The notes under the pieces: generated by a model
The model's database searches: none
What the model was told of the DNA's origin: nothing
The model's input: the letters and a program-made list of their open reading frames with translations, nothing else
Shown: positions 1 to 38,450 of the stretch, piece after piece
Position numbering within the stretch: position 1 is the stretch's first letter
How the letters are laid out: every line of letters starts with the position of its first letter
Made by a program: the position numbers and the translations under genes
Source: a virus
Lineage: Duplodnaviria > Heunggongvirae > Uroviricota > Caudoviricetes
Strand: one strand, 5' to 3'
IMG/VR virus record: IMGVR_UViG_2778261515_000019
Coordinates: 1-38,450 of that record
Length of the DNA: 38,450 bases

Positions 1-351
1 ATGCGAGAGACAGTCGAAATTATGCGTTATCCCGTCACTCTTACACCCGCGCCGGAAGGCGGTTATATGGTTTCTTTTGTGGATATCCCTGAAGCGTTGA
101 CGCAGGGCGAAACTGTCGCTGAAGCGATGGAAGCGGCAAAAGATGCTTTACTGACCGCATTTGATTTTTATTTTGAAGATAACGAGCTTATCCCTTTACC
201 TTCGCCATTAAATAGTCACGATCACTTTATTGAAGTACCTTTGAGCGTCGCCTCTAAGGTATTGCTGTTAAATGCTTTTTTACAGTCAGAAATCACTCAG
301 CAAGAGTTAGCCAGGCGAATTGGCAAACCTAAATGTTGTAAACCCCAATAA
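1..351 (+). CDS. hicB: HicB-family antitoxin, C-terminally truncated (ORF ends inside predicted HTH, ...ITQQELARRIGKPK then 5 unrelated codons)
   Basis: N-terminal HicB/UPF0150-type sequence MRYPVTLTPAPEGGYMVSFVDIPEALTQGETVAEAMEAAKDAL; HTH-like ITQQELARRIG begins but the ORF stops 8 codons later; sequence character changes after ~337. Confidence 0.6.
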   Translation: MRETVEIMRYPVTLTPAPEGGYMVSFVDIPEALTQGETVAEAMEAAKDALLTAFDFYFEDNELIPLPSPLNSHDHFIEVPLSVASKVLLLNAFLQSEITQQELARRIGKPKCCKPQ

Positions 352-370
352 CTAAAATTTTTCCAATAAA

Positions 371-395
371 AAAGCCCCATCACAAGGACAGGGCT
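371..395 (-). terminator. Weak stem-loop plus T-tract (minus-strand sense) downstream of the 402..740 reading frame
   Basis: AGCCC...GGGCT stem with A-run on plus strand (T-run on minus strand). Confidence 0.3.
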
Positions 396-401
396 TAGAA
401 A

Positions 402-740
402 TCAATTACTTACGATGATACTTTCGCTTATCATTTTGTTGGTGATGATCTCCGGCAATGCTTCAAATGGTAGTGTTTCAGTGTAACCGTCTCGCATATC
501 ATCCCGACTAACAACACCACATTCATACTTAGTCTTTATGAGCTTCTCTAGCTTAGATGCATATTCCCCTTTACTGAATCGGAAAGACTTGACAAATGAT
601 TTAGGTTCTGGATCGGGGTCAGATAAAGCGAGTTTTCGGCACCCCGGTATTTGATACGCGTGTGAGATTTTAAAACGTGATCAGTGCAGTCCTAGCGCGG
701 TCGCTACGCGACTATTAACCCACTTCCCAGCCCTTACCAT
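402..740 (-). pseudogene. 112-codon reading frame interrupted by one in-frame TGA (codon 20); possible gene remnant or readthrough ORF
   Basis: ATG at 740..738, in-frame TGA at 683..681, frame stays open to TGA at 404..402; purine-rich stretch upstream of ATG; no similarity recognised. Confidence 0.25.
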
Positions 741-836
741 TACTGGATCTTTCCCTTCGTTAAAACGCGTTTTAGGCGCTTAGATTTTGCGTAAAACCAA
801 TAAATAAAATTACGCAAATTTAATGGAGGATAACCA

Positions 837-1394
837 ATGAAAGAAGAATTAACCCTTACAGAAATTTCCCGTTTATATGGCTATTCATTGAATGGTGGCG
901 GTAAGCGATGGTTAGAAAGGGGACTACCTTATAACACAAATACAAGACGTGTTCCGGTCAAGGAAGGTTGCGATTGGGTGCTAAAGAACATCATTAACCC
1001 GCTTAAACAAACTTCCATCAAAGAACAAATCGACGTAGAGAAATTACGCCGTGAGAGAGCATTAGCGGACGCAGCCGAACGAGAGAACCAGGAAGCAATG
1101 AATCTCCTGATTCCCGTCGGGTATGTGGAGCAGGAGCTAGCGGAATACTGCGGGAAAGTGAAGCAGACTATTTTGCAGATCGCCACAATCGACGCTTTAG
1201 AAATTCTTGAATCTGCCACTGACCAGAAAACATTAAAGAATAAGCTAAGGGAGATTATCGAGCGTCGTTTAAATGAAGTAGGGGACTTGTTCGAAAATGC
1301 AGATTTGGGAGAAGACGAGGAAGAAGAATTACCATTAATGGATGAACCGGAAGAACAAGAACCAGAAGAAGACGATGAATTTGATGTGTCTTAA
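837..1394 (+). CDS. Terminase small subunit-like DNA-binding protein (Nu1-type N-terminal HTH, acidic C-terminus)
   Basis: Strong RBS GGAGG; N-terminal HTH LTEISRLYGYS...WLERGLPY, GGGK and EKLRRE motifs reminiscent of lambda Nu1; Glu/Asp-rich tail. Confidence 0.45.
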   Translation: MKEELTLTEISRLYGYSLNGGGKRWLERGLPYNTNTRRVPVKEGCDWVLKNIINPLKQTSIKEQIDVEKLRRERALADAAERENQEAMNLLIPVGYVEQELAEYCGKVKQTILQIATIDALEILESATDQKTLKNKLREIIERRLNEVGDLFENADLGEDEEEELPLMDEPEEQEPEEDDEFDVS

Positions 1395-1490
1395 AAATTA
1401 GATACTAAATACATATGTGAAGGGTGTTGAACGGGTCAACGCCTACGGGGGAGAACATCCCCCGCTTAACTTTTAAGAGGATATAAAACT

Positions 1491-1775
1491 ATGGCTACTT
1501 TTATTACCTATGCTGTCATCATTACTATTCTGGCTGCTATCTCTGCTTATAAACTCGGAACCGAACCGAAAGAACGAGGCGAATTATTCTTAGGTGCGTT
1601 TGTTGCATTTGCTAGCCTTGCGTTAATTGTCGAAGGAATTTCTTATATTGTTGGCCTAGTTAGTATGACACTTTTTAACTTCCATCCAACTATTGCTATG
1701 CATTTGATGCTGACCGTACTTTGGGTATATTGCTTAATCGAATTTTTAACGTTTGTTTTCAAACAGACTAAATAA
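1491..1775 (+). CDS. Small integral membrane protein (about 3 predicted TM helices)
   Basis: RBS AAGAGG; hydrophobic segments ITYAVIITILAAISAY, LFLGAFVAFASLALIVEGI, LMLTVLWVYCLIEFLTFVF. Confidence 0.55.
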   Translation: MATFITYAVIITILAAISAYKLGTEPKERGELFLGAFVAFASLALIVEGISYIVGLVSMTLFNFHPTIAMHLMLTVLWVYCLIEFLTFVFKQTK

Positions 1776-1933
1776 TATTGTAATCTGCCTTTTCTCCTTA
1801 TGTGGTTTTAACAGGGAATTTTCGAAAGAGAGTTCCCGATTAAAAGCCATAAAACACATTCAGTACAGTGTTTTCATAGTCAGTGACTATACAACATAAA
1901 AACATAACAAGTATAGATTGAGTATTAATCCTC

Positions 1934-1959
1934 CCGCCCCGAAGGGGGCGGTTATTTTT
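1934..1959 (+). terminator. Rho-independent terminator
   Basis: CCGCCCC-GAAG-GGGGCGG stem-loop followed by TTATTTTT. Confidence 0.55.
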
Positions 1960-2036
1960 CTGGCTTTAAAGAATAATGTAGCATTATGTTCATTATAACC
2001 TCATCTTTGTTGTGCAAACCTAACCTAAACTTACTA

Positions 2037-2064
2037 GGGACTCTTCGGAGTCCCTTTTTTTTTT
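2037..2064. terminator. Terminator hairpin with UUCG-type tetraloop, abutting stop of minus-strand gene 2071..3072
   Basis: GGGACTC-TTCG-GAGTCCC followed by T10. Confidence 0.55.
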
Positions 2065-2070
2065 ATTGTC

Positions 2071-3072
2071 TTAAGCAACCAAACGAAGGGTAGGTCTTGC
2101 TTTCTTAATTTCATGTTTAATTTCTGGCTTAGTAAGTTTGCACAGTTCATCAATCGGCTGTAAGGTTGCTGGCGATCTACGTTGCGCGTACTTCTTATCT
2201 AAGCTAGCCCACAGATCCCGCGCTTCTTCTACTTCAACCAAAAGAATATTAGCTTGATGATAGAACTTAACCGCATCTTCCCACGTTTTAGCATTCTTGA
2301 TCTTAGTCTTCATGCTGTTAAATCGGCCTAGAAGCTGTTTTGCTTGTGCCTCTGCTTCTTTACGTGGGCGATCCCGTTCTTCCTGCTCTGCTTTCTCTTT
2401 GGCCTTAATCGCTTCCAGATTGGCTTTATATGCACAAACTTGATGGTCGTGGTCTTCAATACATGCTGGAACTTTAGGTTTTGTCACATAGAATTGAAAC
2501 ACAGTTTTTCCTAAATTGCCTTCCACATCGATAGGGAAGGTGTAGGATTTCATGTCGCTAAGTTCAACGCTGTTATCGTCGGTAGACACCAAAGCCAGAT
2601 TATAACGGCAATAGCTATTTTCTTTAATGCGGATCGTATAAACGTTTGATGTTTTCGGCGTACACTGAACAACATTACCAAAAGCGAAGACAGTAGCGAC
2701 ACCACCACGGCTAATCACAACCATAGCAACGCCTTTCTTCTCTTCATCGTAAAACCCACTAAGTTCATAACCAACCACAGAATAAACCAGACGATCACCA
2801 GTTTTATTGATGAAGCTGTTAATCATAGTATGTTCTTCTACCGTCAGCTTGATACCGTGTTTCATGATTTCTTTAATGACATTCTCAGAATCTTTAGCGC
2901 GGGGATTCTGAATAGAAAACAATTCCTGATAATAATCACCGCCGTTAAGATTATCGGTGAATTTGAAGTTTGCGGTAACTCCACCGTCAAAGGTGGAGGT
3001 CAGACGAACGTTTACCAGTGATTCAGTTTCTTCTTTGTTGAGTTTTTTGTTGTCGATTGCGTAAATGTTCAT
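2071..3072 (-). CDS. Hypothetical protein, 333 aa, globular N-terminal region plus charged C-terminal coiled-coil-like region
   Basis: Long ORF, 27-bp gap to upstream gene on same strand; KE-rich helical segment KEKAEQEERDRPRKEAEAQAKQ; no family recognised. Confidence 0.6.
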   Translation of the reverse strand: MNIYAIDNKKLNKEETESLVNVRLTSTFDGGVTANFKFTDNLNGGDYYQELFSIQNPRAKDSENVIKEIMKHGIKLTVEEHTMINSFINKTGDRLVYSVVGYELSGFYDEEKKGVAMVVISRGGVATVFAFGNVVQCTPKTSNVYTIRIKENSYCRYNLALVSTDDNSVELSDMKSYTFPIDVEGNLGKTVFQFYVTKPKVPACIEDHDHQVCAYKANLEAIKAKEKAEQEERDRPRKEAEAQAKQLLGRFNSMKTKIKNAKTWEDAVKFYHQANILLVEVEEARDLWASLDKKYAQRRSPATLQPIDELCKLTKPEIKHEIKKARPTLRLVA

Positions 3073-3099
3073 AGTAGTATTCCTCTTTTAAATTAAAAA

Positions 3100-4101
3100 T
3101 TAAGCTGCAAAATCAAGTAATTCGCGGTCCATCTCATCCATAGCCGGAATGGTTGGAACATATGGTTTATATCCTTCTTCTACATCAAGAAGGTTGTTTA
3201 AGCTGGCATCAGAAATATCACAAGAAACCACGGTTAACGCTGGTTTGATAATCGGCTGATCAACAGTAACCGCCTCCGGTGCTTCTTTTTCTTCTTTCGC
3301 TTCTTCCTGGGTAGCTGCCGGAACTACTGCTACCTTAACTTCCGGCGCTTTAACTTCTTTTGCTTCCAGTTCTTCTACACGGATTTCAAGAACTTCAATT
3401 TCTTTTTTCAGACTAATGTTTTCTTCCATCAGCATAGCGAATTTGCGTTCCATCTCAGCAAGACGTTGCTCAAAAGCACGATGCGCATCAGACAGAATCT
3501 GAATATCACGCTGCTGTAATTCTTCTTCGTAGTTGGAAACGGTTTTTTCTTTAGTGGTTTCTTTCCATACTGCCTTATCAACAGCGTTAACATTCAGTTT
3601 AGCTTTGTTGGAAACGAAGAAAGAAATATTGAATTTCTCACCGTGAGCACAATCAGACCATGCACCAACAACACTAGAAGCCAGAGCAAAGTTTTTAACT
3701 TTACCATTAACGAAACGGCCTTTAGCATCGCGGCGGGAAGCGTGGATCATGTTACCCCAGAGGCTACCAGCTTCATCTTGCAGGATAGACACTACATAGG
3801 ATTCGTCGCCGTTCTTGTAAGCGATAGCATATACTTCGCGCTGGTCTGGTTTAACCATTGCTTTCAAAGTAGCTTTCTTACGCTCTAAACCACGGTATTC
3901 TTTTTTCCAGTCGGAACCAGCATGATAGAGAGTGGTGTACAGAGAATCGATAGATTCTTCTTTATAAATATTAGTGCCAATAGTTAATTCGTCGGCTTCG
4001 TTGCTGCCATAGTTACGAATTTCGATATCTGCATCGTACTGATATTTTGCGGTGTCTGCGGTGTTGCTGTAAACGGTAATAGAGAAGTTATTTTGTTTCA
4101 T
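3100..4101 (-). CDS. Hypothetical protein, 333 aa, N-terminal globular domain, central coiled coil, acidic C-terminus
   Basis: RBS AGGAA upstream of ATG; heptad-like LAEMERKFAMLMEENISLKKEIEVLEIRVEELEAKE; same length as neighbour; no family recognised. Confidence 0.6.
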   Translation of the reverse strand: MKQNNFSITVYSNTADTAKYQYDADIEIRNYGSNEADELTIGTNIYKEESIDSLYTTLYHAGSDWKKEYRGLERKKATLKAMVKPDQREVYAIAYKNGDESYVVSILQDEAGSLWGNMIHASRRDAKGRFVNGKVKNFALASSVVGAWSDCAHGEKFNISFFVSNKAKLNVNAVDKAVWKETTKEKTVSNYEEELQQRDIQILSDAHRAFEQRLAEMERKFAMLMEENISLKKEIEVLEIRVEELEAKEVKAPEVKVAVVPAATQEEAKEEKEAPEAVTVDQPIIKPALTVVSCDISDASLNNLLDVEEGYKPYVPTIPAMDEMDRELLDFAA

Positions 4102-4202
4102 TGTAGTAATTCCTTATGTTAAGTAGAAGCCTCCTTGTTGCCGCAAGGGGGCTTTTTTATTGGTTAAAAGTTTCATAATGTAATTCTCAGTCAAAGTTGA
4201 TC

Positions 4203-4385
4203 TCACCAAACGGTAGCTTCAATCTTCACCTTGATTTCATATTTCTTTAAGAGTTTGTGGAAGGTTGATTTATCGATGCCTTCATTTTTAAACCACTCTT
4301 CAATCCTCACTCCCGGCGTTAGTTCAAAGTAGCGTTTTGCTTTTTCCAACATAATCTCGCGAGTAAATTTAACAGTTCTAGCCAT
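4203..4385 (-). CDS. Small HTH DNA-binding protein (60 aa from ATG at 4385; ORF track extends to 4421)
   Basis: RBS GAGGA 8 nt before ATG at 4385; HTH-like GIDKSTFHKLLKKYEI; first gene of minus-strand operon. Confidence 0.5.
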   Translation of the reverse strand: MARTVKFTREIMLEKAKRYFELTPGVRIEEWFKNEGIDKSTFHKLLKKYEIKVKIEATVW

Positions 4386-4484
4386 GTTACATCCTCTACA
4401 TTGTGGATTATTTTTTCTCATAAAAAGAGCTTTTCGCCCTTGATACTTCTATTTATAAAATGATTTTCAGAAAACCCTGTAAAA

Positions 4485-4506
4485 CCACTGTATATTCGAT
4501 CAGTGG
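4485..4506. promoter_or_regulatory. SOS-box-like palindrome (CTG-N10-CAG core) next to a promoter-like element for the minus-strand operon
   Basis: CCACTGTATATTCGATCAGTGG; left half ACTGTATAT matches the LexA consensus half-site as I recall it. Confidence 0.35.
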
Positions 4507-4569
4507 GAGCACGAATTGCTAAAGAGAAGATTAATAATTAATCAATTCGTGCAGTATTCAACCGAAAAA

Positions 4570-4591
4570 GCACTGTATATCTAACCAGTGC
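4570..4591. promoter_or_regulatory. Second SOS-box-like palindrome
   Basis: GCACTGTATATCTAACCAGTGC, same CACTG-N10-CAGTG architecture as 4485..4506. Confidence 0.3.
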
Positions 4592-4742
4592 CGTATTAAT
4601 TAACAGTGAATAAGGAGATTTTCAGAAGTGAACAATCATTTCTCACTTGTATTTAGTAGAGAGAAAATCTTGCTTATCATCTATATGGGGACTGTTTTGA
4701 AAATTTCAACCCCTACCAGTGAGAAAAAGTATAAAATAATCC

Positions 4743-4756
4743 TTGACAGTTGTCAA
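4743..4756. promoter_or_regulatory. Perfect 14-bp palindrome overlapping a -35-like hexamer
   Basis: TTGACAGTTGTCAA. Confidence 0.3.
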
Positions 4757-4957
4757 CACTCATGACCTAAGCGAGAAAAGGCTATCAAATTTTTTGTGCG
4801 AAAATGGCAAATAATGATTATCAACCTTTATAACCTATTATGGCACGGGGACCTTTTGACAATTTCTTTTAAATCATTAAGTTACAGCGATTTTTGATGA
4901 TTTTTTGGTTAAATAATATACAAGAATTTTCTATCAAAATATTTGAATGAATTTAAA

Positions 4958-5232
4958 GGTTTCCCCGCGATATCCCCACTTTAGAAGATGTATCCCCGTC
5001 ACCGTCCCCGCGTAAAATCCCCGTTTTGGAAGCAAAATCCCCCGGATTAGGGTAGTTTCCCCGCGATATCCCCGCGTAAAATCCCCGGTATTAGATGCGT
5101 ATTTTTATGTAAGTATATGATTTTAAATGCTTTCCCCGTGGTGTCCCCGTATCATCCCCACGTTATCCCCGACCTGTCCCCGTGGTATCCCTTCCCCGTC
5201 CCTTTCCCGTCCCCGTTTCAAAGTGGGGAAAC
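4958..5232. repeat. Iteron-like array of about 17 TCCCC(G) motifs, many spaced 10 to 11 bp
   Basis: Repeated units TTCCCCGCGATATCCCC and CCCCGCGTAAAATCCCC each occur twice; run TTTCCCCGTGGTGTCCCCGTATCATCCCCACGTTATCCCCGACCTGTCCCCGTGG; array bounded by GGTTTCCCC ... GGGGAAACC. Confidence 0.65.
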
Positions 5233-5269
5233 CAGTAATGACAGGGCTTAGAAGCGATCCAGACCTACA

Positions 5270-5310
5270 GACCAATATACCTACATACCATCAAACCAAT
5301 ATACCTACAA
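5270..5310. repeat. Direct repeat of 15 bp (ACCAATATACCTACA, two copies 11 bp apart)
   Basis: Exact duplication read directly. Confidence 0.45.
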
Positions 5311-5658
5311 AGATATTATGCGCCCTGCGGGGCGCGAGTAATCTGCTTCGAATCATTCAAGAAGGGATTTGTAATAGTGGTTACTAGATGATTCTAGATC
5401 ACTTTAATGATCATGAAAGGTATTGGTATCCCTTCGGGATTGCAACCTTCGGTTGCCAAATTGCTTCCTGATTATTATTTCTCCAAAAGAAAGATTCTTA
5501 TATTCTAAAGATACTTCTTCGTTTTGATGATGATTTAATCAAAATCTATGAAGGAGGCGAAGCCGACTGAATACCAATTCCTTTCAAATTAGACAAAAAT
5601 TTCTCGTTATAAATAATAGTGAACTTACTTTGATTCACTTTTTTAGAGGATTTCCACT

Positions 5659-6108
5659 ATGATCAATACTAAAACTCCTTTCATTCTTCTGGGTCTGAAC
5701 CATGATGATAATCTGGCTATGATGCATGTTTTCGCTAATCGTGGTTATAACATCATTCGTCATTCCGAAGACTCCAATTTCTCAACTGCTTTCTATGCTC
5801 TTAAACGTAATGGTCGCCCTACGGTGATCGTAGACTGCTTTACTGATGAAGGTCGTGAACAATACAACAACATTCCGGCAATTATTGTTCGTGATGACCT
5901 GCCGTTTGATGTTCGTGAATATGACGTTGATTTAGGCTCTTACTATGGGATCGCCGATCTTGACCAGATTATGGCTGATTATGGTAAACAACCCGCTAAG
6001 GAAGCCCAAGAACACGATGAAGACGACGAAGATGATGATTACACACCAATCGCGTTTTCTTCTCACAATAGCTTCTACGGCTACGATGAAGGCTTAGAAA
6101 TGCTGTAA
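5659..6108 (+). CDS. Hypothetical protein with strongly acidic C-terminal tract
   Basis: RBS GAGGA; 149 aa; EAQEHDEDDEDDDYTP acidic run. Confidence 0.55.
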   Translation: MINTKTPFILLGLNHDDNLAMMHVFANRGYNIIRHSEDSNFSTAFYALKRNGRPTVIVDCFTDEGREQYNNIPAIIVRDDLPFDVREYDVDLGSYYGIADLDQIMADYGKQPAKEAQEHDEDDEDDDYTPIAFSSHNSFYGYDEGLEML

Positions 6109-6130
6109 GTTAGGTCAACCCTTTGGCGTC

Positions 6131-6151
6131 TTGTCAAGGGGGTATTGACAA
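6131..6151. promoter_or_regulatory. Inverted repeat TTGTCAA-N7-TTGACAA upstream of gene 6230..6562, followed by further TTGACA-like hexamers
   Basis: TTGTCAAGGGGGTATTGACAA; additional TTGACAA at 6182. Confidence 0.3.
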
Positions 6152-6229
6152 AATTTTCTGGTTTTTTTATGATTATTGCACTTGACAATTTTGAACCTAT
6201 TTGACCTAGATTTGTAAAGAGGATGTAAC

Positions 6230-6562
6230 ATGAAAGAATTTACCATCACTAAATCCCTGTATGACTGGACTGTTAAAATCTCCAGCAAAACCGTTTCTGT
6301 AAGCCCTAGCCATGTAGAAAATGATTGGGGCGTATCCCGTGAAACTATCTCCCGTAGTATGCATGTTCCGTTTGATCTGATGTCCTTAACTGGTATTCAT
6401 GCAATGCTGGAAGTTCGCGAACAATTCGAAGCTGGTAATCACAATGCGACTCCAGTTAGCAATCACCTTCTTACTAATGAAGAACGTGAAATCATCGAAA
6501 ACTGGCGTTATGAATATGCGATTCCTTACTACGAAGAAGATCAGGTAGAAATCGATTGGTAA
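6230..6562 (+). CDS. Hypothetical protein, 110 aa
   Basis: RBS AGAGGA; clean ORF ending TAA; no family recognised. Confidence 0.55.
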   Translation: MKEFTITKSLYDWTVKISSKTVSVSPSHVENDWGVSRETISRSMHVPFDLMSLTGIHAMLEVREQFEAGNHNATPVSNHLLTNEEREIIENWRYEYAIPYYEEDQVEIDW

Positions 6563-6666
6563 TAAATTTCTATCATAAATAAAATTGTTCCGCGCGCCGT
6601 TGGCGTGTGGACAGTTAAAAACAGGAGGATTAAATCGCAAAACCGTTAATTAAGGGGAATCTTACT

Positions 6667-7518
6667 ATGAATACTGTTAAAACTATGAATACTGCACCGA
6701 CTTTCTTTGCTTCTCCGGTAGCTGCAAACGAAGATTATTCCGATGTTCGAATGACTTTGCGTGAAATTTCGGAATTTATTGGGGTACGTTTTGATAATAT
6801 CGAACGTAGTTTACATCGCCTTGTTAATCAAGGTGTTGTGAAACTCCCTCCAATGGAGGAAGTTAAAAACCACAGAAACCAGACAGTTAAAGATTATGTT
6901 TTTTCCGGTAAGCAAGGGCGATTGGATTCCATTGTTCTTATTGCTCAAAACGTACCTGAAATGACTCGTAAATTAGTAGAGCGTTGGGATTATCTCGAAA
7001 ATGAACTTTTAAAGAAAGAAGAAGAGAATAAAAGCCCGTTCCCAGATGCAAGCAAGATGACTAAGCTCGATTGGATGCGCGAAGCGGTTAAACTTGAAGA
7101 AGAAAAAGAACAACTGATTCAAGAAAAACAACAATTGGTTGATCTTCATATCCGTAAAGCCATCGACGCGCACAGTCTAACCCGCTTATTAGGCGAAAAA
7201 CGAGGCTCTACAAAGGTACAAATGATTCTGAAAGGGTTATGTACTGCTGGTGTTCTTGAGCGTCGTCTGGATGCTTCTGGTAAGCCTAACGGCTATGATC
7301 TGCTGCCTCCTGGCTATATGTTCGCTCGTATGTCGGCACACGGTCAGATCGAGTTCACTGCTGATGCTATTCCGCATCTCGTAAAACTCGGATTGCTTGA
7401 AGAAGAAAAGTCCGCAACTTTGAAATTGCCACAGCCGAATAACTCACGAGCAATCGTCAATAATACTGCTTTGCTGATTCGTCAGAATGCTGGATCACTG
7501 GAACACTTCGGACTGTGA
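6667..7518 (+). CDS. Phage regulatory protein (Rha/antirepressor-like N-terminal domain) with coiled-coil middle region
   Basis: RBS AAGGGGA; N-terminal MTLREISEFIGVRFDNIERSLHRLV resembles Rha-type winged-helix domain; ends with tandem stops TGATAA. Confidence 0.45.
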   Translation: MNTVKTMNTAPTFFASPVAANEDYSDVRMTLREISEFIGVRFDNIERSLHRLVNQGVVKLPPMEEVKNHRNQTVKDYVFSGKQGRLDSIVLIAQNVPEMTRKLVERWDYLENELLKKEEENKSPFPDASKMTKLDWMREAVKLEEEKEQLIQEKQQLVDLHIRKAIDAHSLTRLLGEKRGSTKVQMILKGLCTAGVLERRLDASGKPNGYDLLPPGYMFARMSAHGQIEFTADAIPHLVKLGLLEEEKSATLKLPQPNNSRAIVNNTALLIRQNAGSLEHFGL

Positions 7519-7526
7519 TAATTTTT

Positions 7527-7556
7527 GCCCCTGAATTTCAGGGGCTTTTTTGTTTT
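7527..7556 (+). terminator. Rho-independent terminator after the plus-strand early genes
   Basis: GCCCCTG-AATTT-CAGGGGC followed by TTTTTTGTTTT. Confidence 0.65.
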
Positions 7557-7563
7557 CTATAGG

Positions 7564-7596
7564 TATAAAAAAAGGCCAACCCCGAAGGATTGGCCT
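7564..7596 (-). terminator. Terminator for minus-strand gene 7603..7833
   Basis: AGGCCAA-CCCCGAAGGA-TTGGCCT with A-run on plus side (U-run in minus sense). Confidence 0.5.
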
Positions 7597-7602
7597 AGAG
7601 AA

Positions 7603-7833
7603 TCAAATTCCGGTAGCTTCTACCATTTCACCGTCAACCTGAACAAAGAATTTCAAATCAACTTTATGGAGTGATTTGTAGAATTGAGCAATTGAAATAC
7701 CGTGTTCACTCAATACTTGCTCTTTTTCAGCTTTACCTTTCGGTGCTTGATAGTACGCTTTTACAATCGCTGCCAGTTGTTCACGATCAAAACGGCAAGG
7801 ACGTCCGCGAGTAGCTTTAGTAGTCATAGTCAT
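7603..7833 (-). CDS. Small DNA-binding protein (AT-hook-like RGRP plus HTH)
   Basis: TRGRPCRF motif and HTH-like GISIAQFYKSLHK; RBS GGAGAAATGA context. Confidence 0.5.
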   Translation of the reverse strand: MTMTTKATRGRPCRFDREQLAAIVKAYYQAPKGKAEKEQVLSEHGISIAQFYKSLHKVDLKFFVQVDGEMVEATGI

Positions 7834-7861
7834 TTCTCCAAATTAAAGTGAATGTTCACCT

Positions 7862-8464
7862 TTATTTAGAGGATTTACATTTTATCGGAAAAAGTTCTCC
7901 ATCGTCAACGGTCATAAAGAACTCTGCCTTAATCCCGTACTTCTTCAACCGTGAATAGTATGTACCCCGACTTATATCAACCTTGCGAAGCACTTCAAAG
8001 AACCCTTTAGGATCGTTGTAATAGTGGCTATAACGCACGTTAGCGAGTTCAACGAATAGTTCCCTTGTATCACCATAGCCTTTCTTGAAAGCCTCGTTAC
8101 GATAGCGTGTAATTGCGTGATTCAATCTCTTCTGTTTCAACACTTCTCGGATCGGCTTCCACTGCAACCGATAGATAGGACCGTCATCCACTCGATAATA
8201 ACGCTTGATATCAAAATCAAACCAATCTCGGACTCTCTGGAACTCTGTATGTGATGTTCTATGCTTCTTAAAGAAGTTGTGAACGTCTGTATAACCATTA
8301 TCGCGGTAAAATTCTATTAAAATCTCTTTCGCTTCCTCACGACTAAATCCAGATGTTGTGTAGTCGGTTTTTAAATGCTTATGCTTAACTGGTAAACGAT
8401 ATTCATGATCGGTACAAGACAAGGCTAATTCTAATTCATCTCTTTGTTGCTGATTAATTAGCAT
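7862..8464 (-). CDS. DNA-binding protein with C-terminal resolvase/IS-type HTH
   Basis: 200 aa; C-terminal DISRGTYYSRLKKYGI HTH; divergent from terL. Confidence 0.5.
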   Translation of the reverse strand: MLINQQQRDELELALSCTDHEYRLPVKHKHLKTDYTTSGFSREEAKEILIEFYRDNGYTDVHNFFKKHRTSHTEFQRVRDWFDFDIKRYYRVDDGPIYRLQWKPIREVLKQKRLNHAITRYRNEAFKKGYGDTRELFVELANVRYSHYYNDPKGFFEVLRKVDISRGTYYSRLKKYGIKAEFFMTVDDGELFPIKCKSSK

Positions 8465-8549
8465 ACAACCCCCTTTAATTAATACCAGTATTTATCAAAA
8501 TATCAACAATTTAATAAATACCTTCATATTTCGTAATGAGGGTAATTAC

Positions 8550-10454
8550 ATGAAACTGATTTCAAATAAGGCAAAATTAAAAAAGATTCTCAGAAATATC
8601 TCTGCTGCAATTCGCCCACCTAAAGCCATGAAACCTAGCGAATGGGTAGAGGCTAATGTAGTTGCAACCGATGGTGTTAAAGCCGGATCGCTAATTAAAT
8701 TGCATCCCTTCCAACGTGGAATGATGGACGCGATCACCGAAGACCGTAGAAAAATTGTGTTTAAATGTTCGGCGCAGTTGGGTAAGACCATGATTCTTAA
8801 CGGAATTATCTTCCATCGGATCGCGAGTAACCCTACGAATATTGGGGTGTTGCAAAGTAACGTTAGGGAACTAAATTCTTGGATCGCTGGTAAGGTGAAG
8901 CCAGTATTAGAGGCAACCCCAGAATTAAAGGCGATGATCACCGACAAATCAGATCGCAATGCCGTTAACAACTCATCGATTATTCAGCTTCGTAACGGAT
9001 CATTCATGTATTTCATGTCGTTGAATAGTCCGTCACATCTTCGCGGTAAAACACTCCCTTTGATTATTCTTGATGAAGTTGATGCGGCTGATGAGTCAGA
9101 CGAAGGGAACCCGATCCAGCTAGCGGAACAACGCGCAACCACTTTCGGGGAAGATGCAAGGATCGTAATTGCTTCCACTCCAACCGCTCGTGATGGGGCG
9201 ATTAACCAACAATGGGAACTCTCGGATAAGAGAAAATATCATGTCGTTTGTCAGCATTGCGGACACCGACACGTAATGGAATGGAGTAACGTTTATTTCG
9301 ATTGGCATACGATTAACGGTAAGTCATTACCTAACCCAGATACAGCCGTTTACCGCTGTCCTGCATGTGAAACCGACTGGACCGAAGGGGATCGCCTACG
9401 TGCTGTTGCTAAGGGAGAATGGGTCGCCACCGAACCAAATGCGGAAGTAATCGGTTTTCATGCTAACCGCCTTATGTCTCCGTTTAGTTCTATCCGTGCG
9501 TGTGTGGTGGACTTTGCTGATAGCTACGCGAATATGTCCCTGGCAACGTTCTACAATACAGTCCTCGGTGAAACCTTCGATGATCTTAACGAAGACCGCA
9601 CAGCCGACGAATTAGAAACGCTGAAAACTGATATTAGACTAGACAATATTCCTGATGATGTACTGGCTCTGGTTGGTGGAGTTGACCAGCAAAAAGACCG
9701 TCTGGAATCTACCTTGCTGGGTATTTCTCGTAAAGGGCTATGCGTAGTTGATCACCGATCATTCTATGATGTGAACTGCGAACGCCACGAATCGCCAGCA
9801 TATGACCAGCTTTACAACTTCCTGAAAGCTAAATTCTATACCCGATCCGGTGAACGAATCCCGATGTTATCTGCTTTCGTGGACTCATCGAACGGACGAG
9901 CTACAAACGTGATCTATCGATTCTGTAGTCGGTGGCAAAATCTAACCGCCATTAAAGGCGCAAGCAATGTTGATGCACCAATCCTTCCGGTAAAAGACAC
10001 AAGAACGGGTGGTTTTACCCTTAAAATTCTGGGCGTAAACAACCTTAAAACGATGATCCGTGAAATGATTAACCGGAATTTGAGAGATGGCGATCCTCAC
10101 ACTGTCTTCCAGATTGGTGACGTTCCTGATGACTATTGCGAGCAATTGCTTTCTGAACAGTTGAAACGGCAGGGTAATACCACACGTTGGGTAAAAGTTG
10201 GTCAGCAACGAAACGAGGCTCTCGACTGCCTGGCTTATTCCTATGCTGCTTCTCGCCATGTACTCAATAAAATGTCATGGGAAAAACTCGAAGCCATCAA
10301 AGATAGTTTGAACCGTGAACCAGAAGAATCCGTAGAAGCTCCTAAATCGCAATCTGACGAGAAAATAGAAGAAACTAAGCCAATCACACGACCACAACGT
10401 CAAAACATCGCCAGACGCCCAAATAGAGGCCGTGGCTGGGTAACATCGTTCTAA
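8550..10454 (+). CDS. terL: Terminase large subunit, GpA (lambda A) family
   Basis: 634 aa; motifs LHPFQRGMMDAI, ILDEVD, NTVLGETF, IKGAS, RNEALDC align with lambda gpA as recalled; start of long plus-strand morphogenesis operon. Confidence 0.85.
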   Translation: MKLISNKAKLKKILRNISAAIRPPKAMKPSEWVEANVVATDGVKAGSLIKLHPFQRGMMDAITEDRRKIVFKCSAQLGKTMILNGIIFHRIASNPTNIGVLQSNVRELNSWIAGKVKPVLEATPELKAMITDKSDRNAVNNSSIIQLRNGSFMYFMSLNSPSHLRGKTLPLIILDEVDAADESDEGNPIQLAEQRATTFGEDARIVIASTPTARDGAINQQWELSDKRKYHVVCQHCGHRHVMEWSNVYFDWHTINGKSLPNPDTAVYRCPACETDWTEGDRLRAVAKGEWVATEPNAEVIGFHANRLMSPFSSIRACVVDFADSYANMSLATFYNTVLGETFDDLNEDRTADELETLKTDIRLDNIPDDVLALVGGVDQQKDRLESTLLGISRKGLCVVDHRSFYDVNCERHESPAYDQLYNFLKAKFYTRSGERIPMLSAFVDSSNGRATNVIYRFCSRWQNLTAIKGASNVDAPILPVKDTRTGGFTLKILGVNNLKTMIREMINRNLRDGDPHTVFQIGDVPDDYCEQLLSEQLKRQGNTTRWVKVGQQRNEALDCLAYSYAASRHVLNKMSWEKLEAIKDSLNREPEESVEAPKSQSDEKIEETKPITRPQRQNIARRPNRGRGWVTSF

Positions 10455-10526
10455 TAACTCGCCGTCCTTCGGGGCGGCTTACTCCTAAATATTGTTAATC
10501 CAATAACAATTAAATAAGGGGTGATT

Positions 10527-11021
10527 ATGAGTTTAGAACTAATTCCCTTAGTAATTCGTAAAGGCGAAAAAATCACGCTGGCGAATGAAGAGGGTGTAAC
10601 AATTCAGGTAGGAAATAGTAAAGGTATCATTTATCAGGTTGATGATACTCCGGCTAATCACGAGATTAAAACCTTAGATTTTGCCGAGGGTAAATATACC
10701 ATCGTAACCACTTTGGAAGAAGAACTGGTATCAATGCAGGAATTAACTGTATTGCCAGTATTCGCCAAACAATCCAAAAAAGAACATCTGCGGGAGACTA
10801 TCGCCAAAATCGAGCAAGTTATTTTCGCCCGTTTATCTGGGGACGAAGCCGCATTATCTCAAATGACCGTGAAAGGGAATACTTTCGCCTATGAGTCATT
10901 AGGTGTTCTCCAGCAATTAAAGACTGATTATGAACGTCAACTGTCTAAATTAATTCAAGCCGAACGACGTAAACAGGGAATTAGCCCGATTAAAAATATC
11001 AAATTACGTCTTACGCGATAA
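10527..11021 (+). CDS. Head-tail joining or head-completion protein (position-based; gpW position)
   Basis: Between terL and portal; RBS AAGGGGTG before ATG at 10527 (track ORF starts at upstream GTG 10521). Confidence 0.4.
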   Translation: MSLELIPLVIRKGEKITLANEEGVTIQVGNSKGIIYQVDDTPANHEIKTLDFAEGKYTIVTTLEEELVSMQELTVLPVFAKQSKKEHLRETIAKIEQVIFARLSGDEAALSQMTVKGNTFAYESLGVLQQLKTDYERQLSKLIQAERRKQGISPIKNIKLRLTR

Positions 11022-11031
11022 GGGGTAAATC

Positions 11032-12543
11032 ATGTTTAATCTTTTTCGACGCAATAAGGCGGTAGAAACTCCAGTTAAAACTAATCACCGCCAGCAACAA
11101 CAAAAAATCTTTATCGACAAACAAGTAGAAAAATTCCAGAAAGATTTGTCTAAGCGTTCTTTGGGCTTAGTTGGTGATCGCATTGATGGATCGCTTCAAC
11201 AAGATACTATCACAGGAACCTTCAATAAGGCTCTCAAATCGAACGGTAAACGCCTTTATGATCAGGGTCGTACTCTGGCTATAAACAATGCTGTAGGTAA
11301 GCGATACAAGCAGTATATCGTTGACCAAGTTGTTGGTACGGGGCTTGATCCGAAGCCGTCAATCGTTAAATCAAATGGCAAACTTGACACCGCACTGAAT
11401 AAGCAGATCGAGAATGCTTTCTGGAAGTGGGCGCAGAGTGCTAAACGCTTCTCTCGCAACGGTCGCTTTAACTTCCGTGAAATGCTGGCAATGGCAGAAT
11501 CTGAACGTGTTCAGGGTGGAGAATGCTTCATCGTTTTAACCAAAGAAAACAATGAGTTACAAGTTTCTATTCTGTCTGCTGATAGGTGCGACTGGTCGCT
11601 TAGTCGTGAAATAAGCAAAGACCGCGCTATCTATCAGGGGATCGAGTATGACGTAGAAACAATGCGCCCTGTTGCATACTGGTTTAGAAAAATCAATCTA
11701 CTGACTCAGACCTACACTGGCGAAAATTATCGCGTAGATGCTTCGCAAGTGTGTCATTACTATCAGCCCTTGTGCGCCGAGAGTTTGCGCGGCGTGACCG
11801 ACTTCCTACCAGTGATTAAGGATATTGCGCATCAAGAAGCGTTCCGCGAAGCTGTACTGGTCCAGAAACGAATTTCAGCTAGTAGCATGGCGTTCATCGA
11901 GCGTCCGAAAGATTCTGGTGACGATTTTGATACTGGTGAAGATGATGAACAATATCAAGCGCCGGAAGTTATTCACGATTTCGCGCCAGGTACTATTCAG
12001 GAATTACCGGAAGGGGCAACGATCAAGAGTATTCAATCCACGCAAAGCGGCGATGATTTCAATTCCTTTAACGCTGGTATGTTCACTAGCATAGCAATGG
12101 GTCTTGGCGTGTTCAATCAGGGCTTAACTGGTGATACTAGCCAAATCAACTACAGCGCCGCGCGTTTCGGTGAACTACTTCAACGTAACCGTGTTAAATC
12201 GCTACAAAACAAATTGATTGAAACAGTGGTATTGCCAATTTTTGAAGCATATCTACGCCATTATTCCGCGCGTGGTATTGTTCCGATTCGTATTACTGCA
12301 ATCCCGCATATTATCGAGAACACTACTATTATTCGTCCGCGTTTTGAGTCCGTCGATGTTATTAAAGATGTGAACGCTGATATTGCTTTAATTGATAAAG
12401 GACTTAAATCACGTACTGCTGTTATTTTGGAACGTGGCGACGATCCAGAAAAGGTATTTTCAGAGATCAGGTCTGAATCCAGTGCACTAAATATTATCGT
12501 TAATGGCGAGGGTGAAGAAAAAAATTCCCCAGCCGATCCCTAA
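11032..12543 (+). CDS. Portal protein (lambda gpB-like)
   Basis: 503 aa immediately after terL and connector gene; size and position typical of portal. Confidence 0.75.
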   Translation: MFNLFRRNKAVETPVKTNHRQQQQKIFIDKQVEKFQKDLSKRSLGLVGDRIDGSLQQDTITGTFNKALKSNGKRLYDQGRTLAINNAVGKRYKQYIVDQVVGTGLDPKPSIVKSNGKLDTALNKQIENAFWKWAQSAKRFSRNGRFNFREMLAMAESERVQGGECFIVLTKENNELQVSILSADRCDWSLSREISKDRAIYQGIEYDVETMRPVAYWFRKINLLTQTYTGENYRVDASQVCHYYQPLCAESLRGVTDFLPVIKDIAHQEAFREAVLVQKRISASSMAFIERPKDSGDDFDTGEDDEQYQAPEVIHDFAPGTIQELPEGATIKSIQSTQSGDDFNSFNAGMFTSIAMGLGVFNQGLTGDTSQINYSAARFGELLQRNRVKSLQNKLIETVVLPIFEAYLRHYSARGIVPIRITAIPHIIENTTIIRPRFESVDVIKDVNADIALIDKGLKSRTAVILERGDDPEKVFSEIRSESSALNIIVNGEGEEKNSPADP

Positions 12544-12588
12544 TAACCAACGGGGGCGCAATGCCCCCAATTAATTAAAGGTGATTAA

Positions 12589-14598
12589 ATGCTTAAATTT
12601 CGCCGCGATCTTAACGGTTACGGTGGAGTTATTAATGAAGGGCATAACGATCAATACGAATTTGAAATTGCTTTCTCAAGTACACAGCCTTATCAGCGCC
12701 AATTTTGGGATGAGCAAAATCAAGAAATGGTGGTATTAGATGAAATTCTGGTACATACACCGGAAGCGGTTGATCTGTCTCGTCTGAATAATAACGCTCC
12801 GTTGCTGTTCAATCATAATTTCGATAATCACATTGGTGTAGTCTGCGACGCTCGAATCGATGCGGATAACGTAGGCCGTGCTCTGGTTAAATTCTCTAAG
12901 CATGGCACTTTGGCTAATGATATTCGCAATAAAGTCATTGAAGGTACGATGGAAAAAATTTCTGTCGGTTATGACATTAAAGAATATCACATCGACTACA
13001 CCAAAGGGCAATTGATTGTTACTAAGTGGGCGCCTTTTGAAATTTCATTTGTGACGGTTCCCGCAGACGATTCGGTCGGTTTAAATCGCTCTCTAAATAC
13101 TATCACAGTTAATTTGGGGGCTAAACGAGATATGACTAAAGAACAAATCGAAGAAATCAAAGAAGAACAAGAATCAGCTCAGGTTGAAGAAACTCCGGTA
13201 GAAGAAAATAAAGAATCGGAAGTTGAAGAAACTCAAGAGCGCCAAGTTGAAGAGAATAAAGAAGATGAAAATCTCGAAGACGGAAAAGACGCTAAACATC
13301 CTGAAAGTGTTGATGATGATAGTTCAACTGTTCGGGAAACAGAAGAAGTAAAAGAAGAACGTGAAGCCGCTCCGGTTGAAGAAGAAAAAACCGAAGAAGT
13401 GGCTGAACGTTCCGAAGAAGACGAAGAAGAAATCCGAGCAATTGCGCGGGAACTAAATATTGATGACTCTGAATTAGCACGCGCATTGGCAATTAAAGAC
13501 ATGACGCCGGAAGCATTCCGCACTAAGGCACTAAATAATCTCGTCAATGCTCAACGTAATAACGAACAAATTAAGGACTCTAAAATGGAAAAAACTTTTG
13601 ACCTGAACAACGTAATTCGCTCTCTGGTAGATGGTGCTGCTCTGGGTGCTAACGAAGCTGAATATTCCGCTATGGCTGCTGGTGCTGCAATGCAGCGTGG
13701 TCGTGCTGCTCGCGGTGGCTCTGTATTCGTTCCGGCTGCTGCTCTGCGTGCTGCTTCCGAAGGTAACACCAAAGCTACTCTGACCGCTGTAACCGACGAA
13801 AAACTGCTGACTGAATCCTACATCGAAATGCTGCTTCCTGCTTCGTGTCTGGGTCGTCTGGGCGTGACCGTCCTGTCTGGTCTGAATGCTCCGATTGCTG
13901 TACCGAAAATGACTGCTTCCAGCGTTGATGCTTTCGGTTTCGTTGATGAAAACGGTGCTGCACCGGAAAGCAAAGCTGAATTTACAAACGTGAAAATGGC
14001 TCCGAAAACTTTTGCTGGTGGCAACCCGATCAGCCGTCAGTCTCTGAAAACTGTTCCGAATATTGCTACCCTGATCACTGATCACATTAACAAAGCTGTT
14101 CGTATCAAACTGGAACAACTGATTCTGTCTGACAAAGCTAACGAACGTGGTCCGAAAGGTCTGGTTAAGCAACTGGTAGACGCTAACCGCGTTACTAAGA
14201 AAACTGCTTTCTCTTACAAAGACTTCCTGAAAGAAATTGCAGCACTGACCGACGCTGGCGTTCCTGCTCAGGCGATCAAGTTCGCTATGAGTGGTGCAAC
14301 TGCTGCTGAACTGGAATCTACCCCGAAATCCGATCGTGGTGACGCTCAAGGCTTCATTATGGAAAACGGCAAACTGGCTGGTTACGATGTAGTTACTTCT
14401 GGCGTTATTCCGGCAGACCACATCGTTCTGGGTGACTTCTCCGGTATCATGATCGGTGAATGGGGTGGTCTGGAACTGGATATGGACGACACCACTTACC
14501 GCGCACAGTCTGCTATCGTTCCGCGTATCTGGGTAGACCTGGACTTCACCGTAGTTCAGCCGGAAGCTCTGAAAGTTCTGAAAATGGGCGAAGAGTGA
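12589..14598 (+). CDS. Prohead protease - acidic linker - scaffold-like coiled coil - HK97-fold major capsid protein, fused in one 669-aa ORF
   Basis: N-terminus has U35-type prohead protease motifs PLLFNHNFDNHIGVV and ISVGY; residues about 180-300 Glu-rich; C-terminal about 300 aa Ala/Gly-rich with capsid-like LSDKANERGPKGLV; optimal codons. Confidence 0.7.
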   Translation: MLKFRRDLNGYGGVINEGHNDQYEFEIAFSSTQPYQRQFWDEQNQEMVVLDEILVHTPEAVDLSRLNNNAPLLFNHNFDNHIGVVCDARIDADNVGRALVKFSKHGTLANDIRNKVIEGTMEKISVGYDIKEYHIDYTKGQLIVTKWAPFEISFVTVPADDSVGLNRSLNTITVNLGAKRDMTKEQIEEIKEEQESAQVEETPVEENKESEVEETQERQVEENKEDENLEDGKDAKHPESVDDDSSTVRETEEVKEEREAAPVEEEKTEEVAERSEEDEEEIRAIARELNIDDSELARALAIKDMTPEAFRTKALNNLVNAQRNNEQIKDSKMEKTFDLNNVIRSLVDGAALGANEAEYSAMAAGAAMQRGRAARGGSVFVPAAALRAASEGNTKATLTAVTDEKLLTESYIEMLLPASCLGRLGVTVLSGLNAPIAVPKMTASSVDAFGFVDENGAAPESKAEFTNVKMAPKTFAGGNPISRQSLKTVPNIATLITDHINKAVRIKLEQLILSDKANERGPKGLVKQLVDANRVTKKTAFSYKDFLKEIAALTDAGVPAQAIKFAMSGATAAELESTPKSDRGDAQGFIMENGKLAGYDVVTSGVIPADHIVLGDFSGIMIGEWGGLELDMDDTTYRAQSAIVPRIWVDLDFTVVQPEALKVLKMGEE

Positions 14599-14685
14599 AA
14601 TAACGAAGAATTGCCGGAAGAAATTCCGGTAGTTACGGCGAAAGCCACAGCTAAAAAGGTGGGACGTCCACCGAAAGCAAAATAA
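14599..14685 (+). other. In-frame 28-codon extension after the capsid TGA stop (candidate readthrough peptide NNEELPEEIPVVTAKATAKKVGRPPKAK)
   Basis: Frame open from TGA (14596-98) to TAA (14683-85); 24-nt block GTTACGGCGAAAGCCACAGCTAAA identical to the block after the tail-tube gene. Confidence 0.3.
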
Positions 14686-14690
14686 TAATT

Positions 14691-14716
14691 AGCCCTGCCT
14701 AACGGTGGGGCTTTTT
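14691..14716 (+). terminator. Rho-independent terminator (copy 1 of duplicated module)
   Basis: AGCCCTGCC-TAAC-GGTGGGGCT followed by TTTTTTG. Confidence 0.7.
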
Positions 14717-14747
14717 TGTATGTAAATACTCCATAAAGGGGGTAACT

Positions 14748-15038
14748 ATGTTCAAATTATCAGAATCACAATTAAATCGAATGTTTAAAAGTGCTCCTGT
14801 ATTTTCGGTGGAAGGTGGTAAATCAATTCGTGCTTATCATGAAATTACTACTACCGACGAACAAGGGGTAATGACAGAGACAGAATTTCTATTTTGTCGT
14901 GAGGGAGACTTAAAGCAAGGTGATATTGTCATTGTAGAAAATCAGCGTTTCAAAGTTCAATACGTTAAGCGCAATGGTGATAATACTTCTGATTGCTTTA
15001 TTACTCTGGCAGGGGGTACACATGCTCGCTACCGTTAA
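14748..15038 (+). CDS. Head-tail connector/adaptor-position protein
   Basis: RBS AAGGGGGT; 96 aa; position after capsid gene. Confidence 0.45.
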   Translation: MFKLSESQLNRMFKSAPVFSVEGGKSIRAYHEITTTDEQGVMTETEFLFCREGDLKQGDIVIVENQRFKVQYVKRNGDNTSDCFITLAGGTHARYR

Positions 15039-15444
15039 TAATATGCCGAGACTGAAAATCAAACGCGCCTTGCAAGATATTATCGAACAAGATTTAGGTC
15101 TGGCTTTAAACGTAGAACAAACTCAGCAAGGCTTTAGTGATGACGTGGTTTGTTGGATCACTGGAATGAATGAGACTTACACGCGTGTTCGTGGTGGTAA
15201 TGCAATGCAAGCTGAATGCGTTATCGAAATGCAATTATATTCTCAGATTCATGAAACCAAAATTCATGAGGGTATTTGCCAGATAATCCAGATTCAGCCG
15301 GATAACCCACGTTTTAAAGATTTGGGCTTCGCTATTTCAGATATCACTCCAGTAGCTTCTAATACCGATTATGACGATGATTCTAGTGATGGTGGTATCG
15401 TTGGGACACTTAGCCTTAAATTTTCTTATGTAGCGCGTTTTTAA
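15022..15444 (+). CDS. Head closure / tail completion-position protein (start at ATG 15022 overlapping upstream gene by 17 nt)
   Basis: RBS AGGGGGT 5 nt before ATG 15022; track ORF starts further upstream at 14974. Confidence 0.4.
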   Translation: MLATVNNMPRLKIKRALQDIIEQDLGLALNVEQTQQGFSDDVVCWITGMNETYTRVRGGNAMQAECVIEMQLYSQIHETKIHEGICQIIQIQPDNPRFKDLGFAISDITPVASNTDYDDDSSDGGIVGTLSLKFSYVARF

Positions 15445-15453
15445 GGGGTAATA

Positions 15454-16287
15454 ATGAATATTACACAAGATAACTTAGACATTTTCACGGGGTCGCATGT
15501 TGAAGTGTCGATCTCTAACCAGCTAGACAATCAGGTCGACTTTTTCGATCCTAGCTTTAGTTCTATGGAGAACATCGCAGCATTCCCTACGCTAACAGAA
15601 TCCACAGAGATTGAAACTCTGGAAGAGTACGATCAGGACGCTACGGGGAAACTTGCTGGTTATCGTAGACTGGAACCGACAACACTCACATTAAACCGTG
15701 TTCTTGACGATGAACATCAAGCAATGTTGATGAAAGCGGTAGAGGATAAAACACCTTTACGCTTCCGTATGTTCTATGTTGTGAACTCTGGCTATAGTGC
15801 TGCTAACACTGGTTACTATGTCATCTATGACGCTTATGTCACTAGTCACAAAACCCGTGGCGCAGATAACAAAGCTGTAACACTGGAATTTAAACTTGAA
15901 CCAGATGGCGGGATTCTAGCAAGGGGTATAGCGACCGAAGGCCGGATCTTACGTCAGGGTGATTTTGGTTTGGGTGCTGGTGTAAATCCATTCACGGGTC
16001 CGATTGATAGCGAGGCATTAGCAGGAAACCGTTTCGTAACTTACAAGGGAACCGCTAGCGGTAATCCATATTCAACCGACACAGCATTAATTCACCTTCA
16101 AGCTAATGAGCATGGCGCATGGCAATTAACCTGTAATACTTCTGGCGCACCGCGTTTACGTGTCCGAAATATTCAGGAAAACGGTCGTTCTGAATGGATC
16201 AAGGTATATTCCACCAATGAGAAACCGACACCTAGCGAAATTGGCGCAGTGGCTAAGACTGACCGGATCGATTTCGGTGAGTATTAA
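15454..16287 (+). CDS. Tail-tube-fold structural protein (tail terminator or second tube-like protein)
   Basis: Segment TLTLNRVLDDEHQAMLMKAVEDKTPLRFRMFYV parallels DLTLTVNYIPGDSVHEKLIKAAEDGTRVQIKIEYYV of the 20036..20509 protein. Confidence 0.45.
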   Translation: MNITQDNLDIFTGSHVEVSISNQLDNQVDFFDPSFSSMENIAAFPTLTESTEIETLEEYDQDATGKLAGYRRLEPTTLTLNRVLDDEHQAMLMKAVEDKTPLRFRMFYVVNSGYSAANTGYYVIYDAYVTSHKTRGADNKAVTLEFKLEPDGGILARGIATEGRILRQGDFGLGAGVNPFTGPIDSEALAGNRFVTYKGTASGNPYSTDTALIHLQANEHGAWQLTCNTSGAPRLRVRNIQENGRSEWIKVYSTNEKPTPSEIGAVAKTDRIDFGEY

Positions 16288-16364
16288 GATTGCTTACCTA
16301 AATAAAACATGAACGTTGGGAGGTTAACGCCTCCCTTATTCCTGTTTTATAGTGAGGTGATTCG

Positions 16365-19300
16365 ATGCAGTCGATCCAATTTAAACGCACACAAACGGCT
16401 GGTAAAAAACCAACGCCGGAACAATTATCACAGGGTGAAATCGCCTTACAGTTGGCGGATCATGTGATTTACACCAAAGACAAAAATAATAACGTAGTCC
16501 AAATTAGTGTTTCTCCAGAAAAACACGCTGAACTGAATACGAAAGTAGACAATAACAAAACTAGCACTGACCGTGTTATTGCTTCCAACAAACAAGAAGC
16601 CGCTAATAATCTGGCTAGTGCTAAAGCTGAACTGAATCAGACTATTACCACGAAAGATACAGCGACCAATAAGCGCATTGATGCTACTAACACCACGGTT
16701 AGTAACTTAACCCAGACAGTCACGGCAAATAAAACCGATGCTGATACTAAGATCAATAACCTTACGGGGACAGTTGCATCTAACAAATCAGCTATAGAAA
16801 CTACTGTAGCAAATAATAAACGAGATGCGGACAATAAAATCGCAGCTTTAACCACGACGGTTAATGACAATAACACCGCGATTAACAACAAAGTTAATAC
16901 CACTAACACCAACGTTAGCAACTTAACTAAAACTGTTACTGCAAATAAAACCGATGCAGATAACAAAATTTCTAGCTTAACTAGCACGGTTGCAGCTAAC
17001 AAAACAGCGATTGAAAAGGTCGTTTCCGACAACAAGAAAGATGCTGATACGAAGATCACCAACTTAACCAACACTGTTAATAGCAACCACACCGCCATTA
17101 ACAACAAGGTTGACCAGAATAAATCAGCTACTGATTCAGCGATTGCAGCCGCTAACCGTCGAATTGATGGTATTGAAGGTAGCAACGATGCTCTTTACAT
17201 CAAGAAGAATACCAACACTAAGCACGGCGGGTATCTGTTAAGCAAGACAGCTAACTATCTGGAAGACCAGACATCACGAGATCTTAACTACTTTGGTGCT
17301 TTCCGTACCAATGGTCTTGATGGACTCATGGATCTAACTCTTAACGTTCCTCACTCTGCCGGTAAAGCTCACGGTCGCGGATTTACTTTCCGTTATGCGT
17401 CTGGTGGATCTCGTGTTGAAACCTATGGTTTTGATAGAGATGGACAGAAGAACTTTAGCTATAAGATGTATCACGAAGGTGATAAGCCGACTCCTGGCGA
17501 GATTGGTGCATACACCAAAGCCGAAGTTGATAAGATGTTTGTTAAAAACGTCGCTATGTCTGTTCCCAATTCTAGCGAAAACGTATCTGCATATTTCAAA
17601 TTGGCAACCGCAACAATTCCACAAAACGGGCGTAGTGTGTTTTTCCGTATTCATGGTGGTGATGGTTACAACGTTGCGGCATATGACCAAGTTGATGTAG
17701 TAGAAATTCTTCTCCGTAGTGGTAACGATAGACCTAAAGGACTTAACGTAGTTGCATATCGTCGAAATACCGTCAAAGATTTTGATGTATTTGCCGTCAA
17801 TACATCCGGTGATAACTATGACATTTATGTGAAATATCAGCGTTACACTGATAACGTTATTGTAGAATATGGGAAATCTGTTAATGTAAGTCTGACGGTT
17901 TATGATACGCCGGAAGCCACGTTAATTAAACCTTCTGTTGGTGTTATTGGCGGTCGCGCGGTAACTCTATTCAATACAGAAAACAAACGAGGTGTGTTGA
18001 GTTTTGACGATAACACACAAAATAGTTATGATATTGTTCACTTGAGTAATGATAGGGGTACTGGACGAAAATATATTCGTAAATTCCGTAGTAACTATAA
18101 TGAAATGATCTGGCACGAGACGGTTCAAGGCGCCAGCTATCGTCTGGCTACTGGTGCAACTGATGCTCAGGAGATTCTAACCGTTGAATCTGTTAGCTCA
18201 ATTGCTGGAACTCATAAAGGTAATATTACTTCTGGCCGTATGCTGTTAAATGGCGGTAGTAATGTTATTACCTTGCGGCGTCCTGCTGGTCAATCCAACC
18301 ATATTGCGTTTCAAGATAATCGGACTGGAGATATTACCCGTCAAGGGTGGATCGGTTATGCCAATGCTGATACTAACGTTTTTGAATGGTATAGTGATGT
18401 AGGTGGCAGTTCTATTCGTCAACATATCGACGGACAGATCGAACTTGCAACCGGTAACACAAAACGCGTTTATACTAACGCTCAATTCATCTCAATGAAT
18501 AGCGACGCCTACCGTATGCTCTATGGTAATTATGGTGCATTCTGGCGTAATGACGGCGTTAAAGTTTATCTTCTTTCTACTGCCGAAAATGATAAATTGG
18601 GCGGATGGAATACTTATCGTCCATTCATTTATGATTTAACTTCCGGTAACGTTCAATTAGGCGGTGATGGTAACGAAGATGCATTAACGTTAGAACGTGC
18701 TTCTCGTGCCGCTCGCTTTAGTAATGACGTTTACATTAAGAAAGGGCATTTGACTTTCGACGCTGGGCGATTAAATTCCCGCGATTACTTCCGGTTTAAC
18801 CATTGGGGTGATAGCAATAACGGTCGCGATAACATCCTACAGATTGAAGACAGTAAGGGCGCACATTTTACCACTGAACGTACTTTATCAACTGGTGCGA
18901 TTAAAACTAAATTCTTCGGTGATTTGGAATCTGCTGGTCAAATTAAATGGGGTAAAGGGACCGCCGCATCTACGTTTACTCTACGTGTATGGGGTAACGA
19001 TAGTCGTAAACAAATATTTGAATGTGGCGATGAAAGTGGGTGGCATTGGTATACCCAACGACCTGGCGGTCCAGGTACTACAGCAATAGAATTTGCTATC
19101 AACGGTACTGTTAAGCCTCAAGCAATTCACAGTGGCGGTAATATCACTATCAACGGTGCTGATATTGAGTTTCGTCGCAGTGGCAATAAGCATTTGTGGT
19201 TTAGAGATCCGAACGGTTTAGAGTTAGGCTTGATGTACTGCGATGATGCTGGTGCTATTCGCTTCCGTGGTCAGAAACAAGCCCAGGCGTGGAAATTTGC

Positions 19301-19979
19301 AGATAAAATGATCCAGTTGGAATCTGGCACTGTATCCGGTGGCGGTAATGGCCTGATTCGTGGTGAAGTTGCTGGCGGTAGTTGGGCTAGCTGGCGTGAC
19401 CGTGCTGCTGGCCTTATGGTTGGGTGTCCTCAATCCACCAACTCGGCACATAACGTATGGAAAGCGACGCATTGGGGTAAATATCACATTGCAGCAATGG
19501 CTGTACATGTTCCTGATGGTACTATTACCAATGCTTTAGCTCGCCTAAACGTTCATGACGCCAACTTTGACTTTAACGCTGCGGGTGATTTTAGCGCAAG
19601 TCGTAATGGTAGCTTTAACGATGTTTACATTCGTTCGGACCGTCGTCTGAAAGTTAATCTGGAAGAATTAAAAGATGATGCTTTAGAGAAAGTAAACTCC
19701 CTGAAAGTCTACTCATACGATAAAGTTAAGTCTCTTAAAGATCGTAGTGTGATTAAACGCGAAGTCGGTATTATTGCTCAGGATCTGGAAGAAGTATTGC
19801 CGGAAGCAGTAGGTATTCAATCCACCGAAGATCCAGAAAATCCAGAAGCAATTAAGACTATTTCTAACTCTGCTGTTAATGCCTTGATTATTAAAGCTAT
19901 TCAGGAAATGGACGCCAAATATCAAGCTAAGATTGAAGCATTGACTAAAGAGATTGCCGAACTCAAAGCAACTAAATAA
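16365..19979 (+). CDS. Long tail fiber with N-terminal Thr/Asn-rich tandem repeats and C-terminal intramolecular-chaperone-like domain
   Basis: 1204 aa; two ~72-aa repeats NxSNLTxTVTANKTDADxKI...; C-terminal SDRRLKVNLEEL...VYSYD...GIIAQDLEEVLPEAV resembles autoproteolytic chaperone domains of fiber/endosialidase proteins. Confidence 0.8.
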   Translation: MQSIQFKRTQTAGKKPTPEQLSQGEIALQLADHVIYTKDKNNNVVQISVSPEKHAELNTKVDNNKTSTDRVIASNKQEAANNLASAKAELNQTITTKDTATNKRIDATNTTVSNLTQTVTANKTDADTKINNLTGTVASNKSAIETTVANNKRDADNKIAALTTTVNDNNTAINNKVNTTNTNVSNLTKTVTANKTDADNKISSLTSTVAANKTAIEKVVSDNKKDADTKITNLTNTVNSNHTAINNKVDQNKSATDSAIAAANRRIDGIEGSNDALYIKKNTNTKHGGYLLSKTANYLEDQTSRDLNYFGAFRTNGLDGLMDLTLNVPHSAGKAHGRGFTFRYASGGSRVETYGFDRDGQKNFSYKMYHEGDKPTPGEIGAYTKAEVDKMFVKNVAMSVPNSSENVSAYFKLATATIPQNGRSVFFRIHGGDGYNVAAYDQVDVVEILLRSGNDRPKGLNVVAYRRNTVKDFDVFAVNTSGDNYDIYVKYQRYTDNVIVEYGKSVNVSLTVYDTPEATLIKPSVGVIGGRAVTLFNTENKRGVLSFDDNTQNSYDIVHLSNDRGTGRKYIRKFRSNYNEMIWHETVQGASYRLATGATDAQEILTVESVSSIAGTHKGNITSGRMLLNGGSNVITLRRPAGQSNHIAFQDNRTGDITRQGWIGYANADTNVFEWYSDVGGSSIRQHIDGQIELATGNTKRVYTNAQFISMNSDAYRMLYGNYGAFWRNDGVKVYLLSTAENDKLGGWNTYRPFIYDLTSGNVQLGGDGNEDALTLERASRAARFSNDVYIKKGHLTFDAGRLNSRDYFRFNHWGDSNNGRDNILQIEDSKGAHFTTERTLSTGAIKTKFFGDLESAGQIKWGKGTAASTFTLRVWGNDSRKQIFECGDESGWHWYTQRPGGPGTTAIEFAINGTVKPQAIHSGGNITINGADIEFRRSGNKHLWFRDPNGLELGLMYCDDAGAIRFRGQKQAQAWKFADKMIQLESGTVSGGGNGLIRGEVAGGSWASWRDRAAGLMVGCPQSTNSAHNVWKATHWGKYHIAAMAVHVPDGTITNALARLNVHDANFDFNAAGDFSASRNGSFNDVYIRSDRRLKVNLEELKDDALEKVNSLKVYSYDKVKSLKDRSVIKREVGIIAQDLEEVLPEAVGIQSTEDPENPEAIKTISNSAVNALIIKAIQEMDAKYQAKIEALTKEIAELKATK

Positions 19980-20035
19980 TAAAAGTCGGGGGACTAGTTC
20001 CCCCGTTATAACAAATTTAATTAAGGGGTAATTAT

Positions 20036-20509
20036 ATGTCTCAACAATTCAAAGATATTTTTACTGGTGGTTTGGTAAGTCTGTTCTATCACGCTGATAC
20101 CACTAACACCGCTCTCAACCATGAGGGGTATGAAGAAATTAAAGAGTGTGCTGGTTTTCCTGAAACTGGTATCGAGCGCGGTACTGTAGAAGTTAAATCC
20201 TTCTCTTCTCAGTATAACCGTAAACTGGTAGGGAAGCTGAACGTTCCTGATCTGACTCTTACGGTGAATTACATCCCCGGGGATAGTGTCCACGAAAAAT
20301 TGATCAAAGCTGCCGAAGACGGCACAAGAGTACAAATCAAAATAGAGTATTATGTTGACGCCGGAAAACAGACTGGTATTCGCACCGCTTTCAACGGCTT
20401 CATTTCTAAAGTTGCTATGAACGGTGGCGATGAAGAAGTGGTAACTAAAGAGTTTACCTTTGCAGTGGACGGCAAACCGCTGAAACAGGAAATCTTCACT
20501 GCCGGATGA
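20036..20509 (+). CDS. Major tail tube protein
   Basis: 157 aa; strong RBS AAGGGGT; followed by terminator module as for capsid gene; tube-like motif DLTLTVNY ... FTFAVDG. Confidence 0.6.
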   Translation: MSQQFKDIFTGGLVSLFYHADTTNTALNHEGYEEIKECAGFPETGIERGTVEVKSFSSQYNRKLVGKLNVPDLTLTVNYIPGDSVHEKLIKAAEDGTRVQIKIEYYVDAGKQTGIRTAFNGFISKVAMNGGDEEVVTKEFTFAVDGKPLKQEIFTAG

Positions 20510-20629
20510 ACTAACGAAGAACTTCCCGAACCGGAACCACAGCCGGAACATGAAGCGGTGGTGATTCCAGAAGTAGAAGAAGTTACGGCGAAAGCCACAG
20601 CTAAACGAAGCCGCAAGGCTAAAGATTAA
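20510..20629 (+). other. In-frame 39-codon extension after the tail-tube TGA stop (TNEELPEPEPQPEHEAVVIPEVEEVTAKATAKRSRKAKD)
   Basis: Frame open from TGA (20507-09) to TAA (20627-29); shares AACGAAGAA(T/C)T.CC.GAA start and the identical 24-nt block with the capsid extension; indels relative to that copy are multiples of 3. Confidence 0.3.
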
Positions 20630-20634
20630 TTATA

Positions 20635-20663
20635 AGCCCTGCCTTAATGGTGGGGCTTTTTTA
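20635..20663 (+). terminator. Rho-independent terminator (copy 2 of duplicated module)
   Basis: AGCCCTGCCTT-AAT-GGTGGGGCT followed by TTTTTTATT. Confidence 0.7.
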
Positions 20664-20678
20664 TTGGAGCAATAAAAA

Positions 20679-21185
20679 ATGGCGAATGTCGTTAATAAGC
20701 CCGGCTGGGTCGGGTCATCTGCTGTTTCTGTAACTAGTCAACGATGGATGACCGCAGCAATGAACGCATTAAAGGTTAGTCGCCCAGCTAACATGAGTGC
20801 GATGTGTGGTCGTGGTATGGATACGGTTGTAGCTACTGCTGCGTGGTCTACTTCATTGGGTAATAACTGGGGTGTAACTGCTTCAAACTATCCAGTAACT
20901 GACATGCGCGGTAAAGGATCTATGGAGAACCCCGAAAACGTTGGCGTAGGGCGTCTGATTGGCGTTATCGTTGGTCAATTCAATGGTGGTACTCCTACTA
21001 TGGCTGTATATCTCCAGAACGGTAGAGCGGGGAATATAACCGTTAATTTGGGTGGTGCTGCTGTCACTGTTCCTTATAACAGTATGCAAAGTGGTTTTCA
21101 TTACTACTGGTTAAGCAATCCTCCGGCTGCTTTCCTTACCAACATTAAGAAGACTGGCACTAAGCAGACTTTGAAAATCTCTTAA
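20679..21185 (+). CDS. Tail-associated protein of unknown role
   Basis: 168 aa; between tail tube and chaperone genes. Confidence 0.45.
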   Translation: MANVVNKPGWVGSSAVSVTSQRWMTAAMNALKVSRPANMSAMCGRGMDTVVATAAWSTSLGNNWGVTASNYPVTDMRGKGSMENPENVGVGRLIGVIVGQFNGGTPTMAVYLQNGRAGNITVNLGGAAVTVPYNSMQSGFHYYWLSNPPAAFLTNIKKTGTKQTLKIS

Positions 21186-21227
21186 ATTCTAAATAAACAT
21201 ATCGAATTAACTTAAGAGGACACAAGA

Positions 21228-21536
21228 ATGAATATTAATGAAATGCTGAAAGCTCTTTCTCCGAAACGTGAATCTCTGACCATCGGTGGATTTACTTTCT
21301 ATGCTCGCCCTATGTCAGTAAAAGAATTTAACGAACATGTTTTCAATACTGATAAAGAAGACCGTGATGAACGTTCTATTCTTCGTTGTATTGAAGATGA
21401 AGATGGTAAACCGGTATTTGAATCTATGGAACAAGTTAAGGCACTGTATACTAACGTCCGCAGTGAATTAATCGGTTTGGTTGCTCAAGCATCATTGATG
21501 CAAGATCCGGCAGTAATTGAAAACGAGGTAAAGTAA
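21228..21536 (+). CDS. Tail assembly chaperone (G-like)
   Basis: 102 aa directly upstream of the tape measure gene; overlapping -1 frame ORF follows. Confidence 0.6.
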   Translation: MNINEMLKALSPKRESLTIGGFTFYARPMSVKEFNEHVFNTDKEDRDERSILRCIEDEDGKPVFESMEQVKALYTNVRSELIGLVAQASLMQDPAVIENEVK

Positions 21537-21916
21537 ACCCGCTTCTGAATTTCTACTTTCGGCAAATGATGCGATCGGGGCTTAGTAAAGATGAAATGGA
21601 TAATATGCCAATCACTCTGTTTTGGAAATTATACATTTTCGACACCTACTTAGAACCACAAAGCCCCGCGTTTCATGATATGCAGAATGCGATGTTGCAA
21701 TATTCCATGTATATGACGTCACAAGGAATGACACGCGAAACTGCACGTAAACTCAAGCCTAGCCAATTCCAATTAATTAGAGAAGAAAAACTCTTTAAAA
21801 CTAAAGAAGAACTGGAAGAACTTGCACGCAAGAAAGAAGAAGAACGTAAAGCTGCAACATTGAGCATGTTCGATCCATCTTTGCTTGAGAAACTCAGAAG
21901 CGCACAAACGGGGTAA
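21521..21916 (+). CDS. Tail assembly chaperone frameshift extension (GT-like product via -1 slip near 21530-21533)
   Basis: -1 frame open from 21521 to 21916; candidate slip A-AAG immediately before the G stop codon TAA. Confidence 0.5.
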   Translation, partial: KRGKVNPLLNFYFRQMMRSGLSKDEMDNMPITLFWKLYIFDTYLEPQSPAFHDMQNAMLQYSMYMTSQGMTRETARKLKPSQFQLIREEKLFKTKEELEELARKKEEERKAATLSMFDPSLLEKLRSAQTG

Positions 21917-21919
21917 TTT

Positions 21920-24349
21920 ATGACAAGACATATAGTAACAATAGAAGGGGATAATAAAGGTCTAAGGAGAAGTACCAATGAAGCCGCCGACCTTCTCGAT
22001 CGTTTGTCTGAAAAGGCAAGTAATATTGATTTTGGTGGTGGCTTATCTGGTCTGACTGGATCTCTTCGTGGGATCGCTGGCTCTGCTGGTTTGGCTGCTG
22101 GTGGTATCGGCTTAGTTGCTACCGCAGTGGTTGCAGCCGCTAAAGCTGGCGCGGAATACGTTAAACAGTATTCAGAAGTATCTAAGGCGACCGGACTCTC
22201 GATTGAATCCCTTCAAAGACTGGAAAAGGAATTTTCTGGTACTGGCCTAACAGTTGAAAAATTCGGTGATATCAACAAAGACACCTTAGATAAGATGGGT
22301 GATGCATGGGCTAACGGTGGTGGTATTGCTGATGACTTAGAATCGGTTGGCCTTAAGTTAGAAAACTATGCTCACTTCATGACAGATCCGCAAGGTGGTA
22401 TGAAAGCGGCGATCCAAGTGTTCTATGACATGAAGAAAGCCGGAAAATCAATGGCTGAAATCAAGTTCATGATGGAATCTTTAGCCAGTGATTCAAGCCA
22501 TATGACCAGCCAGCTTGAGAAATATAATAGTGCTCAAGAGGCGATGATCGCTATTCAGAATCAATCTGTTAACGTCACCGAAGAAAACGCTAAAAAATAT
22601 GATAAATTTTCTCAGAATATTAATAAGCTGGAAAATAACCTGAAAGGTGTCGGTATGACCATTACTGGTCCGCTGGTTGATAGCTTAAACTGGTTATTTG
22701 AATGGTTTAATATTGATTGGGAAAAGAGTTCTCTATTCAGGGCATTAGACCGTCTGAATAAAGAAGGTAAGACCGCAACTGGTGGTATTCTTAACACCAA
22801 CCATAAAGACGCTCAAAAGATTATTGACAAGTACAATAAAGAAAAGCGTTGGAATAATCTGGCAGATTGGGAAAAGGCCGCGATCCGTGGTGCTGGTGTC
22901 GATCCTCGTACTGCTGGCTTTGATGTTGAAGGATTTAAGAAACGTTTTGGTGATTCTTATAAGAAAAATGGCTCTCTGATTGTTGTCGATAACGGGGAAC
23001 ATCTAACCCGCAAGGCAGATCCTAACCATGATTTGACTATCCCGACTACACCAACTCGACCAGCTTCATTGGGTAAGTCTGGCAACGAGAAGAAAGCCGA
23101 GGAAGAAGCCAAAAAGAAAGCGGAAGAGGCAGCTAAAAAGGCTAAGGAAGCCGCAGAAAAAGCACAGAAAGCACGCGAGGATGCAATCAAGCGACTGAAT
23201 GCACTTGATGTTAAATTGCAAGGGCAAGTTGCAGCGTCTATTGCTTCTCAAAACAAGCAGTTAGAAGCCAGCTTGAAAGATTTGGATACTGCTTTAGATC
23301 TGGGCTTAATCTCTCAGCAAGACGCAGCCGCGAAACGCCAATCATTAATCGATCAGAATACTGAAAACGTATACAAGATGATTTTAGGTGCTGATCCGGT
23401 TGATGCTTTGAATGCCTTAACACAATTGCAACAAATCAGGGACAACGAGTTAGAAAGCCATAAACGGTTACTTGATGGCAAGGCTATCTCCTACGAAGAA
23501 TATATGCGTCGTGTGAATGATACCGAACAAAGTTATTCACAGATTGAAGATTCTTTGCATGGAATGGATGGTTTTAAAACCAATCAGTTGACCAATAGCT
23601 TAGACTATCAAGACTCAAATAACCCGTTTGCTAAATTTAATGCAATCGATAAAGAGAAATCGGAAGCGGAACAAGATTATAAGACCGATAAACTCAAGAT
23701 TGATGGGATCACCGATCCGGCTAAACGGATGGCTGCATTAGAAAAACTCAATGAAAACCATCAAAAACGAATGGCTGCAATTGAGAAGAAATATGCTGAT
23801 GCTCGACAGTCAATAGCCGATGATATGTATGGCGGTTTTGCTGCTGCAATGACTCTCTTCGGGCAGGAAAACACTAAAGCTATGCAGATGGCTTTCACTG
23901 CTCATAAAGCATTCTCCATTGGACAAGCGACGGTGAACATGTGGACGGCTGCTACCGATGCATGGAACGATCCGACCAACGTAACCACAGGTCAAAAAAT
24001 CGCTGCTGCTGCATTGGCTGTTTCTCAGAACATGGGGAACATCGCAAACATCAAGTCTACTAACGTTAGCGGTATGGCTCACGATGGTATTGATAACATC
24101 CCTCGTGAGGGTACATGGCTGCTTGATAAGGGTGAACGAGTAGTTGATCAGCGTACTAACGGTGATTTGAAAGACTTCTTATCTGCTCAAAAATCAGGCG
24201 GTGGCAACTCTCAGCCGATTGAAGTTAATGCGCCTTTGAACATTAACGGCAACGTTAATAGCTCAGACAAGATGGTTATGGATGCTATCAAACGTCACGC
24301 TAAGTTAGTTGCTCAGGCGGTAGAAGACGCACAGCGCCGTAAGATGTAA
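21920..24349 (+). CDS. Tail tape measure protein
   Basis: 809 aa; Gly-rich membrane-like segment GIAGSAGLAAGGIGLVATAVVAAA; extensive coiled-coil; position after G/GT. Confidence 0.85.
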   Translation: MTRHIVTIEGDNKGLRRSTNEAADLLDRLSEKASNIDFGGGLSGLTGSLRGIAGSAGLAAGGIGLVATAVVAAAKAGAEYVKQYSEVSKATGLSIESLQRLEKEFSGTGLTVEKFGDINKDTLDKMGDAWANGGGIADDLESVGLKLENYAHFMTDPQGGMKAAIQVFYDMKKAGKSMAEIKFMMESLASDSSHMTSQLEKYNSAQEAMIAIQNQSVNVTEENAKKYDKFSQNINKLENNLKGVGMTITGPLVDSLNWLFEWFNIDWEKSSLFRALDRLNKEGKTATGGILNTNHKDAQKIIDKYNKEKRWNNLADWEKAAIRGAGVDPRTAGFDVEGFKKRFGDSYKKNGSLIVVDNGEHLTRKADPNHDLTIPTTPTRPASLGKSGNEKKAEEEAKKKAEEAAKKAKEAAEKAQKAREDAIKRLNALDVKLQGQVAASIASQNKQLEASLKDLDTALDLGLISQQDAAAKRQSLIDQNTENVYKMILGADPVDALNALTQLQQIRDNELESHKRLLDGKAISYEEYMRRVNDTEQSYSQIEDSLHGMDGFKTNQLTNSLDYQDSNNPFAKFNAIDKEKSEAEQDYKTDKLKIDGITDPAKRMAALEKLNENHQKRMAAIEKKYADARQSIADDMYGGFAAAMTLFGQENTKAMQMAFTAHKAFSIGQATVNMWTAATDAWNDPTNVTTGQKIAAAALAVSQNMGNIANIKSTNVSGMAHDGIDNIPREGTWLLDKGERVVDQRTNGDLKDFLSAQKSGGGNSQPIEVNAPLNINGNVNSSDKMVMDAIKRHAKLVAQAVEDAQRRKM

Positions 24350-24355
24350 TTAAAA

Positions 24356-24397
24356 GCCCCCATAGTGATAAATAATCATAAAACTATGGGGGCTTTT
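24356..24397 (+). terminator. Stem-loop plus T-tract after the tape measure gene
   Basis: GCCCCCATAG ... CTATGGGGGC 10-bp stem, 18-nt loop, TTTT. Confidence 0.45.
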
Positions 24398-24399
24398 CT

Positions 24400-24960
24400 A
24401 TGTTCAAATCAAAGAATATTAAAATCACAGATTTTACTCTTAAATCAAAACAGCCTTTCTTCAAGGCGCAATCTATCTCCGGTAAGTTCCAGCGTCGCTT
24501 TACTGGCATCCATTTTTACGAAGCAGAATTTACCGCGAATTTCATGGCTCAGGATATTAACGAAGTAAAAGAATTTGTAGCACGTCACCTTTTTGGTCGT
24601 CCTTTCAATGTGCCACTGTCTTACTTTTCAAAATATACAGGTGATGTACGCCAGATGGTAACGGCTGCTGCTGGTACTGCTCGCGGTGGGCGTAAGGTGA
24701 GAATCTCCAACTTCACCGGAACACTGAAAGCGGGAACTGTCATCCAGTTTGAGAACCACAAGAAAATCTACACGATCACCGAAGATGTGAAATCAGGTGG
24801 TGAAATGAAACTCTTCCCTAACTTGCGTCAAAACGTCCTGGCGGGTGAGGTGATCAAGTATCAAAACGTAGAAGGTGAATTTGTTCTCAAAACTGAAAAT
24901 ATCGATTGGAAGATCGCCCAGATTGGCAAGATGAAATTCGAATTAGTGGAGAATGTATAA
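24400..24960 (+). CDS. Minor tail protein (distal tail / gpM position)
   Basis: 186 aa; position after tape measure. Confidence 0.45.
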   Translation: MFKSKNIKITDFTLKSKQPFFKAQSISGKFQRRFTGIHFYEAEFTANFMAQDINEVKEFVARHLFGRPFNVPLSYFSKYTGDVRQMVTAAAGTARGGRKVRISNFTGTLKAGTVIQFENHKKIYTITEDVKSGGEMKLFPNLRQNVLAGEVIKYQNVEGEFVLKTENIDWKIAQIGKMKFELVENV

Positions 24961-25613
24961 TGGCAACTATTCAAGAATCATTCAGCAAACTATGCACTAA
25001 TCTGGACTTCATCGAGGTATACAACGACCAGACAGGTCAGAATGTGTCTAGATTGACTCTACCGCAGCTTTTCTCTACTGGCTCGATGTTTCACATTATC
25101 GAAGTGATAACAGCGTCAGGTGACGTTCTACGGCTTACAGATGGGTATTTCGATTTGGACTATAACGGTTTTACATATCTCGCAACGGGTGACTTTCTTC
25201 AAATCTCATCGAATACCGAAGAGAAGGAGATCAACAACAACGGGATCAACGTAACTGTTTCTAACGTTCGCGAGGAATACATTACTCTCATTCGAAACAA
25301 GCAATTCGATAAATCTGATGTGAAAATCGAGATGGTTTTCCTTAACCCCAACACGGGAAAGGTTGAAACCACTTACCCTGTTTTCCGTGGGGTAGTCGAT
25401 TCCATCGGGATTAACATCGAACATGAAGATGATGAGTGTAAAAACGAATCAGAATTTCAGCTTAATAGTATCTGGGAAGTTCTAGATAAAAACGCCCGTA
25501 GTCATGCCTCCGATGGTATCCACCGTTCCTATGTTGGAAACGAGAACGATCTATTCTTCTCTCGTGCCGGGAAGTGGAATAGCGAAAGCAAGTGGCATTC
25601 TTCTAAGAAATAA
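24960..25613 (+). CDS. Minor tail protein L-like
   Basis: ATG overlaps upstream stop (TAATG); 217 aa; weak gpL-like segments; C-terminal Cys/His-containing region. Confidence 0.45.
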   Translation: MATIQESFSKLCTNLDFIEVYNDQTGQNVSRLTLPQLFSTGSMFHIIEVITASGDVLRLTDGYFDLDYNGFTYLATGDFLQISSNTEEKEINNNGINVTVSNVREEYITLIRNKQFDKSDVKIEMVFLNPNTGKVETTYPVFRGVVDSIGINIEHEDDECKNESEFQLNSIWEVLDKNARSHASDGIHRSYVGNENDLFFSRAGKWNSESKWHSSKK

Positions 25614-25659
25614 TCCCTTCTCCCTAAGCCTAGTAAATAACAGCATGGAGGTATTCAAC

Positions 25660-26079
25660 ATGCTAAAAACTAGGCTTATCACCGATTACATCAATTCTTT
25701 AATAGGTCAGGAGTTCGTTCAGGGTGAGAATGATTGCAATCTAATTGCATGTAAGATCATCGATATTCTCGCTGGTACTGACCTATATAATTCTCTTTAT
25801 AAAAAATATTCAACTAAAGAAGAAGGCTTGAAAATCTGCAAAGAATTAAGCGGGTATTCAAATATCCTTCAACCAATTAAGAAACATTTCAAATTAGTCA
25901 CTGATGATTTACAGGACGGCGACTTACTGGTCACAGCCCACAAATTAGGAAACCGTAATTATTATTCCGTAGTTCCTCATTATTCCGGTTATGGCCTCGT
26001 TGAAGAAGATGGTATCTGGATGACCATTCCTGTTTCAGACATTGACTATGAACAAGTTTATAGATTCGGGGGTGAATAA
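25660..26079 (+). CDS. Tail assembly protein K-like (NlpC/P60-type segment)
   Basis: RBS GGAGG; GENDCNLIACKI candidate catalytic Cys; gpK position. Confidence 0.45.
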   Translation: MLKTRLITDYINSLIGQEFVQGENDCNLIACKIIDILAGTDLYNSLYKKYSTKEEGLKICKELSGYSNILQPIKKHFKLVTDDLQDGDLLVTAHKLGNRNYYSVVPHYSGYGLVEEDGIWMTIPVSDIDYEQVYRFGGE

Positions 26080-29000
26080 TGGGATTTGAAGTATTGGTAG
26101 GCGCGGTTATTGCTGGTGCGTCTGCTGGGATGGCTGCTGCTGCAACATTTTCTGTTATGACCGCAGTCGCTATCGGTATGGCTGCTGGTGCAATGACCTT
26201 GATCGCTTCCACTGTAGGCGCACCGAAAACACCGAAAGTACAAAGCCCAGATAATGCGGTGACACTAGGAACATCAAACGATCCTAAGACAGTATTACCC
26301 GTTATTTTTGGTACTACCCGCACGGGTGCAATCTGCGTTTACAAAGCAATTTCCAAGCAAGAAAACAATAAGTTAGTGCAAATCTTCGCTATTGCCGAGG
26401 GTGAAATCGACCATTACAAAGCACTGTTTATCGATAACAAAAATGTTCTTGTTGGTAAGAACATGACGATCCGTGATGGTGTACTGGACAAAGGCAACAT
26501 TAAAGAAGAATATCGGAAAGTCTTAGAAGTTGAGTTCCGCACGGGTAAGAATCCTAACACCGCTTTGTCACTGGCAAAACGTCATTTAGGATCAGACTGG
26601 AACGACAACTACAAAGGCAATGGTATTGCAACCATGTGTATTGTGTTACGTCGTGATGACAAATCTCTTGCTGCTGGTGTTGATATTCTCCAGCCAAATA
26701 GCCAGGTAGCAGTAGACGTTTGCGGCCTTAAAATCCGTAACCTTGAAACCAATGCTATTGAGGCTAGCACTAACGGCGTGGATCAGATTTTCCACTACCT
26801 AACAAATGAAAAATATGGCTTATCCGTACCAATTGAAAACATTAACGTTGATTCATTCCTGAAAGTACGTAAACAAGTACGCCAGATGGACCTACATTCA
26901 AACGGTGCATGTGATCCGAACGCCAGCTTTAAAGAGAACTTGACTAGCCTTATGCAGACTTTCGGCGGGGTGATGTTCGAATCCTTTGGACGTATTACCC
27001 TGAAACTGGATGCTCCTGATATTGTTAAGCATACCTTCAATGAAGACAATATTATGATGGGGAAAGTATCACTGAAAACAGGTGGCACTAACGGTTATTT
27101 CAATACCATTAACGCGATGTATCAGGAACCATCAATCGACTATTCCGAGCAAATGCTACGTTATCCGGCTGATGCTGAAAACGATGCTACTATTCGTCAA
27201 GATGGTCGAATTATCGCTAAAGATATTGAATATCGTTTTGTTAAGTCTAAAGCCCAGATTGATAAACTTGCGAGTATTGAGCGAAATAAATCTCGTATCA
27301 CTCAGGTTATCAGCTTTATGACTACTGACGCATTCACTGCCGAAGTTTGGGACGTTATCAGCGTAACCTATGATGAATTGAAGCTGAATAATTCCTTATG
27401 GCGTATTACTGCAATTGATCGCTCGATTGATTCTGGTATTGCTGGGATGATGACTATCACCGCTACAGAATATAATTCTCAGGTTTATACTGACCTGAAC
27501 TATGCGGCTAACCCAGATAACCGACCAAGTGGTTTACCGGATTCAATGACAGTACAGAAACCGACTAATTTCAGAATTAAGGCAACTGGCGAGACGATTT
27601 ACGGTAAAAACGTTACTTTGACATGGGACGCACCGGAAGATTTTAACCGCTACGGTTTCCAGATTGATTATCGTGTGAGTGGATCACCTAACTGGATTAA
27701 GCTGGGACAGACTTCACAGCAAATTTTCAATATCAACGCACTGGCTAAAGATCGCTCTTATGATTACCGAGTTTGTGCTTTCGGTATCATCGCTCGATCC
27801 GATTGGGTAGAACTGATTAACCAGAATCCGACTGTTACCTATGAATTGCCGACTCCGGTTATTCGAATCAAAAATCAGGGTAGCACGCCAGGAACTTTCG
27901 AAGGTAATGATCTGATTATCGAATGGGAAAACCAGCAACAATTAGATGTTGAGATCAACGGTGAAACTAACAAGTTTAGTGACCTGTTTGAAGCATACAT
28001 TATCAAGGTGACTAACAAGGCTGGTAAGTCTATTCAGTACCGTACCCGCGATCCTGAATCATGGACTTATACGCTTGATATGAACCAGTTTAACGGCCTT
28101 TCGCGTCAACTGACGGTAGAAGTATCGGCTAAGGGCTATAACAACTCAGAGAGCGCCCCAGCGCGTTTAGTGGCTATCAACCCACAACATAAGCCAATGA
28201 AAGGTTTTAGTGCGCGTGGTGGCTTTAATACTGCGTTTGTTAGCTGGGTAGATGACGTAGAACATGACTATGCAGGGTCAATCATCCAGTATGCAACCGA
28301 TAACACTTTCTCCGATGCAAGGGCGGTAAGCACGAATAGTGTTAGCCATACTTCCTTTGATTTGGCAGACGGTGATTATTATATCCGTGGTGCTCACTAC
28401 GATATTTTCGGTATGGATGATGCTGTTTGGTCTGAACCGTATTTCATGCAAATGAAATCTACCATTAGCTGGGACGATCAGGACAAAGAAGCACTGGAAG
28501 ACCTGATTGGTTTACAAGACCGCTTAGATGAAACTATCGCGGATGCTATTGCTCAAGCTGGCGCTAATGCCGATGCTAAAATTGATGCAATGCATAAGCA
28601 AATCACTACCGAAACAGGGCAGACGGTCCAAGCCTCAGCCAATACCTTAAAGAGTCTGATTGCTACCAGCGAGCAAGCTAGCTCCACTAAGATTGATCAG
28701 GTTAAAGCTGAACTGAAAGGCGATATTAAATCCGAAGTCAGCGCATCTGCTACTACCCTGAAACAAGCAATTGCTACCAGTGAGGCAGCAAGCGCAAGCA
28801 AGATTGATCAAGTTCGGGTAGAAATGGATGGCAAGATTGCTGGCGTGAATCAGGAAGCAGATGTAAAAATCGATGCTTTGAAAGGAACCATTAACAGCAA
28901 ATATAATCTGGCAGTTAATGCAGATGGTCGCGTGGCTGGTATTCACATGAGCGCAACCAACGATCCGGCGCAACCGACGAGAATCATCTTTAATGCTGAT

Positions 29001-29855
29001 AAAATCGCGGTAGCTCCACAGAACGGATCGGAAGTATGCCCGTTTGGTATCGAAGGTAACAAGGTTTATCTCGATAATGCGATGATTCGTAATGCTGCAA
29101 TTGGTACAGCCCAGATTAATGATGCGGCGATTACCACGGCTAAAATCGGCAATGCTGCAATTAACAGCGCGAAGATTCAGGACGGGGCAATCACTAACGC
29201 GAAGATCGTAAACGGTGCAATTGATAACGCTAAAATCGGTAACTATATCCAGTCTTCCAACTGGAACGGATCGACCGGATGGCATATCAACAAGAACGGG
29301 TCCGCTACGTTCATGAACGCTACCGTTAAAGGTAATATCACGGCTGATTCTGGTACTCTGAACAACGTCACGATTAACTCTAGCTGTGTTATTAAGGGTA
29401 TGCTTGAAGCTACTCAGGTTAAGGGTGATTTCGTTAAGGTGATTGGACGTAAGTTCCCGCATCGTGATGTTAACGTTGATAATGGTTATGCTGGTTATCC
29501 ACAGGGAACGGTCACTGTTCGCGTTGAAGATGATCACAAGTTCGATCGTCAAATCGTTATTCCGGCTGTTAGTTTTGGTGGATTGCGAGCGCGTGAAGGG
29601 TCGAACAATAATACCTATTACGACACCTGTCGCCTGATTGTTCGTAAGAATGGGTCAGAGTTGTATAATAGGGCGTATGGCGGTAATACTGGTCTTTACT
29701 CAGGTGTTATTGATATGCCAGCGGGTAAGGGTGCTGTGACCTTGACCTTTGAAGTACACTCAAGCGCAATCAACAACTGGACGCCTAGCACATGGATCAG
29801 TGATTTAACAGTAATGGTAACTAAAAAAGCCACTACCGGTATTACTGTTTCTTAA
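26079..29855 (+). CDS. Tail tip / host specificity protein: gpI-like N-terminus fused to J-like body with lambda-J-like C-terminal receptor-binding region
   Basis: N-terminal Ala/Gly-rich hydrophobic stretch like lambda gpI C-terminus; C-terminal SGTLNNVTINSSCVIKG...DDHKFDRQIVIPAVSFGG...IDMPAGKGAVTLTFEV resembles lambda J C-terminus as recalled. Confidence 0.85.
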   Translation: MGFEVLVGAVIAGASAGMAAAATFSVMTAVAIGMAAGAMTLIASTVGAPKTPKVQSPDNAVTLGTSNDPKTVLPVIFGTTRTGAICVYKAISKQENNKLVQIFAIAEGEIDHYKALFIDNKNVLVGKNMTIRDGVLDKGNIKEEYRKVLEVEFRTGKNPNTALSLAKRHLGSDWNDNYKGNGIATMCIVLRRDDKSLAAGVDILQPNSQVAVDVCGLKIRNLETNAIEASTNGVDQIFHYLTNEKYGLSVPIENINVDSFLKVRKQVRQMDLHSNGACDPNASFKENLTSLMQTFGGVMFESFGRITLKLDAPDIVKHTFNEDNIMMGKVSLKTGGTNGYFNTINAMYQEPSIDYSEQMLRYPADAENDATIRQDGRIIAKDIEYRFVKSKAQIDKLASIERNKSRITQVISFMTTDAFTAEVWDVISVTYDELKLNNSLWRITAIDRSIDSGIAGMMTITATEYNSQVYTDLNYAANPDNRPSGLPDSMTVQKPTNFRIKATGETIYGKNVTLTWDAPEDFNRYGFQIDYRVSGSPNWIKLGQTSQQIFNINALAKDRSYDYRVCAFGIIARSDWVELINQNPTVTYELPTPVIRIKNQGSTPGTFEGNDLIIEWENQQQLDVEINGETNKFSDLFEAYIIKVTNKAGKSIQYRTRDPESWTYTLDMNQFNGLSRQLTVEVSAKGYNNSESAPARLVAINPQHKPMKGFSARGGFNTAFVSWVDDVEHDYAGSIIQYATDNTFSDARAVSTNSVSHTSFDLADGDYYIRGAHYDIFGMDDAVWSEPYFMQMKSTISWDDQDKEALEDLIGLQDRLDETIADAIAQAGANADAKIDAMHKQITTETGQTVQASANTLKSLIATSEQASSTKIDQVKAELKGDIKSEVSASATTLKQAIATSEAASASKIDQVRVEMDGKIAGVNQEADVKIDALKGTINSKYNLAVNADGRVAGIHMSATNDPAQPTRIIFNADKIAVAPQNGSEVCPFGIEGNKVYLDNAMIRNAAIGTAQINDAAITTAKIGNAAINSAKIQDGAITNAKIVNGAIDNAKIGNYIQSSNWNGSTGWHINKNGSATFMNATVKGNITADSGTLNNVTINSSCVIKGMLEATQVKGDFVKVIGRKFPHRDVNVDNGYAGYPQGTVTVRVEDDHKFDRQIVIPAVSFGGLRAREGSNNNTYYDTCRLIVRKNGSELYNRAYGGNTGLYSGVIDMPAGKGAVTLTFEVHSSAINNWTPSTWISDLTVMVTKKATTGITVS

Positions 29856-29873
29856 AATTTAATTTTAATAATT

Positions 29874-29914
29874 AATCCCGCTTAATTCTTTTGAGTTAGG
29901 CGGGATTATTTTTA
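29874..29914 (+). terminator. Terminator after tail-tip gene
   Basis: AATCCCGCTTAA ... TTAGGCGGGATT stem followed by ATTTTTAT. Confidence 0.5.
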
Positions 29915-29960
29915 TCTAAATATTTCTGCCATTAAACTATATAAAAATATCGGGGGCGTA

Positions 29961-30239
29961 ATGACTGAAATTATATATGGCGGTATCGGTGTTATCGCCT
30001 TAATTTGCGGTGGTCTTTGGAGACTTCACCGAAATCAATTAGCCACAGAAAATAGATTGTCGAAATTAGAGTCCAATGATGCATTGTTTAATCAGAAGTT
30101 TGAAACAATGCAAAGTAACCATGACCAGATCGCCGAGAGAGTTTATCGCATGGAACAAACACTACACGGTATAGAGAAGAAAGTGGTTGCGATGGACGCC
30201 AAATTTGACCAAGTTCTCGACATACTCAAACAAAAATAA
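29961..30239 (+). CDS. Single-TM protein with coiled-coil tail (holin/antiholin- or spanin-like candidate)
   Basis: N-terminal TM GGIGVIALICGGLW followed by heptad-rich helix. Confidence 0.4.
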   Translation: MTEIIYGGIGVIALICGGLWRLHRNQLATENRLSKLESNDALFNQKFETMQSNHDQIAERVYRMEQTLHGIEKKVVAMDAKFDQVLDILKQK

Positions 30240-30258
30240 TAATAAAAGGGGTGAATAT

Positions 30259-30429
30259 ATGAAGAATAAACTTAAGAAATATTTTGGTTATCTCTTGATT
30301 ATCGCCCTCACTTATAACGTAGCAATTAGACCTCTGCTAACGTCCTTTGGGCTTGAACTCCCGGCTATGACCGTGGATGAACAATTGCTAAGGACACTGG
30401 CGGGGGTCTTTTCGTTATTAGGGGGCTAA
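30259..30429 (+). CDS. Small membrane protein (holin-like candidate), 56 aa from ATG at 30259
   Basis: RBS AAGGGGTG; hydrophobic FGYLLIIALTYNVAI and LAGVFSLLGG. Confidence 0.4.
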   Translation: MKNKLKKYFGYLLIIALTYNVAIRPLLTSFGLELPAMTVDEQLLRTLAGVFSLLGG

Positions 30430-30430
30430 C

Positions 30431-31114
30431 ATGGCAACCAGTACCAATAAACGAAACGCTCTAAGGACTAAGAAAGCGTTACGCCAATGGACTGATAAAG
30501 CAACCGATACATTCGAAAGGGCGATAGGGGAAGGGGCGATCTTTGCTTCCAGAGCACTCCAGAAGAAGATTAACAAGAATGTTGATAGACCGACTCGATG
30601 GACTCAGCAAGCTGTAGGTAATACCAACTACAAGAACCGATCAGGGACGAGACACCAAATCTTCATCAAGGGCGCAAGGGATAAGGACAAGAAGATCGGC
30701 AGTCAAGACGACTATCTGAAACACTATTTCGATGGTGGCAAAATCAATAAGCTAGTGCCAATAGCTAACGGTAAGGTCTTAGACTCCCACGGGAACATTA
30801 AGGCCATTAAAGGCGGTAAGATGATGCGTAACATCGAAAATGGCAACTTCATCAAGGTAGAGAACAAGGAAGGGACTTTTATCATGAAGAAGTACAAGCC
30901 TAAGAAATCCCGAACCAAACGCGCTAGGAATGGATCGGCGGTGGCAAAACGTCGCTTAGAGAAACGCATACAGAAACAGAGCAAGCGAATTGTTGCCGTT
31001 AAGTCAGATAAAATTTCTACTCGTTATTCGACGCTAGGATCGTGGGAAAGCAACGAGGAAATGATGCTTAAGAACATTAATAAGCACATTAAATCGCGCA
31101 TGAGATACGTTTAA
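30431..31114 (+). CDS. Highly basic protein of unknown function
   Basis: 227 aa, Lys/Arg-rich throughout. Confidence 0.5.
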   Translation: MATSTNKRNALRTKKALRQWTDKATDTFERAIGEGAIFASRALQKKINKNVDRPTRWTQQAVGNTNYKNRSGTRHQIFIKGARDKDKKIGSQDDYLKHYFDGGKINKLVPIANGKVLDSHGNIKAIKGGKMMRNIENGNFIKVENKEGTFIMKKYKPKKSRTKRARNGSAVAKRRLEKRIQKQSKRIVAVKSDKISTRYSTLGSWESNEEMMLKNINKHIKSRMRYV

Positions 31115-31152
31115 TCCATAAATACCCTCATAGAATCTTATGGGGGTATAAC

Positions 31153-31500
31153 ATGGCTAAAAATATTTTCACTGAATTTCCTACTTATCCGGTCGATCAG
31201 CTTTCCGGTATTTTTATTAATGGCATTAGCCCAGAATCAATGACACATGATTTTGAGGCGAAGAGAGTTAAACATAAACAATATAAAGAATGTATCCGCG
31301 ATCATGAAAAAGGGACCGTGTTTTGTGTCGCTACATTGGCTAAACGTCCTAAGTATCGTTTTCGTGTAGGGCAAGAAGTCGATGTAGTTAATCCTTATAG
31401 CTTTAACTGTCTGGGTGATGCACGCGCGGTGTGTGTAGGCACTGCTCCTTATTATATCAAGGGTATGCGCTTTATTGGTTATATCTTCGAAATGATCTAA
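31153..31500 (+). CDS. Hypothetical protein, 115 aa
   Basis: Clean ORF between terminators and flanking genes; no family recognised. Confidence 0.5.
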   Translation: MAKNIFTEFPTYPVDQLSGIFINGISPESMTHDFEAKRVKHKQYKECIRDHEKGTVFCVATLAKRPKYRFRVGQEVDVVNPYSFNCLGDARAVCVGTAPYYIKGMRFIGYIFEMI

Positions 31501-31509
31501 GGGGGTAAT

Positions 31510-31863
31510 ATGTTAAGCAAACATTTTTCTCGCAAGGAATTTAAATGTAAATGCGGAAAATGTGATTATGATACAATCGACGCTGAATTACTGGTAATTC
31601 TTGAGGATGTACGAGAGCACTTCGGTAAACCAGTGATTATTAACAGTGGCAACCGTTGCCCGACTCATAACAAGAATGTAGGCGGGGCAGCCAATAGCTA
31701 TCATGTTCGAGGCCGTGCGGCTGACATTGTGATCAAGGGTGTCTCCCCTGATATTGTCCATGCTTATCTTGATGGGAAATATCCTACTCAATACGGCTTA
31801 GGCAAATATAAAACCTTTACGCATATCGATTCCAGATCGAAAAAATCACGGTGGAATGGATAA
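31510..31863 (+). CDS. Peptidase M15-family cell-wall hydrolase (endolysin candidate)
   Basis: Motifs SYHVRGRAADI and THID (zinc ligands H/D/H of the Hedgehog/DD-peptidase fold) and CKCGKC; RBS GGGGGT. Confidence 0.65.
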   Translation: MLSKHFSRKEFKCKCGKCDYDTIDAELLVILEDVREHFGKPVIINSGNRCPTHNKNVGGAANSYHVRGRAADIVIKGVSPDIVHAYLDGKYPTQYGLGKYKTFTHIDSRSKKSRWNG

Positions 31864-31896
31864 AACAAAAGCGCCTCTAGTGGGCGCTTTTTTGTT
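31864..31896. terminator. Bidirectional terminator between convergent plus operon and helicase gene
   Basis: AAGCGCC-TCTAGTG-GGCGCTT flanked by A-run and T-run. Confidence 0.65.
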
Positions 31897-33394
31897 ATAT
31901 AGCAATTGTTTTAGTTGCATAGCTGAACTTGTCGGTTAGATAATAGCGGATTCTCTCAAGTGCATGTTTTACCGCATAATTTTTATGCTTGACTTTTCCG
32001 TTACGACCGAATATACACAGATGATCTATAAGATCCCAGACCGTTGCAATATCCTTAGAACCATGTTTACGCAATGCACGACCGATACTCTGACGAACGA
32101 TAGTTGATTCCTTCACGGGATGACCGAAAATAACATGGTGCAAGTTCTTAATTGAAACACCAGTAGAGAACACACCATAGGATGCAACGCAAATGATCCC
32201 GGTTTCCCCTTCCGCTAATTTCTTAAATTCATCACGTTCTTCTGTCTTAACTCCACCGTCAATATAATAAACCTTGTTGTGTACCTTCTGTAACGCATCA
32301 TACATAAGTTTTCCGTGCTTAGTATTGCGGAACATCAGGAATACGTTTTCGCCCTTCTTAGCGAGTTTTAGCGCCAAATTACAAGCAAACTTATTTCGTC
32401 GTGGGTTAGACGTAATATACTTGATCTCTTCCGCATATTCTCTCCCCTTAACCGCGCTACATTCCTCATCGGTATAACGAAGGAAAAGACAGTTAATTTT
32501 CAGTTTTGTCACCTGCCCTTCTTCCATCAGGCGGTCAATACTCACGATCTTAGAAATATCACCGAAAAGCCCGACATACTGCATTAAATGGCACTTTGAT
32601 TCTTTCGGGGAACCAGTCATGCCGATCTTAAATTGGCAATGATTCATTCCGTTAATGATATTGGTAATATTTTTGGCACTAGCCTTATGCGATTCATCAA
32701 CTATCAACATTCCATATTGTCGGAACCATTCAGGAGGCATCTTGCAAGCTGATTGCCAGGTACTAACCGTGATTAACCTGTCTCCCGGATGTTTCCCGCT
32801 ACCACTCATCATTGTATGAATTGCTTCATAAGGGAATAACCGATAATCGATGAAATCATCCCTCATTTGAACCACTAGCGATGTAGTAGGGACAATGATT
32901 AACACTTTTCCGGTGTAATGCTCTAAGTACCAGCGAGACAGCATACAAGCAATCAATGACTTTCCGGCACTGGTAGGAAGAACCAGCATTCTACGGCGAT
33001 TATGAATACCCTGAAAGACTGCCTCCCTTTGATACCAGTAAGGATTGATTTTATTGGAACCGGAATACACTTCTAGGGAATCAATCCATTCATTAATCGC
33101 GTCTTTGGTTACATCTTCCTTCTCAAGTAATCTGGGGTCAATCCAGACTGAATACCCCATATTTTTAACGAAGACACCCAACGTTTTTAATAGTCCAATT
33201 GGTAGGGTGTTTTCATGCGTAAACAGTCTTATTCGTCCATCCCAGCCAGAATACTTGTAACGGGGGCTAAACCTAGCCCCTTCAACCTCAAACGAGAAAT
33301 AATCTCTTAATTCCATTCCGATAGAAGGAGAGCAATCAACCTTAACGAAACTGTAATCTTGAAAATGAATTTTAATATCTTGCATTAGTTCCAC
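31895..33394 (-). CDS. SF2 DNA helicase, UvsW-like
   Basis: Motif I LPTSAGKS, motif II LIVDESH; N-terminal IKIHFQDYSFVKVDCSP...LRDYFSFEVEGARF...WDGRIRLF strongly resembles T4 UvsW as recalled. Confidence 0.8.
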   Translation of the reverse strand: MELMQDIKIHFQDYSFVKVDCSPSIGMELRDYFSFEVEGARFSPRYKYSGWDGRIRLFTHENTLPIGLLKTLGVFVKNMGYSVWIDPRLLEKEDVTKDAINEWIDSLEVYSGSNKINPYWYQREAVFQGIHNRRRMLVLPTSAGKSLIACMLSRWYLEHYTGKVLIIVPTTSLVVQMRDDFIDYRLFPYEAIHTMMSGSGKHPGDRLITVSTWQSACKMPPEWFRQYGMLIVDESHKASAKNITNIINGMNHCQFKIGMTGSPKESKCHLMQYVGLFGDISKIVSIDRLMEEGQVTKLKINCLFLRYTDEECSAVKGREYAEEIKYITSNPRRNKFACNLALKLAKKGENVFLMFRNTKHGKLMYDALQKVHNKVYYIDGGVKTEERDEFKKLAEGETGIICVASYGVFSTGVSIKNLHHVIFGHPVKESTIVRQSIGRALRKHGSKDIATVWDLIDHLCIFGRNGKVKHKNYAVKHALERIRYYLTDKFSYATKTIAI

Positions 33395-33682
33395 TCCACA
33401 CTTGCAATATTCTTTATATTGTTTAGTGATTTATTGCAGTAGTGGAATGTTTCAGTTTTGCCGTATTCAATCCCGCCTATACCCACATCCAGATAGAGAA
33501 TGCAATAGTAAGACAATTTTCTCTGATAAATAGTAGTGAACTTATTATTTTAGAGGAAACTACTATGAAACTTGCTTACGCTGCCTAATGCAATTAAATT
33601 AGGCTATGTCACAACAAACAGTTGATAAATAGCCATTTTTATAGGGGAGTATCAGAACTCCCCTACAAACTGTTATTTGCAG

Positions 33683-34177
33683 TTATCTATACTCATTTGG
33701 AATTTCGATATGAAGTGTCTCACACAATAACTTCACATCATGTGCATCATTTTCATCAAACTCGTATCCCAGATGGAACATTACTTGACTATATGGTTCA
33801 ATACAGGAAACCTCTATTTCCTCAATTCTTCCTTTACCCGAAAAAGTTTCTACCGGAAAACAATCCCCATCATAAAGAATTTCACCTTCGTCCGTATATT
33901 CAAAACAATGCAAATCAATAATTCTGTTTTTCAAATCTTCCCATACAGTATGGTTCAATGTTGTATATTCCATCTTAATCTCATAAAAGCCATTAGCTTT
34001 CATTATTTCTATAAAGTTCTGATAATCGTTCTTTTCTACAAAAATGTCAATATCATTATGGGCTCTTGACTGATATCCAAGAAGAGCATCTACACCCCAT
34101 CCACCATCAAGAAAGACTTTAATCTCCGCATCTATTGCAAATTGAAGAATCTGTTTTACATCTGTTATATTGACCAT
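33683..34177 (-). CDS. lnuC: Lincosamide nucleotidyltransferase, Lnu family (lnu(C)-like), 164 aa
   Basis: Motifs FLDGGWGVDALLG, HNDIDIFV, FHLGYEFDENDAHD typical of Lin/Lnu nucleotidyltransferases; 495-bp ORF from ATG at 34177 (track ORF extends to 34246). Confidence 0.7.
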   Translation of the reverse strand: MVNITDVKQILQFAIDAEIKVFLDGGWGVDALLGYQSRAHNDIDIFVEKNDYQNFIEIMKANGFYEIKMEYTTLNHTVWEDLKNRIIDLHCFEYTDEGEILYDGDCFPVETFSGKGRIEEIEVSCIEPYSQVMFHLGYEFDENDAHDVKLLCETLHIEIPNEYR

Positions 34178-34200
34178 CTTATCATCTCCACAAATTCTAA

Positions 34201-35244
34201 TTAGGCGACCAGAGGAACTGCTGGTCTGTTTGATAAATCTCTGCATTTAGCAGTTTTCAATGTTGCCAAAACAAAAGTTAAGAAGATGTTCCTTTTCTCC
34301 ATGTCGCTTTCTTTGGCGTAATTTACAAGGTTATTCCACACAAGATAGTTGTTCAGATACTTGGTAGAAACACCGTTAAAGCCACGCATAAACCTCTTTA
34401 GCTGGCTATGGTAGCTATTGATATGTTGGATATTATAAATGCCTTTCTTGGCTTTGCCAGTCTTTAACTGCACAAGGTCAATGCCATTGGCATTTGTAAA
34501 TCTCACATAGGAGTTCATCTTGTCCGTAACAAGAGTGGAATTGGTCTTAATCCTACCATCATAAATATGATGTAAATCTCTTGTAGAAACTCTACCAGTA
34601 TTCGTAATCTTGGAGATAGACAAGCCATTCCTATTAACCGCACAAGGAACACATACCTTTTCTTGGGACAAGCCTCTGATATGTGTAGAATGACCACGCT
34701 TATGAGCCTTGCGTGGCATAGCAAATGTCTTACTCTTGCTATGATTGCCCTTGTACGAGATGGCGAAAAAAGTTTCGTCAGCCTCAATAATGCCGTCAAG
34801 GGTAACATCGTCTGCCATATTCTGAAGTGCATCCAAAATCTTGTGTCTCCAAAGGAATGCGGTGTTTCTGTGAATCCCACAAGCAACAGCAGTCTTACGA
34901 ATGGATAAGCCATTCATCATACAATCAATGTACTGCTCCCACACGGACAAGTCTTTTCTTGTACCAGACACAATGGAGTTCGTAGCAATCACGAAGGACT
35001 TGCCACAATCCTTACATACATATCGCTGTGTGCCATCTTTACGATGACCATTGCGAACCACATGGATACAGCCACAAAGAGGGCATACACGACCATTTGC
35101 AAAGCGTTCCTTTGCTACGAAATCTTCAATATTCAAAGACTTTACAAAGGCAGGACTTAAAAGCATTGTTTTAAGGCTTTCCTGCTCTGCGACAGTCAAC
35201 TTACCGATAATATCTAATGCGTCTTTGATAGTAGGCATATCCAA
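34201..35244 (-). CDS. IS1595-family (ISXO2-like) DDE transposase
   Basis: 347 aa; N-terminal zinc-ribbon CPLCGC...CKDCGK; DDE core; directly upstream of lnu gene inside the IR-bounded element. Confidence 0.75.
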   Translation of the reverse strand: MDMPTIKDALDIIGKLTVAEQESLKTMLLSPAFVKSLNIEDFVAKERFANGRVCPLCGCIHVVRNGHRKDGTQRYVCKDCGKSFVIATNSIVSGTRKDLSVWEQYIDCMMNGLSIRKTAVACGIHRNTAFLWRHKILDALQNMADDVTLDGIIEADETFFAISYKGNHSKSKTFAMPRKAHKRGHSTHIRGLSQEKVCVPCAVNRNGLSISKITNTGRVSTRDLHHIYDGRIKTNSTLVTDKMNSYVRFTNANGIDLVQLKTGKAKKGIYNIQHINSYHSQLKRFMRGFNGVSTKYLNNYLVWNNLVNYAKESDMEKRNIFLTFVLATLKTAKCRDLSNRPAVPLVA

Positions 35245-35338
35245 TTACCTCCTTCGGTGGTACTGTTTCTTACTATTATTATACGCTATTTCTCGTCAAA
35301 AATCAACCATTTGTTGTGACAGAGCCTTAAATTAAAAA

Positions 35339-35356
35339 AGGGGTACGAATGTACCC
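35339..35356 (-). terminator. Terminator of the recombinase gene (the IS element sits in its A/T tract)
   Basis: GGGGTAC-GAAT-GTACCCC with A-run on plus side. Confidence 0.55.
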
Positions 35357-35395
35357 CTTAACTGTTTTAGCTCGTTATACGTCGATTTAGGCCGC

Positions 35396-37075
35396 TTAAA
35401 TTCCAAATTCCTGTAATGGACCTGGTATTTCCTCTTCTGGTTTCCAGTTCTTATCTGTCAGCATGTCTAAACATGGATGCAGAACAAGCCCGTTACTCTC
35501 CAGAATCTGCCTATCATTGATAGTCTTCAAATCAACGAAGATCCGGCCTTTCCTCGGTCCTCTTGAATTTTCTATTACAACTCTCTGGGTCTTGCCATCG
35601 ATGTATTCCAGTACAAACAAGTTTTTGTACTTGTCAATCCTGCTACACCCGATCCGTTTTAGAGCTTGCTTAATCTTAAACCGGACCTTAATGCGATCCT
35701 CATTATAAACATCTTCTAAATCAAATTCTGCGAGCTTCTCCCAGCCTTGAGAGTCCACAGAATACATTTCCTCTTCTGCCATCTTAATCTGATTGTAGAG
35801 TGTTTCACGCTCGCTATTGAGGGTAGTAATCTGGTCGGCTAACTCCTTCGTTGCTCCTGTCATAGCAGAAAGGGTAATCAGGTTATCAATCTTGCGTGAT
35901 ATTTCATCAATCTGTACTTTCAAAGCCGGAACCGGATTAGCCTTATCCTCAGCAATCCAGATTTTATCAGCCAGCAATTGCAATACAGCTTTCTCTAATT
36001 GATCACCTCGAAAACTCCAGTTTGTATGCACACATGCAATACGACTAGAGCGCATTGCATCGCATGAATAACGATATTGGTTAGGACGTTTGTTAGTTCC
36101 TTTCACCTTAACCATAGCGGAACCGCAATGTTCACATTTCAATAGACCAACACCACTAAGCAAGGGAATAGGTTTAACTTCTTCCTTGTCTCCATAGTTA
36201 CATGCTCTAACACCAATGCTTTTCTTAAGGTGATAAAACTCAGCGTCATCTAGCACACGAGGATAATAATCCTTTAACTCATACTTAACGCCATCTACAG
36301 AGATTTCCTTGATACCAATCAAAGCGCGGGTATGGAACAACCTTTCAATCATTGCCCGTGACCAGTTTGAATGCCTCTTGTGACTTGCGGCTGGTGGTGG
36401 TGTATATGTCGCGTTAAGGTGATCCAGTATTTCGGCGGTAGACCGTCCATTCCTGCGTAATTCCACAACCTCCTGAACAATAGGGAAGAAGACCGGATCG
36501 GGACACACATAACCGGAAGTGGTATCAGTCCACCACATATTCTTTCCAATTTCCTCGATTGCAACAGCCGGATTTTGTGGATTTTCTTGATGAGCTTTAA
36601 TCTTAATCAATGCGCTTGAGTTAGTACGATTGCGCTTAGTCTGACTTTCCTCGTTAGCTCTCGCAAACAACATGACACTCAACAGCAAATCAATAGGATT
36701 GGCATTAACCGATTCCTTGCTATAGACCTTACCATCCATGCCAGTTACGATAGTTATTCCCCTACGGATAATCGAGAGAAATAGCTCTTGTGCTTCAATG
36801 ATGGATTGGCGAGAGATACGGTCCAAGTTTTCCACAACCAGCCAGCTACCAACCGGAACAGATCGACCAATCTCATCCAGAAAGCGAGATAGTGCACCTG
36901 TTCTACTGTTAGCCCCTTTGAATGCAGATACACCAAAATCCTGATAGCTTGTAACTAGCTCAAGATCATATTTTGCGGCTATCTCTGCGGCTGTTCTCTT
37001 CTGGCGTTCATAAGAACTACCATCCGCTTGCTTCATAGACGAGAAGCGAATATACGAATACAGTTTAGTTTTCAT
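35396..37075 (-). CDS. Large serine recombinase (resolvase/integrase family)
   Basis: N-terminal catalytic motif YSYIRFSSMKQ...ERQ; central recombinase domain; zinc-ribbon Cys cluster CEHCGS...SCD...CVH; C-terminal coiled coil; ATG at 37075 (track ORF starts at TTG 37090). Confidence 0.8.
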   Translation of the reverse strand: MKTKLYSYIRFSSMKQADGSSYERQKRTAAEIAAKYDLELVTSYQDFGVSAFKGANSRTGALSRFLDEIGRSVPVGSWLVVENLDRISRQSIIEAQELFLSIIRRGITIVTGMDGKVYSKESVNANPIDLLLSVMLFARANEESQTKRNRTNSSALIKIKAHQENPQNPAVAIEEIGKNMWWTDTTSGYVCPDPVFFPIVQEVVELRRNGRSTAEILDHLNATYTPPPAASHKRHSNWSRAMIERLFHTRALIGIKEISVDGVKYELKDYYPRVLDDAEFYHLKKSIGVRACNYGDKEEVKPIPLLSGVGLLKCEHCGSAMVKVKGTNKRPNQYRYSCDAMRSSRIACVHTNWSFRGDQLEKAVLQLLADKIWIAEDKANPVPALKVQIDEISRKIDNLITLSAMTGATKELADQITTLNSERETLYNQIKMAEEEMYSVDSQGWEKLAEFDLEDVYNEDRIKVRFKIKQALKRIGCSRIDKYKNLFVLEYIDGKTQRVVIENSRGPRKGRIFVDLKTINDRQILESNGLVLHPCLDMLTDKNWKPEEEIPGPLQEFGI

Positions 37076-37086
37076 ACCATTTCCAA

Positions 37087-37124
37087 ACAAAAACGCCCCT
37101 ACCGCGTATTATAACGATAGGGGC
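37087..37124 (-). terminator. Terminator between gene 37141..37386 and recombinase gene
   Basis: 10-bp stem GCCCCTACCG/CGATAGGGGC (one wobble in RNA sense) then U-run in minus sense. Confidence 0.5.
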
Positions 37125-37140
37125 ATTGGTTAGTAAGTCA

Positions 37141-37386
37141 TTAATATTTCTTTCCAGTTAGTTTTGCATCACGTTTATTAATATCCTCGATATGACTCCA
37201 TACACACGCAGTAATAAAGTCGTCATCGTCACCAACTCCGGCAACCTGTGCTAATTCAGTACACAGTTGATTTAAAGAAGGTGCAACGGCAGCACGCTTG
37301 ACACTATCACCCTGTACATATTGATCCGCATTAGCAGCACCAACCAAACCCAGAGCAAGAACGATACCAGCGATAATCTTTTTCAT
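37141..37386 (-). CDS. Small secreted protein (signal peptide, 81 aa)
   Basis: MKKIIAGIVLALGLVGAANA signal peptide with AxA cleavage motif; RBS GAGGA. Confidence 0.5.
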   Translation of the reverse strand: MKKIIAGIVLALGLVGAANADQYVQGDSVKRAAVAPSLNQLCTELAQVAGVGDDDDFITACVWSHIEDINKRDAKLTGKKY

Positions 37387-37415
37387 AATAGAATCCTCTT
37401 TGTTATTTGAATTAA

Positions 37416-37730
37416 TTAGTCTTTGAAGTCGATGGTCACGTTACCTTTAAGGGCAAGTTCCATTAAACAACTGCGCTCATCCTTCATGCTCTTACACAAT
37501 TTCATCCCGTAAACAACGAGATTATCTTTCTCTTTCCAATATTTTTGTTTATCTGCATAAACCTCGCTATATTCACTGTCTTTGAGTGAGAGAGCATTTT
37601 CTAACTGGCTAATCTCCTGATTCAGATCCTTAATCTCGGCCTTATTTGACCGGATAGTCTCTTGATGTTGAGTATCGGAATAGTCATACCCACAAACAAA
37701 TCCACCGATGCCACCAACACACAGAAACAA
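37416..37730 (-). CDS. Coiled-coil protein; a signal-peptide/TM-like N-terminus (MKKTIYAIIVSVC) lies 1 nt out of frame upstream (ATG at 37755)
   Basis: Track ORF starts at TTG; upstream ATG with RBS GAGGATTCAATTATG encodes 13 signal-like residues then shifts frame inside a GTGTGT tract. Confidence 0.4.
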   Translation of the reverse strand: MFLCVGGIGGFVCGYDYSDTQHQETIRSNKAEIKDLNQEISQLENALSLKDSEYSEVYADKQKYWKEKDNLVVYGMKLCKSMKDERSCLMELALKGNVTIDFKD

Positions 37731-37777
37731 TAATTGCGTAGATAGTCTTTTTCATAATTGAATCCTCTTTGAATGAA

Positions 37778-37921
37778 TTACGATATATTTATATCATTAA
37801 AAATTGATGCTAATTACCAGACCAAACACAACCGCACCAATCAAATCAATCCAGTTAATACACAATCCGCTATATTCTTTCTTGAATGTCTTAGATGAAA
37901 TGCCATCATGAAATTGTTTCA
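37778..37921 (-). CDS. Candidate small membrane peptide (47 aa)
   Basis: Hand-translated MKQFHDGISSKTFKKEYSGLCINWIDLIGAVVFGLVISINFNDINIS; purine-rich stretch before ATG; below ORF-track length cutoff. Confidence 0.25.
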
Positions 37922-38022
37922 TTGCTCACCCCATACTAACGACAATATAAGAAAGGCTGATCATAGTTGTGAGACTACCTCCCACGAATGAGATAAAAGC
38001 TAACATGTTTGATTCTCCAGTT

Positions 38023-38048
38023 TAAAAAGCGGTGGGAATTGCACCCAC
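38023..38048 (-). terminator. Terminator for gene 38064..38450
   Basis: GGTGGG-AATTGCA-CCCACC with A-run on plus side. Confidence 0.5.
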
Positions 38049-38063
38049 CAAATTAGAAATTAA

Positions 38064-38450
38064 TTAAGCGCGAACGATGGTCAGAGTATCCAGCAAACCT
38101 TTTTCGTATAATTCGAAACACGTTTTATATTGCTCAATCTGGAAACCATAGCGGGTGATCTTATTCAGTAGAATAATCGCGCTATTCTCATCTAGGTATT
38201 GTCCTTGCTGTCCAATGACATAAGTCTCGCGGGATAGTCTCAGCTTACGGAAACCTTTAACACCTAATTCCTTAGCCACCGCTTTAATCTCTTTAATCTC
38301 ACCCTCAGCAGCTACATATTCAGCGTCGATAATCTCAGGTGATGATCTCAGTGCTACCAGAACTAAGGCCATTGCTTCTTCTTCGGTACGAGCAACACCA
38401 GCTTTCTCGAAAGTCATCTCGCCAAATTTACGAATCATGATATTGAACAT
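38064..38450 (-). CDS. Hypothetical protein, 3' portion (gene start lies beyond the window edge)
   Basis: ORF open to the window boundary; no family recognised. Confidence 0.5.
   Translation of the reverse strand: MFNIMIRKFGEMTFEKAGVARTEEEAMALVLVALRSSPEIIDAEYVAAEGEIKEIKAVAKELGVKGFRKLRLSRETYVIGQQGQYLDENSAIILLNKITRYGFQIEQYKTCFELYEKGLLDTLTIVRA

Follow-up and report, generated by a model that had tools for sequence, protein, structure and literature searches.

Results

The window (the whole stretch of DNA analysed here, 38,450 nucleotides) contains a nearly complete E. coli prophage whose tail is non-contractile and of the lambda type. This small element (~35 kb) has a complete set of packaging, head, tail and lysis genes, and the structural-module open reading frames that we scanned include a lambda-like tail module of tube, G/T chaperones, tape measure and J-like tip. 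None of these scanned frames matched gp34, gp35, gp36 or a sheath protein, and among the few left-arm open reading frames scanned none was recognised as part of a replication module. A helicase gene of foreign origin and a resistance transposon are present in the window copy of the prophage. Positions 1..17300 gave no match in a megablast search of a phage collection, and by this comparison the prophage backbone appears to be absent from deposited phages; a literature search found nothing relevant on a ycdX-integrated prophage of similar kind. The features at the fibre locus are collected in Table 1.

Table 1. Features of the fibre locus and the tail-tip gene (positions in the window)
Feature	Position	Strand	Remark
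p277, proposed fibre anchor, 277 aa	15454..16287	+	tube paralogue with gp36-type end
p277 N-terminal tail-tube domain, residues ~1-163	15454..15942	+
Weak terminator-like hairpin	16318..16335	+	between p277 and fibre gene
Fibre gene, 1204 aa, gp37-like (distal long-tail-fibre subunit type)	16365..19979	+	ATG start, no internal stop
N-terminal joint domain, fibre residues 1-52 (MQSIQFKRTQTAGKKPTPEQLSQGEIALQLADHVIYTKD...)	16365..16520	+
Alpha-helical rod (predicted), fibre residues 53-277	16521..17195	+	AF2, hydrophobic periodicity
72-aa repeats, fibre residues 105-176 and 177-248	16677..16892 and 16893..17108	+	self-alignment
gp37-homologous shaft and tip, fibre residues 290-1090	17232..19634	+	megablast, Phi1 gp37 alignment
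Gp34_trimer-type domain, fibre residues 658-756	18336..18632	+	PF21446, E 2.3e-23
Intramolecular chaperone Peptidase_S74, residues S1091-K1204, 114 aa	19635..19976	+	PF13884
GC-rich hairpin	19987..20005		right after fibre stop codon
p157, probable major tail-tube protein gene	20036..20509	+	PHROG 158 and 41
p168, short gp38-type adhesin, 168 aa	20679..21185	+	two genes downstream of fibre
p168 attachment domain, residues ~4-48	20688..20822	+	Gp38_N
Tail-tip gene, lambda-J-like	26079..29855

The protein encoded by the fibre gene matches PHROG 1699 ('long tail fiber distal subunit', E 4.8e-155), and its residues 290-1201 are 83.8% identical to residues 71-978 of Phi1 gp37 (912 residues). At the DNA level, megablast aligned the gene to Krischvirus gene 37 with 86% identity over 2.7 kb; the identity has a sharp onset at 17232 and varies in a mosaic fashion between 61 and 99% per 150 nt, and synonymous divergence in the tip region is only 0.12. 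These comparisons show residues 290-1201 to be a recently exchanged copy of an RB49/Phi1-type (T4-like) gp37. The shaft and tip also match solved T4 gp34 structures. Taken alone, the fibre gene is ordinary. The original prediction of a long tail fibre was borne out. A T5-pb1-type fibre was rejected since there is no similarity beyond the Peptidase_S74 chaperone, the only part common to T5. Comparison with relatives gave dN/dS values of 0.06-0.43 across all fibre segments. Compared with Phi1, the tip has the highest value (0.68); the tip is also swapped between close relatives, the window and locus L001 differing over 19060..19602.

The first 52 residues, for which AF2 predicts a small beta domain, are of the gp37 type, that is, the end which joins gp36: the fibre N-terminus is 39% identical to residues 4-54 of Phi1 gp37 (E 5e-10) and 32% identical to residues 4-65 of T4 gp37 (E 1.4e-12). 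This joint domain is the part of the fibre best conserved among relatives and has the lowest dN/dS (0-0.06). It is followed by a stretch without counterpart in Phi1 gp37, in which AF2 predicts a single continuous helix (residues 51-270, pLDDT 91-98) and which has 0 Pro, 3 Gly and a hydrophobic periodicity with a power of 139 at 3.6 residues compared with 2-10 at other periods. On these predictions the stretch is probably a coiled coil, which would be about 33 nm long if straight and trimeric, and a beta-structured repeat shaft was rejected.

Two repeats of ~72 aa had been noted at about 16677..17130; both are present, the second ending ~22 nt earlier, at 17108. They agree in 50 of 72 residues (69%) and in 70% of nucleotides, 72 is the best ungapped self-offset, and their local alignment score is 255 compared with 69 ± 9.7 (maximum 100) in 300 shuffles. 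At 70% nucleotide identity the two copies are too diverged for Tandem Repeats Finder, which, run on 16000..20200, reported nothing beyond two trivial repeats of 9 nt, and protein self-alignment was therefore used; a blastp self-comparison returned the identity match alone. The repeats lie within the one continuous predicted alpha-helix and do not form a generic shaft. It had also been suggested that they could expand or contract by recombination. The rod could be measured in the 34 fibres, counting the window's own, that have both rod-boundary motifs, out of 46 related fibres (47 sequences with the window's); none of these 34 has one or three copies of the 72-aa unit, so copy-number variation was rejected. 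The rods fall into length classes of 165, 197, 220 and 225 aa which, as far as the 34 sequences tell, arise through segment replacement.

The C-terminus had been predicted to be a self-cleaving chaperone of ~110 aa, and the last 114 residues are indeed a Peptidase_S74 domain, of the endosialidase/T5 type, cleavage itself being predicted. Residues 1091-1149 match PF13884 well above the cut-off (E 1.6e-15; 57.6 bits compared with a gathering score of 22), and the stretch aligns to the solved structure of a phage S16 gp37 fragment (6f45_A, E 1.2e-3); Phi1 gp37 bears the same domain. It opens with the motif S1091-DRRL-K1096 (S-D-x-R-x-K), and a screen of 46 related fibre sequences found this motif in 37. 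S1091 and K1096 are the candidate catalytic dyad, as in endosialidases, and self-cleavage is predicted from the sequence to occur between R1090 and S1091.

We then turned to the genes on either side of the fibre gene. The downstream gene, p157, lies directly upstream of the G/T chaperone genes and the tape-measure gene, scores at or near the cut-offs of the Pfam lambda-like tube families Phage_TTP_11 and Phage_TTP_12, and probably encodes the major tail-tube protein. An in-frame extension of 39 codons (20510..20626) follows its TGA stop, and behind it stands a strong terminator (20634..20658), a nearly identical copy of which is located behind the capsid gene. The original prediction placed the fibre gene between connector and tube genes rather than behind the tail-tip genes; it does lie upstream of the tube gene and far from the tip gene, and its upstream neighbour, p277, is not a connector but a paralogue of the tube protein. 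An alignment of p277 with p157 covers 162 residues at 28% identity (E 6e-14), and p277 also has a match in PHROG 158 (major tail protein). The AF2 model of its N-terminal domain (pLDDT 75-93) finds its best Foldseek matches, at about 1e-7, in the tube proteins of 80alpha, lambda (gpV) and YDC107, and p277 accordingly combines a lambda gpV-like fold with kinship to the phage's own tube protein.

Residues ~164-277 of p277 constitute a fibre 'knob' domain which ends ...KPTPSEIGAVAKTDRIDFGEY-COOH, a gp36-type C-terminus. AF2 gave no usable model of this domain (pLDDT below 50), and Pfam has no family for the whole protein nor for the C-terminal domain alone. Residues 180-277 align end to end with residues 396-496 of Phi1 gp36 (31%, 9e-5), and in a local test against the T4 and Phi1 loci an HMM of the last 45 residues of the p277 family matched Phi1 gp36 at 5e-25 and T4 gp36 at 4e-5. 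A final (I/V)DFG-x-aromatic motif is invariant in the family, whose members end (I/V)DFG(E/Y)(Y/F). Searches for further relatives gave little: tblastn with p277 found a single record (DCP80, chimeric-looking), two scans of species-representative genomes found none, and a word-indexed homologue search with the Phi1 gp36 C-terminus found one irrelevant match. The knob domain lies at about residue 160 in 19 of the top-ranked cluster representatives (of 135 matches; proteins of 278-1209 aa), the position expected right behind a tube-like domain. Among 11 such sequences retrieved, 10 were read: all 10 start with a tube-like domain and 8 end in a D-x-G-x-(F/E) motif, P0089 ending differently and P0112 running on into a complete fibre without the joint motif. 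Since both the knob domain and the N-terminal fibre motif FKR...G.P...GE.A.N..D are widespread in tail fibres, homology of p277 and the fibre to the gp36 and gp37 ends is not proof that the two bind each other. That p277 is a tube paralogue with a gp36-type C-terminus probably accounts for the position of the fibre gene.

The gp38-type adhesin gene p168 had not featured in the original reading. Pfam Gp38_N (PF21721) matches residues 4-42 of its product (E 6.5e-14) and PHROG 1121 'tail fiber adhesin' its full length (E 2e-31). Residues 7-48 are 67% identical to RB49 gp38, and over its full length p168 is 44% identical to an Stx-phage 'tail fibre adhesin' and 31-33% identical to the short gp38 of PEi20 and Kosakonia 305. 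The GP38 receptor-binding domain (PF05268) has no match in p168 at E <= 0.01, and phmmer against solved structures found nothing. In two relatives, L003 and L050, a full-length gp38 gene with PF05268 matches of 1e-69 and 4e-49, respectively, directly follows a fibre with the same chaperone. p168 is kept in every complete locus bearing the window-type fibre; its presence also co-varies with the tube type, and the linkage between p168 and the fibre may reflect lineage rather than function. L008 retains p168 although its fibre has a different, unrelated tip and no chaperone, and L004 has the chaperone without a gp38-like gene; the link between fibre and adhesin is therefore not obligatory.

The order anchor, fibre, tube is kept in every sufficiently complete related locus examined, and wherever an IMG/VR locus reaches far enough, the gene immediately behind the p277 homologue (as little as 37% identity) has a gp37-type N-terminus. 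Among E. coli prophages, p277 and the first ~65 fibre codons are conserved and the rest of the fibre is swapped. Intact full-length fibre frames were found in more than 40 loci, and dN/dS is well below 1 in all fibre segments, p277, p157 and p168 (0.11-0.19 in p168, indicating purifying selection). Some relatives have IS insertions in or beside the fibre gene, and the tube protein of distant relatives has an Ig-like end.

Discussion

We think it probable that the fibre gene encodes the shaft of a three-part side fibre, assembled on a lambda-type temperate E. coli phage from parts of a T-even distal half-fibre: p277 as anchor, a fibre that sheds its chaperone, and p168 as tip. In this device the predicted 225-residue alpha-helical rod, with its repeats, is a spacer inserted between the gp37-like N-terminus and the shaft. 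Judged from membership of the S74 family, three fibre chains would fold with the aid of the chaperone, which would then cut itself off before S1091 to leave a mature fibre of 1090 residues, and p168 would cap the exposed tip and contact the receptor, as in RB49, T2 and S16. The fibre N-terminus would dock on the gp36-like end of the p277 C-terminal domain, and p277 may form one ring in or on the tail tube, whose six copies would provide two trimeric sockets; such docking would explain why the fibre gene adjoins the tube genes. We infer docking, cleavage and the position on the tail from these relationships. The lambda-J-like central tip would stay the main receptor binder, and the fibre would accelerate adsorption or broaden it, like Stf in Ur-lambda.

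Whether p277 is the anchor depends on how its C-terminus is read. Many fibre proteins have a knob domain of this type, tube proteins often bear C-terminal decoration domains (the Ig-like end in distant relatives is one), and AF2 offered no model of the p277 C-terminal domain, all of which would suit a fibre docked on the distal tail protein, the J-like tip or the neck, with p277 as a decorated tube subunit, its knob as a weak adhesin or a decoration of the surface, comparable to the Ig-like domain of lambda gpV, and the adjacency of the genes as chance or co-regulation. We regard this as unlikely, because the extreme C-terminus of p277 resembles specifically gp36 (the family HMM match at 5e-25) and not any knob, because p277 and the fibre gene stay strictly syntenic down to 37% identity and p277 is conserved jointly with the fibre N-terminus while the distal parts are swapped, and because Pfam and PHROG scans of neighbouring genes revealed no collar of the lambda Stf-N or T5 p132 type.

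The original reading implied that the fibre's own distal end binds the receptor. According to that alternative, residues ~900-1090 would do so after the chaperone leaves, as in T5 pb1, and p168 would be a leftover, a folding helper or the binder of another tail part. The swapping of the tip relative to L001, its high dN/dS compared with Phi1, the exceptions L004 and L008 and the missing Pfam GP38 domain of p168 are in its favour. However, fibre tip and p168 attachment domain both derive from an RB49-type pair (84% and 67% identity), that pair has been reported as a fibre with a gp38 cap (PMC9569957), and p168 is under purifying selection. We consider tip binding by the fibre itself somewhat unlikely; since p168 is present, the receptor-binding tip is probably something other than the fibre's own end. 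It is very improbable that the prophage is defective and the fibre gene a decaying relic without present function. The small size of the element, the lack of a recognised replication module among the few left-arm frames scanned, the foreign insertions in the window copy and the IS insertions in relatives might suggest so, but more than 40 loci with intact fibre frames and the complete packaging, head, tail and lysis genes argue against it, and we rejected a relic on the dN/dS values well below 1.

The three-part device that we favour combines elements of several known systems. RB49 and Phi1 (Krischvirus) share with it the shaft and tip of gp37, the Gp34_trimer-type domain, the C-terminal S74 chaperone opening SD-x-RLK, and a gp38 partner whose attachment domain is the same and whose gene does not adjoin gene 37 (PMC9569957, PMC3157838); in RB49, self-cleavage by the chaperone domain of gp37 is followed by capping with a gp38 monomer (PMC9569957). 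Here, by contrast, the tail is non-contractile and lambda-type, the structural-module frames scanned include no gene for gp34, gp35 or gp36 and so no gp34-gp35-gp36-gp37 fibre on a contractile-tail baseplate, the helical rod has been inserted after the N-terminal domain, and gp38 is a short form with another C-terminal domain. As at the T4 gp36-gp37 joint, a gp37-like N-terminus faces a gp36-like end (p277 ...KPTP..IGA....IDFGEY; Phi1 ...KPTPADVGAVPLNAVIDFGTF; T4 ...QDFGYY), which here is fused to a tail-tube domain, whereas the T4 fibre hangs from gp35 and gp34 on the baseplate; the binding that we propose would be the counterpart of that joint. S16 and T2 (PDB 6F45) have the same chaperone family and Gp38_N attachment domain, and a complete S16/T2-type pair occurs in L003 and L050, but their gp38 carries the PF05268 receptor-binding domain that p168 lacks.

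Among siphophages, T5 has a dispensable side fibre, pb1, with a C-terminal S74 chaperone, and its duplicated tube protein p140 builds a dedicated ring at which the fibres are attached (PMC10038345), as we propose for p277. In T5, however, p140 is bare, the fibres being held by p132, a separate dodecameric Ig-like collar, whereas p277 itself bears the putative socket; a p132-like family was not among the Pfam and PHROG matches of neighbouring genes in general family scans. Stf of Ur-lambda (with Tfa) is likewise a temperate-siphophage side fibre which has sequence in common with T-even gp37 (PMC12617516, PMC3157838), has a coiled-coil proximal rod and is accessory to the J-type central fibre (PMC12617516). 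In contrast to the fibre described here, it is encoded after J, uses the separate chaperone Tfa rather than an S74 domain, and is fixed at the gpV/gpM junction by collar domains at its own N-terminus (12 copies, four fibres).

More generally, and with rather less confidence than we attach to this locus, a dedicated tail-tube ring may directly carry the side fibres of some siphophages, built from a tube paralogue fused to a fibre stub with a T-even gp36 'socket' into which gp37-type distal fibres of virulent T4-like phages, with their gp38 tip, are plugged wholesale; we would place this tentatively just short of an even chance. We found no description of tube-paralogue anchoring with a gp36-type socket in the literature, and the mode of anchoring looks undescribed.

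Host range is set by tail fibres. The locus places nearly all of a T-even distal half-fibre (the chaperone-bearing gp37 and a gp38-type tip) inside a temperate lambda-type phage, with some DNA stretches 99% identical to virulent RB49-like phages, and since these stretches are shared with virulent phages, host-range modules appear to be mobile across phage lifestyles in E. coli today. If the proposal is true, the anchor would join the collars of lambda Stf and T5 (p132/p140) as a third way to fix side fibres on non-contractile tails, and its gp36-type end and the gp37-type start would make a compact adaptor for grafting T-even fibres on siphophage or tailocin scaffolds. It would also keep a route open for genes to pass between virulent myophages and temperate siphophages.

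The prophage and its structural module

The window is a nearly entire E. coli prophage. Among 5426 complete E. coli genomes, 62 match window positions 8500..31900, with at least 80% of this query covered in 19 of them, and the window aligns end to end with the prophage of strain VTB96775v, an element of ~35 kb that interrupts ycdX and encodes a large serine recombinase. No phage resembling the backbone was found among deposited phages. Judged by homology, the structural module is lambda-like and encodes a gpA-type terminase, a portal, a 669-aa protein matching both major-head and head-protease families, a 96-aa FII-like protein, a tube protein, G/T chaperones, an 809-aa tape measure, a distal tail protein, a DUF2163 hub and a 1258-aa tip protein carrying the lambda gpJ C-terminal receptor-binding domain. 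Since no sheath gene was detected among the ORFs scanned, the tail is taken to be non-contractile.

Elsewhere in the window, a UvsW-type helicase gene that is not present in the related prophage L001 shares ~84% DNA identity with uvsW of RB49-like T4-type phages, and appears to be a second import from the virulent RB49-like group that supplied the fibre sequence. This E. coli prophage also contains a Gram-positive resistance transposon, whose IS1595-family transposase and lincosamide/aminoglycoside-type nucleotidyltransferase share 99.3% identity with elements from Streptococcus gallolyticus, S. lutetiensis and S. pasteurianus.

Features of the window discussed in the text
Feature	Position	Strand
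Terminator hairpin after capsid gene	14691..14712	
p277, proposed fibre anchor	15454..16287	+
Fibre ORF	16365..19979	+
72-aa repeat, copy 1	16677..16892	
72-aa repeat, copy 2	16893..17108	
Identity to Krischvirus gene 37	17232..19910	
Fibre tip 5′ of chaperone	19060..19602	
p157, probable major tail-tube protein	20036..20509	+
Tube-gene stop and extension	20507..20629	
Terminator hairpin after tube gene	20634..20658	
p168, gp38-type adhesin	20679..21185	+
UvsW-type helicase gene	31895..33394	-
IS1595/nucleotidyltransferase segment	~33600..35330	
ORFs within this segment	33683..34246; 34201..35244	-; -

The fibre is a gp37-type protein with an S74 chaperone

As originally predicted, a long fibre gene lies upstream of the tube gene, and its ORF is intact, beginning with ATG and running uninterrupted for 1204 aa; its upstream neighbour, however, is not the connector gene that had been proposed but that of p277, a tube-protein paralogue. 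Krischvirus T4-like myophages such as RB49, Phi1 and JSE have a gene 37 that encodes the distal long-tail-fibre subunit, and a long stretch of the window's fibre gene shares ~86% DNA identity with it. The encoded protein shares 83.8% identity with Phi1 gp37 over residues 290-1201 (71-978 in Phi1), and its residues 1-51 share 39% identity with residues 4-54 of Phi1 gp37 and 32% with the N-terminus of T4 gp37; the 238 residues separating these two parts have no counterpart in gp37. Pfam places a Gp34_trimer-type domain at residues 658-756. The presence of a C-terminal endosialidase-type chaperone of ~110 aa was confirmed by a match to Pfam Peptidase_S74 (‘chaperone of endosialidase’) at residues 1091-1149 (E 1.6e-15; 57.6 bits, cut-off 22). 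The domain spans 114 aa from S1091 to the C-terminus and opens with SDRRLK, the Ser and Lys of which we take, from the endosialidase literature, to be the catalytic residues. It aligns with the solved S16 gp37 fragment 6f45_A and is carried by Phi1 gp37 as well. The gene itself adds one more example to a familiar class, the gp37-type fibres with an S74 chaperone. RB49 gp37, like most T-even gp37s, has a self-cleaving C-terminal chaperone, after removal of which a single gp38 monomer caps the fibre tip (PMC9569957). By homology, we predict that a cut before S1091 would yield a mature fibre of 1090 residues.

The identity to Krischvirus DNA begins abruptly at 17232 and varies as a mosaic between 61 and 99% per 150 nt, reaching 99% in two stretches. 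The tip region has a synonymous divergence of just 0.12 from Phi1, so exchange with the Krischvirus gene pool has been recent and repeated. Purifying selection is evident in every fibre segment (dN/dS 0.06-0.43). The tip 5′ of the chaperone is the sole segment that does not align with the close relative L001, whose chaperone is nearly identical to that of Phi1; this comparison indicates that tips have been exchanged independently and repeatedly with RB49-like phages.

The repeats belong to a predicted helical rod

The two Thr/Asn-rich tandem repeats of ~72 aa in the original prediction were recovered essentially where they had been placed. The diverged copies (residues 105-176 and 177-248) share 50 of 72 residues and 70% nucleotide identity, and their alignment scores 255 compared to 69 ± 9.7 for shuffled sequences (n = 300); Tandem Repeats Finder does not pick them up. 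The repeats are predicted to be part of an alpha-helical rod, because AF2 models residues 51-270 as a single unbroken helix (pLDDT 91-98), hydrophobic periodicity has a strong peak at 3.6 residues, and the 225-residue rod contains no prolines and only three glycines. On this prediction the repeats do not form a beta shaft. The 72-aa unit equals 20 helical turns, and the rod is presumably a trimeric coiled coil. When 47 fibre sequences (including the window's own and Phi1 gp37) were compared, 34 contained both rod-boundary motifs, and the rods of these measured 225 (10 fibres), 220 (13), 197 (10) or 165 (1) residues and represented three unrelated sequence types. The rod is therefore polymorphic in length and its segments have been replaced. 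The proposed expansion or contraction of the repeats is plausible, but simple copy-number change was not observed, since none of the 34 measurable fibres has one or three copies of the unit.

A tube-protein paralogue carries a gp36-type end

The first 163 residues of p277 are clearly paralogous to p157 (28% identity, E 6e-14), both proteins match PHROG 158, and the best structural matches of the AF2 model of the p277 N-domain (pLDDT 75-93) are tail-tube proteins from 80alpha, lambda and YDC107. The major tube protein is probably p157, which scores near or at the cut-offs of Pfam lambda-like tube families; its gene sits just 5′ of the G/T chaperone genes and is followed by a strong terminator (AGCCCTGCC...GGTGGGGCT, then a T run) that closely matches its counterpart behind the capsid gene. 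A TGA codon closes the tube gene and is followed by 39 in-frame sense codons (TNEELPEPEPQPEHEAVVIPEVEEVTAKATAKRSRKAKD*), the frame and basic tail of which are preserved in five related prophages, one of them at 80% nucleotide identity with in-frame indels; in relatives with the other tube type, the gene stops at TAA and has no extension. Read-through of the UGA may thereby lengthen the major tube protein.

At its other end, p277 resembles gp36. Its residues 180-277 can be aligned along their full length with the final 100 residues of Phi1 gp36 (31%, E 9e-5), and an HMM of the last 45 residues of 20 family members, run over 1363 ORFs taken from the window and from ten loci, matches Phi1 gp36 at 5e-25 and T4 gp36 at 4e-5. 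T4 gp36 ends in ...QDFGYY and the p277 family, without exception, in (I/V)DFG(E/Y)(Y/F). In T4, the gp36 C-terminus partners the gp37 N-terminus. Given the gp36-like end of p277 and the gp37-like start of the fibre, both halves of the T-even gp36-gp37 joint appear by homology to be present here, one on a tube-protein paralogue and the other on the fibre.

E. coli prophages of this family conserve p277 and the first ~65 fibre codons, with the remaining fibre swapped. An IMG/VR scan returned 48 loci, and in every locus extending far enough a p277 homologue (down to 37% identity) is followed directly by a gene with a gp37-type N-terminus, then in some by a gp38-like gene, with the tube gene next. 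The anchors of distant relatives are 446-485 aa long and end in ...IDLGTF, and their tube proteins have a C-terminal extension with weak Ig-like matches. Used as the query against 1.84 billion cluster representatives, the p277 C-domain matched 135 proteins; in 19 of the top-ranked hits (278-1209 aa) it lies at ~residue 160, the position expected directly after a tube-like domain. Eleven such sequences were retrieved, and all ten that were read start with a tube-like domain and, in eight, carry a D-x-G-x-(F/E) end motif, the exceptions being P0089, with a different end, and P0112, which runs on into a complete fibre. Values of dN/dS in p277, p157 and p168 (0.08-0.23) likewise reflect purifying selection.

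The sole deposited phage record with a p277 relative is that of Escherichia phage DCP80, which encodes a 699-aa tube-fibre fusion ending in VIDFGLE and then a 745-aa protein with a gp37-type start. This record (GenBank PQ671644), labelled a 141-kb T4-like Gaprivervirus, is probably a chimeric assembly, since its positions 1..18560 hold the structural genes of a siphophage of the present prophage type, from terminase, portal and capsid through the tube-fibre fusion and fibre to tube and tape measure. In the related locus L010 (E. coli 06-00048; 6911..11046), the fibre is 975 aa long, an IS3-family transposase comes immediately after it, and the downstream tail genes are missing.

A gp38-type adhesin is encoded downstream

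Missed in the original prediction, the 168-aa p168 is encoded two genes 3′ of the fibre. Its attachment domain is Pfam Gp38_N (E 6.5e-14), with residues 7-48 67% identical to RB49 gp38, and its full length matches PHROG 1121 ‘tail fiber adhesin’; overall it shares 44% identity with the ‘tail fibre adhesin’ found in Stx phages such as P13374, and 31-33% with the short gp38 proteins from PEi20 and Kosakonia phage 305. RB49 gene 38 is itself encoded far from gene 37, so the one intervening gene here is no obstacle to pairing, and on these homologies p168 most likely caps the window fibre. Relatives vary in this arrangement: three loci (L003, L009 and L050) encode a full-length T2/S16-type gp38 (Gp38_N plus PF05268) directly 3′ of a fibre with the same chaperone, L004 has the chaperone and no gp38-like gene, and L008 (E. 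coli 14EC029; 1216..4491) keeps p168 with an unrelated fibre tip that lacks the S74 chaperone. Across the family the link is not obligatory. As the presence of p168 co-varies with tube type, lineage may be part of the explanation for its linkage.

Discussion

We propose that p277 would form a hexameric ring in or on the tube, its six C-domains making two trimeric sockets on which the fibre N-terminus would dock. The S74 domain would aid trimer folding and then cut itself off, leaving p168 to cap the tip and contact the receptor. By analogy with lambda, the p277 gene stands where U is found, just before V, which suggests a ring at the head end; the T5 p140 precedent suggests one at the tip end. 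Rules of thumb give ~33 nm for the rod, ~90 nm in total for rod plus gp37-like shaft, and ~120 nm for the tail from its tape measure, and these rough lengths do not settle between the two positions.

That lambda and T4 have exchanged fibre genes is a classic finding (PMC3157838). In the literature searched, we found no description of a whole distal half-fibre system moved onto a siphophage, or of a tube paralogue with a gp36-type end. The nearest precedent is T5, in which the tube paralogue p140 forms a fibre-anchoring ring, although T5 fibres are anchored via a separate collar, p132. In the prophage described here, the fibre would be accessory to the J-like central tip, like Stf in Ur-lambda.

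What the first reader, a model, noticed from the sequence alone, without database searches (positions are those of the whole stretch)
20507..20663. Second copy of the TGA-extension-terminator module after the major tail tube gene
The tail-tube ORF also ends in TGA followed in-frame by 39 codons ending in TAA before a near-identical terminator. It shares the first ~21 nt after the stop (17 identical) and the exact 24-nt block GTTACGGCGAAAGCCACAGCTAAA with the capsid module. Both length differences between copies (33 nt and 6 nt) are multiples of 3, as expected under coding constraint. Parallel C-terminal extension of both capsid and tail proteins has a precedent in the +1 frameshifts of Listeria phage PSA (recalled from literature), but here the mechanism would be stop-codon readthrough.
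Basis: partly seen in the sequence, partly recalled or inferred. Interest (0 to 1): 0.8.

Follow-up and report, generated by a model that had tools for sequence, protein, structure and literature searches.

The report
Leaky-stop tail extension on tube protein
In this E. coli prophage the tail-tube gene, like the capsid gene, ends in a leaky TGA stop followed by a short in-frame coding stretch that relatives keep intact, so a few copies of each protein probably carry an extra flexible, positively charged tail, a trick known from the RNA phage Qbeta but which I could not find described for tailed DNA phages.

Summary
The lambda-gpV-like tube gene (20036-20509) ends in TGA-A. Next come 39 in-frame codons, TAA-TTA-TAA, and an intrinsic terminator. 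The capsid gene ends with a paralogous cassette that shares an exact 24-nt block.

Comparative evidence favours translation by UGA readthrough:
- All 114 cassette instances retrieved (45 distinct sequences) keep TGA+A.
- All have zero frame-0 stops, against 1-7 in the other frames.
- All lengths are multiples of three.
- Synonymous changes are enriched only in frame 0.
- The cassette sits in frame behind three gene contexts, including a capsid allele only 39% identical.
- In one genome it keeps its frame with a different terminator.
- Distant tube homologues (Edwardsiella, Proteus, Salmonella) encode similar short tails contiguously.
- In the window, 33 of 37 long ORFs end in TAA. TGA ends only these two genes and one other.

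The extension is predicted to be disordered: an acidic, proline-rich spacer with a basic tip.

No extended protein has been demonstrated. The 24-nt block has no synonymous differences between the two copies, and small hairpins show a few compensatory changes, so an added RNA-level role is possible.

Verdict: a probable new variant of programmed readthrough, in a prophage lineage with no cultured close relative. Confidence about 0.7.

The parts
20036..20506 (+). Major tail tube gene, 157 codons, lambda gpV N-domain fold
   Evidence: Borderline Pfam hits to Phage_TTP_11 and Phage_TTP_12. An AF2 model of a close homologue matches the lambda tube protein V structures 8k36_A and 7t2e_A at E 3e-7, probability 1.00. 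PGAP names it 'phage tail tube protein' in E. coli genomes.
20507..20510 (+). Leaky stop signal TGA plus a +4 A
   Evidence: All 45 distinct cassette variants begin TGAA. In the window 33 of 37 long ORFs end in TAA and only three end in TGA. UGA followed by A is the context most prone to misreading by tRNA-Trp in E. coli (Engelberg-Kulka 1981, as cited in PMC5289835).
20510..20581 (+). Readthrough extension, part 1: acidic, proline-rich spacer (TNEELPEPEPQPEHEAVVIPEVEE)
   Evidence: The frame is kept through indels of 6, 9 and 15 nt and through segment swaps in relatives. AF2 pLDDT is 35-47, which indicates disorder.
20582..20605 (+). 24-nt block shared exactly with the capsid cassette (VTAKATAK). 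It contains the mini-hairpin GGC-GAAA-GCC at 20587-20596.
   Evidence: The mini-hairpin pairs in 15 of 15 variants, with one double-sided change and two wobble changes.
20606..20626 (+). Readthrough extension, part 3: basic tip (RSRKAKD)
   Evidence: Variants are RSRKAKD, RGRKAKN, RGRKAKD and RSRKAKN.
20627..20635 (+). Tight terminal stop TAA-TTA-TAA
   Evidence: Every variant ends in TAA with a second in-frame TAA within two codons.
20634..20662 (+). Intrinsic terminator (10-bp stem, loop TTAAT, six T)
   Evidence: The stem is identical to the capsid terminator. It is replaceable: L155 carries a different terminator after the same extension.
12589..14595 (+). Prohead protease-scaffold-major capsid fusion gene, host of the paralogous cassette
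   Evidence: Pfam Peptidase_S78 and Phage_capsid.
14596..14688 (+). Capsid copy of the cassette: TGA-A, 28 codons (NNEELPEEIPVVTAKATAKKVGRPPKAK), TAA TAA
   Evidence: It is conserved in 32 of 32 close relatives, with two unrelated spacer types and three basic-tip types. There is an 11-bp GAAA-loop hairpin at 14609-14634, z -5.2.
14691..14717 (+). Capsid-gene intrinsic terminator

Best explanation
This is a programmed UGA-readthrough cassette. Most ribosomes terminate at the TGA-A that ends the 157-residue tube protein. A minority insert an amino acid and continue for 39 codons to a tight TAA-TTA-TAA stop 4 nt before the terminator. The inserted residue is most likely Trp, from near-cognate tRNA-Trp competing with RF2. 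The product is a minor tube-protein isoform with a disordered tail of about 40 residues, made of an acidic, proline-rich spacer and a basic tip (VTAKATAKRSRKAKD). The tail starts exactly where lambda gpV continues into its outward-facing Ig-like domain, so it should project from the outside of the tube. The capsid gene carries a paralogous cassette, so both head and tail would display a few copies of a similar basic peptide. These may serve weak electrostatic binding to cell-surface or other polyanions. What is shown: conservation of TGA-A, of the frame and of codon-wise indels; a frame-0 excess of synonymous changes; portability of the cassette; contiguous tails in distant homologues; and predicted disorder. 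What is inferred: that readthrough actually occurs, the residue inserted, the stoichiometry, the outward orientation on the capsid, and the function.
For: (1) All 114 cassette instances in the fetched loci (45 distinct sequences) have TGA+A. None has a frame-0 stop, against 1-7 stops in frames 1 and 2, and all lengths are multiples of three: 114, 120, 123 and 129 nt for tube, 90-141 nt for capsid. (2) Among 122 substitutions on minimum-spanning-tree edges, frame 0 has 46 synonymous changes. Frames 1 and 2 have 31 and 30, and about 29 are expected. Third codon positions change 55 times, against 28 and 39 for the first and second. In the capsid GRPPKAK tip, four of five codon differences are synonymous. 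(3) Unrelated spacer sequences (NNEELPEEIPVV, TPVEPSEPSPDLGEENLIPEPEEESQ, TFEEQPQPIQDEPTV) keep the same acidic, proline-rich character. (4) The cassette sits in frame behind three gene contexts, including a capsid fusion protein only 39% identical, with the junction at GAC TGA ACT. In L155 it keeps its frame and TAA with a different terminator. (5) Distant tube homologues encode short proline-containing tails with basic ends and no intervening stop. One example is Edwardsiella ...YHMNVIPEAVAAKEK, compared with the window's EHEAVVIPEVEEVTAKATAK. (6) Of 37 long ORFs in the window, 33 end in TAA. TGA ends only the capsid gene, the tube gene and one other gene, where it is followed by T and a tandem stop. 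Highly expressed genes normally prefer UAA, and UGA-A is the leakiest context for tRNA-Trp (PMC5289835; PMC10570021). (7) The tube core matches lambda gpV residues 1-154, whose C-terminal domain protrudes outward (PMC8718954). The extension is predicted to be disordered.
Against: No protein, peptide or ribosome-footprint evidence exists, and no cultured close relative is known. No relative has a sense codon in place of TGA; the one 'fused' database protein is a code-4 gene-calling artefact. Purifying selection on the peptide is weak, with dN/dS roughly 0.5. Within the 24-nt block, 6 of 7 variable sites are non-synonymous, and the two paralogous copies show no synonymous difference. That looks like nucleotide-level constraint or gene conversion rather than protein constraint. 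The tube extension is dispensable: 12 of 35 related prophages carry a tube allele that ends in TAA with no extension. No conserved readthrough-stimulating structure follows the tube TGA (z -0.3).
Confidence: 0.7

Rival explanations
1. The region is an untranslated, structured 3' UTR. It could be an mRNA-stabilising or processing element, or a 3'-UTR-derived small RNA whose seed is the conserved 24-nt block, followed by an AU-rich stretch and the terminator. On this view the open frame is incidental.
For: The 24-nt block is identical between the paralogous copies with no synonymous differences, while the flanks are unalignable, and its third codon positions are almost invariant. The extensions fold better than synonymous recodings of the same peptide: capsid z -2.6 to -3.6, tube z -1.2 to -2.05. 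Compensatory or wobble-compatible changes occur in three small hairpins, with 22 of 500 and 32 of 500 shuffles reaching the observed score. An AU-rich stretch plus a terminator resembles Hfq-type sRNA 3' ends.
Against: It cannot explain zero frame-0 stops in 45 variants, codon-multiple indels, or the frame being kept relative to three different upstream genes. It also cannot explain the exclusive use of TGA-A in a TAA-dominated genome, the synonymous excess in frame 0 only, or the contiguous tails in distant homologues. There is no Rfam match. The hairpins are not conserved across spacer types, and the tube copy is only weakly structured. An RNA role could still coexist with translation.
Confidence: 0.13
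2. The extension is a decaying remnant. An ancestral longer C-terminal tail was cut off by a nonsense mutation and the downstream sequence is drifting.
For: Distant homologues have contiguous tails. The peptide evolves fast. An extension-less tube allele is viable.
Against: A relic would accumulate stops and frameshifts, and none is seen in 45 variants across two paralogous sites and three gene contexts. TGA is never replaced by TAA or TAG despite the genome's TAA preference. The ORF always ends in a tandem TAA.
Confidence: 0.05
3. The extension is translated, but by another route: an independently initiated micro-ORF, selenocysteine insertion at UGA, or a suppressor tRNA or altered genetic code.
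For: A hairpin starts 10 nt after the capsid UGA in the short variant, a spacing reminiscent of bacterial SECIS elements. In-frame GTG codons exist inside the tube extension.
Against: No conserved start codon or Shine-Dalgarno sequence is present: TTG becomes TCG in L049, and the long capsid variant has no in-frame ATG and no start candidate shared across variants. Conservation starts immediately at the stop. The hairpin loop is GAAA, not the GGUC-type SelB site, the hairpin is absent from the tube copy, and neither region gives a SECIS match even at E<=10. The only tRNA call in the window is a dubious 91-nt tRNA-Gln lying antisense inside an ORF. No in-frame TGA occurs inside genes.
Confidence: 0.04

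Closest known systems
Coliphage Qbeta coat protein / A1 readthrough protein (Weiner & Weber 1973; cited in PMC8310308)
   Same: The host is E. coli. The major capsid gene ends in a single leaky UGA. From memory, in Qbeta it is followed by A and a Thr codon (UGA ACA), matching TGA ACT here. The extension opens with a flexible proline-rich linker, and the extended form is a minor virion component decoded by near-cognate tRNA-Trp.
   Different: Qbeta is an ssRNA levivirus. Its extension is a folded domain of about 196 residues that is essential for infection. Here the extensions are 28-45 disordered residues, occur on two genes of a dsDNA siphovirus-type prophage, and the tube copy at least is dispensable.
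Dual capsid and tail recoding in Listeria phages PSA, A118 and A500 and Lactobacillus phage A2 (PMC5009743)
   Same: Both the major capsid and the major tail gene yield a second, C-terminally extended product by translational recoding at the 3' end of the gene.
   Different: Those phages use +1 or -1 frameshifting on slippery sites, with the extension in another frame. Here the extension is in the zero frame behind a stop codon. Their hosts are Gram-positive, and several of their extensions are Ig-like domains rather than a short charged tail.
[quoted passage not shown]
   Same: An optional module is attached at the C-terminus of the tube-forming domain, protrudes outside the tube, and is non-essential or only modulatory. 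The window's tube core aligns to gpV residues 1-154.
   Different: The SPP1 extension comes from a frameshift (3:1 ratio) and is an FN3 domain. The lambda domain is encoded contiguously. Here the module is a disordered peptide behind a UGA.
Tube proteins of related enterobacterial prophages (Salmonella, Providencia, Proteus, Edwardsiella; P0011-P0033)
   Same: They belong to the same protein family (51-63% identity). They have short proline-containing C-terminal tails with basic ends (SRK, ARK, AKEK, KEK), and the Edwardsiella tail is alignable with the window's extension.
   Different: Their tails are 6-20 residues long and are translated constitutively, with no intervening stop.

Membership tests
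Programmed stop-codon readthrough (Qbeta A1 type) | Leaky stop codon in a readthrough-prone context, conserved among relatives | tested here: met
   TGA followed by A in 45 of 45 distinct variants. TGA is rare in this genome. The UGA-A context is described in the literature.
Programmed stop-codon readthrough (Qbeta A1 type) | Downstream in-frame ORF evolving as coding sequence | tested here: met
   No frame-0 stops and codon-multiple indels. Synonymous excess in frame 0 only. Frame kept behind three genes.
Programmed stop-codon readthrough (Qbeta A1 type) | Extended protein detected and present in virions | not testable with these tools
   No cultured relative and no proteomic data found (literature searches).
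Programmed stop-codon readthrough (Qbeta A1 type) | Cis-acting 3' RNA stimulator (optional in bacteria) | tested here: inconclusive
   The capsid short variant has an 11-bp hairpin 10 nt after UGA (z -5.2) with one compensatory change. The tube copy has only a weak, non-conserved hairpin.
Capsid/tail C-terminal extension by programmed frameshift (PSA, A118, A500, A2, SPP1, T7 10B) | Extension encoded in the +1 or -1 frame and reached at a slippery site | tested here: not met
   The extension is in frame 0 directly after the stop, and frames 1 and 2 carry 1-7 stops.
Capsid/tail C-terminal extension by programmed frameshift (PSA, A118, A500, A2, SPP1, T7 10B) | Both the major capsid and the major tail gene carry an extension | tested here: met
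   However, 12 of 35 relatives have the extension on the capsid gene only.
Ig-like/FN3 decoration domains on phage structural proteins | Extension folds as an Ig-like beta-sandwich | tested here: not met
   The extension is 39 residues long with pLDDT 35-47, no secondary structure and no Pfam domain.
Selenocysteine insertion (bacterial SECIS) | SelB-binding hairpin with a GGUC-type loop about 11 nt after UGA | tested here: not met
   The tube copy has no such hairpin, the capsid hairpin loop is GAAA, and neither region gives a SECIS match in Rfam at E<=10.
Stop-codon reassignment in phages (TGA recoded genome-wide) | In-frame TGA scattered inside genes, plus a suppressor tRNA | tested here: not met
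   Long ORFs are intact under table 11. TGA occurs only at three gene ends. No suppressor tRNA was found.
AT-hook motif (PF02178) | Score at or above the Pfam gathering threshold (17.4 bits) | tested here: not met
   The capsid GRPPKAK tips score 14.2-14.7 bits (E 0.03-0.04). The tube tip gives no hit.

The most novel reading that the evidence does not exclude
A portable 'TGA-A, spacer, basic tip, TAA-TAA' cassette lets a temperate E. coli siphovirus decorate both head and tail tube with a few copies of a surface-exposed cationic peptide by programmed UGA readthrough. This would be the first such case I am aware of in structural genes of a tailed dsDNA phage. Because UGA readthrough in E. coli varies with temperature, cAMP and tRNA-Trp level (PMC10570021), the amount of decoration would report the physiology of the producing cell. 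The same RNA may also act as a structured 3' element.
Probability: 0.5. Interest if true: 0.8.

Novelty: new variant of a known kind. Interest (0 to 1): 0.68.

Why it matters
Stop-codon readthrough is textbook for Qbeta and for eukaryotic RNA viruses. Tailed phages, by contrast, are known to extend capsid and tail proteins by frameshifting. A conserved, portable readthrough cassette on both major structural genes of an E. coli prophage would add a recoding mechanism to tailed-phage biology. The prophage region is present in 58 of 5426 complete E. coli genomes, and 22 of them carry the tube copy. The cassette would also expose a class of products that annotation pipelines miss, since PGAP ends both genes at TGA. 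It would provide a natural low-copy display system analogous to engineered lambda and T7 display. Finally, it would offer an easily testable model for context-dependent UGA decoding in wild E. coli.

Tried and rejected
- Megablast of both cassette regions against 50,697 phage records found nothing. By tblastn the only cultured relative is Escherichia phage DCP80 (tube 46%, capsid 43% identity), which lacks the in-frame extension.
- The one 'full-length fused' tube protein in the protein database (P0001) seemed to be a natural sense-codon variant. Its DNA has TGA, and the gene was called with a TGA=Trp code.
- A scan of 100,044 species-representative genomes with the terminator pattern found only three identical terminators behind unrelated genes in Mariprofundus, Halomonas and Salinibius, and no cassette.
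- A scan of IMG/VR with the 19-nt block core found it only in this prophage family, at the two known sites.
- Rfam gave no hit at gathering thresholds, and only sub-threshold terminator-like noise at E<=10.
- tRNA search found no suppressor.
- Selenocysteine insertion, an independent micro-ORF, genome-wide recoding and a decaying relic were each considered and rejected for the reasons given under the rival explanations.
- The imperfect hairpin 24 nt after the tube TGA was checked for covariation by eye. Its variants break pairs, so I do not claim it.
- Nine literature searches found no report of readthrough in capsid or tail genes of tailed phages (and the review read). The library is incomplete, so absence is not proof.

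Full report
**What is in the window.**
The window is a siphovirus-type E. coli prophage. It carries a lambda-family terminase (8550-10454) and portal (11032-12543). It also carries a fused prohead protease-scaffold-major capsid gene (12589-14598), a long fibre gene (16365-19979) and a 157-codon tube gene (20036-20509). An AlphaFold model of a close tube homologue matches the tube-forming domain of lambda gpV (8k36_A, 7t2e_A; E about 3e-7, probability 1.00) over residues 1-154. The capsid-to-tube region occurs in 58 of 5426 complete E. coli genomes, and the tube region in 22. No cultured phage is close: megablast finds nothing, and the best tblastn hit is Escherichia phage DCP80 at 43-46% identity.

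**Checking the observation.**
- TGA lies at 20507-20509, followed by 39 in-frame sense codons to TAA at 20627-20629.
- A strong terminator hairpin lies at 20634-20658 with a T-run (-17 kcal/mol, z -3.1).
- The capsid gene ends in TGA at 14596-14598, followed by 28 codons and TAA TAA.
- The 24-nt block occurs exactly twice, with zero chance expectation even allowing 3 mismatches.
- 17 of the first 21 nt after the two stops are identical.
- The only inaccuracy is the length differences. They are 39 nt and 6 nt (net 33), not 33 and 6, and both are multiples of three.

**Is the frame conserved in relatives?**
I retrieved tube ends from 35 IMG/VR loci and capsid ends from 80 loci. I added three complete E. 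coli genomes and 23 metagenome contigs anchored only on the terminator.
- All 23 tube loci of the close allele (82-97% identity) and all 32 close capsid loci have TGA followed by an open in-frame extension.
- Pooled, there are 114 cassette instances with 45 distinct sequences.
- Every instance begins TGAA.
- Every instance ends TAA, with a second in-frame TAA within two codons.
- In the 33 IMG/VR variants counted frame by frame, frame 0 has no stops and frames 1 and 2 have 1-7 each.
- Every length is a multiple of three: tube 114, 120, 123 and 129 nt; capsid 90, 132, 135, 138 and 141 nt.
- At least six separate indel or segment-swap events are implied.

The spacers fall into unrelated sequence types: NNEELPEEIPVV, T[NPS]VEPSEPSPDLGEENLIP..EEESQ, TNEELP(LI/LP)EPEPQPEHEAVV and TFEEQPQPIQDEPTV. 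All share an acidic, proline-rich composition. They are followed by V[TK]AKAT[AV]K[KR] and a basic tip (RSRKAKD, RGRKAKN, VGRPPKAK, QRKTKE or ERKTKAK), shuffled in mosaic combinations.

**Substitution pattern.**
I counted 122 substitutions on minimum-spanning-tree edges.
- In frame 0, 46 are synonymous.
- Read in frames 1 and 2, the same events give 31 and 30 synonymous changes.
- The random expectation is 23.6%, or about 29.
- Third codon positions change 55 times, against 28 for first and 39 for second positions.

This gives a dN/dS of roughly 0.5, which is weak purifying selection typical of a disordered linker. In the capsid GRPPKAK tip, four of five codon differences are synonymous.

**Portability of the cassette.**
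- Metagenome contig L175 encodes a protease-scaffold-capsid protein only 39% identical to the window's. It nevertheless ends ...GTT GAC TGA ACT CCT..., with the same long extension in frame.
- In E. coli E275a (L155) the tube extension keeps its frame and TAA, but is followed by the terminator normally found behind the extension-less tube allele.
- The reading frame, not the terminator, is therefore the conserved unit.
- The tube extension is facultative. Twelve related prophages carry a 58-60%-identical tube allele that ends TAA plus terminator, while still carrying the capsid cassette.

**Relatives with contiguous tails.**
No close relative replaces TGA with a sense codon. The single 'fused' 198-residue database protein is a TGA=Trp gene-calling artefact. 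More distant tube homologues at 51-63% identity do continue past the equivalent position without a stop, into short proline-containing tails with basic ends. These come from Salmonella, Providencia, Proteus and Edwardsiella. The Edwardsiella tail ...TPDAPLATYHMNVIPEAVAAKEK aligns with EHEAVVIPEVEEVTAKATAK.

**Stop-codon usage.**
Of 37 long ORFs in the window, 33 end in TAA, one in TAG and three in TGA. This count replaces one spurious antisense ORF with the tube gene. The three TGA genes are capsid, tube, and 6667-7518, where TGA is followed by T and an immediate second stop. Highly expressed bacterial genes prefer UAA. UGA followed by A is the context most prone to misreading by tRNA-Trp in E. 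coli (PMC5289835). Trp-tRNA-Trp competing with RF2 is the accepted mechanism of UGA readthrough (PMC10570021). Placing TGA-A on the two most abundant virion proteins is the opposite of what efficient termination would select.

**Mechanism and product.**
The best reading is that a minority of ribosomes read through UGA. The result is a tube isoform with a 40-residue tail that AlphaFold predicts to be disordered (pLDDT 35-47). The tail starts at the position where lambda gpV continues into its outward-pointing Ig-like domain (PMC8718954), so an external location is inferred. For the capsid, an external location is an inference by analogy with T7 10B display, which I recall from memory. The function is inferred from composition only; weak electrostatic adhesion is one candidate. 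The capsid tips give a sub-threshold AT-hook hit (14.2-14.7 bits against a 17.4 cutoff), and the tube tip gives none.

**Signs of RNA-level constraint.**
- The 24-nt block has no synonymous differences between the paralogous copies. Across variants, 6 of its 7 variable sites are non-synonymous.
- The block contains a GGC-GAAA-GCC mini-hairpin that pairs in 15 of 15 variants. One variant carries a double change (GGA-GAAA-TCC) and two carry wobble changes. 32 of 500 shuffles do as well.
- The short capsid variant has an 11-bp GAAA-loop hairpin 10 nt after UGA (z -5.2). It and a GGTGG/CCACC hairpin each show one compensatory change. 22 of 500 shuffles do as well.
- Native extensions fold better than synonymous recodings: capsid z -2.6 to -3.6, tube z -1.2 to -2.05.
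- These samples are small, and the tube copy is only weakly structured.

I treat an RNA role (stabiliser, readthrough stimulator or 3'-UTR sRNA) as a possible addition. As a sole explanation it is a weak rival, because it cannot account for the frame evidence.

**Other alternatives rejected.**
- Selenocysteine: there is no SECIS-like element in the tube copy, the capsid hairpin loop is GAAA, and Rfam gives no SECIS match.
- Suppressor tRNA or genome-wide recoding: no such tRNA, and no internal TGA.
- Independent micro-ORF: no conserved start codon, and conservation begins at the stop.
- Decaying relic: no disrupted copy among the 45 variants.

**Comparison with known systems.**
In mechanism this most resembles Qbeta coat/A1 readthrough. 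In outcome it most resembles the dual capsid-and-tail extensions of Listeria phages PSA, A118 and A500 and Lactobacillus phage A2, and the tube extension of SPP1 gp17.1*. All of those use frameshifting (PMC5009743; PMC8718954). It fails the defining frameshift and Ig-domain features of those families. It meets the sequence-level features of programmed readthrough. The protein-level feature could not be tested. My literature searches found no description of readthrough in capsid or tail genes of tailed phages, but the searchable library is incomplete.

**Verdict.**
It is a new variant of a known kind. Confidence in translation by readthrough is about 0.7, and interest is about 0.68.

Noticed in passing
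L001 (Escherichia phage DCP80) 6565-6700: The DCP80 capsid gene ends TAA ACC TAA, followed by a perfect 7-bp hairpin with a GNRA loop (GGAGAGA-GCAA-TCTCTCC) starting 7 nt after the first TAA. The -1 frame is open across the stop and encodes ...RKDSINLMERAISPMSLGAEALDAAPVKKSKSASG*, which ends shortly before the terminator. This may be a frameshift-accessed analogue of the same acidic-then-basic tail, with a possible A-AAG slip site. It is untested.
   Followed up: partly
L175 209-2240 (metagenome contig ERZ791574 NODE-3542): A protease-scaffold-capsid fusion only 39% identical to the window's carries the identical long extension cassette in frame, with the mosaic junction exactly at the TGA.
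   Followed up: yes
L155 8474-8680 (E. coli E275a, NZ_CP035865.1): The tube extension is followed by a different terminator (GCCATCCTTCGGGGTGGC), the one used by the extension-less tube allele. In this prophage the fibre gene is interrupted by IS2.
   Followed up: partly
window 14609-14634 and 14658-14672: The capsid extension contains an 11-bp GAAA-loop hairpin 10 nt after UGA, and a GGTGG/CCACC hairpin inside the GRPPKAK codons. Each shows one compensatory double change in relatives. The long capsid variant instead has a UUCCCCC/GGGGGAA hairpin whose loop differs at 4 of 5 positions in L154.
   Followed up: partly
window, all genes: There is an extreme TAA preference: 33 of 37 long ORFs end in TAA, many with a tandem stop.
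   Followed up: yes
L156 2700-2725, L157 1764-1790, L158 6432-6457: The exact 26-27-nt terminator AGCCCTGCCT(T)AACGGTGGGGCTTTTT also occurs behind unrelated genes in Mariprofundus, Halomonas and Salinibius genomes. This is probably convergence on a stable hairpin, but it is unexplained.
   Followed up: partly
window 16365-19979 and 20679-21185: A siphovirus-type prophage carries T4-like fibre parts: a 1204-residue fibre with a gp34 trimerisation domain and an S74 chaperone domain, placed between the head genes and the tube gene. A gp38-like adhesin N-terminal domain gene sits directly after the tube terminator.
   Followed up: no
window 15209-15299 (- strand): ARAGORN calls a 91-nt tRNA-Gln (anticodon UUG) antisense inside ORF 14974-15444. 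It is probably a false positive, and it is not a UGA suppressor.
   Followed up: no
window 4959-5148: There are three direct copies of GTTTCCCCGCGATATCCCC (two exact) spaced 96 and 75 nt apart in an intergenic region. They may be operator or iteron-like sites.
   Followed up: no
window 37347-37402 and 37716-37771 (- strand genes 37141-37386, 37416-37730): Two adjacent small minus-strand genes share a 56-nt stretch at 77% identity covering the ribosome-binding site and the first codons. They are paralogous small proteins, possibly with signal peptides.
   Followed up: no

What the first reader, a model, noticed from the sequence alone, without database searches (positions are those of the whole stretch)
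21228..21916. Tail chaperone -1 frameshift at an A-AAG slip site abutting the stop codon
The -1 frame opens at 21521 and runs to the tape measure start, overlapping the last 5 codons of the G-like gene. The only plausible slip site is A-AAG (21530-21533) immediately before the TAA stop, a stop-adjacent single-tRNA slip rather than the classic heptamer used by lambda.
Basis: partly seen in the sequence, partly recalled or inferred. Interest (0 to 1): 0.4.

Follow-up and report, generated by a model that had tools for sequence, protein, structure and literature searches.

The report
Tail chaperone frameshift at A-AAG
An E. coli prophage very probably makes its two tail-assembly chaperones (G and a longer G-T fusion) by letting a few ribosomes slip back one base on the sequence A-AAG just before the stop codon: a well-known phage trick, using a less common slip site, that genome databases have missed.

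Summary

Comparison of 15 lineages (32-96% identity; E. coli, Proteus, Edwardsiella, phage DCP80, metagenomes) supports a -1 shift at A_AAG:
- T is always in the -1 frame.
- An in-frame A_AAG is invariant at the homologous codon, while the flanks and the stop position vary.
- Invariant T-frame residues (F109, R112) lie upstream of ATG 21566, which has no Shine-Dalgarno.
- Four lineages have no start codon there at all.

No RNA structure or conserved upstream Shine-Dalgarno was detected. The stop abuts the slip codon in 8 lineages, but lies 1, 4 or 10-11 codons later in the others. Adjacency is therefore real here but not required in the family, and its role as a stimulator is unproven. DCP80 uses a canonical T_TTA_AAG.

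Verdict: an unannotated but ordinary G/GT frameshift with a hexanucleotide-type slip site. G is mislabelled 'cytochrome' in NCBI. No experimental proof exists. Interest is low to moderate.

The parts
21228..21536 (+). G-like tail assembly chaperone gene (102 aa, 11.7 kDa), the product of standard decoding
21527..21533 (+). Slip site G_GUA_AAG. The core tetramer A_AAG is at 21530-21533 and the Lys codon AAG at 21531-33 re-pairs with AAA at 21530-32.
   Evidence: Sequence. An in-frame A_AAG is invariant at the homologous codon in 15 lineages, with heptamers GGTAAAG, AGTAAAG, GGAAAAG, AGAAAAG and TTTAAAG. The synonymous choices are always an A-ending codon plus AAG (rough P about 4e-7).
21534..21536 (+). 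0-frame stop UAA directly 3' of the slip codon (context UAA-A)
   Evidence: The stop is adjacent in 8 of 15 lineages, 1 codon later in 4, 4 codons later in 1, and 10-11 codons later in 2. Relative L087/L015 has an in-frame GTA insertion giving AAG TAG TAA.
21518..21520 (+). TGA in the -1 frame, which sets the 5' limit of the 13-nt shift window (21521-21533)
   Evidence: the -1 frame is open for only 3 codons before the slip AAA.
21533..21916 (+). T segment read in the -1 frame after the slip (127 codons plus TAA at 21914-16). The fusion is join(21228..21533, 21533..21916) = GT, 229 aa, 26.8 kDa.
   Evidence: Pfam Phage_tail_T (lambda gpT) below threshold in 6 of 13 fusions, best E 5e-6. The fusion sequence is absent from the 15-billion-protein collection.
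21533..21565 (+). T-frame segment VNPLLNFYFRQ, upstream of any start codon. It is coding and conserved, and reachable only from G by the frameshift.
   Evidence: Variable columns by T-frame codon position are 3/3/9. Synonymous:non-synonymous changes are 9:8 in the T frame against 1:14 and 2:9 in the other frames. F109 is invariant and R112 is at least 90% conserved across 13 lineages.
21566..21571 (+). ATG ATG (M114, M115 of GT): internal Met codons, not a credible independent start
   Evidence: Anti-SD duplex is -1.1 and -1.7 kcal/mol, against -5.6 to -8.4 for six neighbouring genes. The first ATG is ATT in L101. There is no ATG/GTG/TTG at all before the RxGL motif in L103, L106, L109 and DCP80. 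Gene callers disagree on the start (116, 113, 103 and 100 aa). PGAP starts the gene at the position equivalent to 21605.
21525..21529 (+). GAGGU, a Shine-Dalgarno-like run that abuts the slip site. Probably incidental.
   Evidence: -6.5 kcal/mol against the anti-SD. It is present only in the window clade and absent in L101, L102, L065 and others. The spacing is far shorter than the roughly 10-14 nt known to stimulate -1 shifts (Larsen et al. 1994, from memory).
21521..21524 (+). A_AAC, a second formal Z_ZZN tetramer inside the overlap. Rejected as the programmed site.
   Evidence: Not conserved (L114 GAAAGC, L102 GAACAA, L101/L089 GAAGAA). A_AAC is not among the six tetramers at least four-fold above background in E. 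coli. E. coli tRNA-Asn promotes only double-type slippage (Atkins 2016).
21920..24349 (+). Tape measure protein gene (809 aa), the expected client of G/GT
   Evidence: PHROG 13674, tape measure, E 2e-65.
20036..20509 (+). Tail tube protein gene (157 aa), the expected partner of the T domain
   Evidence: PHROG 158, major tail protein, E 1e-21. Pfam Phage_TTP_11 and Phage_TTP_12 near threshold. RefSeq names it 'phage tail tube protein'.

Best explanation
This is the G/GT programmed -1 ribosomal frameshift of a siphovirus-type E. coli prophage.

Most ribosomes translate the chaperone gene to UAA (21534-36) and release G (102 aa). A minority shift back one base when the single E. coli tRNA-Lys (anticodon mnm5s2UUU), paired with AAG at 21531-33, re-pairs with AAA at 21530-32. 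The next codon read is then GUA (21533-35). [quoted passage not shown]

By analogy with lambda, the G part of both proteins coats the tape measure protein (21920-24349), and the T part recruits the tail tube protein (20036-20509). The slip frequency fixes the G:GT ratio.

Shown here:
- the frame arrangement;
- the chaperone fold of G;
- the invariance of A_AAG across lineages;
- coding-type conservation of the T frame upstream of any start codon.

Inferred:
- that the shift occurs, and its efficiency;
- the route of the slip. It could be an A-site or translocation slip of tRNA-Lys on an NNA_AAG hexanucleotide, as in IS1222 and cdd. It could instead be a P-site slip while the A site waits on the stop codon.

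I consider the stop codon at most an accessory here, not the core signal.
For: Anatomy.

Identity of G:
- PHROG 344.
- Pfam TAC_13 in 11 of 13 relatives.
- The named BFVD matches are mostly 'tail assembly chaperone' (8 of 11 named matches; the other 3 are baseplate proteins), with TM 0.4-0.6.

Identity of T: Pfam Phage_tail_T in 6 of 13 fusions.

Synteny: tube, G, T, tape measure, distal tail protein.

Comparative evidence:
- T is in the -1 frame in every lineage, and an in-frame A_AAG sits at the homologous codon in all 15.
- DCP80 has a canonical U_UUA_AAG at that very codon, and the peptide after the K aligns: K|ADWVKRFRY, K|VNWAKRFKY, K|VNPLLNFYF.
- An in-frame 3-nt insertion at the junction in L015/L087 keeps the frame relation.
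- Third-position-biased variation and a synonymous excess appear only in the T frame of the 33-nt segment before ATG 21566.
- Invariant F109 and conserved R112 lie upstream of that ATG.
- ATG 21566 has no SD, and four lineages have no start codon at all.
- This is the only in-frame A_AAG in the window with a long -1 ORF, and A_AAG is otherwise depleted.

Literature:
- A_AAG is the most shift-prone tetramer in E. coli (PMC4066793).
- E. coli has a single tRNA-Lys reading both AAA and AAG. NNA_AAG sites are used by IS1222 and occur in B. subtilis cdd. G_GU and G_GA are documented near-cognate P-site classes (PMC5009743).
Against: - There is no experimental evidence (mass spectrometry, western blot or reporter) for the fusion.
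- Without a stimulator, tetramer motifs were barely above background in E. coli reporters (0.147% against 0.112%; PMC4066793). I found no stimulator. Downstream folding is no better than shuffles (z 0.5-0.8 in the window, -1.85 to +1.46 in 13 lineages). No conserved SD lies 10-14 nt upstream. The yield of GT could therefore be very low, unless the stop codon or an undetected element helps.
- The stop context UAA-A (UAA-U in L065) is, from memory of Poole et al. 1995, an efficient terminator. That is not what one expects of a selected 'shifty stop'.
- In the L100/L119 lineage the G stop overlaps an ATG in the T frame (TGATG). This shows that translational coupling may be able to express T separately in at least one relative.
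- The family assignments by Pfam are below the curated thresholds.
Confidence: 0.85

Rival explanations
1. Shifty-stop version of the same frameshift. The UAA in the A site is the essential stimulator. With AAG-tRNA-Lys in the P site and release-factor recruitment slow, the P-site tRNA slips -1 and GUA is decoded. The G:GT ratio would then be set by competition with RF1/RF2.
For: The stop abuts the slip codon in the window and in 8 of 15 lineages, and is only one codon away in 4 more. The junction insertion in L015/L087 recreates an adjacent stop (AAG TAG). No other stimulator was found. One-tRNA P-site slippage with a vacant A site needs no downstream structure (PMC6771820; PMC10861913). The one lineage with a canonical tandem heptamer (DCP80) has the stop 10 codons away.
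Against: L107 (A_GUA_AAG, stop 11 codons later) and L100/L119 (the same G_GUA_AAG with TAA changed to AAA, stop 4 codons later) keep the site without an adjacent stop. In four lineages a sense codon (AAC or AAA) intervenes. UAA-A and UAA-U are strong termination contexts (from memory). The T-frame codons GUA-AAC (Val-Asn) alone explain the UAA. The adjacent-stop lineages are partly one clade, so the counts overstate independence.
Confidence: 0.3
2. No frameshift. T is a separate protein started at ATG 21566 (or 21596/21605), either de novo or by re-initiation of ribosomes that terminated at UAA 21534.
For: An ATG-ATG pair is conserved in many relatives. Gene callers and PGAP annotate a separate ORF. 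Only 29 nt lie between the stop and the ATG, so re-initiation is conceivable. In L100/L119 a TGATG overlap suggests coupling.
Against: ATG 21566 and 21569 have no SD (-1.1 and -1.7 kcal/mol). The 33 nt upstream evolve as coding sequence in the T frame and encode invariant F109 and conserved R112. L101 has ATT at the first ATG. L103, L106, L109 and DCP80 have no start codon before the conserved RxGL motif. The frame relation and A_AAG are invariant, and the junction indel is in frame; none of this is needed for a separate gene.
Confidence: 0.07
3. The frameshift is real but uses tandem two-tRNA slippage on the near-cognate heptamer G_GUA_AAG during translocation (P-site tRNA-Val GUA to GGU, A-site tRNA-Lys AAG to AAA), as at the G_GU heptamer of T7 gene 10, rather than a single-tRNA slip.
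For: Atkins 2016 lists G_GU (T7 gene 10) and G_GA as working intermediate X_XX classes. 11 of 15 lineages have G_GUA or G_GAA, and DCP80 has the fully canonical U_UUA_AAG.
Against: L102 and L107 (A_GUA_AAG) and L109/L110/L117 (A_GAA_AAG) lack a G at position 1, so re-pairing of the P-site tRNA is not conserved.
Confidence: 0.3
4. The slip occurs at A_AAC (21521-24), or the frame change is made at the RNA level by transcriptional slippage.
For: A_AAC is a formal Z_ZZN tetramer, and its -1 codon AAA is the first open codon of the T frame.
Against: A_AAC is not conserved and is not among the frameshift-prone tetramers in E. coli. The longest A runs are 4 nt (21520-23) and 3 nt (21530-32), far short of the homopolymer lengths known to cause transcriptional slippage (general knowledge).
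Confidence: 0.02

Closest known systems
Phage lambda G/GT tail assembly chaperone frameshift, conserved across dsDNA tailed phages (Levin 1993; Xu, Hendrix and Duda 2004, as cited in PMC5009743)
   Same: Two ORFs lie immediately upstream of the tape measure gene, the second in the -1 frame with no start of its own. The slip is on ...A_AAG near the end of G. No RNA stimulator is known. G has the chaperone fold, and the T part weakly matches Pfam Phage_tail_T.
   Different: Lambda uses the canonical G_GGA_AAG. Here position 3 is U (G_GUA_AAG), so the P-site tRNA cannot re-pair cognately, and the 0-frame stop follows the slip codon directly. A T-even-type gp38 adhesin gene sits between the tube gene and G.
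HK97 tail assembly chaperone (PDB 2OB9) and the YqbN / rbstp2171 group
   Different: Only 11-20% sequence identity, and no sequence-level PDB hit.
Hexanucleotide NNA_AAG -1 frameshift sites: IS1222 G_CGA_AAG (programmed) and B. subtilis cdd A_CGA_AAG (incidental) (Licznar 2003; Mejlhede 1999; summarised in PMC5009743)
   Same: The core is A_AAG, without cognate P-site re-pairing. It depends on the shift-prone tRNA-Lys(UUU). The preceding codon ends in A and is read by a tRNA with a modified U34 (inference for GUA and GAA).
   Different: The 5' codon is GUA or GAA, not CGA. From memory, IS1222 has a downstream structure and cdd an upstream SD; none was detected here.
Phage T7 gene 10A/10B -1 frameshift at G_GUU_UUC
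   Same: It has the same G_GU near-cognate P-site class (PMC5009743). It is a phage structural gene, with the shift close to the end of the 0-frame ORF.
   Different: The A-site codon is UUC, not AAG. The products are capsid proteins, not a chaperone.
'Shifty stop' recoding (prfB CUU_UGA, antizyme; Weiss 1987)
   Same: A slip-prone P-site codon is directly followed by a stop. In the window clade an SD-like GAGG lies 2 nt 5' of that codon, which superficially resembles prfB.
   Different: Those are +1 shifts with weak stop contexts and an autoregulatory logic. Here the shift is -1, the stop is UAA-A, and neither adjacency nor the SD is conserved in the family.
E. coli dnaX A_AAA_AAG
   Same: The same tRNA-Lys AAG-to-AAA re-pairing in the same host.
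   Different: dnaX has a full heptamer plus an upstream SD and a downstream hairpin, and shifts at about 50%. Its -1 product is the shorter one.

Membership tests
Phage G/GT tail assembly chaperone programmed frameshift | Two consecutive ORFs between the tail tube gene and the tape measure gene | tested here: met
   Tube 20036-20509, [gp38-like 20679-21185], G 21228-21536, T to 21916, tape measure 21920-24349. The same order occurs in DCP80, Proteus and Edwardsiella relatives.
Phage G/GT tail assembly chaperone programmed frameshift | The second ORF overlaps the 3' end of the first in an alternative frame and lacks its own conserved start or RBS | tested here: met
   -1 frame in all 15 lineages. 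ATG 21566 has an SD of -1.1 kcal/mol. No start codon in 4 lineages.
Phage G/GT tail assembly chaperone programmed frameshift | A conserved slippery sequence in the overlap | tested here: met
   In-frame A_AAG is invariant at the homologous codon. Rough P about 4e-7 from codon usage.
Phage G/GT tail assembly chaperone programmed frameshift | The first ORF has the tail assembly chaperone fold or family | tested here: met
Phage G/GT tail assembly chaperone programmed frameshift | The second segment is homologous to a T domain | tested here: inconclusive
   Pfam Phage_tail_T at 18.8 bits against a cut-off of 25.9 in the window. 6 of 13 relatives hit it, best E 5e-6. PHROG 337 'tail protein', E 0.0098.
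Phage G/GT tail assembly chaperone programmed frameshift | A GT fusion protein is produced at a low fixed ratio and is required for tail assembly | not testable with these tools
   Needs a western blot, mass spectrometry or genetics.
Canonical X_XXY_YYZ tandem-slippage heptamer | Both P-site and A-site tRNAs can re-pair in the -1 frame at the first two codon positions | tested here: not met
   In G_GUA_AAG, GUA goes to GGU and mismatches at codon position 2. A_GUA_AAG and A_GAA_AAG relatives mismatch at two positions. The feature is met only in DCP80, with U_UUA_AAG.
Hexanucleotide / tetranucleotide A_AAG -1 sites (IS1222, cdd type) | In-frame A_AAG in a host whose only tRNA-Lys has anticodon UUU | tested here: met
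   Motif. The host is E. coli: 53 of 5426 complete genomes carry the locus. E. coli has a single tRNA-Lys according to PMC5009743.
Hexanucleotide / tetranucleotide A_AAG -1 sites (IS1222, cdd type) | An accompanying stimulator (downstream structure or upstream SD at about 10-14 nt) | tested here: not met
   Fold z-scores of 0.5-0.8 in the window and -1.85 to +1.46 in relatives. No conserved SD at the proper distance.
'Shifty stop' recoding | [quoted passage not shown] | tested here: inconclusive
   Adjacent in the window and in 8 of 15 lineages. Displaced by 1, 4 or 10-11 codons in the other 7.
'Shifty stop' recoding | Shift efficiency responds to release-factor activity | not testable with these tools
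   Needs reporter assays with altered RF1/RF2 levels.

The most novel reading that the evidence does not exclude
In this prophage clade the -1 shift is a true 'shifty stop'. The G:GT ratio would be set by kinetic competition between RF1/RF2 termination at UAA and backward slippage of P-site tRNA-Lys on A_AAG, with no RNA stimulator. Tail assembly stoichiometry would then be coupled to host release-factor activity or growth state. Related lineages (stop displaced, or a canonical U_UUA_AAG heptamer) would represent alternative solutions within one gene family.
Probability: 0.25. Interest if true: 0.5.

Novelty: new member of a known kind. Interest (0 to 1): 0.3.

Why it matters
For annotation: this prophage family occurs in about 1% of complete E. 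coli genomes, and also in Shigella, Salmonella, Proteus and Edwardsiella. Its records lack the GT fusion entirely, call T with four different starts, and name G 'cytochrome'. A join(21228..21533,21533..21916) feature and the name 'tail assembly chaperone' would correct hundreds of records.

For recoding biology: the family is a compact natural series at one homologous codon. The P-site classes are U_UU, G_GU, G_GA, A_GU and A_GA, and the stop lies at +0, +1, +4 or +10-11 codons. This series could be used to measure how much the P-site codon and an adjacent stop contribute to A_AAG slippage in E. coli when no RNA structure is present. It also shows that predictors limited to X_XXY_YYZ heptamers will miss real tail chaperone frameshifts.

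Tried and rejected
- Megablast of the module against INPHARED phages found no match. tblastn found only DCP80.
- The search for homologous proteins with the artificial fusion returned nothing. The G part alone worked.
- The genome-contig scan gave a single locus.
- A profile search of the family against PDB sequences gave only a chance hit to SbcD (E 0.25). Only the fold comparison found the chaperones.
- The search for a downstream hairpin or pseudoknot found nothing better than shuffled sequence, in the window or in 12 relatives.
- For an upstream SD stimulator, only GAGGU abutting the site was found. It is clade-specific and wrongly spaced.
- CTG 21545, and the TTG at the same codon in L092, L120, L100 and L101, were considered as starts served by GAGG. 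They were rejected because the spacing is 16 nt and the codon is not conserved.
- A_AAC 21521-24 was rejected as the slip site.
- A +1 shift was rejected. That frame closes after 17 codons, and T is in the -1 frame.
- A sequencing error or pseudogene was rejected. The arrangement recurs in more than 50 independent genomes.
- The Mejlhede 1999 and Licznar 2003 papers are not held in the library. Their content is cited only through reviews.
Full report
OBSERVATION

- An ORF runs from ATG 21228 to TAA 21534-36 (102 aa).
- Its last 0-frame codons are GAA AAC GAG GUA AAG UAA.
- The -1 frame has TGA at 21518-20 and is then open from 21521 (AAA CGA GGU AAA GUA AAC CCG ...) to TAA at 21914-16, three bases before the ATG (21920) of an 809-aa ORF.
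- A_AAG occupies 21530-33, the first T-frame ATG is at 21566, and the predicted junction is ...ENEVK|VNPLL....

The one inaccuracy is 'only plausible slip site'. The 13-nt shift window also contains A_AAC (21521-24).

WHAT THE GENES ARE

The window is a siphovirus-type prophage. It carries a terminase, a portal, a fused protease-capsid gene, tail genes, a helicase and a large serine recombinase.

It is an E. coli prophage. 53 of 5426 complete E. coli genomes carry this stretch at 60-99% identity. G homologues also occur in Shigella, Salmonella, Proteus and Edwardsiella.

Around the finding the order is: tail fibre (16365-19979), tail tube (20036-20509), gp38-type adhesin (20679-21185), G, T, tape measure (21920-24349), distal tail protein (24400-24960).

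Evidence that G is a tail assembly chaperone:
- It matches PHROG 344 'tail assembly chaperone' (E 2e-7).
- It matches Pfam Phage_TAC_13 below threshold, as do 11 of 13 family members.
- The named BFVD matches are mostly 'tail assembly chaperone' (8 of 11 named; the other three are baseplate proteins).

The T-frame segment matches Pfam Phage_tail_T (lambda gpT) below threshold in 6 of 13 fusions, best E 5e-6.

COMPARATIVE TEST OF THE FRAMESHIFT

I collected relatives from several sources:
- IMG/VR, metagenomes and GTDB genomes;
- RefSeq E. coli;
- Proteus, Edwardsiella and a Logan assembly;
- the only GenBank phage hit, Escherichia phage DCP80.

They reduce to 15 lineages, 32-96% identical to the window in the proteins compared (G-T fusions; G alone). 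In all 15, T is in the -1 frame and exactly one in-frame A_AAG sits at the homologous Lys codon.

The heptamers and the distance to the 0-frame stop are:

| Lineage(s) | Heptamer | What follows the slip codon in frame 0 |
|---|---|---|
| window, L092, L089, L118, L120, L101 | G_GUA_AAG | UAA directly |
| L102 | A_GUA_AAG | UAA directly |
| L065 clade | G_GAA_AAG | UAA directly |
| L103, L108 | G_GAA_AAG | AAC, then UAA |
| L106 | G_GAA_AAG | AAA, then UAA |
| L109 clade | A_GAA_AAG | AAA, then UAA |
| L100 / L119 | G_GUA_AAG | AAA..., stop 4 codons on |
| L107 | A_GUA_AAG | stop 11 codons on |
| DCP80 | U_UUA_AAG (fully canonical) | stop 10 codons on |

The peptide that follows the Lys in the -1 frame aligns across these lineages: K|VNPLLNFYFRQMMRSGL, K|VNWAKRFKYAQMMRRGL, K|GNWAKQFRYRQLMRKGL, K|ADWVKRFRYRLILRGL.

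Further points:
- F109 is invariant and R112 is at least 90% conserved. Both are encoded upstream of M114, which is ATG 21566.
- Within the close clade, the 33 nt between the slip site and that ATG vary at T-frame codon positions 1/2/3 in the ratio 3/3/9. They show 9 synonymous against 8 non-synonymous codon variants in the T frame, against 1:14 and 2:9 in the other frames.
- One relative has an in-frame GTA insertion exactly at the junction (AAG UAG UAA A...), which duplicates the Val and keeps the frame relation.
- ATG 21566 and 21569 have essentially no Shine-Dalgarno (-1.1 and -1.7 kcal/mol, against -5.6 to -8.4 for six neighbouring genes).
- L101 has ATT at the first ATG. L103, L106, L109 and DCP80 have no ATG, GTG or TTG anywhere between the upstream -1-frame stop and the invariant RxGL motif.

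The conserved N-terminal part of T can therefore be translated only by ribosomes that arrive from G.

Given the amino acids and the window's codon usage, the chance that eight deep lineages all pair an A-ending codon with AAG is roughly 4e-7 (a rough figure that assumes independence).

In the window's own genes, in-frame A_AAG is depleted two-fold (31 against 65.5 +/- 7). Of the 22 plus-strand sites, only this one is followed by a -1 ORF longer than 15 codons.

The second candidate, A_AAC at 21521-24, is lost in L114 (95% identical), L101, L089 and L102. It is also not among the tetramers found clearly frameshift-prone in E. coli.

HOW IT MOST LIKELY WORKS

E. coli has one tRNA-Lys (mnm5s2UUU) for both AAA and AAG. 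A_AAG is the most shift-prone tetramer in this host, with the hierarchy A_AAG >> U_UUC > U_UUU > ... (PMC5009743; PMC4066793).

The P-site codon here cannot re-pair cognately. GUA to GGU mismatches in the middle position, and relatives with A_GUA or A_GAA mismatch at two positions. The invariant element is therefore the tetramer, or the hexanucleotide NNA_AAG. That is the class used by IS1222 (G_CGA_AAG) and seen in B. subtilis cdd (A_CGA_AAG).

In that class the A-site tRNA-Lys slips when the preceding A-ending codon is read by a wobble-prone tRNA (Licznar 2003, as summarised).

G_GU and G_GA are also documented 'intermediate' X_XX classes, for example in T7 gene 10. A near-cognate tandem slip is therefore possible in the window itself.

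I found no stimulator:
- The 57-121 nt downstream fold no better than shuffles (z 0.5 and 0.8).
- The same holds in 12 relatives (z -1.85 to +1.46).
- No SD-like run lies 10-14 nt upstream. The GAGGU at 21525-29 abuts the site, is confined to the window clade, and is wrongly spaced.

This matters because bare tetramers gave about 0.15% shifting in E. coli reporters, against 5.6% for A_AAG with the IS3 pseudoknot.

Either a very low GT yield suffices (lambda needs about 1 GT per 30 G), or the adjacent stop helps. One-tRNA P-site slippage with an unoccupied A site needs no mRNA structure. This is the 'shifty stop' idea.

- For it: the stop is adjacent or one codon away in 12 of 15 lineages, and the only canonical heptamer (DCP80) has a distant stop.
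- Against it: L107 and L100/L119 keep a non-canonical A_AAG with the stop 11 and 4 codons away. UAA-A and UAA-U are efficient terminators (from memory). The T-frame codons GUA-AAC by themselves explain the UAA.

I rate the frameshift at A_AAG at 0.85 and an essential role of the stop at about 0.3.

RIVALS

- Independent initiation or re-initiation at ATG 21566 would leave the conserved, coding-like segment 21533-65, the invariant frame relation and the invariant A_AAG all unexplained (0.07). It may, however, operate alongside the shift in L100/L119, where the displaced G stop overlaps an ATG in the T frame (TGATG).
- Transcriptional slippage is implausible, because the A runs are only 3-4 nt.
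- A sequencing artefact is excluded, because the arrangement recurs in more than 50 genomes.

COMPARISON WITH WHAT IS KNOWN

Functionally this is the lambda G/GT system. It meets the membership criteria that can be tested here: synteny, an overlapping -1 ORF without a start, a conserved slip motif, and the chaperone fold. Homology of the T domain is only sub-threshold, and production of GT is untested.

It is not a canonical X_XXY_YYZ site; that feature was tested and not met. It belongs with the A_AAG hexanucleotide sites.

Non-canonical motifs are already common among annotated tail chaperone frameshifts (PRFect, PMC10885494). The motif type is therefore not new either.

NOVELTY AND VERDICT

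This is a new member of a known kind.

What is new is practical:
- The fusion is absent from a 15-billion-protein collection.
- RefSeq annotates two separate hypothetical genes, with T truncated.
- G is widely named 'cytochrome'.

What could be of modest mechanistic interest is the natural allelic series at one codon, and the open question of whether an adjacent UAA substitutes for an RNA stimulator. Interest 0.3.

Noticed in passing
window 21228-21536 and homologues P0002-P0056: The 102-aa G protein is named 'cytochrome' in NCBI and UniRef for E. coli, Salmonella, Proteus and Edwardsiella. It has no cytochrome features, and it folds like the HK97 tail assembly chaperone. This is a propagated misannotation.
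   Followed up: yes
window 8579-8585: A dnaX-type A_AAA_AAG heptamer lies in frame at codons 10-12 of the terminase large subunit gene (8550-10454). A -1 shift there would terminate after 12 codons. It could be incidental, or it could be a brake on terminase synthesis. Conservation in relatives was not checked.
   Followed up: partly
window 25355-25361: A lambda-type G_GGA_AAG heptamer lies in frame inside the tail gene 24960-25613. The -1 frame stops after 1 codon. Probably incidental.
   Followed up: partly
window, 29 long ORFs: In-frame A_AAG (a codon ending in A followed by AAG) is depleted two-fold relative to codon-shuffled genes (31 against 65.5 +/- 7). This is consistent with selection against accidental -1 slippage, or with a codon-pair bias.
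   Followed up: partly
window 15454-21185: T-even-type host-recognition genes sit between two tube-like genes (15454-16287 and 20036-20509, both PHROG 158) of a siphovirus-type tail module. They are a 1204-aa fibre (its Edwardsiella homologue, and a Logan-assembly homologue, carry Gp34_trimer and Peptidase_S74 domains) and a Gp38_N adhesin (20679-21185). The adhesin gene separates the tube gene from G.
   Followed up: no
L100 1804-1830; L119 (Edwardsiella tarda) 1800-1830: In this lineage the adjacent stop is mutated (TAA to AAA). G runs 4 codons further and its new TGA overlaps an ATG in the T frame (TGATG), a classic translational-coupling arrangement. A_AAG is retained. This is possibly a lineage in transition between frameshift and coupled expression of T.
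   Followed up: partly
L030 3220-4900 (IMGVR_UViG_2925919700_000005): An IS10-like transposase gene (406-aa ORF) is inserted after codon 73 of G in one relative, so that prophage is presumably tail-defective. Another relative (L071) has a premature stop inside T.
   Followed up: partly
L001 (Escherichia phage DCP80, PQ671644, 10097-18342): This 141-kb phage is filed under Straboviridae/Tevenvirinae. It carries the same siphovirus-type block (fibre, tube-like gene, G, T, 804-aa tape measure) with a canonical T_TTA_AAG slip site, all annotated as hypothetical and without a frameshift. Either the taxonomy or the assembly deserves a look.
   Followed up: no
window 12589-14598: The 669-aa major head protein matches the PHROG families 'major head and protease protein' and 'head maturation protease' in addition to the capsid families. 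This suggests a fused protease-capsid gene.
   Followed up: no
L065 (JBEBQJ010000175.1): The only hit in the one-genome-per-species collection is a 10-kb contig binned into a Sphingobacterium MAG. Every other host of this family for which the organism is known (E. coli, Shigella, Salmonella, Proteus, Edwardsiella) is Enterobacterales, so the contig is probably mis-binned.
   Followed up: no

Follow-up and report, generated by a model that had tools for sequence, protein, structure and literature searches.

A single-chain tail-tip protein of an Escherichia coli prophage combines a lambda gpI-like N-terminal module, a tail hub and a lambda J-type receptor-binding domain

A 1258-aa protein of the J/megatron type, encoded in the window (the whole 38,450-nucleotide stretch of DNA analysed), was found to be colinear with the C-terminal half of lambda gpI followed by gpJ, all in one polypeptide (Table 1). 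Homology could be established for each part of this chain. With a probability of about 0.8, we propose that the protein, as a trimer, builds both the tail-tip hub and the central fibre in a temperate siphovirus of E. coli, and that its N-terminus takes part in a mechanism leading from a plugged tail to infection.

The gene is preceded by a Shine-Dalgarno-like run (GGGGGTGA), and its ATG shares one base with the TAA of the DUF6950 gene, leaving no intergenic space between them. In RefSeq the same 3777-nt gene is named 'phage tail tip domain-containing protein', and hundreds of E. coli proteins share 95-97% identity with its product. A screen of 5426 complete E. coli genomes found the region in 57, every copy being chromosomal, which supports a genuine gene. 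Its source is a chromosomal E. coli prophage with a serine recombinase, probably a temperate siphovirus; no sequenced isolate of this lineage was found at the megablast level. The lineage is characterized by 42% G+C, a pb3-like hub, a lambda-like fibre tip, T4-like gp34/gp38 fibre parts and a UvsW helicase. A mosaic genome with a T5-type fibre and a UvsW-type helicase had been suggested by the sequence-only reading. The helicase was confirmed (UvsW_N, E=2e-34), and a fibre carrying a Peptidase_S74 chaperone domain is present, a domain type that occurs in the L-shaped fibre of T5 too.

Table 1. Tail-tip genes and segments of the J-type protein, in window positions
Feature	Positions	Strand	Evidence
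Tape measure protein	21920..24349	+	PHROG 13674, E=2e-65
Distal tail protein (Dit)	24400..24960	+	PHROG 1302 'distal tail protein', E=1e-16; weak pb9 B-domain match
Hub protein 1 (Phage_phiJL001_Gp84_N / DUF2163), gpL / RcGTA g13 position	24960..25613	+	Pfam, E=1e-5; PHROG 2048 'tail protein'
DUF6950 gene, lambda K / RcGTA g14 position	25660..26079	+	Pfam DUF6950, E=7e-12
Whole gene, tail-tip hub + central fibre + receptor-binding protein (J/megatron type)	26079..29855	+	1258-aa ORF
aa 1-47, Ala/Gly/Val/Met-rich hydrophobic segment, uncharged apart from E4	26079..26219	+	Kyte-Doolittle, composition, PDB phmmer
aa 48-98, plug/linker 'APKTPKVQSPDN' then strands 'VLPVIFGTTRTGAICVYKAI'	26220..26372	+	BLASTP, family profile, AF2 strands
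aa 99-480, baseplate-hub domains (HDII-HDIV type, Phage-tail_3 region)	26373..27518	+	Family HMM, AF2, Foldseek
aa 481-800, fibronectin-III-like decoration domains	27519..28478	+	Weak Pfam fn3 at 508-570
aa 801-945, Ala/Gln/Lys-rich alpha-helical stem	28479..28913	+	Position of alpha-helical AHS region in lambda J
aa 946-1123, central straight fibre (Phage_Tail_Tip)	28914..29447	+	PF09327, E=3e-25 on sub-segment
aa 1124-1258 + stop codon, Ig_GpJ_C receptor-binding domain	29448..29855	+	Pfam, E=9.3e-34, above gathering score

The last ~150 aa had been likened to the receptor-binding region of lambda J, and for ~135 aa this was borne out by the Ig_GpJ_C match. The NCBIfam model lambda_TipJ (NF049904) covered aa 1068-1258 only, scoring 205.6 bits against a cut-off of 1950 bits. 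The top PDB match of the C-terminus was 9wca ('A8 gpJ 713', E=2e-54), with lambda J at E~1e-35. Identity of the receptor domain was 41% to lambda and 48% to the A8/2H10-type domain, and VT1-Sakai and related alleles reached 52-54% over the last ~190 aa. The domain has its nearest relatives in the J proteins encoded by lambdoid E. coli prophages, many of them EHEC/Stx-associated (VT1-Sakai, Stx2a long-tailed phages, phage 2H10; 9wca), but VT1-Sakai/2H10-type J proteins have lambda-type hubs, unlike the prophage protein. Among alleles otherwise 80-97% identical, the last 150-250 aa ranged from 8% to 100% identity, and the same hub was found to bear several divergent domain alleles within the prophage family and unrelated C-termini in Salmonella. 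The receptor domain is thus exchanged as a cassette within this family.

The receptor is probably an outer-membrane protein, with a trimeric porin of the LamB, OmpC or OmpF class as the likeliest type; sequence alone does not tell which porin serves. Recognition of LamB in the manner of lambda J had been favoured at first, and would fit the shared Ig_GpJ_C fold family, the E. coli host and the native use of LamB by both lambda and phage 21 (PMC11101478, PMC11336670). We nevertheless consider it rather unlikely. Alleles of lambdoid prophages (mostly EHEC/Stx-associated) and of the 2H10 type are closer to the domain than lambda is, and for these nearest alleles no receptor data were found in the searchable literature. 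Specificity is also labile: replacement of lambda J by the tail fibre gene of phage 434, whose product may have this domain or another, led to OmpC binding (PMC11101478), and one J mutation added OmpC use to phage 21, a few more adding OmpF (PMC11336670). Together with the divergent and unrelated C-termini carried by the same hub, these data argue that a LamB-type receptor does not follow from the likeness to lambda.

Upstream of the receptor domain, direct similarity to lambda extends into the straight fibre. BLASTP aligned aa 949-1258 with J 872-1131 (32% identity, E=3e-36), and Phage_Tail_Tip matched the full protein at 932-1016 (E=3.4e-18, above the gathering score). Compared with lambda, the fibre carries an insertion at ~aa 1000-1060 (nt 29076-29258), in which the decapeptide 'xAKIxxxAIx' recurs about five to six times; the BLASTP alignment shows a gap opposite aa 1005-1064, and no tandem repeat was detected at the DNA level. 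The stem matched helical-repeat families weakly only (Apolipoprotein, E=9e-4), and PDB matches to other J-like fibres (T1 9l9p_S, F2 pyocin) begin at ~842. The FN3-like region was aligned by the family HMM with lambda J 564-708. Outside the weak fn3 match, the other two sub-segments of aa 481-800 had no credible Pfam match, and the number of FN3-like domains there can only be inferred. Lambda J possesses FNIII-A_GpJ, Ig_J and Ig_J_second domains, whereas none was found in the prophage protein by Pfam at E<=0.01.

The hub begins with LVQIFAIAEGEIDHYK, corresponding to lambda J residues ~21-40. A longer family HMM matched lambda J with E=3.6e-35 overall and E=4.6e-26 for the J 265-499 domain. 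On the hub, Pfam Phage-tail_3 gave E=7e-4 and 20.0 bits, below its gathering score of 23, and PF13550 was carried by homologues of 88% identity. Foldseek comparison of an AF2 model (pLDDT 80.4) returned pb3 of T5/DT57C over aa ~60-500 (E=8.5e-27 to 3.8e-26, TMq 0.66-0.69), followed by Chi, RcGTA 6tba_8A (E=6e-17) and lambda J (E~1e-16). By fold, the modelled hub lies closer to T5 pb3 than to lambda J, its likeness to the latter being remote. The original description of the protein as J-type consequently holds at the sequence level for the last ~310 aa, which align directly with lambda J; for the hub it holds only at the level of profile or fold, and there the closer fold is that of pb3.

Likeness to pb3, the closest structural match of the model, includes the HDII-HDIV fold and the presence of a tube-closing plug within the hub chain. 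In pb3, however, HDI (the gpL equivalent) is part of the chain and the plug is internal, whereas the prophage has a separate Gp84_N-type hub gene upstream, the product of which presumably contains HDI. Furthermore, pb3 carries no receptor-binding domain, unlike the prophage protein; receptor binding in T5 is the job of pb5. The megatrons of RcGTA (g15) and roseophage R4C share the hydrophobic N-terminal iris/penetration domain inside the hub chain (PMC7296036, PMC10276861). The RcGTA gene neighbourhood upstream is also comparable by position: Dit comes first, then a Gp84_N-type hub and, in the peptidase position, a small gene. The fold likeness to 6tba_8A is accompanied by 13% sequence identity. 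At their C-terminus, megatrons have a fibre-binding domain to which separate fibres attach, whereas the prophage protein runs on into a lambda-type fibre and receptor domain.

The first ~90 aa had been proposed to resemble the C-terminal part of gpI. With aa 1-133 as the query, BLASTP against lambda gpI aligned residues 48-107 with gpI 156-223 (34% identity, E=2e-6 for this single comparison), so that pairwise alignment supported the likeness to gpI as well as that to gpJ. When the whole PDB was searched with phmmer, gpI was the top match, a weak one (aa 7-98 on 119-214, E=0.055), and the next, T5 pb3 263-311 with aa 72-120, was not significant (E~1.1). A family profile built on 148 N-termini matched gpI 108-222 with 26.0 bits (HMM positions 18-109; E=5.5e-5, Z set to 177,635). 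The same profile matched lambda J 21-77 at HMM positions 99-164, weakly if taken alone (conditional E=4e-4); the two matches are therefore colinear. The I/J junction lies at about aa 95-99.

Such a likeness might arise by chance from Ala/Gly-rich hydrophobic composition, the N-terminus being a generic membrane anchor or signal-like segment. Indeed, the first 47 residues are of low complexity, the single sequence reaches only E=0.055 across the PDB, and Pfam has no model for the C-terminal part of gpI, which is thus without a curated family test. We therefore compared the profile score with those of composition-preserving gpI shuffles, including shuffles in which the hydrophobic part was left intact. 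The best shuffle scored 13.8 bits and none of 6000 reached the 26.0 bits of real gpI, showing that the resemblance exceeds Ala/Gly-rich composition. Moreover, the strongest similarity lies outside the hydrophobic stretch ('APK..P..Q..DN' and 'VLPV(I/L)(F/Y)G..R.G'), the match is colinear with the J match that follows, and members throughout the superfamily conserve the motif. A chance origin is accordingly very improbable.

Residues 1-98 are thus homologous to the C-terminal half of gpI, sharing with it the hydrophobic helices, a plug ('APK..P') and a strand ('LPV(I/L)(F/Y)G..R.G'). Residues 1-47 correspond to helices H1/H2 of gpI and, in the RcGTA megatron, to the iris/penetration domain; their composition is similar to that of gpI, and the 19-residue Kyte-Doolittle mean exceeds 1.6 at centres 10-39 in the J-type protein and 110-147 in gpI. 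Residues 48-98 are the equivalent of gpI 156-215, which comprises the plug at 159-175 and strands augmenting the gpJ sheets (PMC11101478, PMC10721106, PMC12617516). In the AF2 model strands were present at 75-91 (pLDDT 71-91). The pLDDT of aa 1-56 was below 50, as would be expected of a segment ordered only in the trimer or the membrane, and we infer a plug conformation for these 56 residues.

Absence of a separate I gene between the J-type gene and its upstream neighbour had also been noted, correctly: the DUF6950 stop overlaps the J-type ATG, and tblastn of lambda I against the whole window gave only one chance-level match (E=5.6, 12 aa), leaving the likeness of aa 48-107 unreported. Nor did Lambda_tail_I (PF06805, ubiquitin-like) match aa 1-133 even at E<=10; on lambda gpI it covers residues 14-97 only (E=1e-28). 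Lambda and the prophage thus share a colinear order of modules, from the helices of the gpI C-terminal half ('TAPI-C') through Ig_GpJ_C, and a gene order of tape measure, Dit, hub-1, small protein and J. They differ in that lambda uses two polypeptides where the prophage uses one, and in that gpI has a ubiquitin-like N-terminal domain, lacking in the prophage chain.

The small upstream gene, the PGAP start of which is the equivalent of 25660, had been labelled K-like. This overstated a resemblance based on position and a short 'G..DC' motif: its protein, unlike that of lambda, has no JAB domain, matched gpK weakly by hhalign (E=0.077) and gave no match to it by BLASTP. Relatives of 46-52% identity retain the DUF6950-then-J order, their genes overlapping or abutting. 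Hub protein 1, with 2 Cys in total, is without the four-Cys Fe-S site of lambda and the Fe-S cysteines of RcGTA, and showed no BLASTP similarity to gpL.

Iyer et al. saw occasional I-J fusions and suspected some prophage variants to be degenerate (PMC1779556), but a frameshift or assembly artefact, or a recent private fusion of lambda-type I and J, is scarcely credible here, since this same 1258-aa ORF recurs in many independent complete genomes, the architecture is retained at 22-76% identity, no Ubl (PF06805) remnant is present, and the hub is unlike lambda at the sequence level, ruling out recent derivation from lambda I and J.

The single chain is also widespread. The superfamily contains at least 1553 clusters at 50% identity (E<=1e-3), with alignments beginning at residues ~1-10 of both partners, and a hydrophobic N-terminal stretch was found in 125 of 147 full-length representatives. 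The megatrons are built alike, and I-J fusions in prophages were recorded by Iyer et al. in 2006 (PMC1779556). We conclude that the plug-hub single chain is the default state of a very large family, and not, as had been implied, a peculiarity of this genome.

How the tail tip would work can be proposed from the lambda, T5 and RcGTA structures. The N-terminus would provide two hydrophobic helices (aa 1-47), then a plug/linker and beta-strands docking onto the hub (aa 48-98). The three N-termini, tethered to the hub, would shut the virion's tail channel below the C-terminus of the tape measure, which in lambda (gpH) rests on the gpI tripod (PMC10721106, PMC12617516). When the C-terminal domain binds its outer-membrane receptor protein, the fibre would be twisted and the hub opened. 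The hydrophobic helices might then drop and enter the outer membrane, an insertion that is still a hypothesis for lambda and RcGTA as well, while remaining covalently joined to the hub; the tape measure would leave the tail ahead of the DNA.

Taken together, these results indicate that the gpI/gpJ fusion was correctly observed but is ordinary, the protein adding one member to a known type. We tentatively suggest, as a possibility only, that the separate I gene of lambda, with its Ubl head and the matching JAB in gpK, represents an elaboration, specific to its lineage, of a gene for plug plus hub that is undivided in most relatives. If true, a prophage with a permanently tethered plug and neither Ubl nor JAB would offer a natural test of whether the helices can act, plugging the tube and then entering the outer membrane, without release, and would suggest that the Ubl/JAB pair serves only the delivery or processing of a free plug.

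The best description of the 1258-aa J-type gene product is a tail-tip protein of J/megatron type: it has the common single-chain form and includes the plug that in lambda is the C-terminal half of gpI. The gene's ATG shares one base with the TAA of the preceding gene, with a GGGGGTGA run upstream, and in E. coli chromosomes the same 3777-nt gene bears the RefSeq label 'phage tail tip domain-containing protein'. BLASTP against lambda J aligned aa 949-1258 (32% identity, E=3e-36), and the remainder of the protein gave no BLASTP alignment to lambda J. Together with the Pfam match to Ig_GpJ_C (see table), this alignment confirmed the resemblance of the C-terminus to the lambda J receptor-binding region. 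Elsewhere in the protein, Pfam returned a weak Phage-tail_3 at aa 285-447 (20 bits vs a cut-off of 23) and a likewise weak fn3.

Features of the tail-tip locus and of the rest of the window
Feature	Position	Strand	Details
Protease-capsid fusion	12589-14598	+	669 aa; Peptidase_S78 prohead protease + HK97-type Phage_capsid
Side fibre	16365-19979	+	1204 aa; T4 Gp34_trimer + Peptidase_S74 chaperone domains; upstream of tail tube gene
168-aa ORF	20679-21185	+	T4-type Gp38_N adhesin domain; 3' of tube gene
Tape measure protein	21920-24349
Distal tail protein	24400-24960
Phage_phiJL001_Gp84_N / DUF2163 hub protein	24960-25613	+
DUF6950 protein	25660-26079	+
J-type gene	26079-29855	+	uninterrupted ORF, 1258 aa
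Phage_Tail_Tip	aa 932-1016 of J-type protein		Pfam E=3.4e-18
Ig_GpJ_C receptor-binding domain	aa 1124-1258 of J-type protein		Pfam E=9.3e-34
Helicase	31895-33394	-	UvsW_N E=2e-34
IS1595-family transposase	34201-35244	-	DDE_Tnp_IS1595 + zinc ribbon; between helicase region and serine recombinase

A gpI-like N-terminus had also been claimed, and pairwise alignment showed that this likeness and that to gpJ are both real, at the positions first given for them. In a BLASTP comparison of aa 1-133 with lambda gpI, residues 48-107 matched gpI 156-223 (34% identity, E=2e-6). Among all PDB sequences, gpI was the top match (aa 7-98 vs gpI 119-214, E=0.055), followed by T5 pb3 263-311, which was not significant (E~1.1). 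Composition bias was a worry, since residues 1-47 (30% Ala, 15% Gly, 13% Val, one charged residue) resemble gpI 100-155 in make-up. Searching with aa 1-480, we gathered 150 superfamily representatives; an HMM was then built from an alignment of the query with the N-terminal ~200 residues of 147 of these. Positions 18-109 of this HMM matched gpI 108-222 among the lambda proteins, with 26.0 bits and E=5.5e-5 in a search space the size of the PDB. The top score among 6000 gpI shuffles, obtained by shuffling the whole protein, its segments separately, or the polar tail alone with the hydrophobic part intact, was 13.8 bits.

Positions 99-164 of the same HMM matched lambda J 21-77. A longer HMM, covering the first ~560 residues, matched gpI as well as lambda J (E=3.6e-35, covering J 265-499 and 564-708). 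Matches to gpI and then J are colinear, and the chain therefore reads as the C-terminal half of gpI followed by gpJ. These alignments put the lambda I/J boundary at about residue 95-99 of the J-type protein, with 'VLPVIFGTTRTGAICVYKAI' the counterpart of gpI 'VLPVLYGEMRVGSRVVSQEI' and 'LVQIFAIAEGEIDHYK' that of J 'LLSVIDAISEGPIEGP'. The lack of a separate I gene was likewise confirmed: there is no gap between the upstream gene and the J-type ORF, and tblastn with lambda I across the window gave one chance-level match only. The ubiquitin-like domain PF06805, which covers gpI 14-97 in Pfam, is absent from the J-type protein. A recent lambda-derived I-J fusion was ruled out, because the hub shows no BLASTP-level similarity to lambda J.

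An exhaustive HMMER search (E<=1e-3) recovered 1553 superfamily clusters at 50% identity, with alignments typically beginning inside the first ten residues of both partners. The N-terminal plan is near-universal: it opens with a hydrophobic stretch rich in Ala/Gly/Val, passes through a polar linker and continues with '(I/L)P(V/I)(V/I)YG..R(V/L)GG'. The strict 'IPVxYG' pattern occurred in 93/147 full-length representatives; a hydrophobicity count, used in its place, found a strongly hydrophobic stretch inside the first 90 residues of 125/147. A locus search with the single protein returned near-identical prophages only. A 6-sequence alignment reached IMG/VR relatives of 46-52% identity, in which a ~137-151-aa DUF6950 gene either adjoins the large gene's start or overlaps it. 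Judged by sequence, a single-chain plug and hub is the norm of the superfamily. A few very long representatives (P0146, P0147, P0162, P0170 and P0174; 1228-3055 aa) start at the 'IPVxYG' strand without hydrophobic helices; their helices may be separately encoded or missing, or the gene starts miscalled.

An AlphaFold2 model of aa 1-500, built on a 50-sequence alignment, had a mean pLDDT of 80.4. Strands 75-91 and 98-118 packed confidently into the hub, and residues 1-56 were below 50. In a Foldseek search of the PDB, the leading matches were DT57C and T5 pb3 (E=8.5e-27 to 3.8e-26, TMq 0.66-0.69); phage Chi came next, ahead of RcGTA 6tba_8A (E=5.7e-17) and, after that, lambda J (E~1e-16, TMq ~0.51). 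By this ranking the hub is a baseplate-hub protein whose predicted fold is closer to the T5/GTA type than to that of lambda.

In lambda, gpI ~101-223 comprises the hydrophobic helices H1 and H2, a lumen-blocking plug (159-175) and strands that run between the gpJ hub domains, and the gpI trimer holds up the tape measure's C-terminal helices; once LamB is bound, the hub opens, the plugs part and H1/H2 vanish from the map, entry into the outer membrane having been proposed (PMC11101478, PMC10721106, PMC12617516). The first ~46 residues of the RcGTA and roseophage R4C megatron form a channel-closing 'iris/penetration' domain, for which an outer-membrane pore was proposed (PMC7296036, PMC10276861). 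By analogy with lambda, T5 and RcGTA, the plug here would be tethered, the receptor would trigger opening, and insertion into the outer membrane would follow.

The upstream genes come in the same order as lambda H-M-L-K-(I)-J and RcGTA g12-g13-g14-g15. The gene directly upstream had been called K-like, but this holds by position only. The DUF6950 protein gave no match to gpK by BLASTP and none by phmmer against the PDB. Comparing a 14-sequence DUF6950 alignment (A3) with gpK, hhalign matched 20 columns around a 'G..DC' motif at E=0.077, and gpK scored only E=0.067 against the DUF6950 model. A gpK-like identity cannot be shown. The invariant 'DC' Cys of DUF6950 lines up with the catalytic Cys motif of gpK NlpC/P60. 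Across the 14 aligned members this Cys is invariant and the canonical NlpC/P60 His is not; the protein may be a non-catalytic assembly factor. It also lacks a JAB domain. Iyer et al. (2006) divided gpI into a Ubl domain, a Gly-rich linker and 'TAPI-C', noted that I and J are fused in some prophages, and predicted cleavage of the Ubl from gpI by the JAB domain of gpK (PMC1779556); absence of both Ubl and JAB here fits that pairing. In the gpL position, the Gp84_N/DUF2163 hub protein gave no BLASTP match to gpL. It has two cysteines only, and therefore lacks the four-Cys iron-sulfur site, unlike lambda gpL and the RcGTA g13/R4C hub proteins, which have such a cluster.

The C-terminal end of the J-type protein is a lambda-type exchangeable receptor domain. 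Its last ~190 aa are closest (52-54%) to J of lambdoid E. coli prophages (VT1-Sakai, Stx-phage relatives and PhiR phages). Among solved structures the best match is PDB 9wca, 'A8 gpJ 713' (E=2e-54; ~1e-35 for lambda J), whose receptor domain is identical in phages 2H10 and Turner and in Stx2a prophages. Identity over the receptor domain proper is 48% to this 2H10/A8-type allele and 41% to lambda. Within the prophage family, the last 150-250 residues act like a cassette: among alleles that are 80-97% identical over the first 1000 residues, C-termini range from 100% down to 8% identity, and those from Salmonella have no Ig_GpJ_C at all. Replacing lambda J with the tail fibre gene of phage 434 confers OmpC binding (PMC11101478), and phage 21 uses OmpC after one J mutation and OmpF after a few more (PMC11336670). 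LamB, proposed from the sequence-only reading, therefore cannot be inferred as the receptor. A literature search found no paper naming a receptor for the 9wca/2H10-type or VT1-Sakai-type alleles; a trimeric porin is a reasonable guess, at class level only.

Relative to lambda J, the straight fibre carries ~5-6 inserted decapeptide repeats (TAQINDAAIT, TAKIGNAAIN, SAKIQDGAIT, NAKIVNGAID, NAKIGNYIQS) at aa ~1000-1060 (window 29076-29258, +). They are kept in relatives of 42-76% identity, and a search of the fibre region found no DNA tandem repeats.

Hundreds of copies of the J-type protein at 95-97% identity occur in E. coli; Salmonella and Providencia have relatives that are 80-82% identical. 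The 7.5-kb region was found in 57/5426 complete E. coli genomes (about 1%), always on the chromosome; in strain 23CRST001 it lies inside a prophage with a large serine recombinase, adjoining ycdY and csg genes. Megablast of window 24400-31900 against 50,697 phage records gave no match, so there is no isolate reference. The nearest isolate protein, from Escherichia phage DCP80, is 39.6% identical over aa 29-1147; Vibrio phages of ~100 kb come next (23%). The DCP80 homologue lies at PQ671644.1 8917-12675, in a 141-kb record filed as Straboviridae/Gaprivervirus and also annotated with motA and endonuclease VII; the taxonomy or assembly of this record looks odd.

Tailed-phage genomes are usually mosaic, and this one is no exception: the UvsW-type helicase was confirmed, and the side fibre and the Gp38_N ORF add to the mosaic. 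The placement of these two around the tube gene of a siphovirus tail module is unusual. In the closest complete genome (L003), a GIY-YIG nuclease gene occupies the place of the IS1595 transposase. Overall, the sequence-only reading stood as regards the gpI and gpJ homologies, the missing I gene and the mosaic genome, and lacked support as regards the LamB receptor and, position apart, the K-like upstream gene.

No new kind of machine emerges from the J-type protein. Locating the I/J boundary on a single-chain relative supports the published proposal that gpL plus gpI plus gpJ's N-terminal portion together correspond to T5 pb3, whose plug is internal (PMC10721106). The tethered state is accompanied by absence both of the ubiquitin-like domain of gpI and of the JAB domain of gpK. 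Finally, an E. coli prophage family with a cassette-swapped receptor domain is of use in predicting host range and in engineering J-type fibres.

Follow-up and report, generated by a model that had tools for sequence, protein, structure and literature searches.

Positions 33602-35326 of the window, by which we mean the whole 38.4-kb stretch of DNA analysed, almost certainly represent an intact copy of ISSag10/MTnSag1, an IS1595-family element with lnu(C) as its sole passenger, which, judging from its sequence, was inserted into an E. coli prophage by transposition. ISSag10/MTnSag1 itself is already well known; only its location is new. The complete element (tISSag10; 1725 bp, minus strand) is delimited both by its identity to annotated copies and by the points at which alignments to empty sites break; the original prediction had placed it at 33602-35325 with a length of 1724 bp, which is nearly right and is corrected here by one base. 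The original MTnSag1 is 1724 bp long, and a copy of this length is present in Streptococcus salivarius, the difference being one A in the homopolymer at 35298.

Boundaries and identity of the element

The element is bounded by 25-bp terminal inverted repeats, one at the lnu(C) end (33602-33626) and one at the transposase end (35302-35326), with the sequences GGCTATGTCACAACAAACAGTTGAT and GGCTCTGTCACAACAAATGGTTGAT; these are identical at 22 of 25 positions, in keeping with the imperfect repeats first noted, and the end sequences of ISSag10 are constant across all aligned copies. Immediately outside them lies a target-site duplication, TTAAATTA, whose left copy occupies 33594-33601 and whose right copy occupies 35327-35334; element-free relatives have a single copy. 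The direct repeat had thus been rightly described as perfect over 8 bp, but its right copy had been placed one base too early, at 35326-35333. On the plus strand of the window this octamer is found three times, at 3088 and as the two flanking copies, and the probability of a chance 8/8 match exactly at both repeat tips, estimated from base composition, is ~0.26^8, or ~2e-5. The description of the segment as AT-rich is valid only in a mild sense, its GC content being 38.4% against 41.9% in the remaining window, with lnu(C) alone at 33.3%.

These features are those of the IS1595 family, i.e., a DDE transposase with an N-terminal zinc ribbon, inverted repeats and an 8-bp duplication, and, more specifically, those of ISSag10/MTnSag1, namely a length of ~1.7 kb and co-oriented transposase and lnu(C) genes, 23 nt apart, as the only genes. 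The identity with MTnSag1/ISSag10, as originally proposed, is borne out, and no observation contradicts it: both proteins have exact matches among entries named Lnu(C) and ISSag10 family transposase, and along its entire length (100%) the DNA shares 99.7-99.9% identity with ten annotated ISSag10/lnu(C) copies on plasmids, the plasmid hosts being Ligilactobacillus, Glaesserella, Streptococcus, Cetobacterium and Enterococcus. The element is identical to the copies in L004 and L005, and differs by a single nucleotide from that in L013; its distance from a Ligilactobacillus plasmid copy is one nucleotide.

The transposase and lnu(C) genes

The transposase (345 aa; 34201-35238, minus strand) combines an IS1595-family DDE domain with an N-terminal CxxC...CxxC zinc ribbon, visible in the translation as CPLC...CKDC. 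Its assignment to the IS1595 type, as initially suggested, follows from its match to the NCBIfam model NF033547 (IS1595 transposase; 196.5 bits against a cut-off of 75, 5e-58) and is shared by Pfam, where both PF12762 (DDE_Tnp_IS1595) and PF12760 (Zn_ribbon_IS1595) are recovered above their gathering scores. Additionally, the protein matches NF050000 (IS1/IS1595 Zn domain; 52.1 bits, cut-off 28) and is an exact match to an NCBI protein named 'ISSag10 family transposase'.

The second gene (33683-34177, minus strand), predicted to encode a 164-aa Lnu-family protein and termed lnu(C)-like, can be named more precisely as lnu(C) itself, a lincosamide O-nucleotidyltransferase gene. The protein covers the full length (1-164 of 164) of the NCBIfam model NF000141 (linco_LnuC) with 380.8 bits against a cut-off of 300, falls below the cut-offs of the Lnu(D) and Lnu(P) models (201.2 and 194.8 bits, respectively), and is an exact match to 'MULTISPECIES: lincosamide nucleotidyltransferase Lnu(C)'. 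In the AMRFinderPlus annotation of PLSDB, a Ligilactobacillus lnu(C) that is nucleotide-identical to that of the window is listed with 98.17% identity to the reference Lnu(C), a value that implies three substitutions. The closest solved structures are the lincosamide resistance proteins 4fo1 and 4wh5 (E 1e-14). Lnu(C) would inactivate lincosamides by transferring a nucleotidyl (AMP) group to a hydroxyl of the drug.

The transposase and lnu(C) genes share the orientation of the phage genes on either side, and a common transcript starting from a promoter at the transposase end probably covers both. A promoter-like site, TTGATT-17-TATAAT, is located upstream of the transposase and partly within the inverted repeat (35278-35306, minus strand); it matches 10 of 12 consensus positions, a match that occurs at chance frequency, the number of promoter-like sites in the region equalling the shuffle expectation. 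Directly downstream of the lnu(C) stop codon, a hairpin with a 13-bp stem (33638-33669, minus strand) lies within a 76-nt stretch (33615-33690) with a folding energy of -23.2 kcal/mol (z = -4.66), a stability reached by none of 200 shuffles. This hairpin is a possible transcript end or stabiliser, although a terminator role is uncertain because it has no U-tract. The element may be expressed, confer resistance in this host and still be capable of transposition.

The carrier prophage

The element resides in a siphovirus-type prophage of ~38 kb that a large serine recombinase has integrated into hicB. Positions 1-333 of the window (plus strand) comprise the 5' part of the host hicB on the attL side, with 99.7% identity to E. 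coli K-12 hicB over 333 bp and a match to Pfam HicB_lk_antitox, which identifies the window as a prophage integrated in the E. coli chromosome. The initial view of the carrier as a phage genome must be amended in that the phage resides in the chromosome as an integrated prophage. The prophage encodes a small and a large terminase, portal, protease-capsid, tail tube, tape measure, tail tip, fibres, an M15 endolysin and the serine integrase, such that the structural, lysis and integration modules of a temperate phage are apparently complete, with attachment sites in the host gene: attL lies in hicB and attR is seen in relatives, with the common core AAACCTAAA. The integrase (559 aa; 35396-37075, minus strand) displays the Pfam domains Resolvase, Recombinase and Zn_ribbon_recom, and the exact protein is encoded in a number of E. 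coli/Shigella assemblies, some of which carry the element and others not. The gene directly downstream of the insertion codes for a UvsW-type helicase (496 aa; 31895-33385, minus strand) with the domains UvsW_N, ResIII and Helicase_C.

The first BLAST matches, to gp37 and uvsW of Krischvirus, raised the possibility of a T4-like lytic phage as carrier; this was rejected in view of the lambdoid siphovirus-type structural module and the chromosomal integration. A phage-plasmid is likewise unlikely, since a search of the prophage arm among plasmids returned no match. The occupied slot measures 2010 bp; as natural relatives accommodate a different cargo of 1971 bp at this position, the capacity of the capsid is not necessarily exceeded by the insertion.

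Distribution and possible mobility

The element is present at the same insertion in all 24 public contigs examined for the exact helicase allele of the window. Carriers include the isolates of assemblies GCA_050581365.1, GCA_012607795.1 and GCA_015095235.1 and the sequencing run SRR10586223. These contigs constitute two sequence lineages, which are ~1% apart in the chromosome beside the prophage and 0.03% apart in the element-bearing arm. Most of those examined are 100% identical over 21.5 kb, host flank included, and their number may reflect one clone repeatedly sequenced. In two carriers (L017 and L018), 55 mismatches fall in the first ~4.9 kb, representing the host flank (~1.1%), and the stretch from ~5 kb to 11.5 kb, in the prophage arm, has no mismatch; relative to the window, their element-bearing arm of 6951 bp differs at two positions. 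Divergence drops from ~1% to ~0.03% at a point within ~80 bp of the right end of the window, ~120 bp from the attR core. That the element-bearing arm is almost the same in hosts whose own DNA differs by ~1% gives indirect support to excision, packaging and infectivity of the prophage.

Beyond these carriers, a search of 5,426 complete E. coli genomes in RefSeq gave no copy of the ISSag10/lnu(C) element. The exact phage/IS junction, queried as a 35-mer, was not found in the JGI metagenomes or IMG/VR, and the insertion is hence known only from isolate or Logan assemblies. A literature search for lnu(C) or IS1595 in E. coli prophages yielded no report, a result that, given its incomplete coverage, argues weakly for absence.

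At present the element is passed on together with the prophage, and it would move with it were the prophage induced and packaged; in that case lnu(C) could be packaged and transduced, as the original prediction supposed. It is conceivable, if on the whole rather unlikely, that this prophage, which integrates in hicB, represents a live temperate phage that has already moved ISSag10-lnu(C) between distinct E. coli/Shigella lineages by lysogeny. Slightly short of an even chance is given to the alternative that the element is genuine and the prophage defective or non-inducible, with lnu(C) a chromosomal passenger that is not spread in virions and that disseminates vertically, by further transposition or via recombination of chromosomal segments. 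Several observations are consistent with a defective prophage. Searches of IMG/VR and the JGI metagenomes for the attP junction, rebuilt from attL, attR and the K-12 attB (...ATTAGGGAAACCTAAATGTTGTAAACC...), recovered no match and hence no excised or circular form of the prophage, an outcome that in itself speaks neither for nor against excision and comes with the proviso that exact patterns may miss diverged relatives; and among the isolated phages of INPHARED none resembles the prophage outside the tail-fibre and uvsW segments. Further, the carriers are mostly of one identical sequence type, members of the family do decay, as illustrated by the relative ETEC1738 with an IS1 inside its helicase gene, and the common arm in a second chromosomal background could equally reflect homologous recombination. 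Against inactivity speak the apparently complete gene set, the occurrence of family members, 89-94% identical, across numerous E. coli lineages, which suggests active phages, and the position of the divergence switch near the attR core, as lysogenisation predicts.

Transposition into the recombinase-helicase gap

The insertion lies in a 277-bp non-coding gap between the recombinase and helicase genes and leaves all phage genes uninterrupted. As anticipated by the original prediction, the site is in the A/T tract of the recombinase terminator: the insertion directly follows a terminator-like hairpin of the recombinase gene (35338-35359, minus strand, read from 35359 to 35338), whose tail, TTTTAATTTA, runs as a T-tail into the target octamer. 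Since the duplicated octamer restores this tail, both hairpin and tail are kept intact. Mechanistically, the DDE transposase would recognise the 25-bp terminal repeats and insert the element at the AT-rich octamer TTAAATTA, and repair of the staggered cut would then duplicate it.

The most direct evidence for such an event comes from nine E. coli prophages with an empty site (L001, L002, L003, L006-L010 and L012), in all of which the alignments stop at 33601 and restart at 35327, the two segments overlapping by 8 bp in the coordinates of the relative, which has one octamer; in L002, for example, the empty site reads ...GCAATTAAATTAAAAAAGGGG..., with the octamer present once. The flanking 8-bp repeat, had it been found duplicated in element-free relatives, would have spoken against the insertion as originally proposed; these relatives hold only a single copy. 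That all nine break exactly at 33601/35327 with one octamer points to transposition and not to an assembly error as the origin of the junction. The same junctions are also present in L004, L005, L017, L018 and L019. The earlier suggestion that the insertion is probably recent agrees with the perfect duplication, the single-nucleotide distance from the Ligilactobacillus plasmid copy and the empty site in prophages with an identical recombinase protein. Taken as sequence evidence, these observations support the insertion of ISSag10 into the prophage as a real and recent event.

Two further explanations of the junction may be weighed here. A chimeric assembly or contamination, in which Gram-positive ISSag10 reads were mis-joined into an E. 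coli contig, might be suspected from the fact that the element is best known from Firmicutes and from its absence from the complete RefSeq genomes. However, chimerism does not accommodate a perfect 8-bp target duplication alongside empty sites with one copy, nor the identical junctions in independent NCBI and Logan assemblies from two different prophage/host backgrounds, and the element is also known from the Gram-negative Glaesserella, Campylobacter and Cetobacterium; this explanation is extremely improbable and already effectively refuted. That the segment is ancestral to the prophage family and was lost from the relatives through precise deletion is a purely formal possibility with a negligible chance of being correct, as precise loss leaving exactly one octamer in nine variously diverged relatives is implausible, unrelated replicons hold the same element, each with its own duplication, and the element retains 99.9% identity to the Ligilactobacillus copy whereas relatives diverge by 1-6% in the prophage DNA on either side of it.

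Implications

Acquired resistance genes verified inside phage genomes are uncommon, many reports being annotation or binning errors. If the carrier were indeed a live phage, its lnu(C) would be among the few well-documented acquired resistance genes in a functional enterobacterial phage genome, a situation distinct from generalised transduction or a mis-called prophage. Irrespective of this, the insertion offers a clean reference example, its junctions being exact to the base pair and backed by empty-site controls and by several independent assemblies. It also documents that a resistance transposon known chiefly from Gram-positive bacteria has reached the E. coli chromosome. Its practical weight is limited, in that the element and gene are fully described and the DNA and proteins are already public, the latter correctly named as Lnu(C) and ISSag10 family transposase. 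Moreover, E. coli is intrinsically poorly susceptible to lincosamides, and lnu(C) may for this reason give little selectable phenotype; the resistance phenotype in E. coli is accordingly expected to be small. Lincosamides are not used against E. coli, and the host range of the phage is presumably limited to enterobacteria, where lnu(C) adds little.

Comparison with known elements

The closest known system is MTnSag1/ISSag10 of Streptococcus agalactiae UCN36 (Achard et al. 2005; Achard & Leclercq 2007; summarised in PMC5704250), a ~1.7-kb element with 25-bp inverted repeats, an 8-bp duplication, AT-rich targets, an IS1595-family DDE transposase and lnu(C) as its sole cargo (PMC5704250). The window copy shares the size class, inverted repeats, duplication length, AT-rich preference, transposase type and cargo, whereas it differs in sitting in an E. 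coli chromosomal prophage; the likeness to the type copy of UCN36 is indirect, via annotated ISSag10 copies and named proteins. MTnSag1 also contains an oriT inside lnu(C), is mobilised by Tn916 and forms a circular intermediate (PMC5704250), properties which, from the near-identity of the sequences, are likely kept in the window element. Copies elsewhere exhibit their own perfect 8-bp duplications (TATAATTT, ATTAAGAA, TTAGGGTA, TTCTGTTT, TTGTATTT, AATCGTAA and TAAAGAAA), and the flanking octamers, as seen in four plasmid or phage copies and at the left ends in 22 IMG/VR contigs, are nearly all strongly AT-rich, a target preference to which TTAAATTA conforms.

A more distant parallel is tISCpe8 of Clostridium perfringens, which carries lnu(P) (Lyras et al. 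2009, cited in PMC5704250) and similarly couples an IS1595-family transposase to one lincosamide nucleotidyltransferase gene, with 25-bp inverted repeats and 8-bp duplications (PMC5704250). Lnu(P) is the third-best NCBIfam match of the window protein; nevertheless, this is another element with another gene, as the window protein scores 194.8 against the Lnu(P) cut-off of 300, yet lies above that of Lnu(C). Among Gram-negative carriers, the copy on the Glaesserella parasuis plasmid pHN61 is 99.8% identical over the full 1725 bp and has its own duplication, TTCTGTTT; it indicates that the element is already circulating in Gram-negative livestock bacteria, albeit with a small mobilisable plasmid as carrier as opposed to the prophage described here.

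The same element is also encountered in sequences catalogued as viral, namely the Streptococcus phages phi-SgaBSJ27_rum and phi-SgaBSJ31_rum, the satellite prophages Javan285 and Javan415, and 22 IMG/VR contigs, and lnuC was the commonest resistance gene of single-genus prophages in a survey of human-gut prophages (PMC10841027). The viral nature of the 110-kb 'phage' records is doubtful, since tet(O) and a plasmid-type replication protein are also present in them. All four deposited phage and satellite records name streptococci as hosts, in contrast to the carrier in the window, which is an enterobacterial siphovirus-type prophage.

Boundaries and gene content of the element

Sequence inspection and a scripted position count place the element at 33602-35326 (1725 bp), bracketed by the direct repeat TTAAATTA at 33594-33601 and 35327-35334. 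Its inverted-repeat ends, GGCTATGTCACAACAAACAGTTGAT and, as the reverse complement, GGCTCTGTCACAACAAATGGTTGAT, match at 22 of 25 bp and form the longest inverted repeat listed by the repeat finder (I1). Apart from its right-hand coordinates, which fell one base short of the counted element end and right repeat, the original prediction of inverted repeats, a perfect 8-bp direct repeat and a resistance transposon is an accurate description, and its interpretation is supported. Its characterization of the segment as AT-rich holds in direction but is mild in degree: the GC content is 38.4% as against 41.9% in the surroundings, with lnu(C) alone at 33.3%.

Both genes lie on the minus strand and were correctly anticipated as to family. 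The 345-aa transposase (34201-35238) scores 196.5 bits against the IS1595 transposase model (cut-off 75) and contains the IS1/IS1595 zinc-binding domain; transposition of IS1595-family elements is driven by such a DDE transposase. The 164-aa product of lnu(C) (33683-34177) matches the allele-level Lnu(C) model of NCBIfam over its whole length with 380.8 bits (cut-off 300), while the Lnu(D) and Lnu(P) models give about 200 bits each, under their cut-offs. It belongs to the Pfam Aminoglyc_resit nucleotidyltransferase family, and its closest solved structures are the lincosamide resistance proteins 4fo1 and 4wh5. The transposase gene, both ends and lnu(C) are all intact. A public-assembly protein look-up returned each exact protein in at least 1000 contigs; the DNA and proteins are already public, and the entries for both proteins bear correct names.

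The two genes may be co-transcribed from a promoter-like site at 35306 to 35278 (TTGATT-17-TATAAT), a consensus match occurring at chance frequency. A strong hairpin follows lnu(C) at 33669 to 33638, the 76-nt stretch around it folding with z = -4.66, and could terminate or stabilise the lnu(C) transcript. Lnu enzymes inactivate lincosamides via O-nucleotidylation. Since its outer membrane and efflux give E. coli an intrinsically low susceptibility to these drugs, lnu(C) is unlikely to bring about a therapy-relevant change of phenotype in the hosts within reach of this phage.

The insertion event and its target site

A 656-bp query, in which the two flanks were joined with one 8-mer, spanned the junction in four complete E. 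coli genomes at 97-99% identity. In one of these, the empty-site relative L002, the sequence CTGCCTAATGCAATTAAATTAAAAAAGGGGTACGAATGTACCCC is exactly that of the window minus the element and one 8-mer. At 9/9 empty-site loci the BLAST alignment ends at 33601 and restarts at 35327, with 8 bp of the subject covered by both alignments at each locus. Relatives lacking the element therefore carry a single 8-mer and not the repeat that the original prediction had ascribed to insertion. Comparison of occupied and empty sites shows insertion by transposition with a staggered 8-bp cut. Contigs encoding the exact recombinase of the window variously display an empty site, the element or, in one case, a different cargo.

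As predicted, the insertion lies in the terminator tract of the recombinase gene: on the minus strand, a terminator-like hairpin (GGGGTAC-ATTC-GTACCCC) is followed by TTTTT and then directly by the target TAATTTAA. Because the target 8-mer has been duplicated, the terminator tail is unaltered. From the insertion to the helicase start codon, which lies downstream, the distance is 216 bp; the genes of the element are co-linear with both the recombinase and the helicase.

The carrier prophage

The first BLAST matches, in which 17232-19910 shared 86% identity with the Krischvirus gene for the gp37 long tail fibre and the helicase gene matched Krischvirus uvsW, suggested a T-even (T4-like) carrier, a possibility ruled out by the remaining genes. 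These include the small and large terminase, portal, fused protease-capsid, tail tube, tape measure, distal tail and lambda J-like tip proteins, an M15 endolysin and a 559-aa large serine recombinase. Further, window 1-333 shares 99.7% identity with the 5' part of hicB from E. coli K-12, and the 3' part of hicB adjoins the other prophage end in relatives. The hicB ends and the phage gene set thus identify a siphovirus-type prophage of about 38 kb in an E. coli/Shigella chromosome, and this chromosomal integration rules out a sequenced virion genome. The core AAACCTAAA is common to attL, attR and the K-12 attB; hence, hicB, a member of the hicAB toxin-antitoxin pair, is disrupted in the lysogen. 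The window ends at 38450, with about 39-51 bp more seen in another element-bearing contig (L017). Many complete E. coli genomes contain related prophages (89-94% identity across 70-86% of the first 25 kb).

In this lambdoid-type siphovirus prophage, the regions 16365-19979 and 20679-21185 hold the distal subunit of a T-even-type long tail fibre (gp37) and a gp38 adhesin. The similarity of 17232-19910 to the lytic, RB49-like Krischvirus phages suggests that receptor-binding modules have recently passed between lytic myoviruses and a temperate siphovirus. The UvsW-type helicase (31895-33385; Pfam UvsW_N), with 81% nucleotide identity to Krischvirus uvsW, is another T-even-like gene within the temperate prophage. 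Most of the region at 1.4-8.5 kb is without annotation from the libraries used. It contains, in the early region of the prophage, two adjacent ORFs of equal length (333 aa; 2071-4101, minus strand). Neither matches a PHROG at E <= 1e-5 or reaches the gathering score of any Pfam family; one gives a sub-threshold match to CDK5RAP3 (E 0.003).

The helicase-recombinase gap

The gap between the helicase and recombinase genes is 277 bp without an annotated gene when empty (e.g., L002 3076-3352) and is occupied by ISSag10-lnu(C) in the window (33386-35395). Many E. coli prophages instead carry here a 391-aa GIY-YIG/T5orf172 protein with a CapR domain and a second gene for a 185-189-aa protein (L011 7755-9653; L020 1586-3557), the L011 copy of which also has a CapR domain. 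This pair may form a cassette for defence or homing. The gap is a variable cargo slot. As the occupied gap (2010 bp) is close in size to that with the natural alternative cargo (1971 bp), the insertion should not exceed the packaging capacity. In E. coli ETEC1738, the closest complete-genome empty-site relative, an IS1 copy (L001 19011-19708) disrupts the UvsW-type helicase gene; insertion sequences have therefore repeatedly struck members of this prophage family in much the same area.

Distribution and horizontal movement

The element is absent from all 5,426 complete RefSeq E. coli genomes, 56/56 matches to an element-spanning query covering flanks only. It does lie alongside the exact helicase of the window in 24/24 contigs examined, and three places resolved into two sequence types. 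Members of the major type (the window and contigs L017 and L019) show 100% identity across 21.5 kb, host flank included, and may thus represent one clone sequenced many times. The Logan assembly of SRR10586223 likewise matches 9055 bp of the window at 100% identity.

The minor type, GCA_015095235.1, is 99.97% identical to the window over a 6951-bp arm including the element (2 mismatches). Compared with the major type, it has 55 mismatches in approximately the first 4.9 kb, the chromosomal flank (about 1.1%). Its tail genes are 97.3% identical to those of the window, and an extra 345-aa gene with a faint DUF723 match (L018 11878-12915) directly follows its endolysin gene. The comparison shows mosaicism around a common right arm. 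Divergence drops from about 1% to about 0.03% no more than about 80 bp from the right end of the window, at a distance of some 120 bp from the attR core. This can be explained by lysogenisation of a second lineage, with later recombination between the phage and a relative resident there, or by exchange of a chromosomal segment; under both alike, the element-bearing arm has moved horizontally at least once.

Neither the excised (attP) form nor the phage/IS junction was found in IMG/VR or JGI metagenomes, and the INPHARED collection holds no isolated phage resembling the prophage beyond the tail-fibre and uvsW segments. Accordingly, induction, packaging and transfer of the prophage are hypotheses.

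Relationship to ISSag10/MTnSag1 and precedents

Ten plasmid copies annotated as ISSag10 with lnu(C), from Ligilactobacillus salivarius, Glaesserella parasuis, Streptococcus salivarius, Cetobacterium somerae and Enterococcus faecalis, match the 1725 bp at full length with 99.7-99.9% identity. In a multiple alignment, the Ligilactobacillus copy differs from that of the window by 1 nucleotide, and the 1724-bp S. salivarius copy has one A fewer in the homopolymer at 35298. The aligned copies elsewhere are each flanked by a perfect 8-bp duplication (TATAATTT, ATTAAGAA, TTAGGGTA and TTCTGTTT), as are three complete copies in IMG/VR contigs with their own; the 8-mers adjoining the left end in 22 IMG/VR contigs are mostly very AT-rich.

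MTnSag1 is a 1.7-kb element with an IS1595-type DDE transposase, 25-bp terminal repeats, 8-bp duplications, AT-rich targets and lnu(C) as its sole cargo (PMC5704250). Its circular intermediate has been seen in E. coli, an oriT within the resistance gene allows mobilisation by Tn916, and its excision, the review suggests, might be replicative, yielding a double-strand circular copy (PMC5704250). The element of the window is alike in transposase type, repeat and duplication lengths, AT-rich target, size and cargo. On all the defining features that sequence can address, it belongs to ISSag10/MTnSag1 and is in effect a copy of it, bearing out the identity that the first reading had proposed.

No description of the element in an E. 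coli prophage was found in the literature searched. The window offers a clean, well-controlled case of an acquired resistance gene within an enterobacterial prophage, of modest interest. The element itself is already known, and lnuC was the commonest resistance gene of single-genus prophages in a gut-prophage survey (PMC10841027). In Streptococcus phage phi-SgaBSJ27_rum (MN270258.1, 110 kb), ISSag10-lnu(C) lies beside tet(O), an AraC regulator and a plasmid-type replication initiation protein (L015 1-7735); this record may include a non-phage mobile element and is therefore a weak precedent for phage-borne lnu(C). Among sequences catalogued as viral, ISSag10/lnu(C) has precedents in the IMG/VR contigs and in two deposited Streptococcus gallolyticus "phage" records, whose copies are 99.3% identical to that of the window. 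Its presence in pHN61 of Glaesserella is a precedent in a Gram-negative bacterium.

Follow-up and report, generated by a model that had tools for sequence, protein, structure and literature searches.

A large serine recombinase encoded near the right end of a stretch of viral DNA of 38,450 nucleotides (the window) raises the question of what it serves: is it the integrase of the element that carries it, or does it belong to a separate mobile cassette? A preliminary description of the window had left both readings open. Our analysis indicates that the recombinase is very probably the serine integrase of a temperate prophage of ~38.2 kb inserted in hicB of Escherichia coli. The window itself is this prophage, lying in hicB and trimmed to gene boundaries. 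It opens with an ATG lying 21 bp before the point where hicB is annotated to start, and its last base belongs to the start codon of the final prophage gene. Likewise, IMG/VR cut-outs of the same prophage family end at gene boundaries.

Table 1. Features of the window and layout of the recombinase (nucleotide positions in the window, unless marked as residues).
Feature	Position	Strand	Basis or remark
hicB 5' part (chromosomal antitoxin gene)	1..351	+	Annotated start 22; identity to intact hicB ends at 333
attL	299..352	.	Comparison with empty hicB site and attR
attL, B arm	299-324		
attL, inferred crossover AA	325-326		
attL, P' arm	327-352		ACCTAAATGTTGTAAACCCCAATAAC
attP/attB 9-bp identity	325-333		AAACCTAAA
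ISSag10/MTnSag1-like IS1595-family element with lnu(C), 1,725 bp	33602..35326	-	Neighbour, outside the integrase system
Terminator-like hairpin	35338..35359	-	AAGGGGTAC-ATTC-GTACCCCTT then TTTTTA; 37 nt past the recombinase stop
Large serine recombinase (very probable serine integrase), 559 aa	35396..37075	-	ORF from ATG, Pfam domains, model, alignment
Catalytic domain	residues ~1-125		S12 = putative nucleophile
Helix E	residues 127-164		
Recombinase domain	residues ~196-291		
Zinc ribbon	residues ~310-373		
Coiled coil	residues 382-437		
Beta-rich C-terminal region	residues 443-557		
Terminator-like hairpin	37092..37127	-	Lies between the recombinase start and the 81-aa ORF upstream of it
Three small prophage ORFs, integrase to attR (81, 104 and 128 aa)	37141..38450	-	

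The recombinase and its gene

The preliminary description had recognized a serine recombinase with a catalytic motif, a zinc ribbon and a coiled coil, and Pfam, invariant residues and an AlphaFold model all agree with it. Three Pfam domains lie above their curated cut-offs: Resolvase N-terminal (PF00239, residues 6-153, E 7e-15), Recombinase (PF07508, residues 198-286) and Zn_ribbon_recom (PF13408, residues 310-368). We aligned 26 recombinase homologues, with identities down to 35%, and found that the catalytic R10, S12, Q16, D85, R86 and R89 are invariant, as are the zinc-binding C314, C317, C338 and C348. The AlphaFold model based on the same alignment (mean pLDDT 77.8) displays a catalytic alpha/beta domain, a long helix at residues 127-164, a helical domain and a small beta domain, with helices 382-406 and 410-437 forming a predicted two-helix coiled coil. 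Foldseek returned solved integrases as the best PDB matches of the model (E 4e-15 to 1e-8): phiC31 integrase and 9dxf, a serine integrase with its RDF, both at E ~4e-15, and 4kis, a Listeria integrase-DNA complex, at E ~5e-9. Identity to these integrases is only 12-16%, and a PDB search with the recombinase sequence matched the catalytic domain alone (3guv), indicating that the likeness to solved integrases is at the level of fold only.

The open reading frame can be extended from a TTG to 564 aa, reaching 37090. Between recombinase alleles dN/dS is 0.05-0.2, indicating that the gene is constrained by purifying selection. The gene does lie between terminators, as previously described: terminator-like hairpins on the gene strand stand upstream (37127..37092) and downstream (35359..35338), and the downstream one is kept in L002, a relative that lacks the neighbouring insertion sequence (IS). 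A TATAAT hexamer sits within the loop of the upstream hairpin, and a consensus scan called no sigma-70-like promoter for the integrase. The upstream hairpin may separate integrase transcription from the neighbouring genes.

That this is the only site-specific recombinase in the window held as well. A second recombinase or integrase domain was found neither in the other window ORFs of at least 100 aa nor in the NCBI (PGAP) annotation of two complete relatives. The only further DNA-breaking enzyme in the window is the DDE transposase of the lnu(C) IS, which is the resistance element that the recombinase gene had been said to adjoin.

Junctions in hicB, ycdX and curA

Comparison with an uninterrupted hicB, suggested earlier as a check, resolved the junctions of the element. 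With the empty site of strain TG1 as reference, hicB attB reads GCGAATTGGC-AAACCTAAA-CAGGAGATTAC, hicB attL ...GGC-AAACCTAAA-TGTTGTAAACCCC and hicB attR ...ATTAGGG-AAACCTAAA-CAGG, and the only sequence common to these junctions is the 9-bp AAACCTAAA. After the end of hicB identity in the window come five phage-encoded codons (CCKPQ) and a stop. Hence the statement that no attachment site is evident has to be corrected, since attL is present within the window. The search for the element boundary beyond the right edge was also successful. In a contig with an identical protein, the edge is followed by 42 bp of phage DNA, after which hicB resumes at AAACCTAAACAGG; the attR P arm starts right past the window end, and the attR core lies 43-51 bp beyond the edge, at what would be positions 38493-38501.

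The chromosomal surroundings are consistent across assemblies. At least 67 blocks of the assembly collection contain a recombinase protein identical to that of the window, the matches listed being E. coli and Shigella. Among these, one contig with a junction in curA apart, the recombinase lies ~1.5 kb from the chromosomal ydcR-ydcSTUV-patD, and contigs with the identical recombinase show the rest of hicB, then ydcR, continuing beyond the right edge. In strain BS74R-D, whose genome is complete, a prophage of ~37 kb lies between two hicB halves.

Recombinases of ~87% identity lie in a different gene, ycdX. In two E. coli genomes, the overlap of attL and attR of this lineage on the empty site amounts to exactly two bases, AA. 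Serine recombinases make a staggered cut whose signature is an overlap of this length. The ycdX attB reads CATCCCGGA-AA-TCCCAAATATG and the attP of the ycdX lineage GATATTAGGG-AA-CCCTAACGTAG. A Salmonella relative (73% identity), located in its own ycdX, has a consistent attR.

A third junction comes from the curA contig, of assembly GCA_043715605.1, which encodes the identical protein and in which the phage arm is joined inside the gene at GCAAATCGGCAAAC/TTAAAGG. This joint strongly resembles hicB attB (GCGAATTGGCAAACCTAAAC), suggesting that the curA site behaves as a secondary attB; true integration and a deletion ending at a pseudo-site would both fit. The crossover of the hicB lineage is bounded to 9 bp by its own junctions and to 4 bp with the curA junction, which narrows it to AAAC, a sequence that includes AA. 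The position of the AA in hicB attL was placed by means of the ycdX lineage and the curA junction.

Written about this crossover, hicB attB would read GCGAATTGGC-AA-ACCTAAACAGGAG, within the part of the gene that codes for the helix-turn-helix, and the attP of the hicB lineage, of ~54 bp, can be reconstructed as GTTATTGTGGGGGCATTATATTAGGG-AA-ACCTAAATGTTGTAAACCCCAATAAC. Upon excision the expected joint sequences would be ATTAGGGAAACCTAAATGTTGTAAACCCC for attP and TTGGCAAACCTAAACAGGAG for the restored attB. We examined both types of attP for dyad symmetry. In the hicB type, 14 of 26 positions match about the AA, which is the best of all centres in the sequence; in the ycdX type 18 of 26 match, a score that only 3 of 5,000 shuffled sequences attained, whatever the centre. 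The symmetry comprises an inner CCCTAA element and an outer CC.CAATAAC element, which fit two-part half-sites, as expected. The same test gave no significant dyad symmetry for the attB sites. Exact-pattern searches for the excised attP form gave no match in JGI metagenome contigs (hicB lineage) or in IMG/VR (both lineages), where these elements are represented solely by prophage cut-outs that stop at gene boundaries.

Recombinase alleles and choice of insertion site

We asked how recombinase alleles are distributed over the two sites. A related recombinase gene is present in 57 of 5,426 complete E. coli genomes, which are phylogenetically non-independent, and falls into identity bands of 97-99%, ~91% and ~87%. 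A junction-specific search of the same 5,426 genomes found the hicB attR joint in 35 and the ycdX joint in 27. Genes at least 90% identical to that of the window lie in hicB in 29 cases and in ycdX in one (strain FDAARGOS_1267), and all 24 genomes of the 86.7-88.2% band carry the gene in ycdX. Strains BS74R-D and UTME-9 have one prophage at each site, and their second copies, in ycdX, bring this ycdX count to 26.

The one exception, FDAARGOS_1267, is informative, for the alleles are mosaic. Residues 1-160 occur as two deeply diverged alleles (dS above 1) that do not track the site. In a comparison of five alleles, the catalytic domain contained none of the 29 site-diagnostic residues, and 24 of them lay at positions 176-351, within the recombinase and zinc-ribbon domains. 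It is well documented that these two domains read the att sites in solved integrase-DNA complexes (4kis family). The correlation suggests that these two domains confer site specificity, and such a mosaic pattern would be difficult to account for if the recombinase protein did not choose the site.

We tentatively consider a more specific history, which we regard as possible rather than probable. The hicB enzyme might have arisen recently in nature, by a change of target, from an integrase directed at ycdX and widespread in E. coli, Shigella and Salmonella. As parts of the same tentative proposal, some two dozen substitutions, all within the recombinase and zinc-ribbon domains, might have brought about this change, accompanied by corresponding changes in the attP arms, and the catalytic-domain alleles might recombine freely between the hicB and ycdX types. 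The existence of genomes carrying both prophages suggests that the hicB and ycdX enzymes are orthogonal. If so, they make up a compact natural data set for reprogramming serine integrases native to E. coli.

Known relatives, alternative roles and consequences for hicB

The integrases of phiC31, Bxb1, Listeria A118/LI, TP901-1 and SPbeta (SprA) have the same domain order as the hicB recombinase: a catalytic domain, helix E, a recombinase domain, and a zinc ribbon with an inserted coiled coil. These canonical serine integrases also resemble it in their short att sites, their non-palindromic 2-bp crossover and their symmetric attP of ~50 bp; they differ in sharing only ~12-16% identity with it, and the host here is E. 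coli. SPbeta and A118 insert inside protein-coding genes, as the hicB prophage does. We know of no well-studied natural serine-integrase phage from E. coli. Judged by every feature of sequence, predicted fold and att site that we examined, the protein appears to belong with the large serine integrases; it is an ordinary kind of phage integrase, from an uncharacterised lineage.

The closest matches in cultured phages are gp1 of Burkholderia phage JC1 and the Bcep22/Bcep176 recombinases, with 28-31% identity over 85% of the length. JC1 forms lysogens by integration into rimO, at the 5' end of that gene, and has its attP beside the gene for the recombinase (PMC9144972). Unlike the hicB prophage it is a podovirus, with another host and another target gene, and its attP and attB overlap by 18 bp, compared with 9 bp or 2 bp in the hicB and ycdX prophages. 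Durrant et al. 2023 (PMC10083194) built their catalogue of large serine recombinases (LSRs) and attachment sites on the same inference, from an LSR at the element's edge and att sites obtained by empty-site comparison; their supplementary files, in a possibly incomplete form, contained neither the N-terminal peptide of our recombinase nor the att sequences. Nothing relevant emerged from a literature search on the RefSeq accessions and on prophages or serine integrases located at hicB or ycdX. In a distant Enterobacter relative (38% identity), the recombinase gene adjoins genes resembling a Gabija-type defence system and does not lie in a prophage, indicating that the wider recombinase family is not only phage-borne.

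The gene content of the window is lambda-like. Besides an M15 peptidase and a fused prohead protease-capsid protein, it includes a large terminase and portal of the lambda type, as well as tail genes with a J-like tail tip. Large tail-fibre proteins are also encoded. A T4-like virulent phage was considered as the identity of the window and is ruled out by the chromosomal flanks and by the lambda-like head and tail genes. That identity had been suggested by a UvsW helicase gene near the recombinase, whose product is 80% identical to UvsW of RB49, and by a gp37-like tail-fibre gene with 86% DNA identity to gp37 of RB49-like phages. The integrase gene is ~1.4 kb from attP rather than directly adjoining it. 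Gene content between the integrase and attR differs between relatives, and in the window the 81-aa ORF upstream of the recombinase has a signal-peptide-like N-terminus.

The prophage could be defective, since it holds no recognisable directionality factor, repressor or replication genes and its capsid has no close cultured relative. On this basis the recombinase might have been an integrase once, in a prophage that is now a fixed remnant whose gene no longer works in excision or integration. The lack of attP matches in the databases searched would agree with this, as would the IS-disrupted or truncated state of several relatives (PigCaeca_2 and HCP5S3_I4, for example) and the fact that no cultured relative is known. 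However, the recombinase ORF is intact and under purifying selection, and the copy in the window also retains intact genes for structure, lysis and packaging. Moreover, recent mobility is implied by the occurrence of the same protein at three different sites and of two related prophages in a single genome. We therefore consider a fixed remnant unlikely, although it is the alternative that fares best.

It is much less likely still that the recombinase is an accessory protein of the YbcK type, and that the hicB insertion was made by an integrase now lost or acting in trans. The best phage-database matches do include YbcK-like proteins of lambdoid coliphages and of the DLP12 prophage, with ~30% identity over ~80% of the length and the same Pfam domains. 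Lambdoid phages with YbcK have a separate tyrosine integrase, whereas the hicB recombinase is the only one in its prophage and stands at the prophage end, and neither a tyrosine integrase nor a remnant of one was found, either in the window or among complete relatives. Two hallmarks of serine integrases are seen, a junction overlap of 2 bp and an attP dyad with AA at its centre, and across the 57 genomes the choice of site co-varies with the DNA-binding domains of this very protein.

A local invertase or resolvase acting on phage-internal sites, for instance as a tail-fibre switch or on replicon dimers, with integration left to something else, is highly improbable. The catalytic domain is common to invertases such as Gin, with which the model has a weak Foldseek match, and the prophage has tail-fibre genes on which a switch could act. 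However, repeat and motif searches found no inverted crossover sites around any segment near the gene, which the preliminary description had named as evidence against an integrase, the sole strong inverted repeat being the IS ends, and the att core motif occurs only once in the window. Small serine invertases and resolvases (Gin/Hin, Tn3/gamma-delta) are proteins of ~180-200 aa with a C-terminal helix-turn-helix that act on paired sites in one replicon; the present protein has 559 aa and the large recombinase/zinc-ribbon/coiled-coil module of LSRs in place of a small helix-turn-helix, and paired sites are absent. Its DNA-binding-domain allele also tracks the chromosomal insertion site.

Finally, the idea that the recombinase and lnu(C) form a separate mobile cassette of the Tn4451 (TnpX) or Tn5397 (TndX) type, in which a recombinase moves together with resistance cargo inside an element with its own joints, and that the recombinase did not integrate the prophage, can practically be dismissed: a mere 69 bp separate the recombinase from the resistance element and the intergenic region beside it holds different cargo in different relatives, but the lnu(C) unit is self-contained, with its own DDE transposase, 17-bp terminal inverted repeats GGCT(A/C)TGTCACAACAAA and a perfect 8-bp target duplication TTAAATTA (33594-33601 and 35327-35334), its target is unoccupied in relatives L002 and L006-L010, its Streptococcus (phage) copies, 99% identical, lack this recombinase, and the recombinase, which most relatives carry without lnu(C), has an unchanged position in every IS-free prophage examined, from E. 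coli as well as from Salmonella. These sequence comparisons indicate that the lnu(C) IS arrived separately from the recombinase.

The suggestion that the recombinase is the integrase of this element, tied to the hicB junction, thus stands out among the readings. The prophage lies in hicB with an inferred 2-bp crossover and a dyad-symmetric attP, it has no second integrase, and the insertion site varies together with the DNA-binding-domain allele. By analogy with known serine integrases, integrase dimers would bind the ~54-bp attP and the attB in hicB. The bound sites would then synapse and be cut at the central AA, with a 2-nt stagger, through Ser12, and subunit rotation and religation would produce attL (window 299-352) and attR, just past the right edge. 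Catalysis and directionality are proposed on the same analogy; excision would presumably need a directionality factor and would be expected to restore hicB.

The insertion cuts HicB after residue 104. By Pfam, it leaves the toxin-binding HicB_lk_antitox domain (3-67) in place and destroys the HTH_3 domain, which spans 88-134 of the intact protein. Loss of this DNA-binding domain may alter hicAB autoregulation in lysogens, and it is possible that HicAB toxin-antitoxin regulation is switched by reversible insertion at the place where hicB codes for the helix-turn-helix.

Together our data settle the role of the gene in the element and the ends of the element, with attL in the window and attR just outside it. 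Rather than being the recombinase's partner, the resistance gene lnu(C) is a passenger on a potentially mobile prophage. As its most useful by-product, the analysis yields two closely related natural integrases that differ in target. This uncharacterised pair of related enzymes, native to E. coli, targets hicB in one case and ycdX in the other and differs in few specificity residues, and could aid the engineering of serine integrases.

Insertion sites of the prophage and its relatives

Insertion of the prophage leaves a truncated HicB that keeps the toxin-binding domain and loses the helix-turn-helix domain; hicA, which lies upstream, is intact in the relatives examined. Another joint was seen in L006, a stretch in which an identical integrase adjoins a junction within curA, and the joint sequence, with one end of the prophage seen, is much like the attB of hicB. 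Judged by sequence, the prophage may have integrated here at a secondary site, or a deletion of ~12 kb may have ended at a pseudo-site. Two complete genomes, NZ_CP063332.1 (stretches L016 and L073) and NZ_CP157110.1, carry the hicB prophage together with the related prophage in ycdX, suggesting that the two types of integrase, as well as the immunity of both prophages, are compatible.

A more distant relative of the integrase (38% identity, 638 aa) is widespread in Enterobacter. In L072 this recombinase is found at the edge of an island and not in a prophage. The island encodes a small resolvase and a pair of AAA-ATPase and UvrD-helicase proteins, resembling the Gabija defence system.

Features of the window and of the compared stretches (L-numbers)
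Feature	Positions	Details
Truncated HicB	window 1-351	104 native residues + CCKPQ
Terminator-like hairpin	window ~365-395
First gene inside attL, variable	window 380-760; L016 4749-5054
Three ORFs	window 4203-4421, 7603-7833, 7862-8464	minus strand; similar C-terminal motifs
Major capsid protein fused to prohead serine protease domain	window 12589-14598	Peptidase_S78 + Phage_capsid, 669 aa
Tail-fibre gene	window 16365-19979	1,204 aa
gp38-adhesin-like gene	window 20679-21185
UvsW-type helicase	window 31895-33394
Integrase-uvsW gap	window 33395-35395; L011 11755-13653; L012 2463-4427; L013 2529-4427
ISSag10/MTnSag1-like IS1595 element with lnu(C)	window 33602-35326	target duplication 33594-33601 and 35327-35334
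attR-type joint inside curA	L006 about 8560-8700	compared with L020
Integrase relative and island genes	L072 7001-8917 and 11284-14448	Enterobacter

Variable slots and the lnu(C) element

The intergenic region between the integrase and uvsW is a cargo hot spot. Some relatives have nothing there, and others have the lnu(C) IS, genes for GIY-YIG nucleases, CapR-like genes or further hypothetical genes. The position of the first gene inside attL, which follows a terminator-like hairpin, is another variable slot: strain BS74R-D has an ORF of 101 aa there, whereas the window has unrelated sequence with a short ORF only.

The cargo of the IS1595 element is lnu(C), a lincosamide nucleotidyltransferase gene, residing here within an E. 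coli prophage. The element directly abuts the integrase terminator and its 8-bp target duplication is clean. Copies in Streptococcus phages and satellites are 99% identical to it. A coliphage is here the carrier of a Gram-positive-type resistance element.

A possible family of paralogous ORFs, and genes in common with virulent phages

The C-termini of the three ORFs (...F.KLLKKYEIKV, ...FYKSLHKVDLKF and ...YYSRLKKYGIKAEF) are alike, which suggests a small family of paralogous DNA-binding proteins. Regulation is one possible role; alternatively, the missing directionality factor might be found among them.

The tail-fibre gene, followed by the gp38-adhesin-like gene, shows DNA identity of up to 86% to its gp37 counterpart in virulent T4-type phages of the RB49-like group (Krischvirus). 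The helicase shares 80% protein identity with RB49 UvsW. Thus, a temperate lambda-like prophage has host-range and recombination genes in common with strictly virulent phages. The nearest cultured-phage relative of the capsid-protease fusion is just 45% identical, indicating that the prophage belongs to a lineage without an isolated representative.

Follow-up and report, generated by a model that had tools for sequence, protein, structure and literature searches.

The window analysed here, a stretch of 38,450 nt, contains a gene for a small exported protein that has been split into two reading frames at a short TG repeat. In our judgement this reflects, with a probability of roughly 85%, a genuine inherited 2-bp deletion which inactivates a dispensable prophage gene. 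Relatives of the same gene type carry one more TG unit and encode a single contiguous protein, while the shortened allele recurs in independently sequenced E. coli strains.

The split gene and its TG tract

The gene consists of two overlapping reading frames on the minus strand. As the first-pass annotation had correctly described, with accurate coordinates, an ATG (37755-37753) with a good ribosome-binding site (RBS) opens an ORF of 23 codons (MKKTIYAIIVSVCWWHRWICLWV), which ends at a stop codon at 37686-37684, and the long ORF continues in an offset frame. This second ORF (37730-37416, minus strand) comprises 104 codons in the +1 frame, begins with a mechanically assigned TTG start and ends in ...VTIDFKD. 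The features of the gene are as follows.

37763-37768, minus strand: Shine-Dalgarno-like AGAGGA, 7 nt 5′ of the ATG; the longer leader is AAAGAGGA
37684-37755, minus strand: 5′ fragment of the split gene, opening with the ATG and made up of 13 native codons (MKKTIYAIIVSVC), 10 out-of-frame codons and TGA
37716-37723, minus strand: T(GT)3T, or (TG)3, tract, where 2 bp have been deleted; relatives of the same gene type have (TG)4
37416-37717, minus strand: remainder of the split gene toward its 3′ end, read in the +1 frame as VGGIGGFVCGYDYS...DFKD, which equals residues 14-113 of the intact protein P0007

The tract in the window reads TC-TGTGTG-TTGG, with (TG)3 at 37723-37718; it may alternatively be read as T(GT)3T at 37723-37716. 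The TGTGTGTG run thus has one TG unit fewer, whereby the export signal is cut off from the remainder of the protein. Taken alone the tract is ordinary, there being 65 dinucleotide tracts of three units in the window. The split gene, unlike the tract, exceeds chance: the repaired protein matches P0001 with an E value of 2e-63, and P0007 is its exact intact version. The native part of the N-terminus of the 5′ fragment matches these same two proteins, and the 104-aa product of the frameshift is an exact match to P0006 (NCBI EFN8308010.1 and EFN8309519.1). Two repairs had been proposed from the sequence of the window. Insertion of 2 nt (GT) gives exactly the natural homologue sequence, TC(TG)4TTGG, and a contiguous protein of 113 aa; deletion of 1 nt likewise restores the frame but corresponds to no natural allele.

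Alleles of the tract in relatives

A search with the repaired protein reveals a small family, all members of which are contiguous and 106-113 aa in length. At the DNA level TC(TG)4TTGG is present in 27 of 27 distinct relatives of the same gene type, which were drawn from E. coli chromosomes, draft assemblies, two IMG/VR contigs and two metagenome contigs, and which encode one contiguous 113-aa protein (P0007). Pattern scans of viral contigs and of metagenome contigs yielded two matches each, all of them (TG)4; the scan of genome contigs, in a collection holding one genome per species, gave none. The diverged homologues of the P0002 and P0004 types also possess (TG)4, whereas in the P0005-type homologue (L034) a synonymous GTA breaks the TG run, and in the more distant Salmonella members other residues are encoded at this position. 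The repeat is evidently a by-product of the Ser-Val-Cys-Val codons and not a conserved feature.

The (TG)3 allele was read at the DNA level in the window and in eight further loci, and P0006 is encoded on at least 19 contigs derived from separate SRA sequencing runs and NCBI assemblies, in different E. coli host backgrounds. The host flanks of the (TG)3 carriers differ by 0.1-4.9%, that is, by 8-348 SNPs over 7.1 kb (8-109 among carriers and 320-348 for locus L022), and the cargo beside the integrase varies among them as well. Since both flanks and cargo differ, the carriers represent neither a single clone nor a single error, and the allele is a heritable one which has moved between hosts.

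Intact copies are far more numerous. The collection lists P0007 in 1310 blocks, to which the remaining intact haplotypes contribute several hundred further contigs; the ratio of intact to deleted copies is approximately 70 to 1 (1310+ versus 19), which puts the deleted allele at about 1%. Eight complete E. coli genomes carry the gene, in each case in intact form. Among 15 billion proteins there were no predicted products of (TG)5 or (TG)2, nor of (TG)3 on five other protein haplotypes that together are represented by about 300 contigs.

The deletion sits on two local haplotypes. L022, which is deleted, matches the intact loci L037 and L040 at every position over 685 nt save for the missing TG. 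Six flanking SNPs set the window-type allele apart from L022; the closest ones are 72 nt away on the upstream side of the tract and 245 nt away on the downstream side, and their states in the window-type allele are common to other intact alleles. This suggests that the deletion arose twice, two independent events being at least as parsimonious as one deletion followed by two close recombinations. The window-type clade is stably (TG)3 across different hosts. The first-pass annotation had held that relatives with the same two-frame arrangement would speak against its reading. Such relatives do formally exist, but they constitute only one or two very recent lineages, and a single frame is the norm in the family.

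Origin of the frameshift

Three origins had been put forward for the two frames: a frameshift mutation, a sequencing error, and a slippage-prone switch. The comparison of (TG)4 in relatives with (TG)3 in the window favors the first. One TG has been removed from TC(TG)4TTGG within the Ser-Val-Cys-Val codons, most probably by replication slippage; the deleted allele is now fixed and inherited in a small prophage lineage across several E. coli backgrounds, and is present on a second haplotype also. The classic precedent for such slipped-strand indels is the CTGG-repeat hotspot of lacI, where, as here, a short tandem array becomes one unit shorter and the resulting frameshift leaves a null allele. 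As at that hotspot, the same event has probably recurred, in our case on the second haplotype. The difference is that here the unit is a dinucleotide, present in only four copies, within an accessory gene of a prophage. As a type of mutation it is ordinary and would not surprise a specialist.

Reversible phase variation, in which the tract would act as a contingency locus toggled by slipped-strand mispairing between ON, (TG)4, and OFF, (TG)3, is improbable. The loss of exactly one repeat unit is what it would predict, and the presence of (TG)3 on two haplotypes, with L022 separated from L037 and L040 by the TG unit alone, suggests recurrence and a somewhat mutable tract. The resemblance extends to the contingency loci of Haemophilus, Neisseria, and Campylobacter surface genes, which also have a repeat close to the start of a gene whose product is exported, and where the change of a unit toggles the frame. 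However, our tract is far shorter than those, changes in one direction between two lengths only, and has an OFF allele that is rare and stably inherited, the window-type clade keeping (TG)3 in host after host. Known dinucleotide contingency tracts are far longer than four units. The synonymous GTA in the tract of L034 argues further that the repeat is not maintained by selection. The large excess of intact copies, the absence of (TG)2 and (TG)5 and the lack of frameshifts on the other haplotypes together point to a weak mutational hotspot and not to phase variation. We conclude that the tract is presumably such a hotspot, with no sign of a reversible high-rate switch, and the suggestion of a slippage-prone switch is thus not borne out.

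A weaker form of this idea, also improbable in our estimation, is that (TG)4 at codons 11-14 is a low-rate, recurrent ON-to-OFF slippage site which is possibly reversible. If this were true, lysogens could shed or regain an envelope or exclusion protein belonging to an uncharacterized prophage family of enterobacteria, and the locus would be a rare example in E. coli of a simple-sequence contingency gene, and a phage-borne one.

Sequencing or assembly error in a short repeat, with (TG)4 in the real genome, is very unlikely. Indels in repeats are a common class of error and the single window offers no read support. Yet at least 19 runs and assemblies, obtained independently and with divergent host flanks and different neighboring cargo, show exactly this (TG)3 allele, which refutes this second proposal. 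The loss of 2 nt from a four-unit dinucleotide repeat is, moreover, not a typical Illumina error.

Programmed recoding, by which ribosomes would shift +1 or -2 at the tract and so produce the full-length protein, has a negligible probability: the two ORFs do overlap and a simple +1 shift would suffice, but the gene is in a single frame in over 98% of copies and in every diverged homologue, no known slippery or stall motif is visible in GTG TGT TGG TGG, and the lack of conservation of the two-frame layout excludes programmed frameshifting.

The intact protein and the effect of the deletion

The intact 113-aa protein begins with Lys2-Lys3 followed by a hydrophobic stretch of 20 residues (residues 4-23). 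Its AlphaFold2 (AF2) model consists of a helix (residues 28-89), a turn and a second helix (residues 94-105). Hydropathy and the model uphold the earlier suggestion that repair would join the two frames into one protein that starts with a hydrophobic signal or anchor and contains a long helix. Gly23-Tyr24 is invariant in the family, and this pair could equally be a signal-peptidase site, in which case the product would be a soluble periplasmic protein instead of a membrane-anchored one. A lipoprotein N-terminus was considered and rejected, Cys22 not being conserved and there being no lipobox. Cys88 and Cys97 are invariant and flank the turn, giving a conserved CX8C C-terminus. The C-terminal motif LCKxMK(D/E)xRxCLMELA…DFKD is strongly conserved, while the middle of the protein differs greatly from one homologue to another. 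A comparison of close intact alleles gave 11 synonymous and three non-synonymous variable sites, indicating purifying selection on the gene.

In the window the sole good RBS drives the 23-residue peptide. The 104-aa ORF lacks a Shine-Dalgarno sequence and retains only 13 hydrophobic residues; its hydropathy maximum over a 19-residue window is 0.88, compared with 2.12 for the intact protein. Translation from the good RBS would now end after 23 codons, and the remaining 100 native codons, with no RBS and with 13 hydrophobic residues, would be neither efficiently made nor exported. From this we infer that the window carries a null allele, or pseudogene. Low-level expression of the 104-aa ORF from its TTG is possible. 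Reinitiation after the stop of the 23-codon ORF was also considered, and was rejected from the sequence: the ATGA overlap enters the third frame and not the coding frame.

The host prophage

The window represents a prophage of E. coli that has integrated into hicB. Its first ORF (1-351, plus strand) is the 5′ part of the host hicB, the gene for the HicB antitoxin being interrupted. Related prophages are found at hicB, ycdX, or codB, or near phr/DUF1722; those at the last three sites (L011, L012, L028, and L049) have variant serine recombinases. The window encodes a GpA-type large terminase, structural genes, a GpJ-type tail-tip protein and an M15 endolysin (31510-31863, plus strand), followed by a leftward block with a UvsW-like helicase, an IS1595-family transposase, an ANT(2″)-like nucleotidyltransferase and a large serine recombinase (35396-37090). 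There is no close isolated phage, the best terminase match being 43% identical, and a literature search for hicB-integrating serine-recombinase prophages returned no relevant paper.

Several other regions of the prophage deserve mention. Within the 1204-aa ORF at 16365-19979, a 2.7-kb stretch (17232-19910, plus strand) has 84-86% DNA identity to gp37 of RB49-like T-even phages (Krischvirus). Gp37 is the distal subunit of the long tail fiber, and this looks like a receptor-binding module common to a temperate prophage and virulent myoviruses. The cargo between integrase and helicase (33683-35244, minus strand) comprises the 347-aa transposase of the IS1595 family and a 187-aa nucleotidyltransferase that matches PF10706 with an E value of 2e-24. 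The latter, an aminoglycoside-2″-adenylyltransferase-like gene present in only some relatives, could be resistance or defense cargo. The UvsW-like DEAD/DEAH helicase (31895-33394, minus strand; 499 aa) is variable cargo convergent with the endolysin and shows weak PADLOC matches to PbeA and to type IV restriction helicases. Lastly, the stretch 3′ of the tail-tip gene (29961-30429, plus strand) encodes a 92-aa protein with a transmembrane (TM) segment and coiled coil, and a 56-aa double-hydrophobic protein that starts at an internal ATG of an 80-aa ORF, as called in relatives. These two are candidate holin- or spanin-like lysis components; two other genes lie between them and the M15 endolysin.

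The accessory unit around the gene

The split gene belongs to a small unit, flanked by terminator-like sequences, the features of which are listed here.

38030-38050, minus strand: terminator-like hairpin and T-run after a 128-aa gene, the upstream border of the unit
37797-38006, minus strand: two tiny hydrophobic ORFs, one of 26 aa (38006-37926; MLAFISFVGGSLTTMISLSYIVVSMG) and one of 41 aa (37922-37797) with a C-terminal TM segment
37408-37414, minus strand: downstream copy of the direct repeat TAATTCA, the upstream copy being at 37780-37774; the repeat brackets the 113-aa cassette
37141-37386, minus strand: downstream 81-aa gene with a cleavable signal peptide (cleavage between …GAANA and DQ) and no lipobox Cys at the cleavage site
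37092-37127, minus strand: terminator-like hairpin (14 pairs) and T-run following the 81-aa gene and closing the unit on its downstream side
35396-37090, minus strand: large serine recombinase (prophage integrase), directly downstream of the unit

Four sites resembling intrinsic terminators were found where 0.7 were expected. No convincing promoter for the unit was found; the only candidate, a 9/12 match, lies inside the 26-aa ORF, and such sites are fewer than in shuffled sequence. The GC content of the unit is 38.3%, a small difference from that of the window (41.7%) and of the structural genes (43.1%). The 128-aa gene is att-proximal and lies on the other side of the split gene from the integrase. 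Both tiny ORFs are preceded by an SD-like sequence, and their DNA is conserved in relatives, even in one without the 113-aa gene; they may encode small membrane proteins or toxins.

The gene itself is covered in only eight of 58 matching complete genomes and is missing from about 50 of the 58. In a gene-less relative (L026) the flanks are joined exactly at the TAATTCA repeat. The slot of the 81-aa gene varies too, being occupied in relatives by the 81-aa gene or a 137-aa gene, or left empty; in L049, whose junction was likewise verified to lack the 113-aa gene, the slot holds only a different, 137-aa gene. As judged from its distribution, the 113-aa gene is a dispensable, accessory, moron-like cassette. 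Its accessory and dispensable nature accounts for the persistence, and continued spread, of a null allele; loss of the protein would be tolerated since the phage does not need the gene.

The initiation regions of the 113-aa gene (37740-37780, minus strand) and the 81-aa gene (37371-37414, minus strand) share AAAGAGGATTCnATTATGAAAAAGAnTATC, in which 28 of 30 positions are identical. Both have TAATTCA at the 5′ side, and it is exactly there that cassettes come and go among relatives, a pattern suggestive of shuffling by way of a shared leader. The RBS and first codons of the 81-aa gene (37354-37407, minus strand) resemble, at 85-88% identity across some 54 nt, the beginning of RB49p262, a hypothetical protein of 252 aa; this leader match is found in 47 RB49-like phages.

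Protein family and possible function

The family is small: a profile search over 1.84 billion representative sequences gave seven matches, and at 90% identity the members form 33 clusters. The members are confined to prophage ends in E. coli/Shigella and Salmonella, and every one is annotated as “hypothetical.” Against a GenBank collection of phages, megablast of the 1-kb region gave no match and blastn gave only the 54-nt leader match to RB49-like phages, and a tblastn search of 50,697 phage records with the repaired protein was also negative. A Foldseek comparison of the AF2 model with the PDB returned nothing below E=8, a long single helix being uninformative, and no paper mentioning the accession WP_000751417 was found in a literature search. 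Two further proteins share parts of the sequence. P0023 (153 aa) has only the leader and TM segment MKKTIAAIIVSVCVGAVGG in common with the family; its C-terminal domain is unrelated, suggesting that modules are exchanged at the leader. P0003 (189 aa, on a 703-nt contig) joins a PF00768 N-terminus to the C-terminal two thirds of the 113-aa protein and is probably an assembly chimera.

The most likely function of the intact protein, held tentatively and at no better than even odds, is a lysogeny-expressed role in the envelope or in exclusion. By analogy with moron envelope proteins it would work in the envelope of the lysogen, where it might, for instance, exclude superinfecting phages or modify the cell surface. 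The superinfection exclusion protein gp15 of prophage HK97 is a small moron envelope protein of this kind (PMC3594210). Like HK97 gp15, our protein is small, has an N-terminal membrane or signal segment and comes from an add-on unit that ends in a terminator-like hairpin; it also resembles prophage morons in its variable presence among related prophages and in its location beside the integrase and att end. It differs in having no sequence relationship to HK97 gp15/YebO (a Pfam scan to E values up to 0.1 produced no YebO-type family), in lying next to the integrase and not in the tail operon, and in the lack of a discernible promoter.

That the intact gene encodes a phage i-spanin (Rz-like), so that the frameshift would cripple the last step of lysis, seems to us improbable. 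Its resemblance to Rz-type i-spanins lies in an architecture, seen in hydropathy and the AF2 model, of an N-terminal hydrophobic segment, a long periplasmic helix and cysteines, and in a weak match to PHROG 739 (“Rz-like spanin”; residues 2-76, 19 bits, E=0.0024), which is below threshold and is the only sequence support for the spanin-like character proposed at first. The remaining library matches, in Pfam, NCBIfam, PADLOC, and PHROGs, are sub-threshold, generic TM and coiled-coil look-alikes (DUF7491, FtsL, LapA, an RmuC-type N-terminus), with no spanin family from Pfam or NCBIfam among them. Against this proposal, the protein is shorter than a typical Rz and has no o-spanin partner. There is no lipobox ORF inside or adjoining the gene: the alternative-frame ORFs within it (31 and 32 aa) contain no Cys, hence no lipobox, and the 81-aa neighbor has a signal of the signal-peptidase-I type, cleaved between ANA and DQ. 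The Salmonella homologues are followed by cytoplasmic-looking small proteins and not by lipoproteins. The gene lies outside the lysis cassette, between terminators of its own and about 5.5 kb from the M15 endolysin, which is on the opposite strand, and most related prophages do without it.

Implications

For annotation, the two ORFs at 37416-37755 are to be treated as one frameshifted pseudogene of a WP_000751417-type protein; public records call instead a 104-aa gene with a TTG start (P0006, EFN8308010.1). The intact gene defines an uncharacterized but clearly selected family of small exported proteins, with a variable helical middle and a conserved CX8C C-terminus, located att-proximally in prophages of E. 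coli and Salmonella. The family is a reasonable candidate for screens of prophage envelope or exclusion functions, in which the natural null alleles would provide ready controls.
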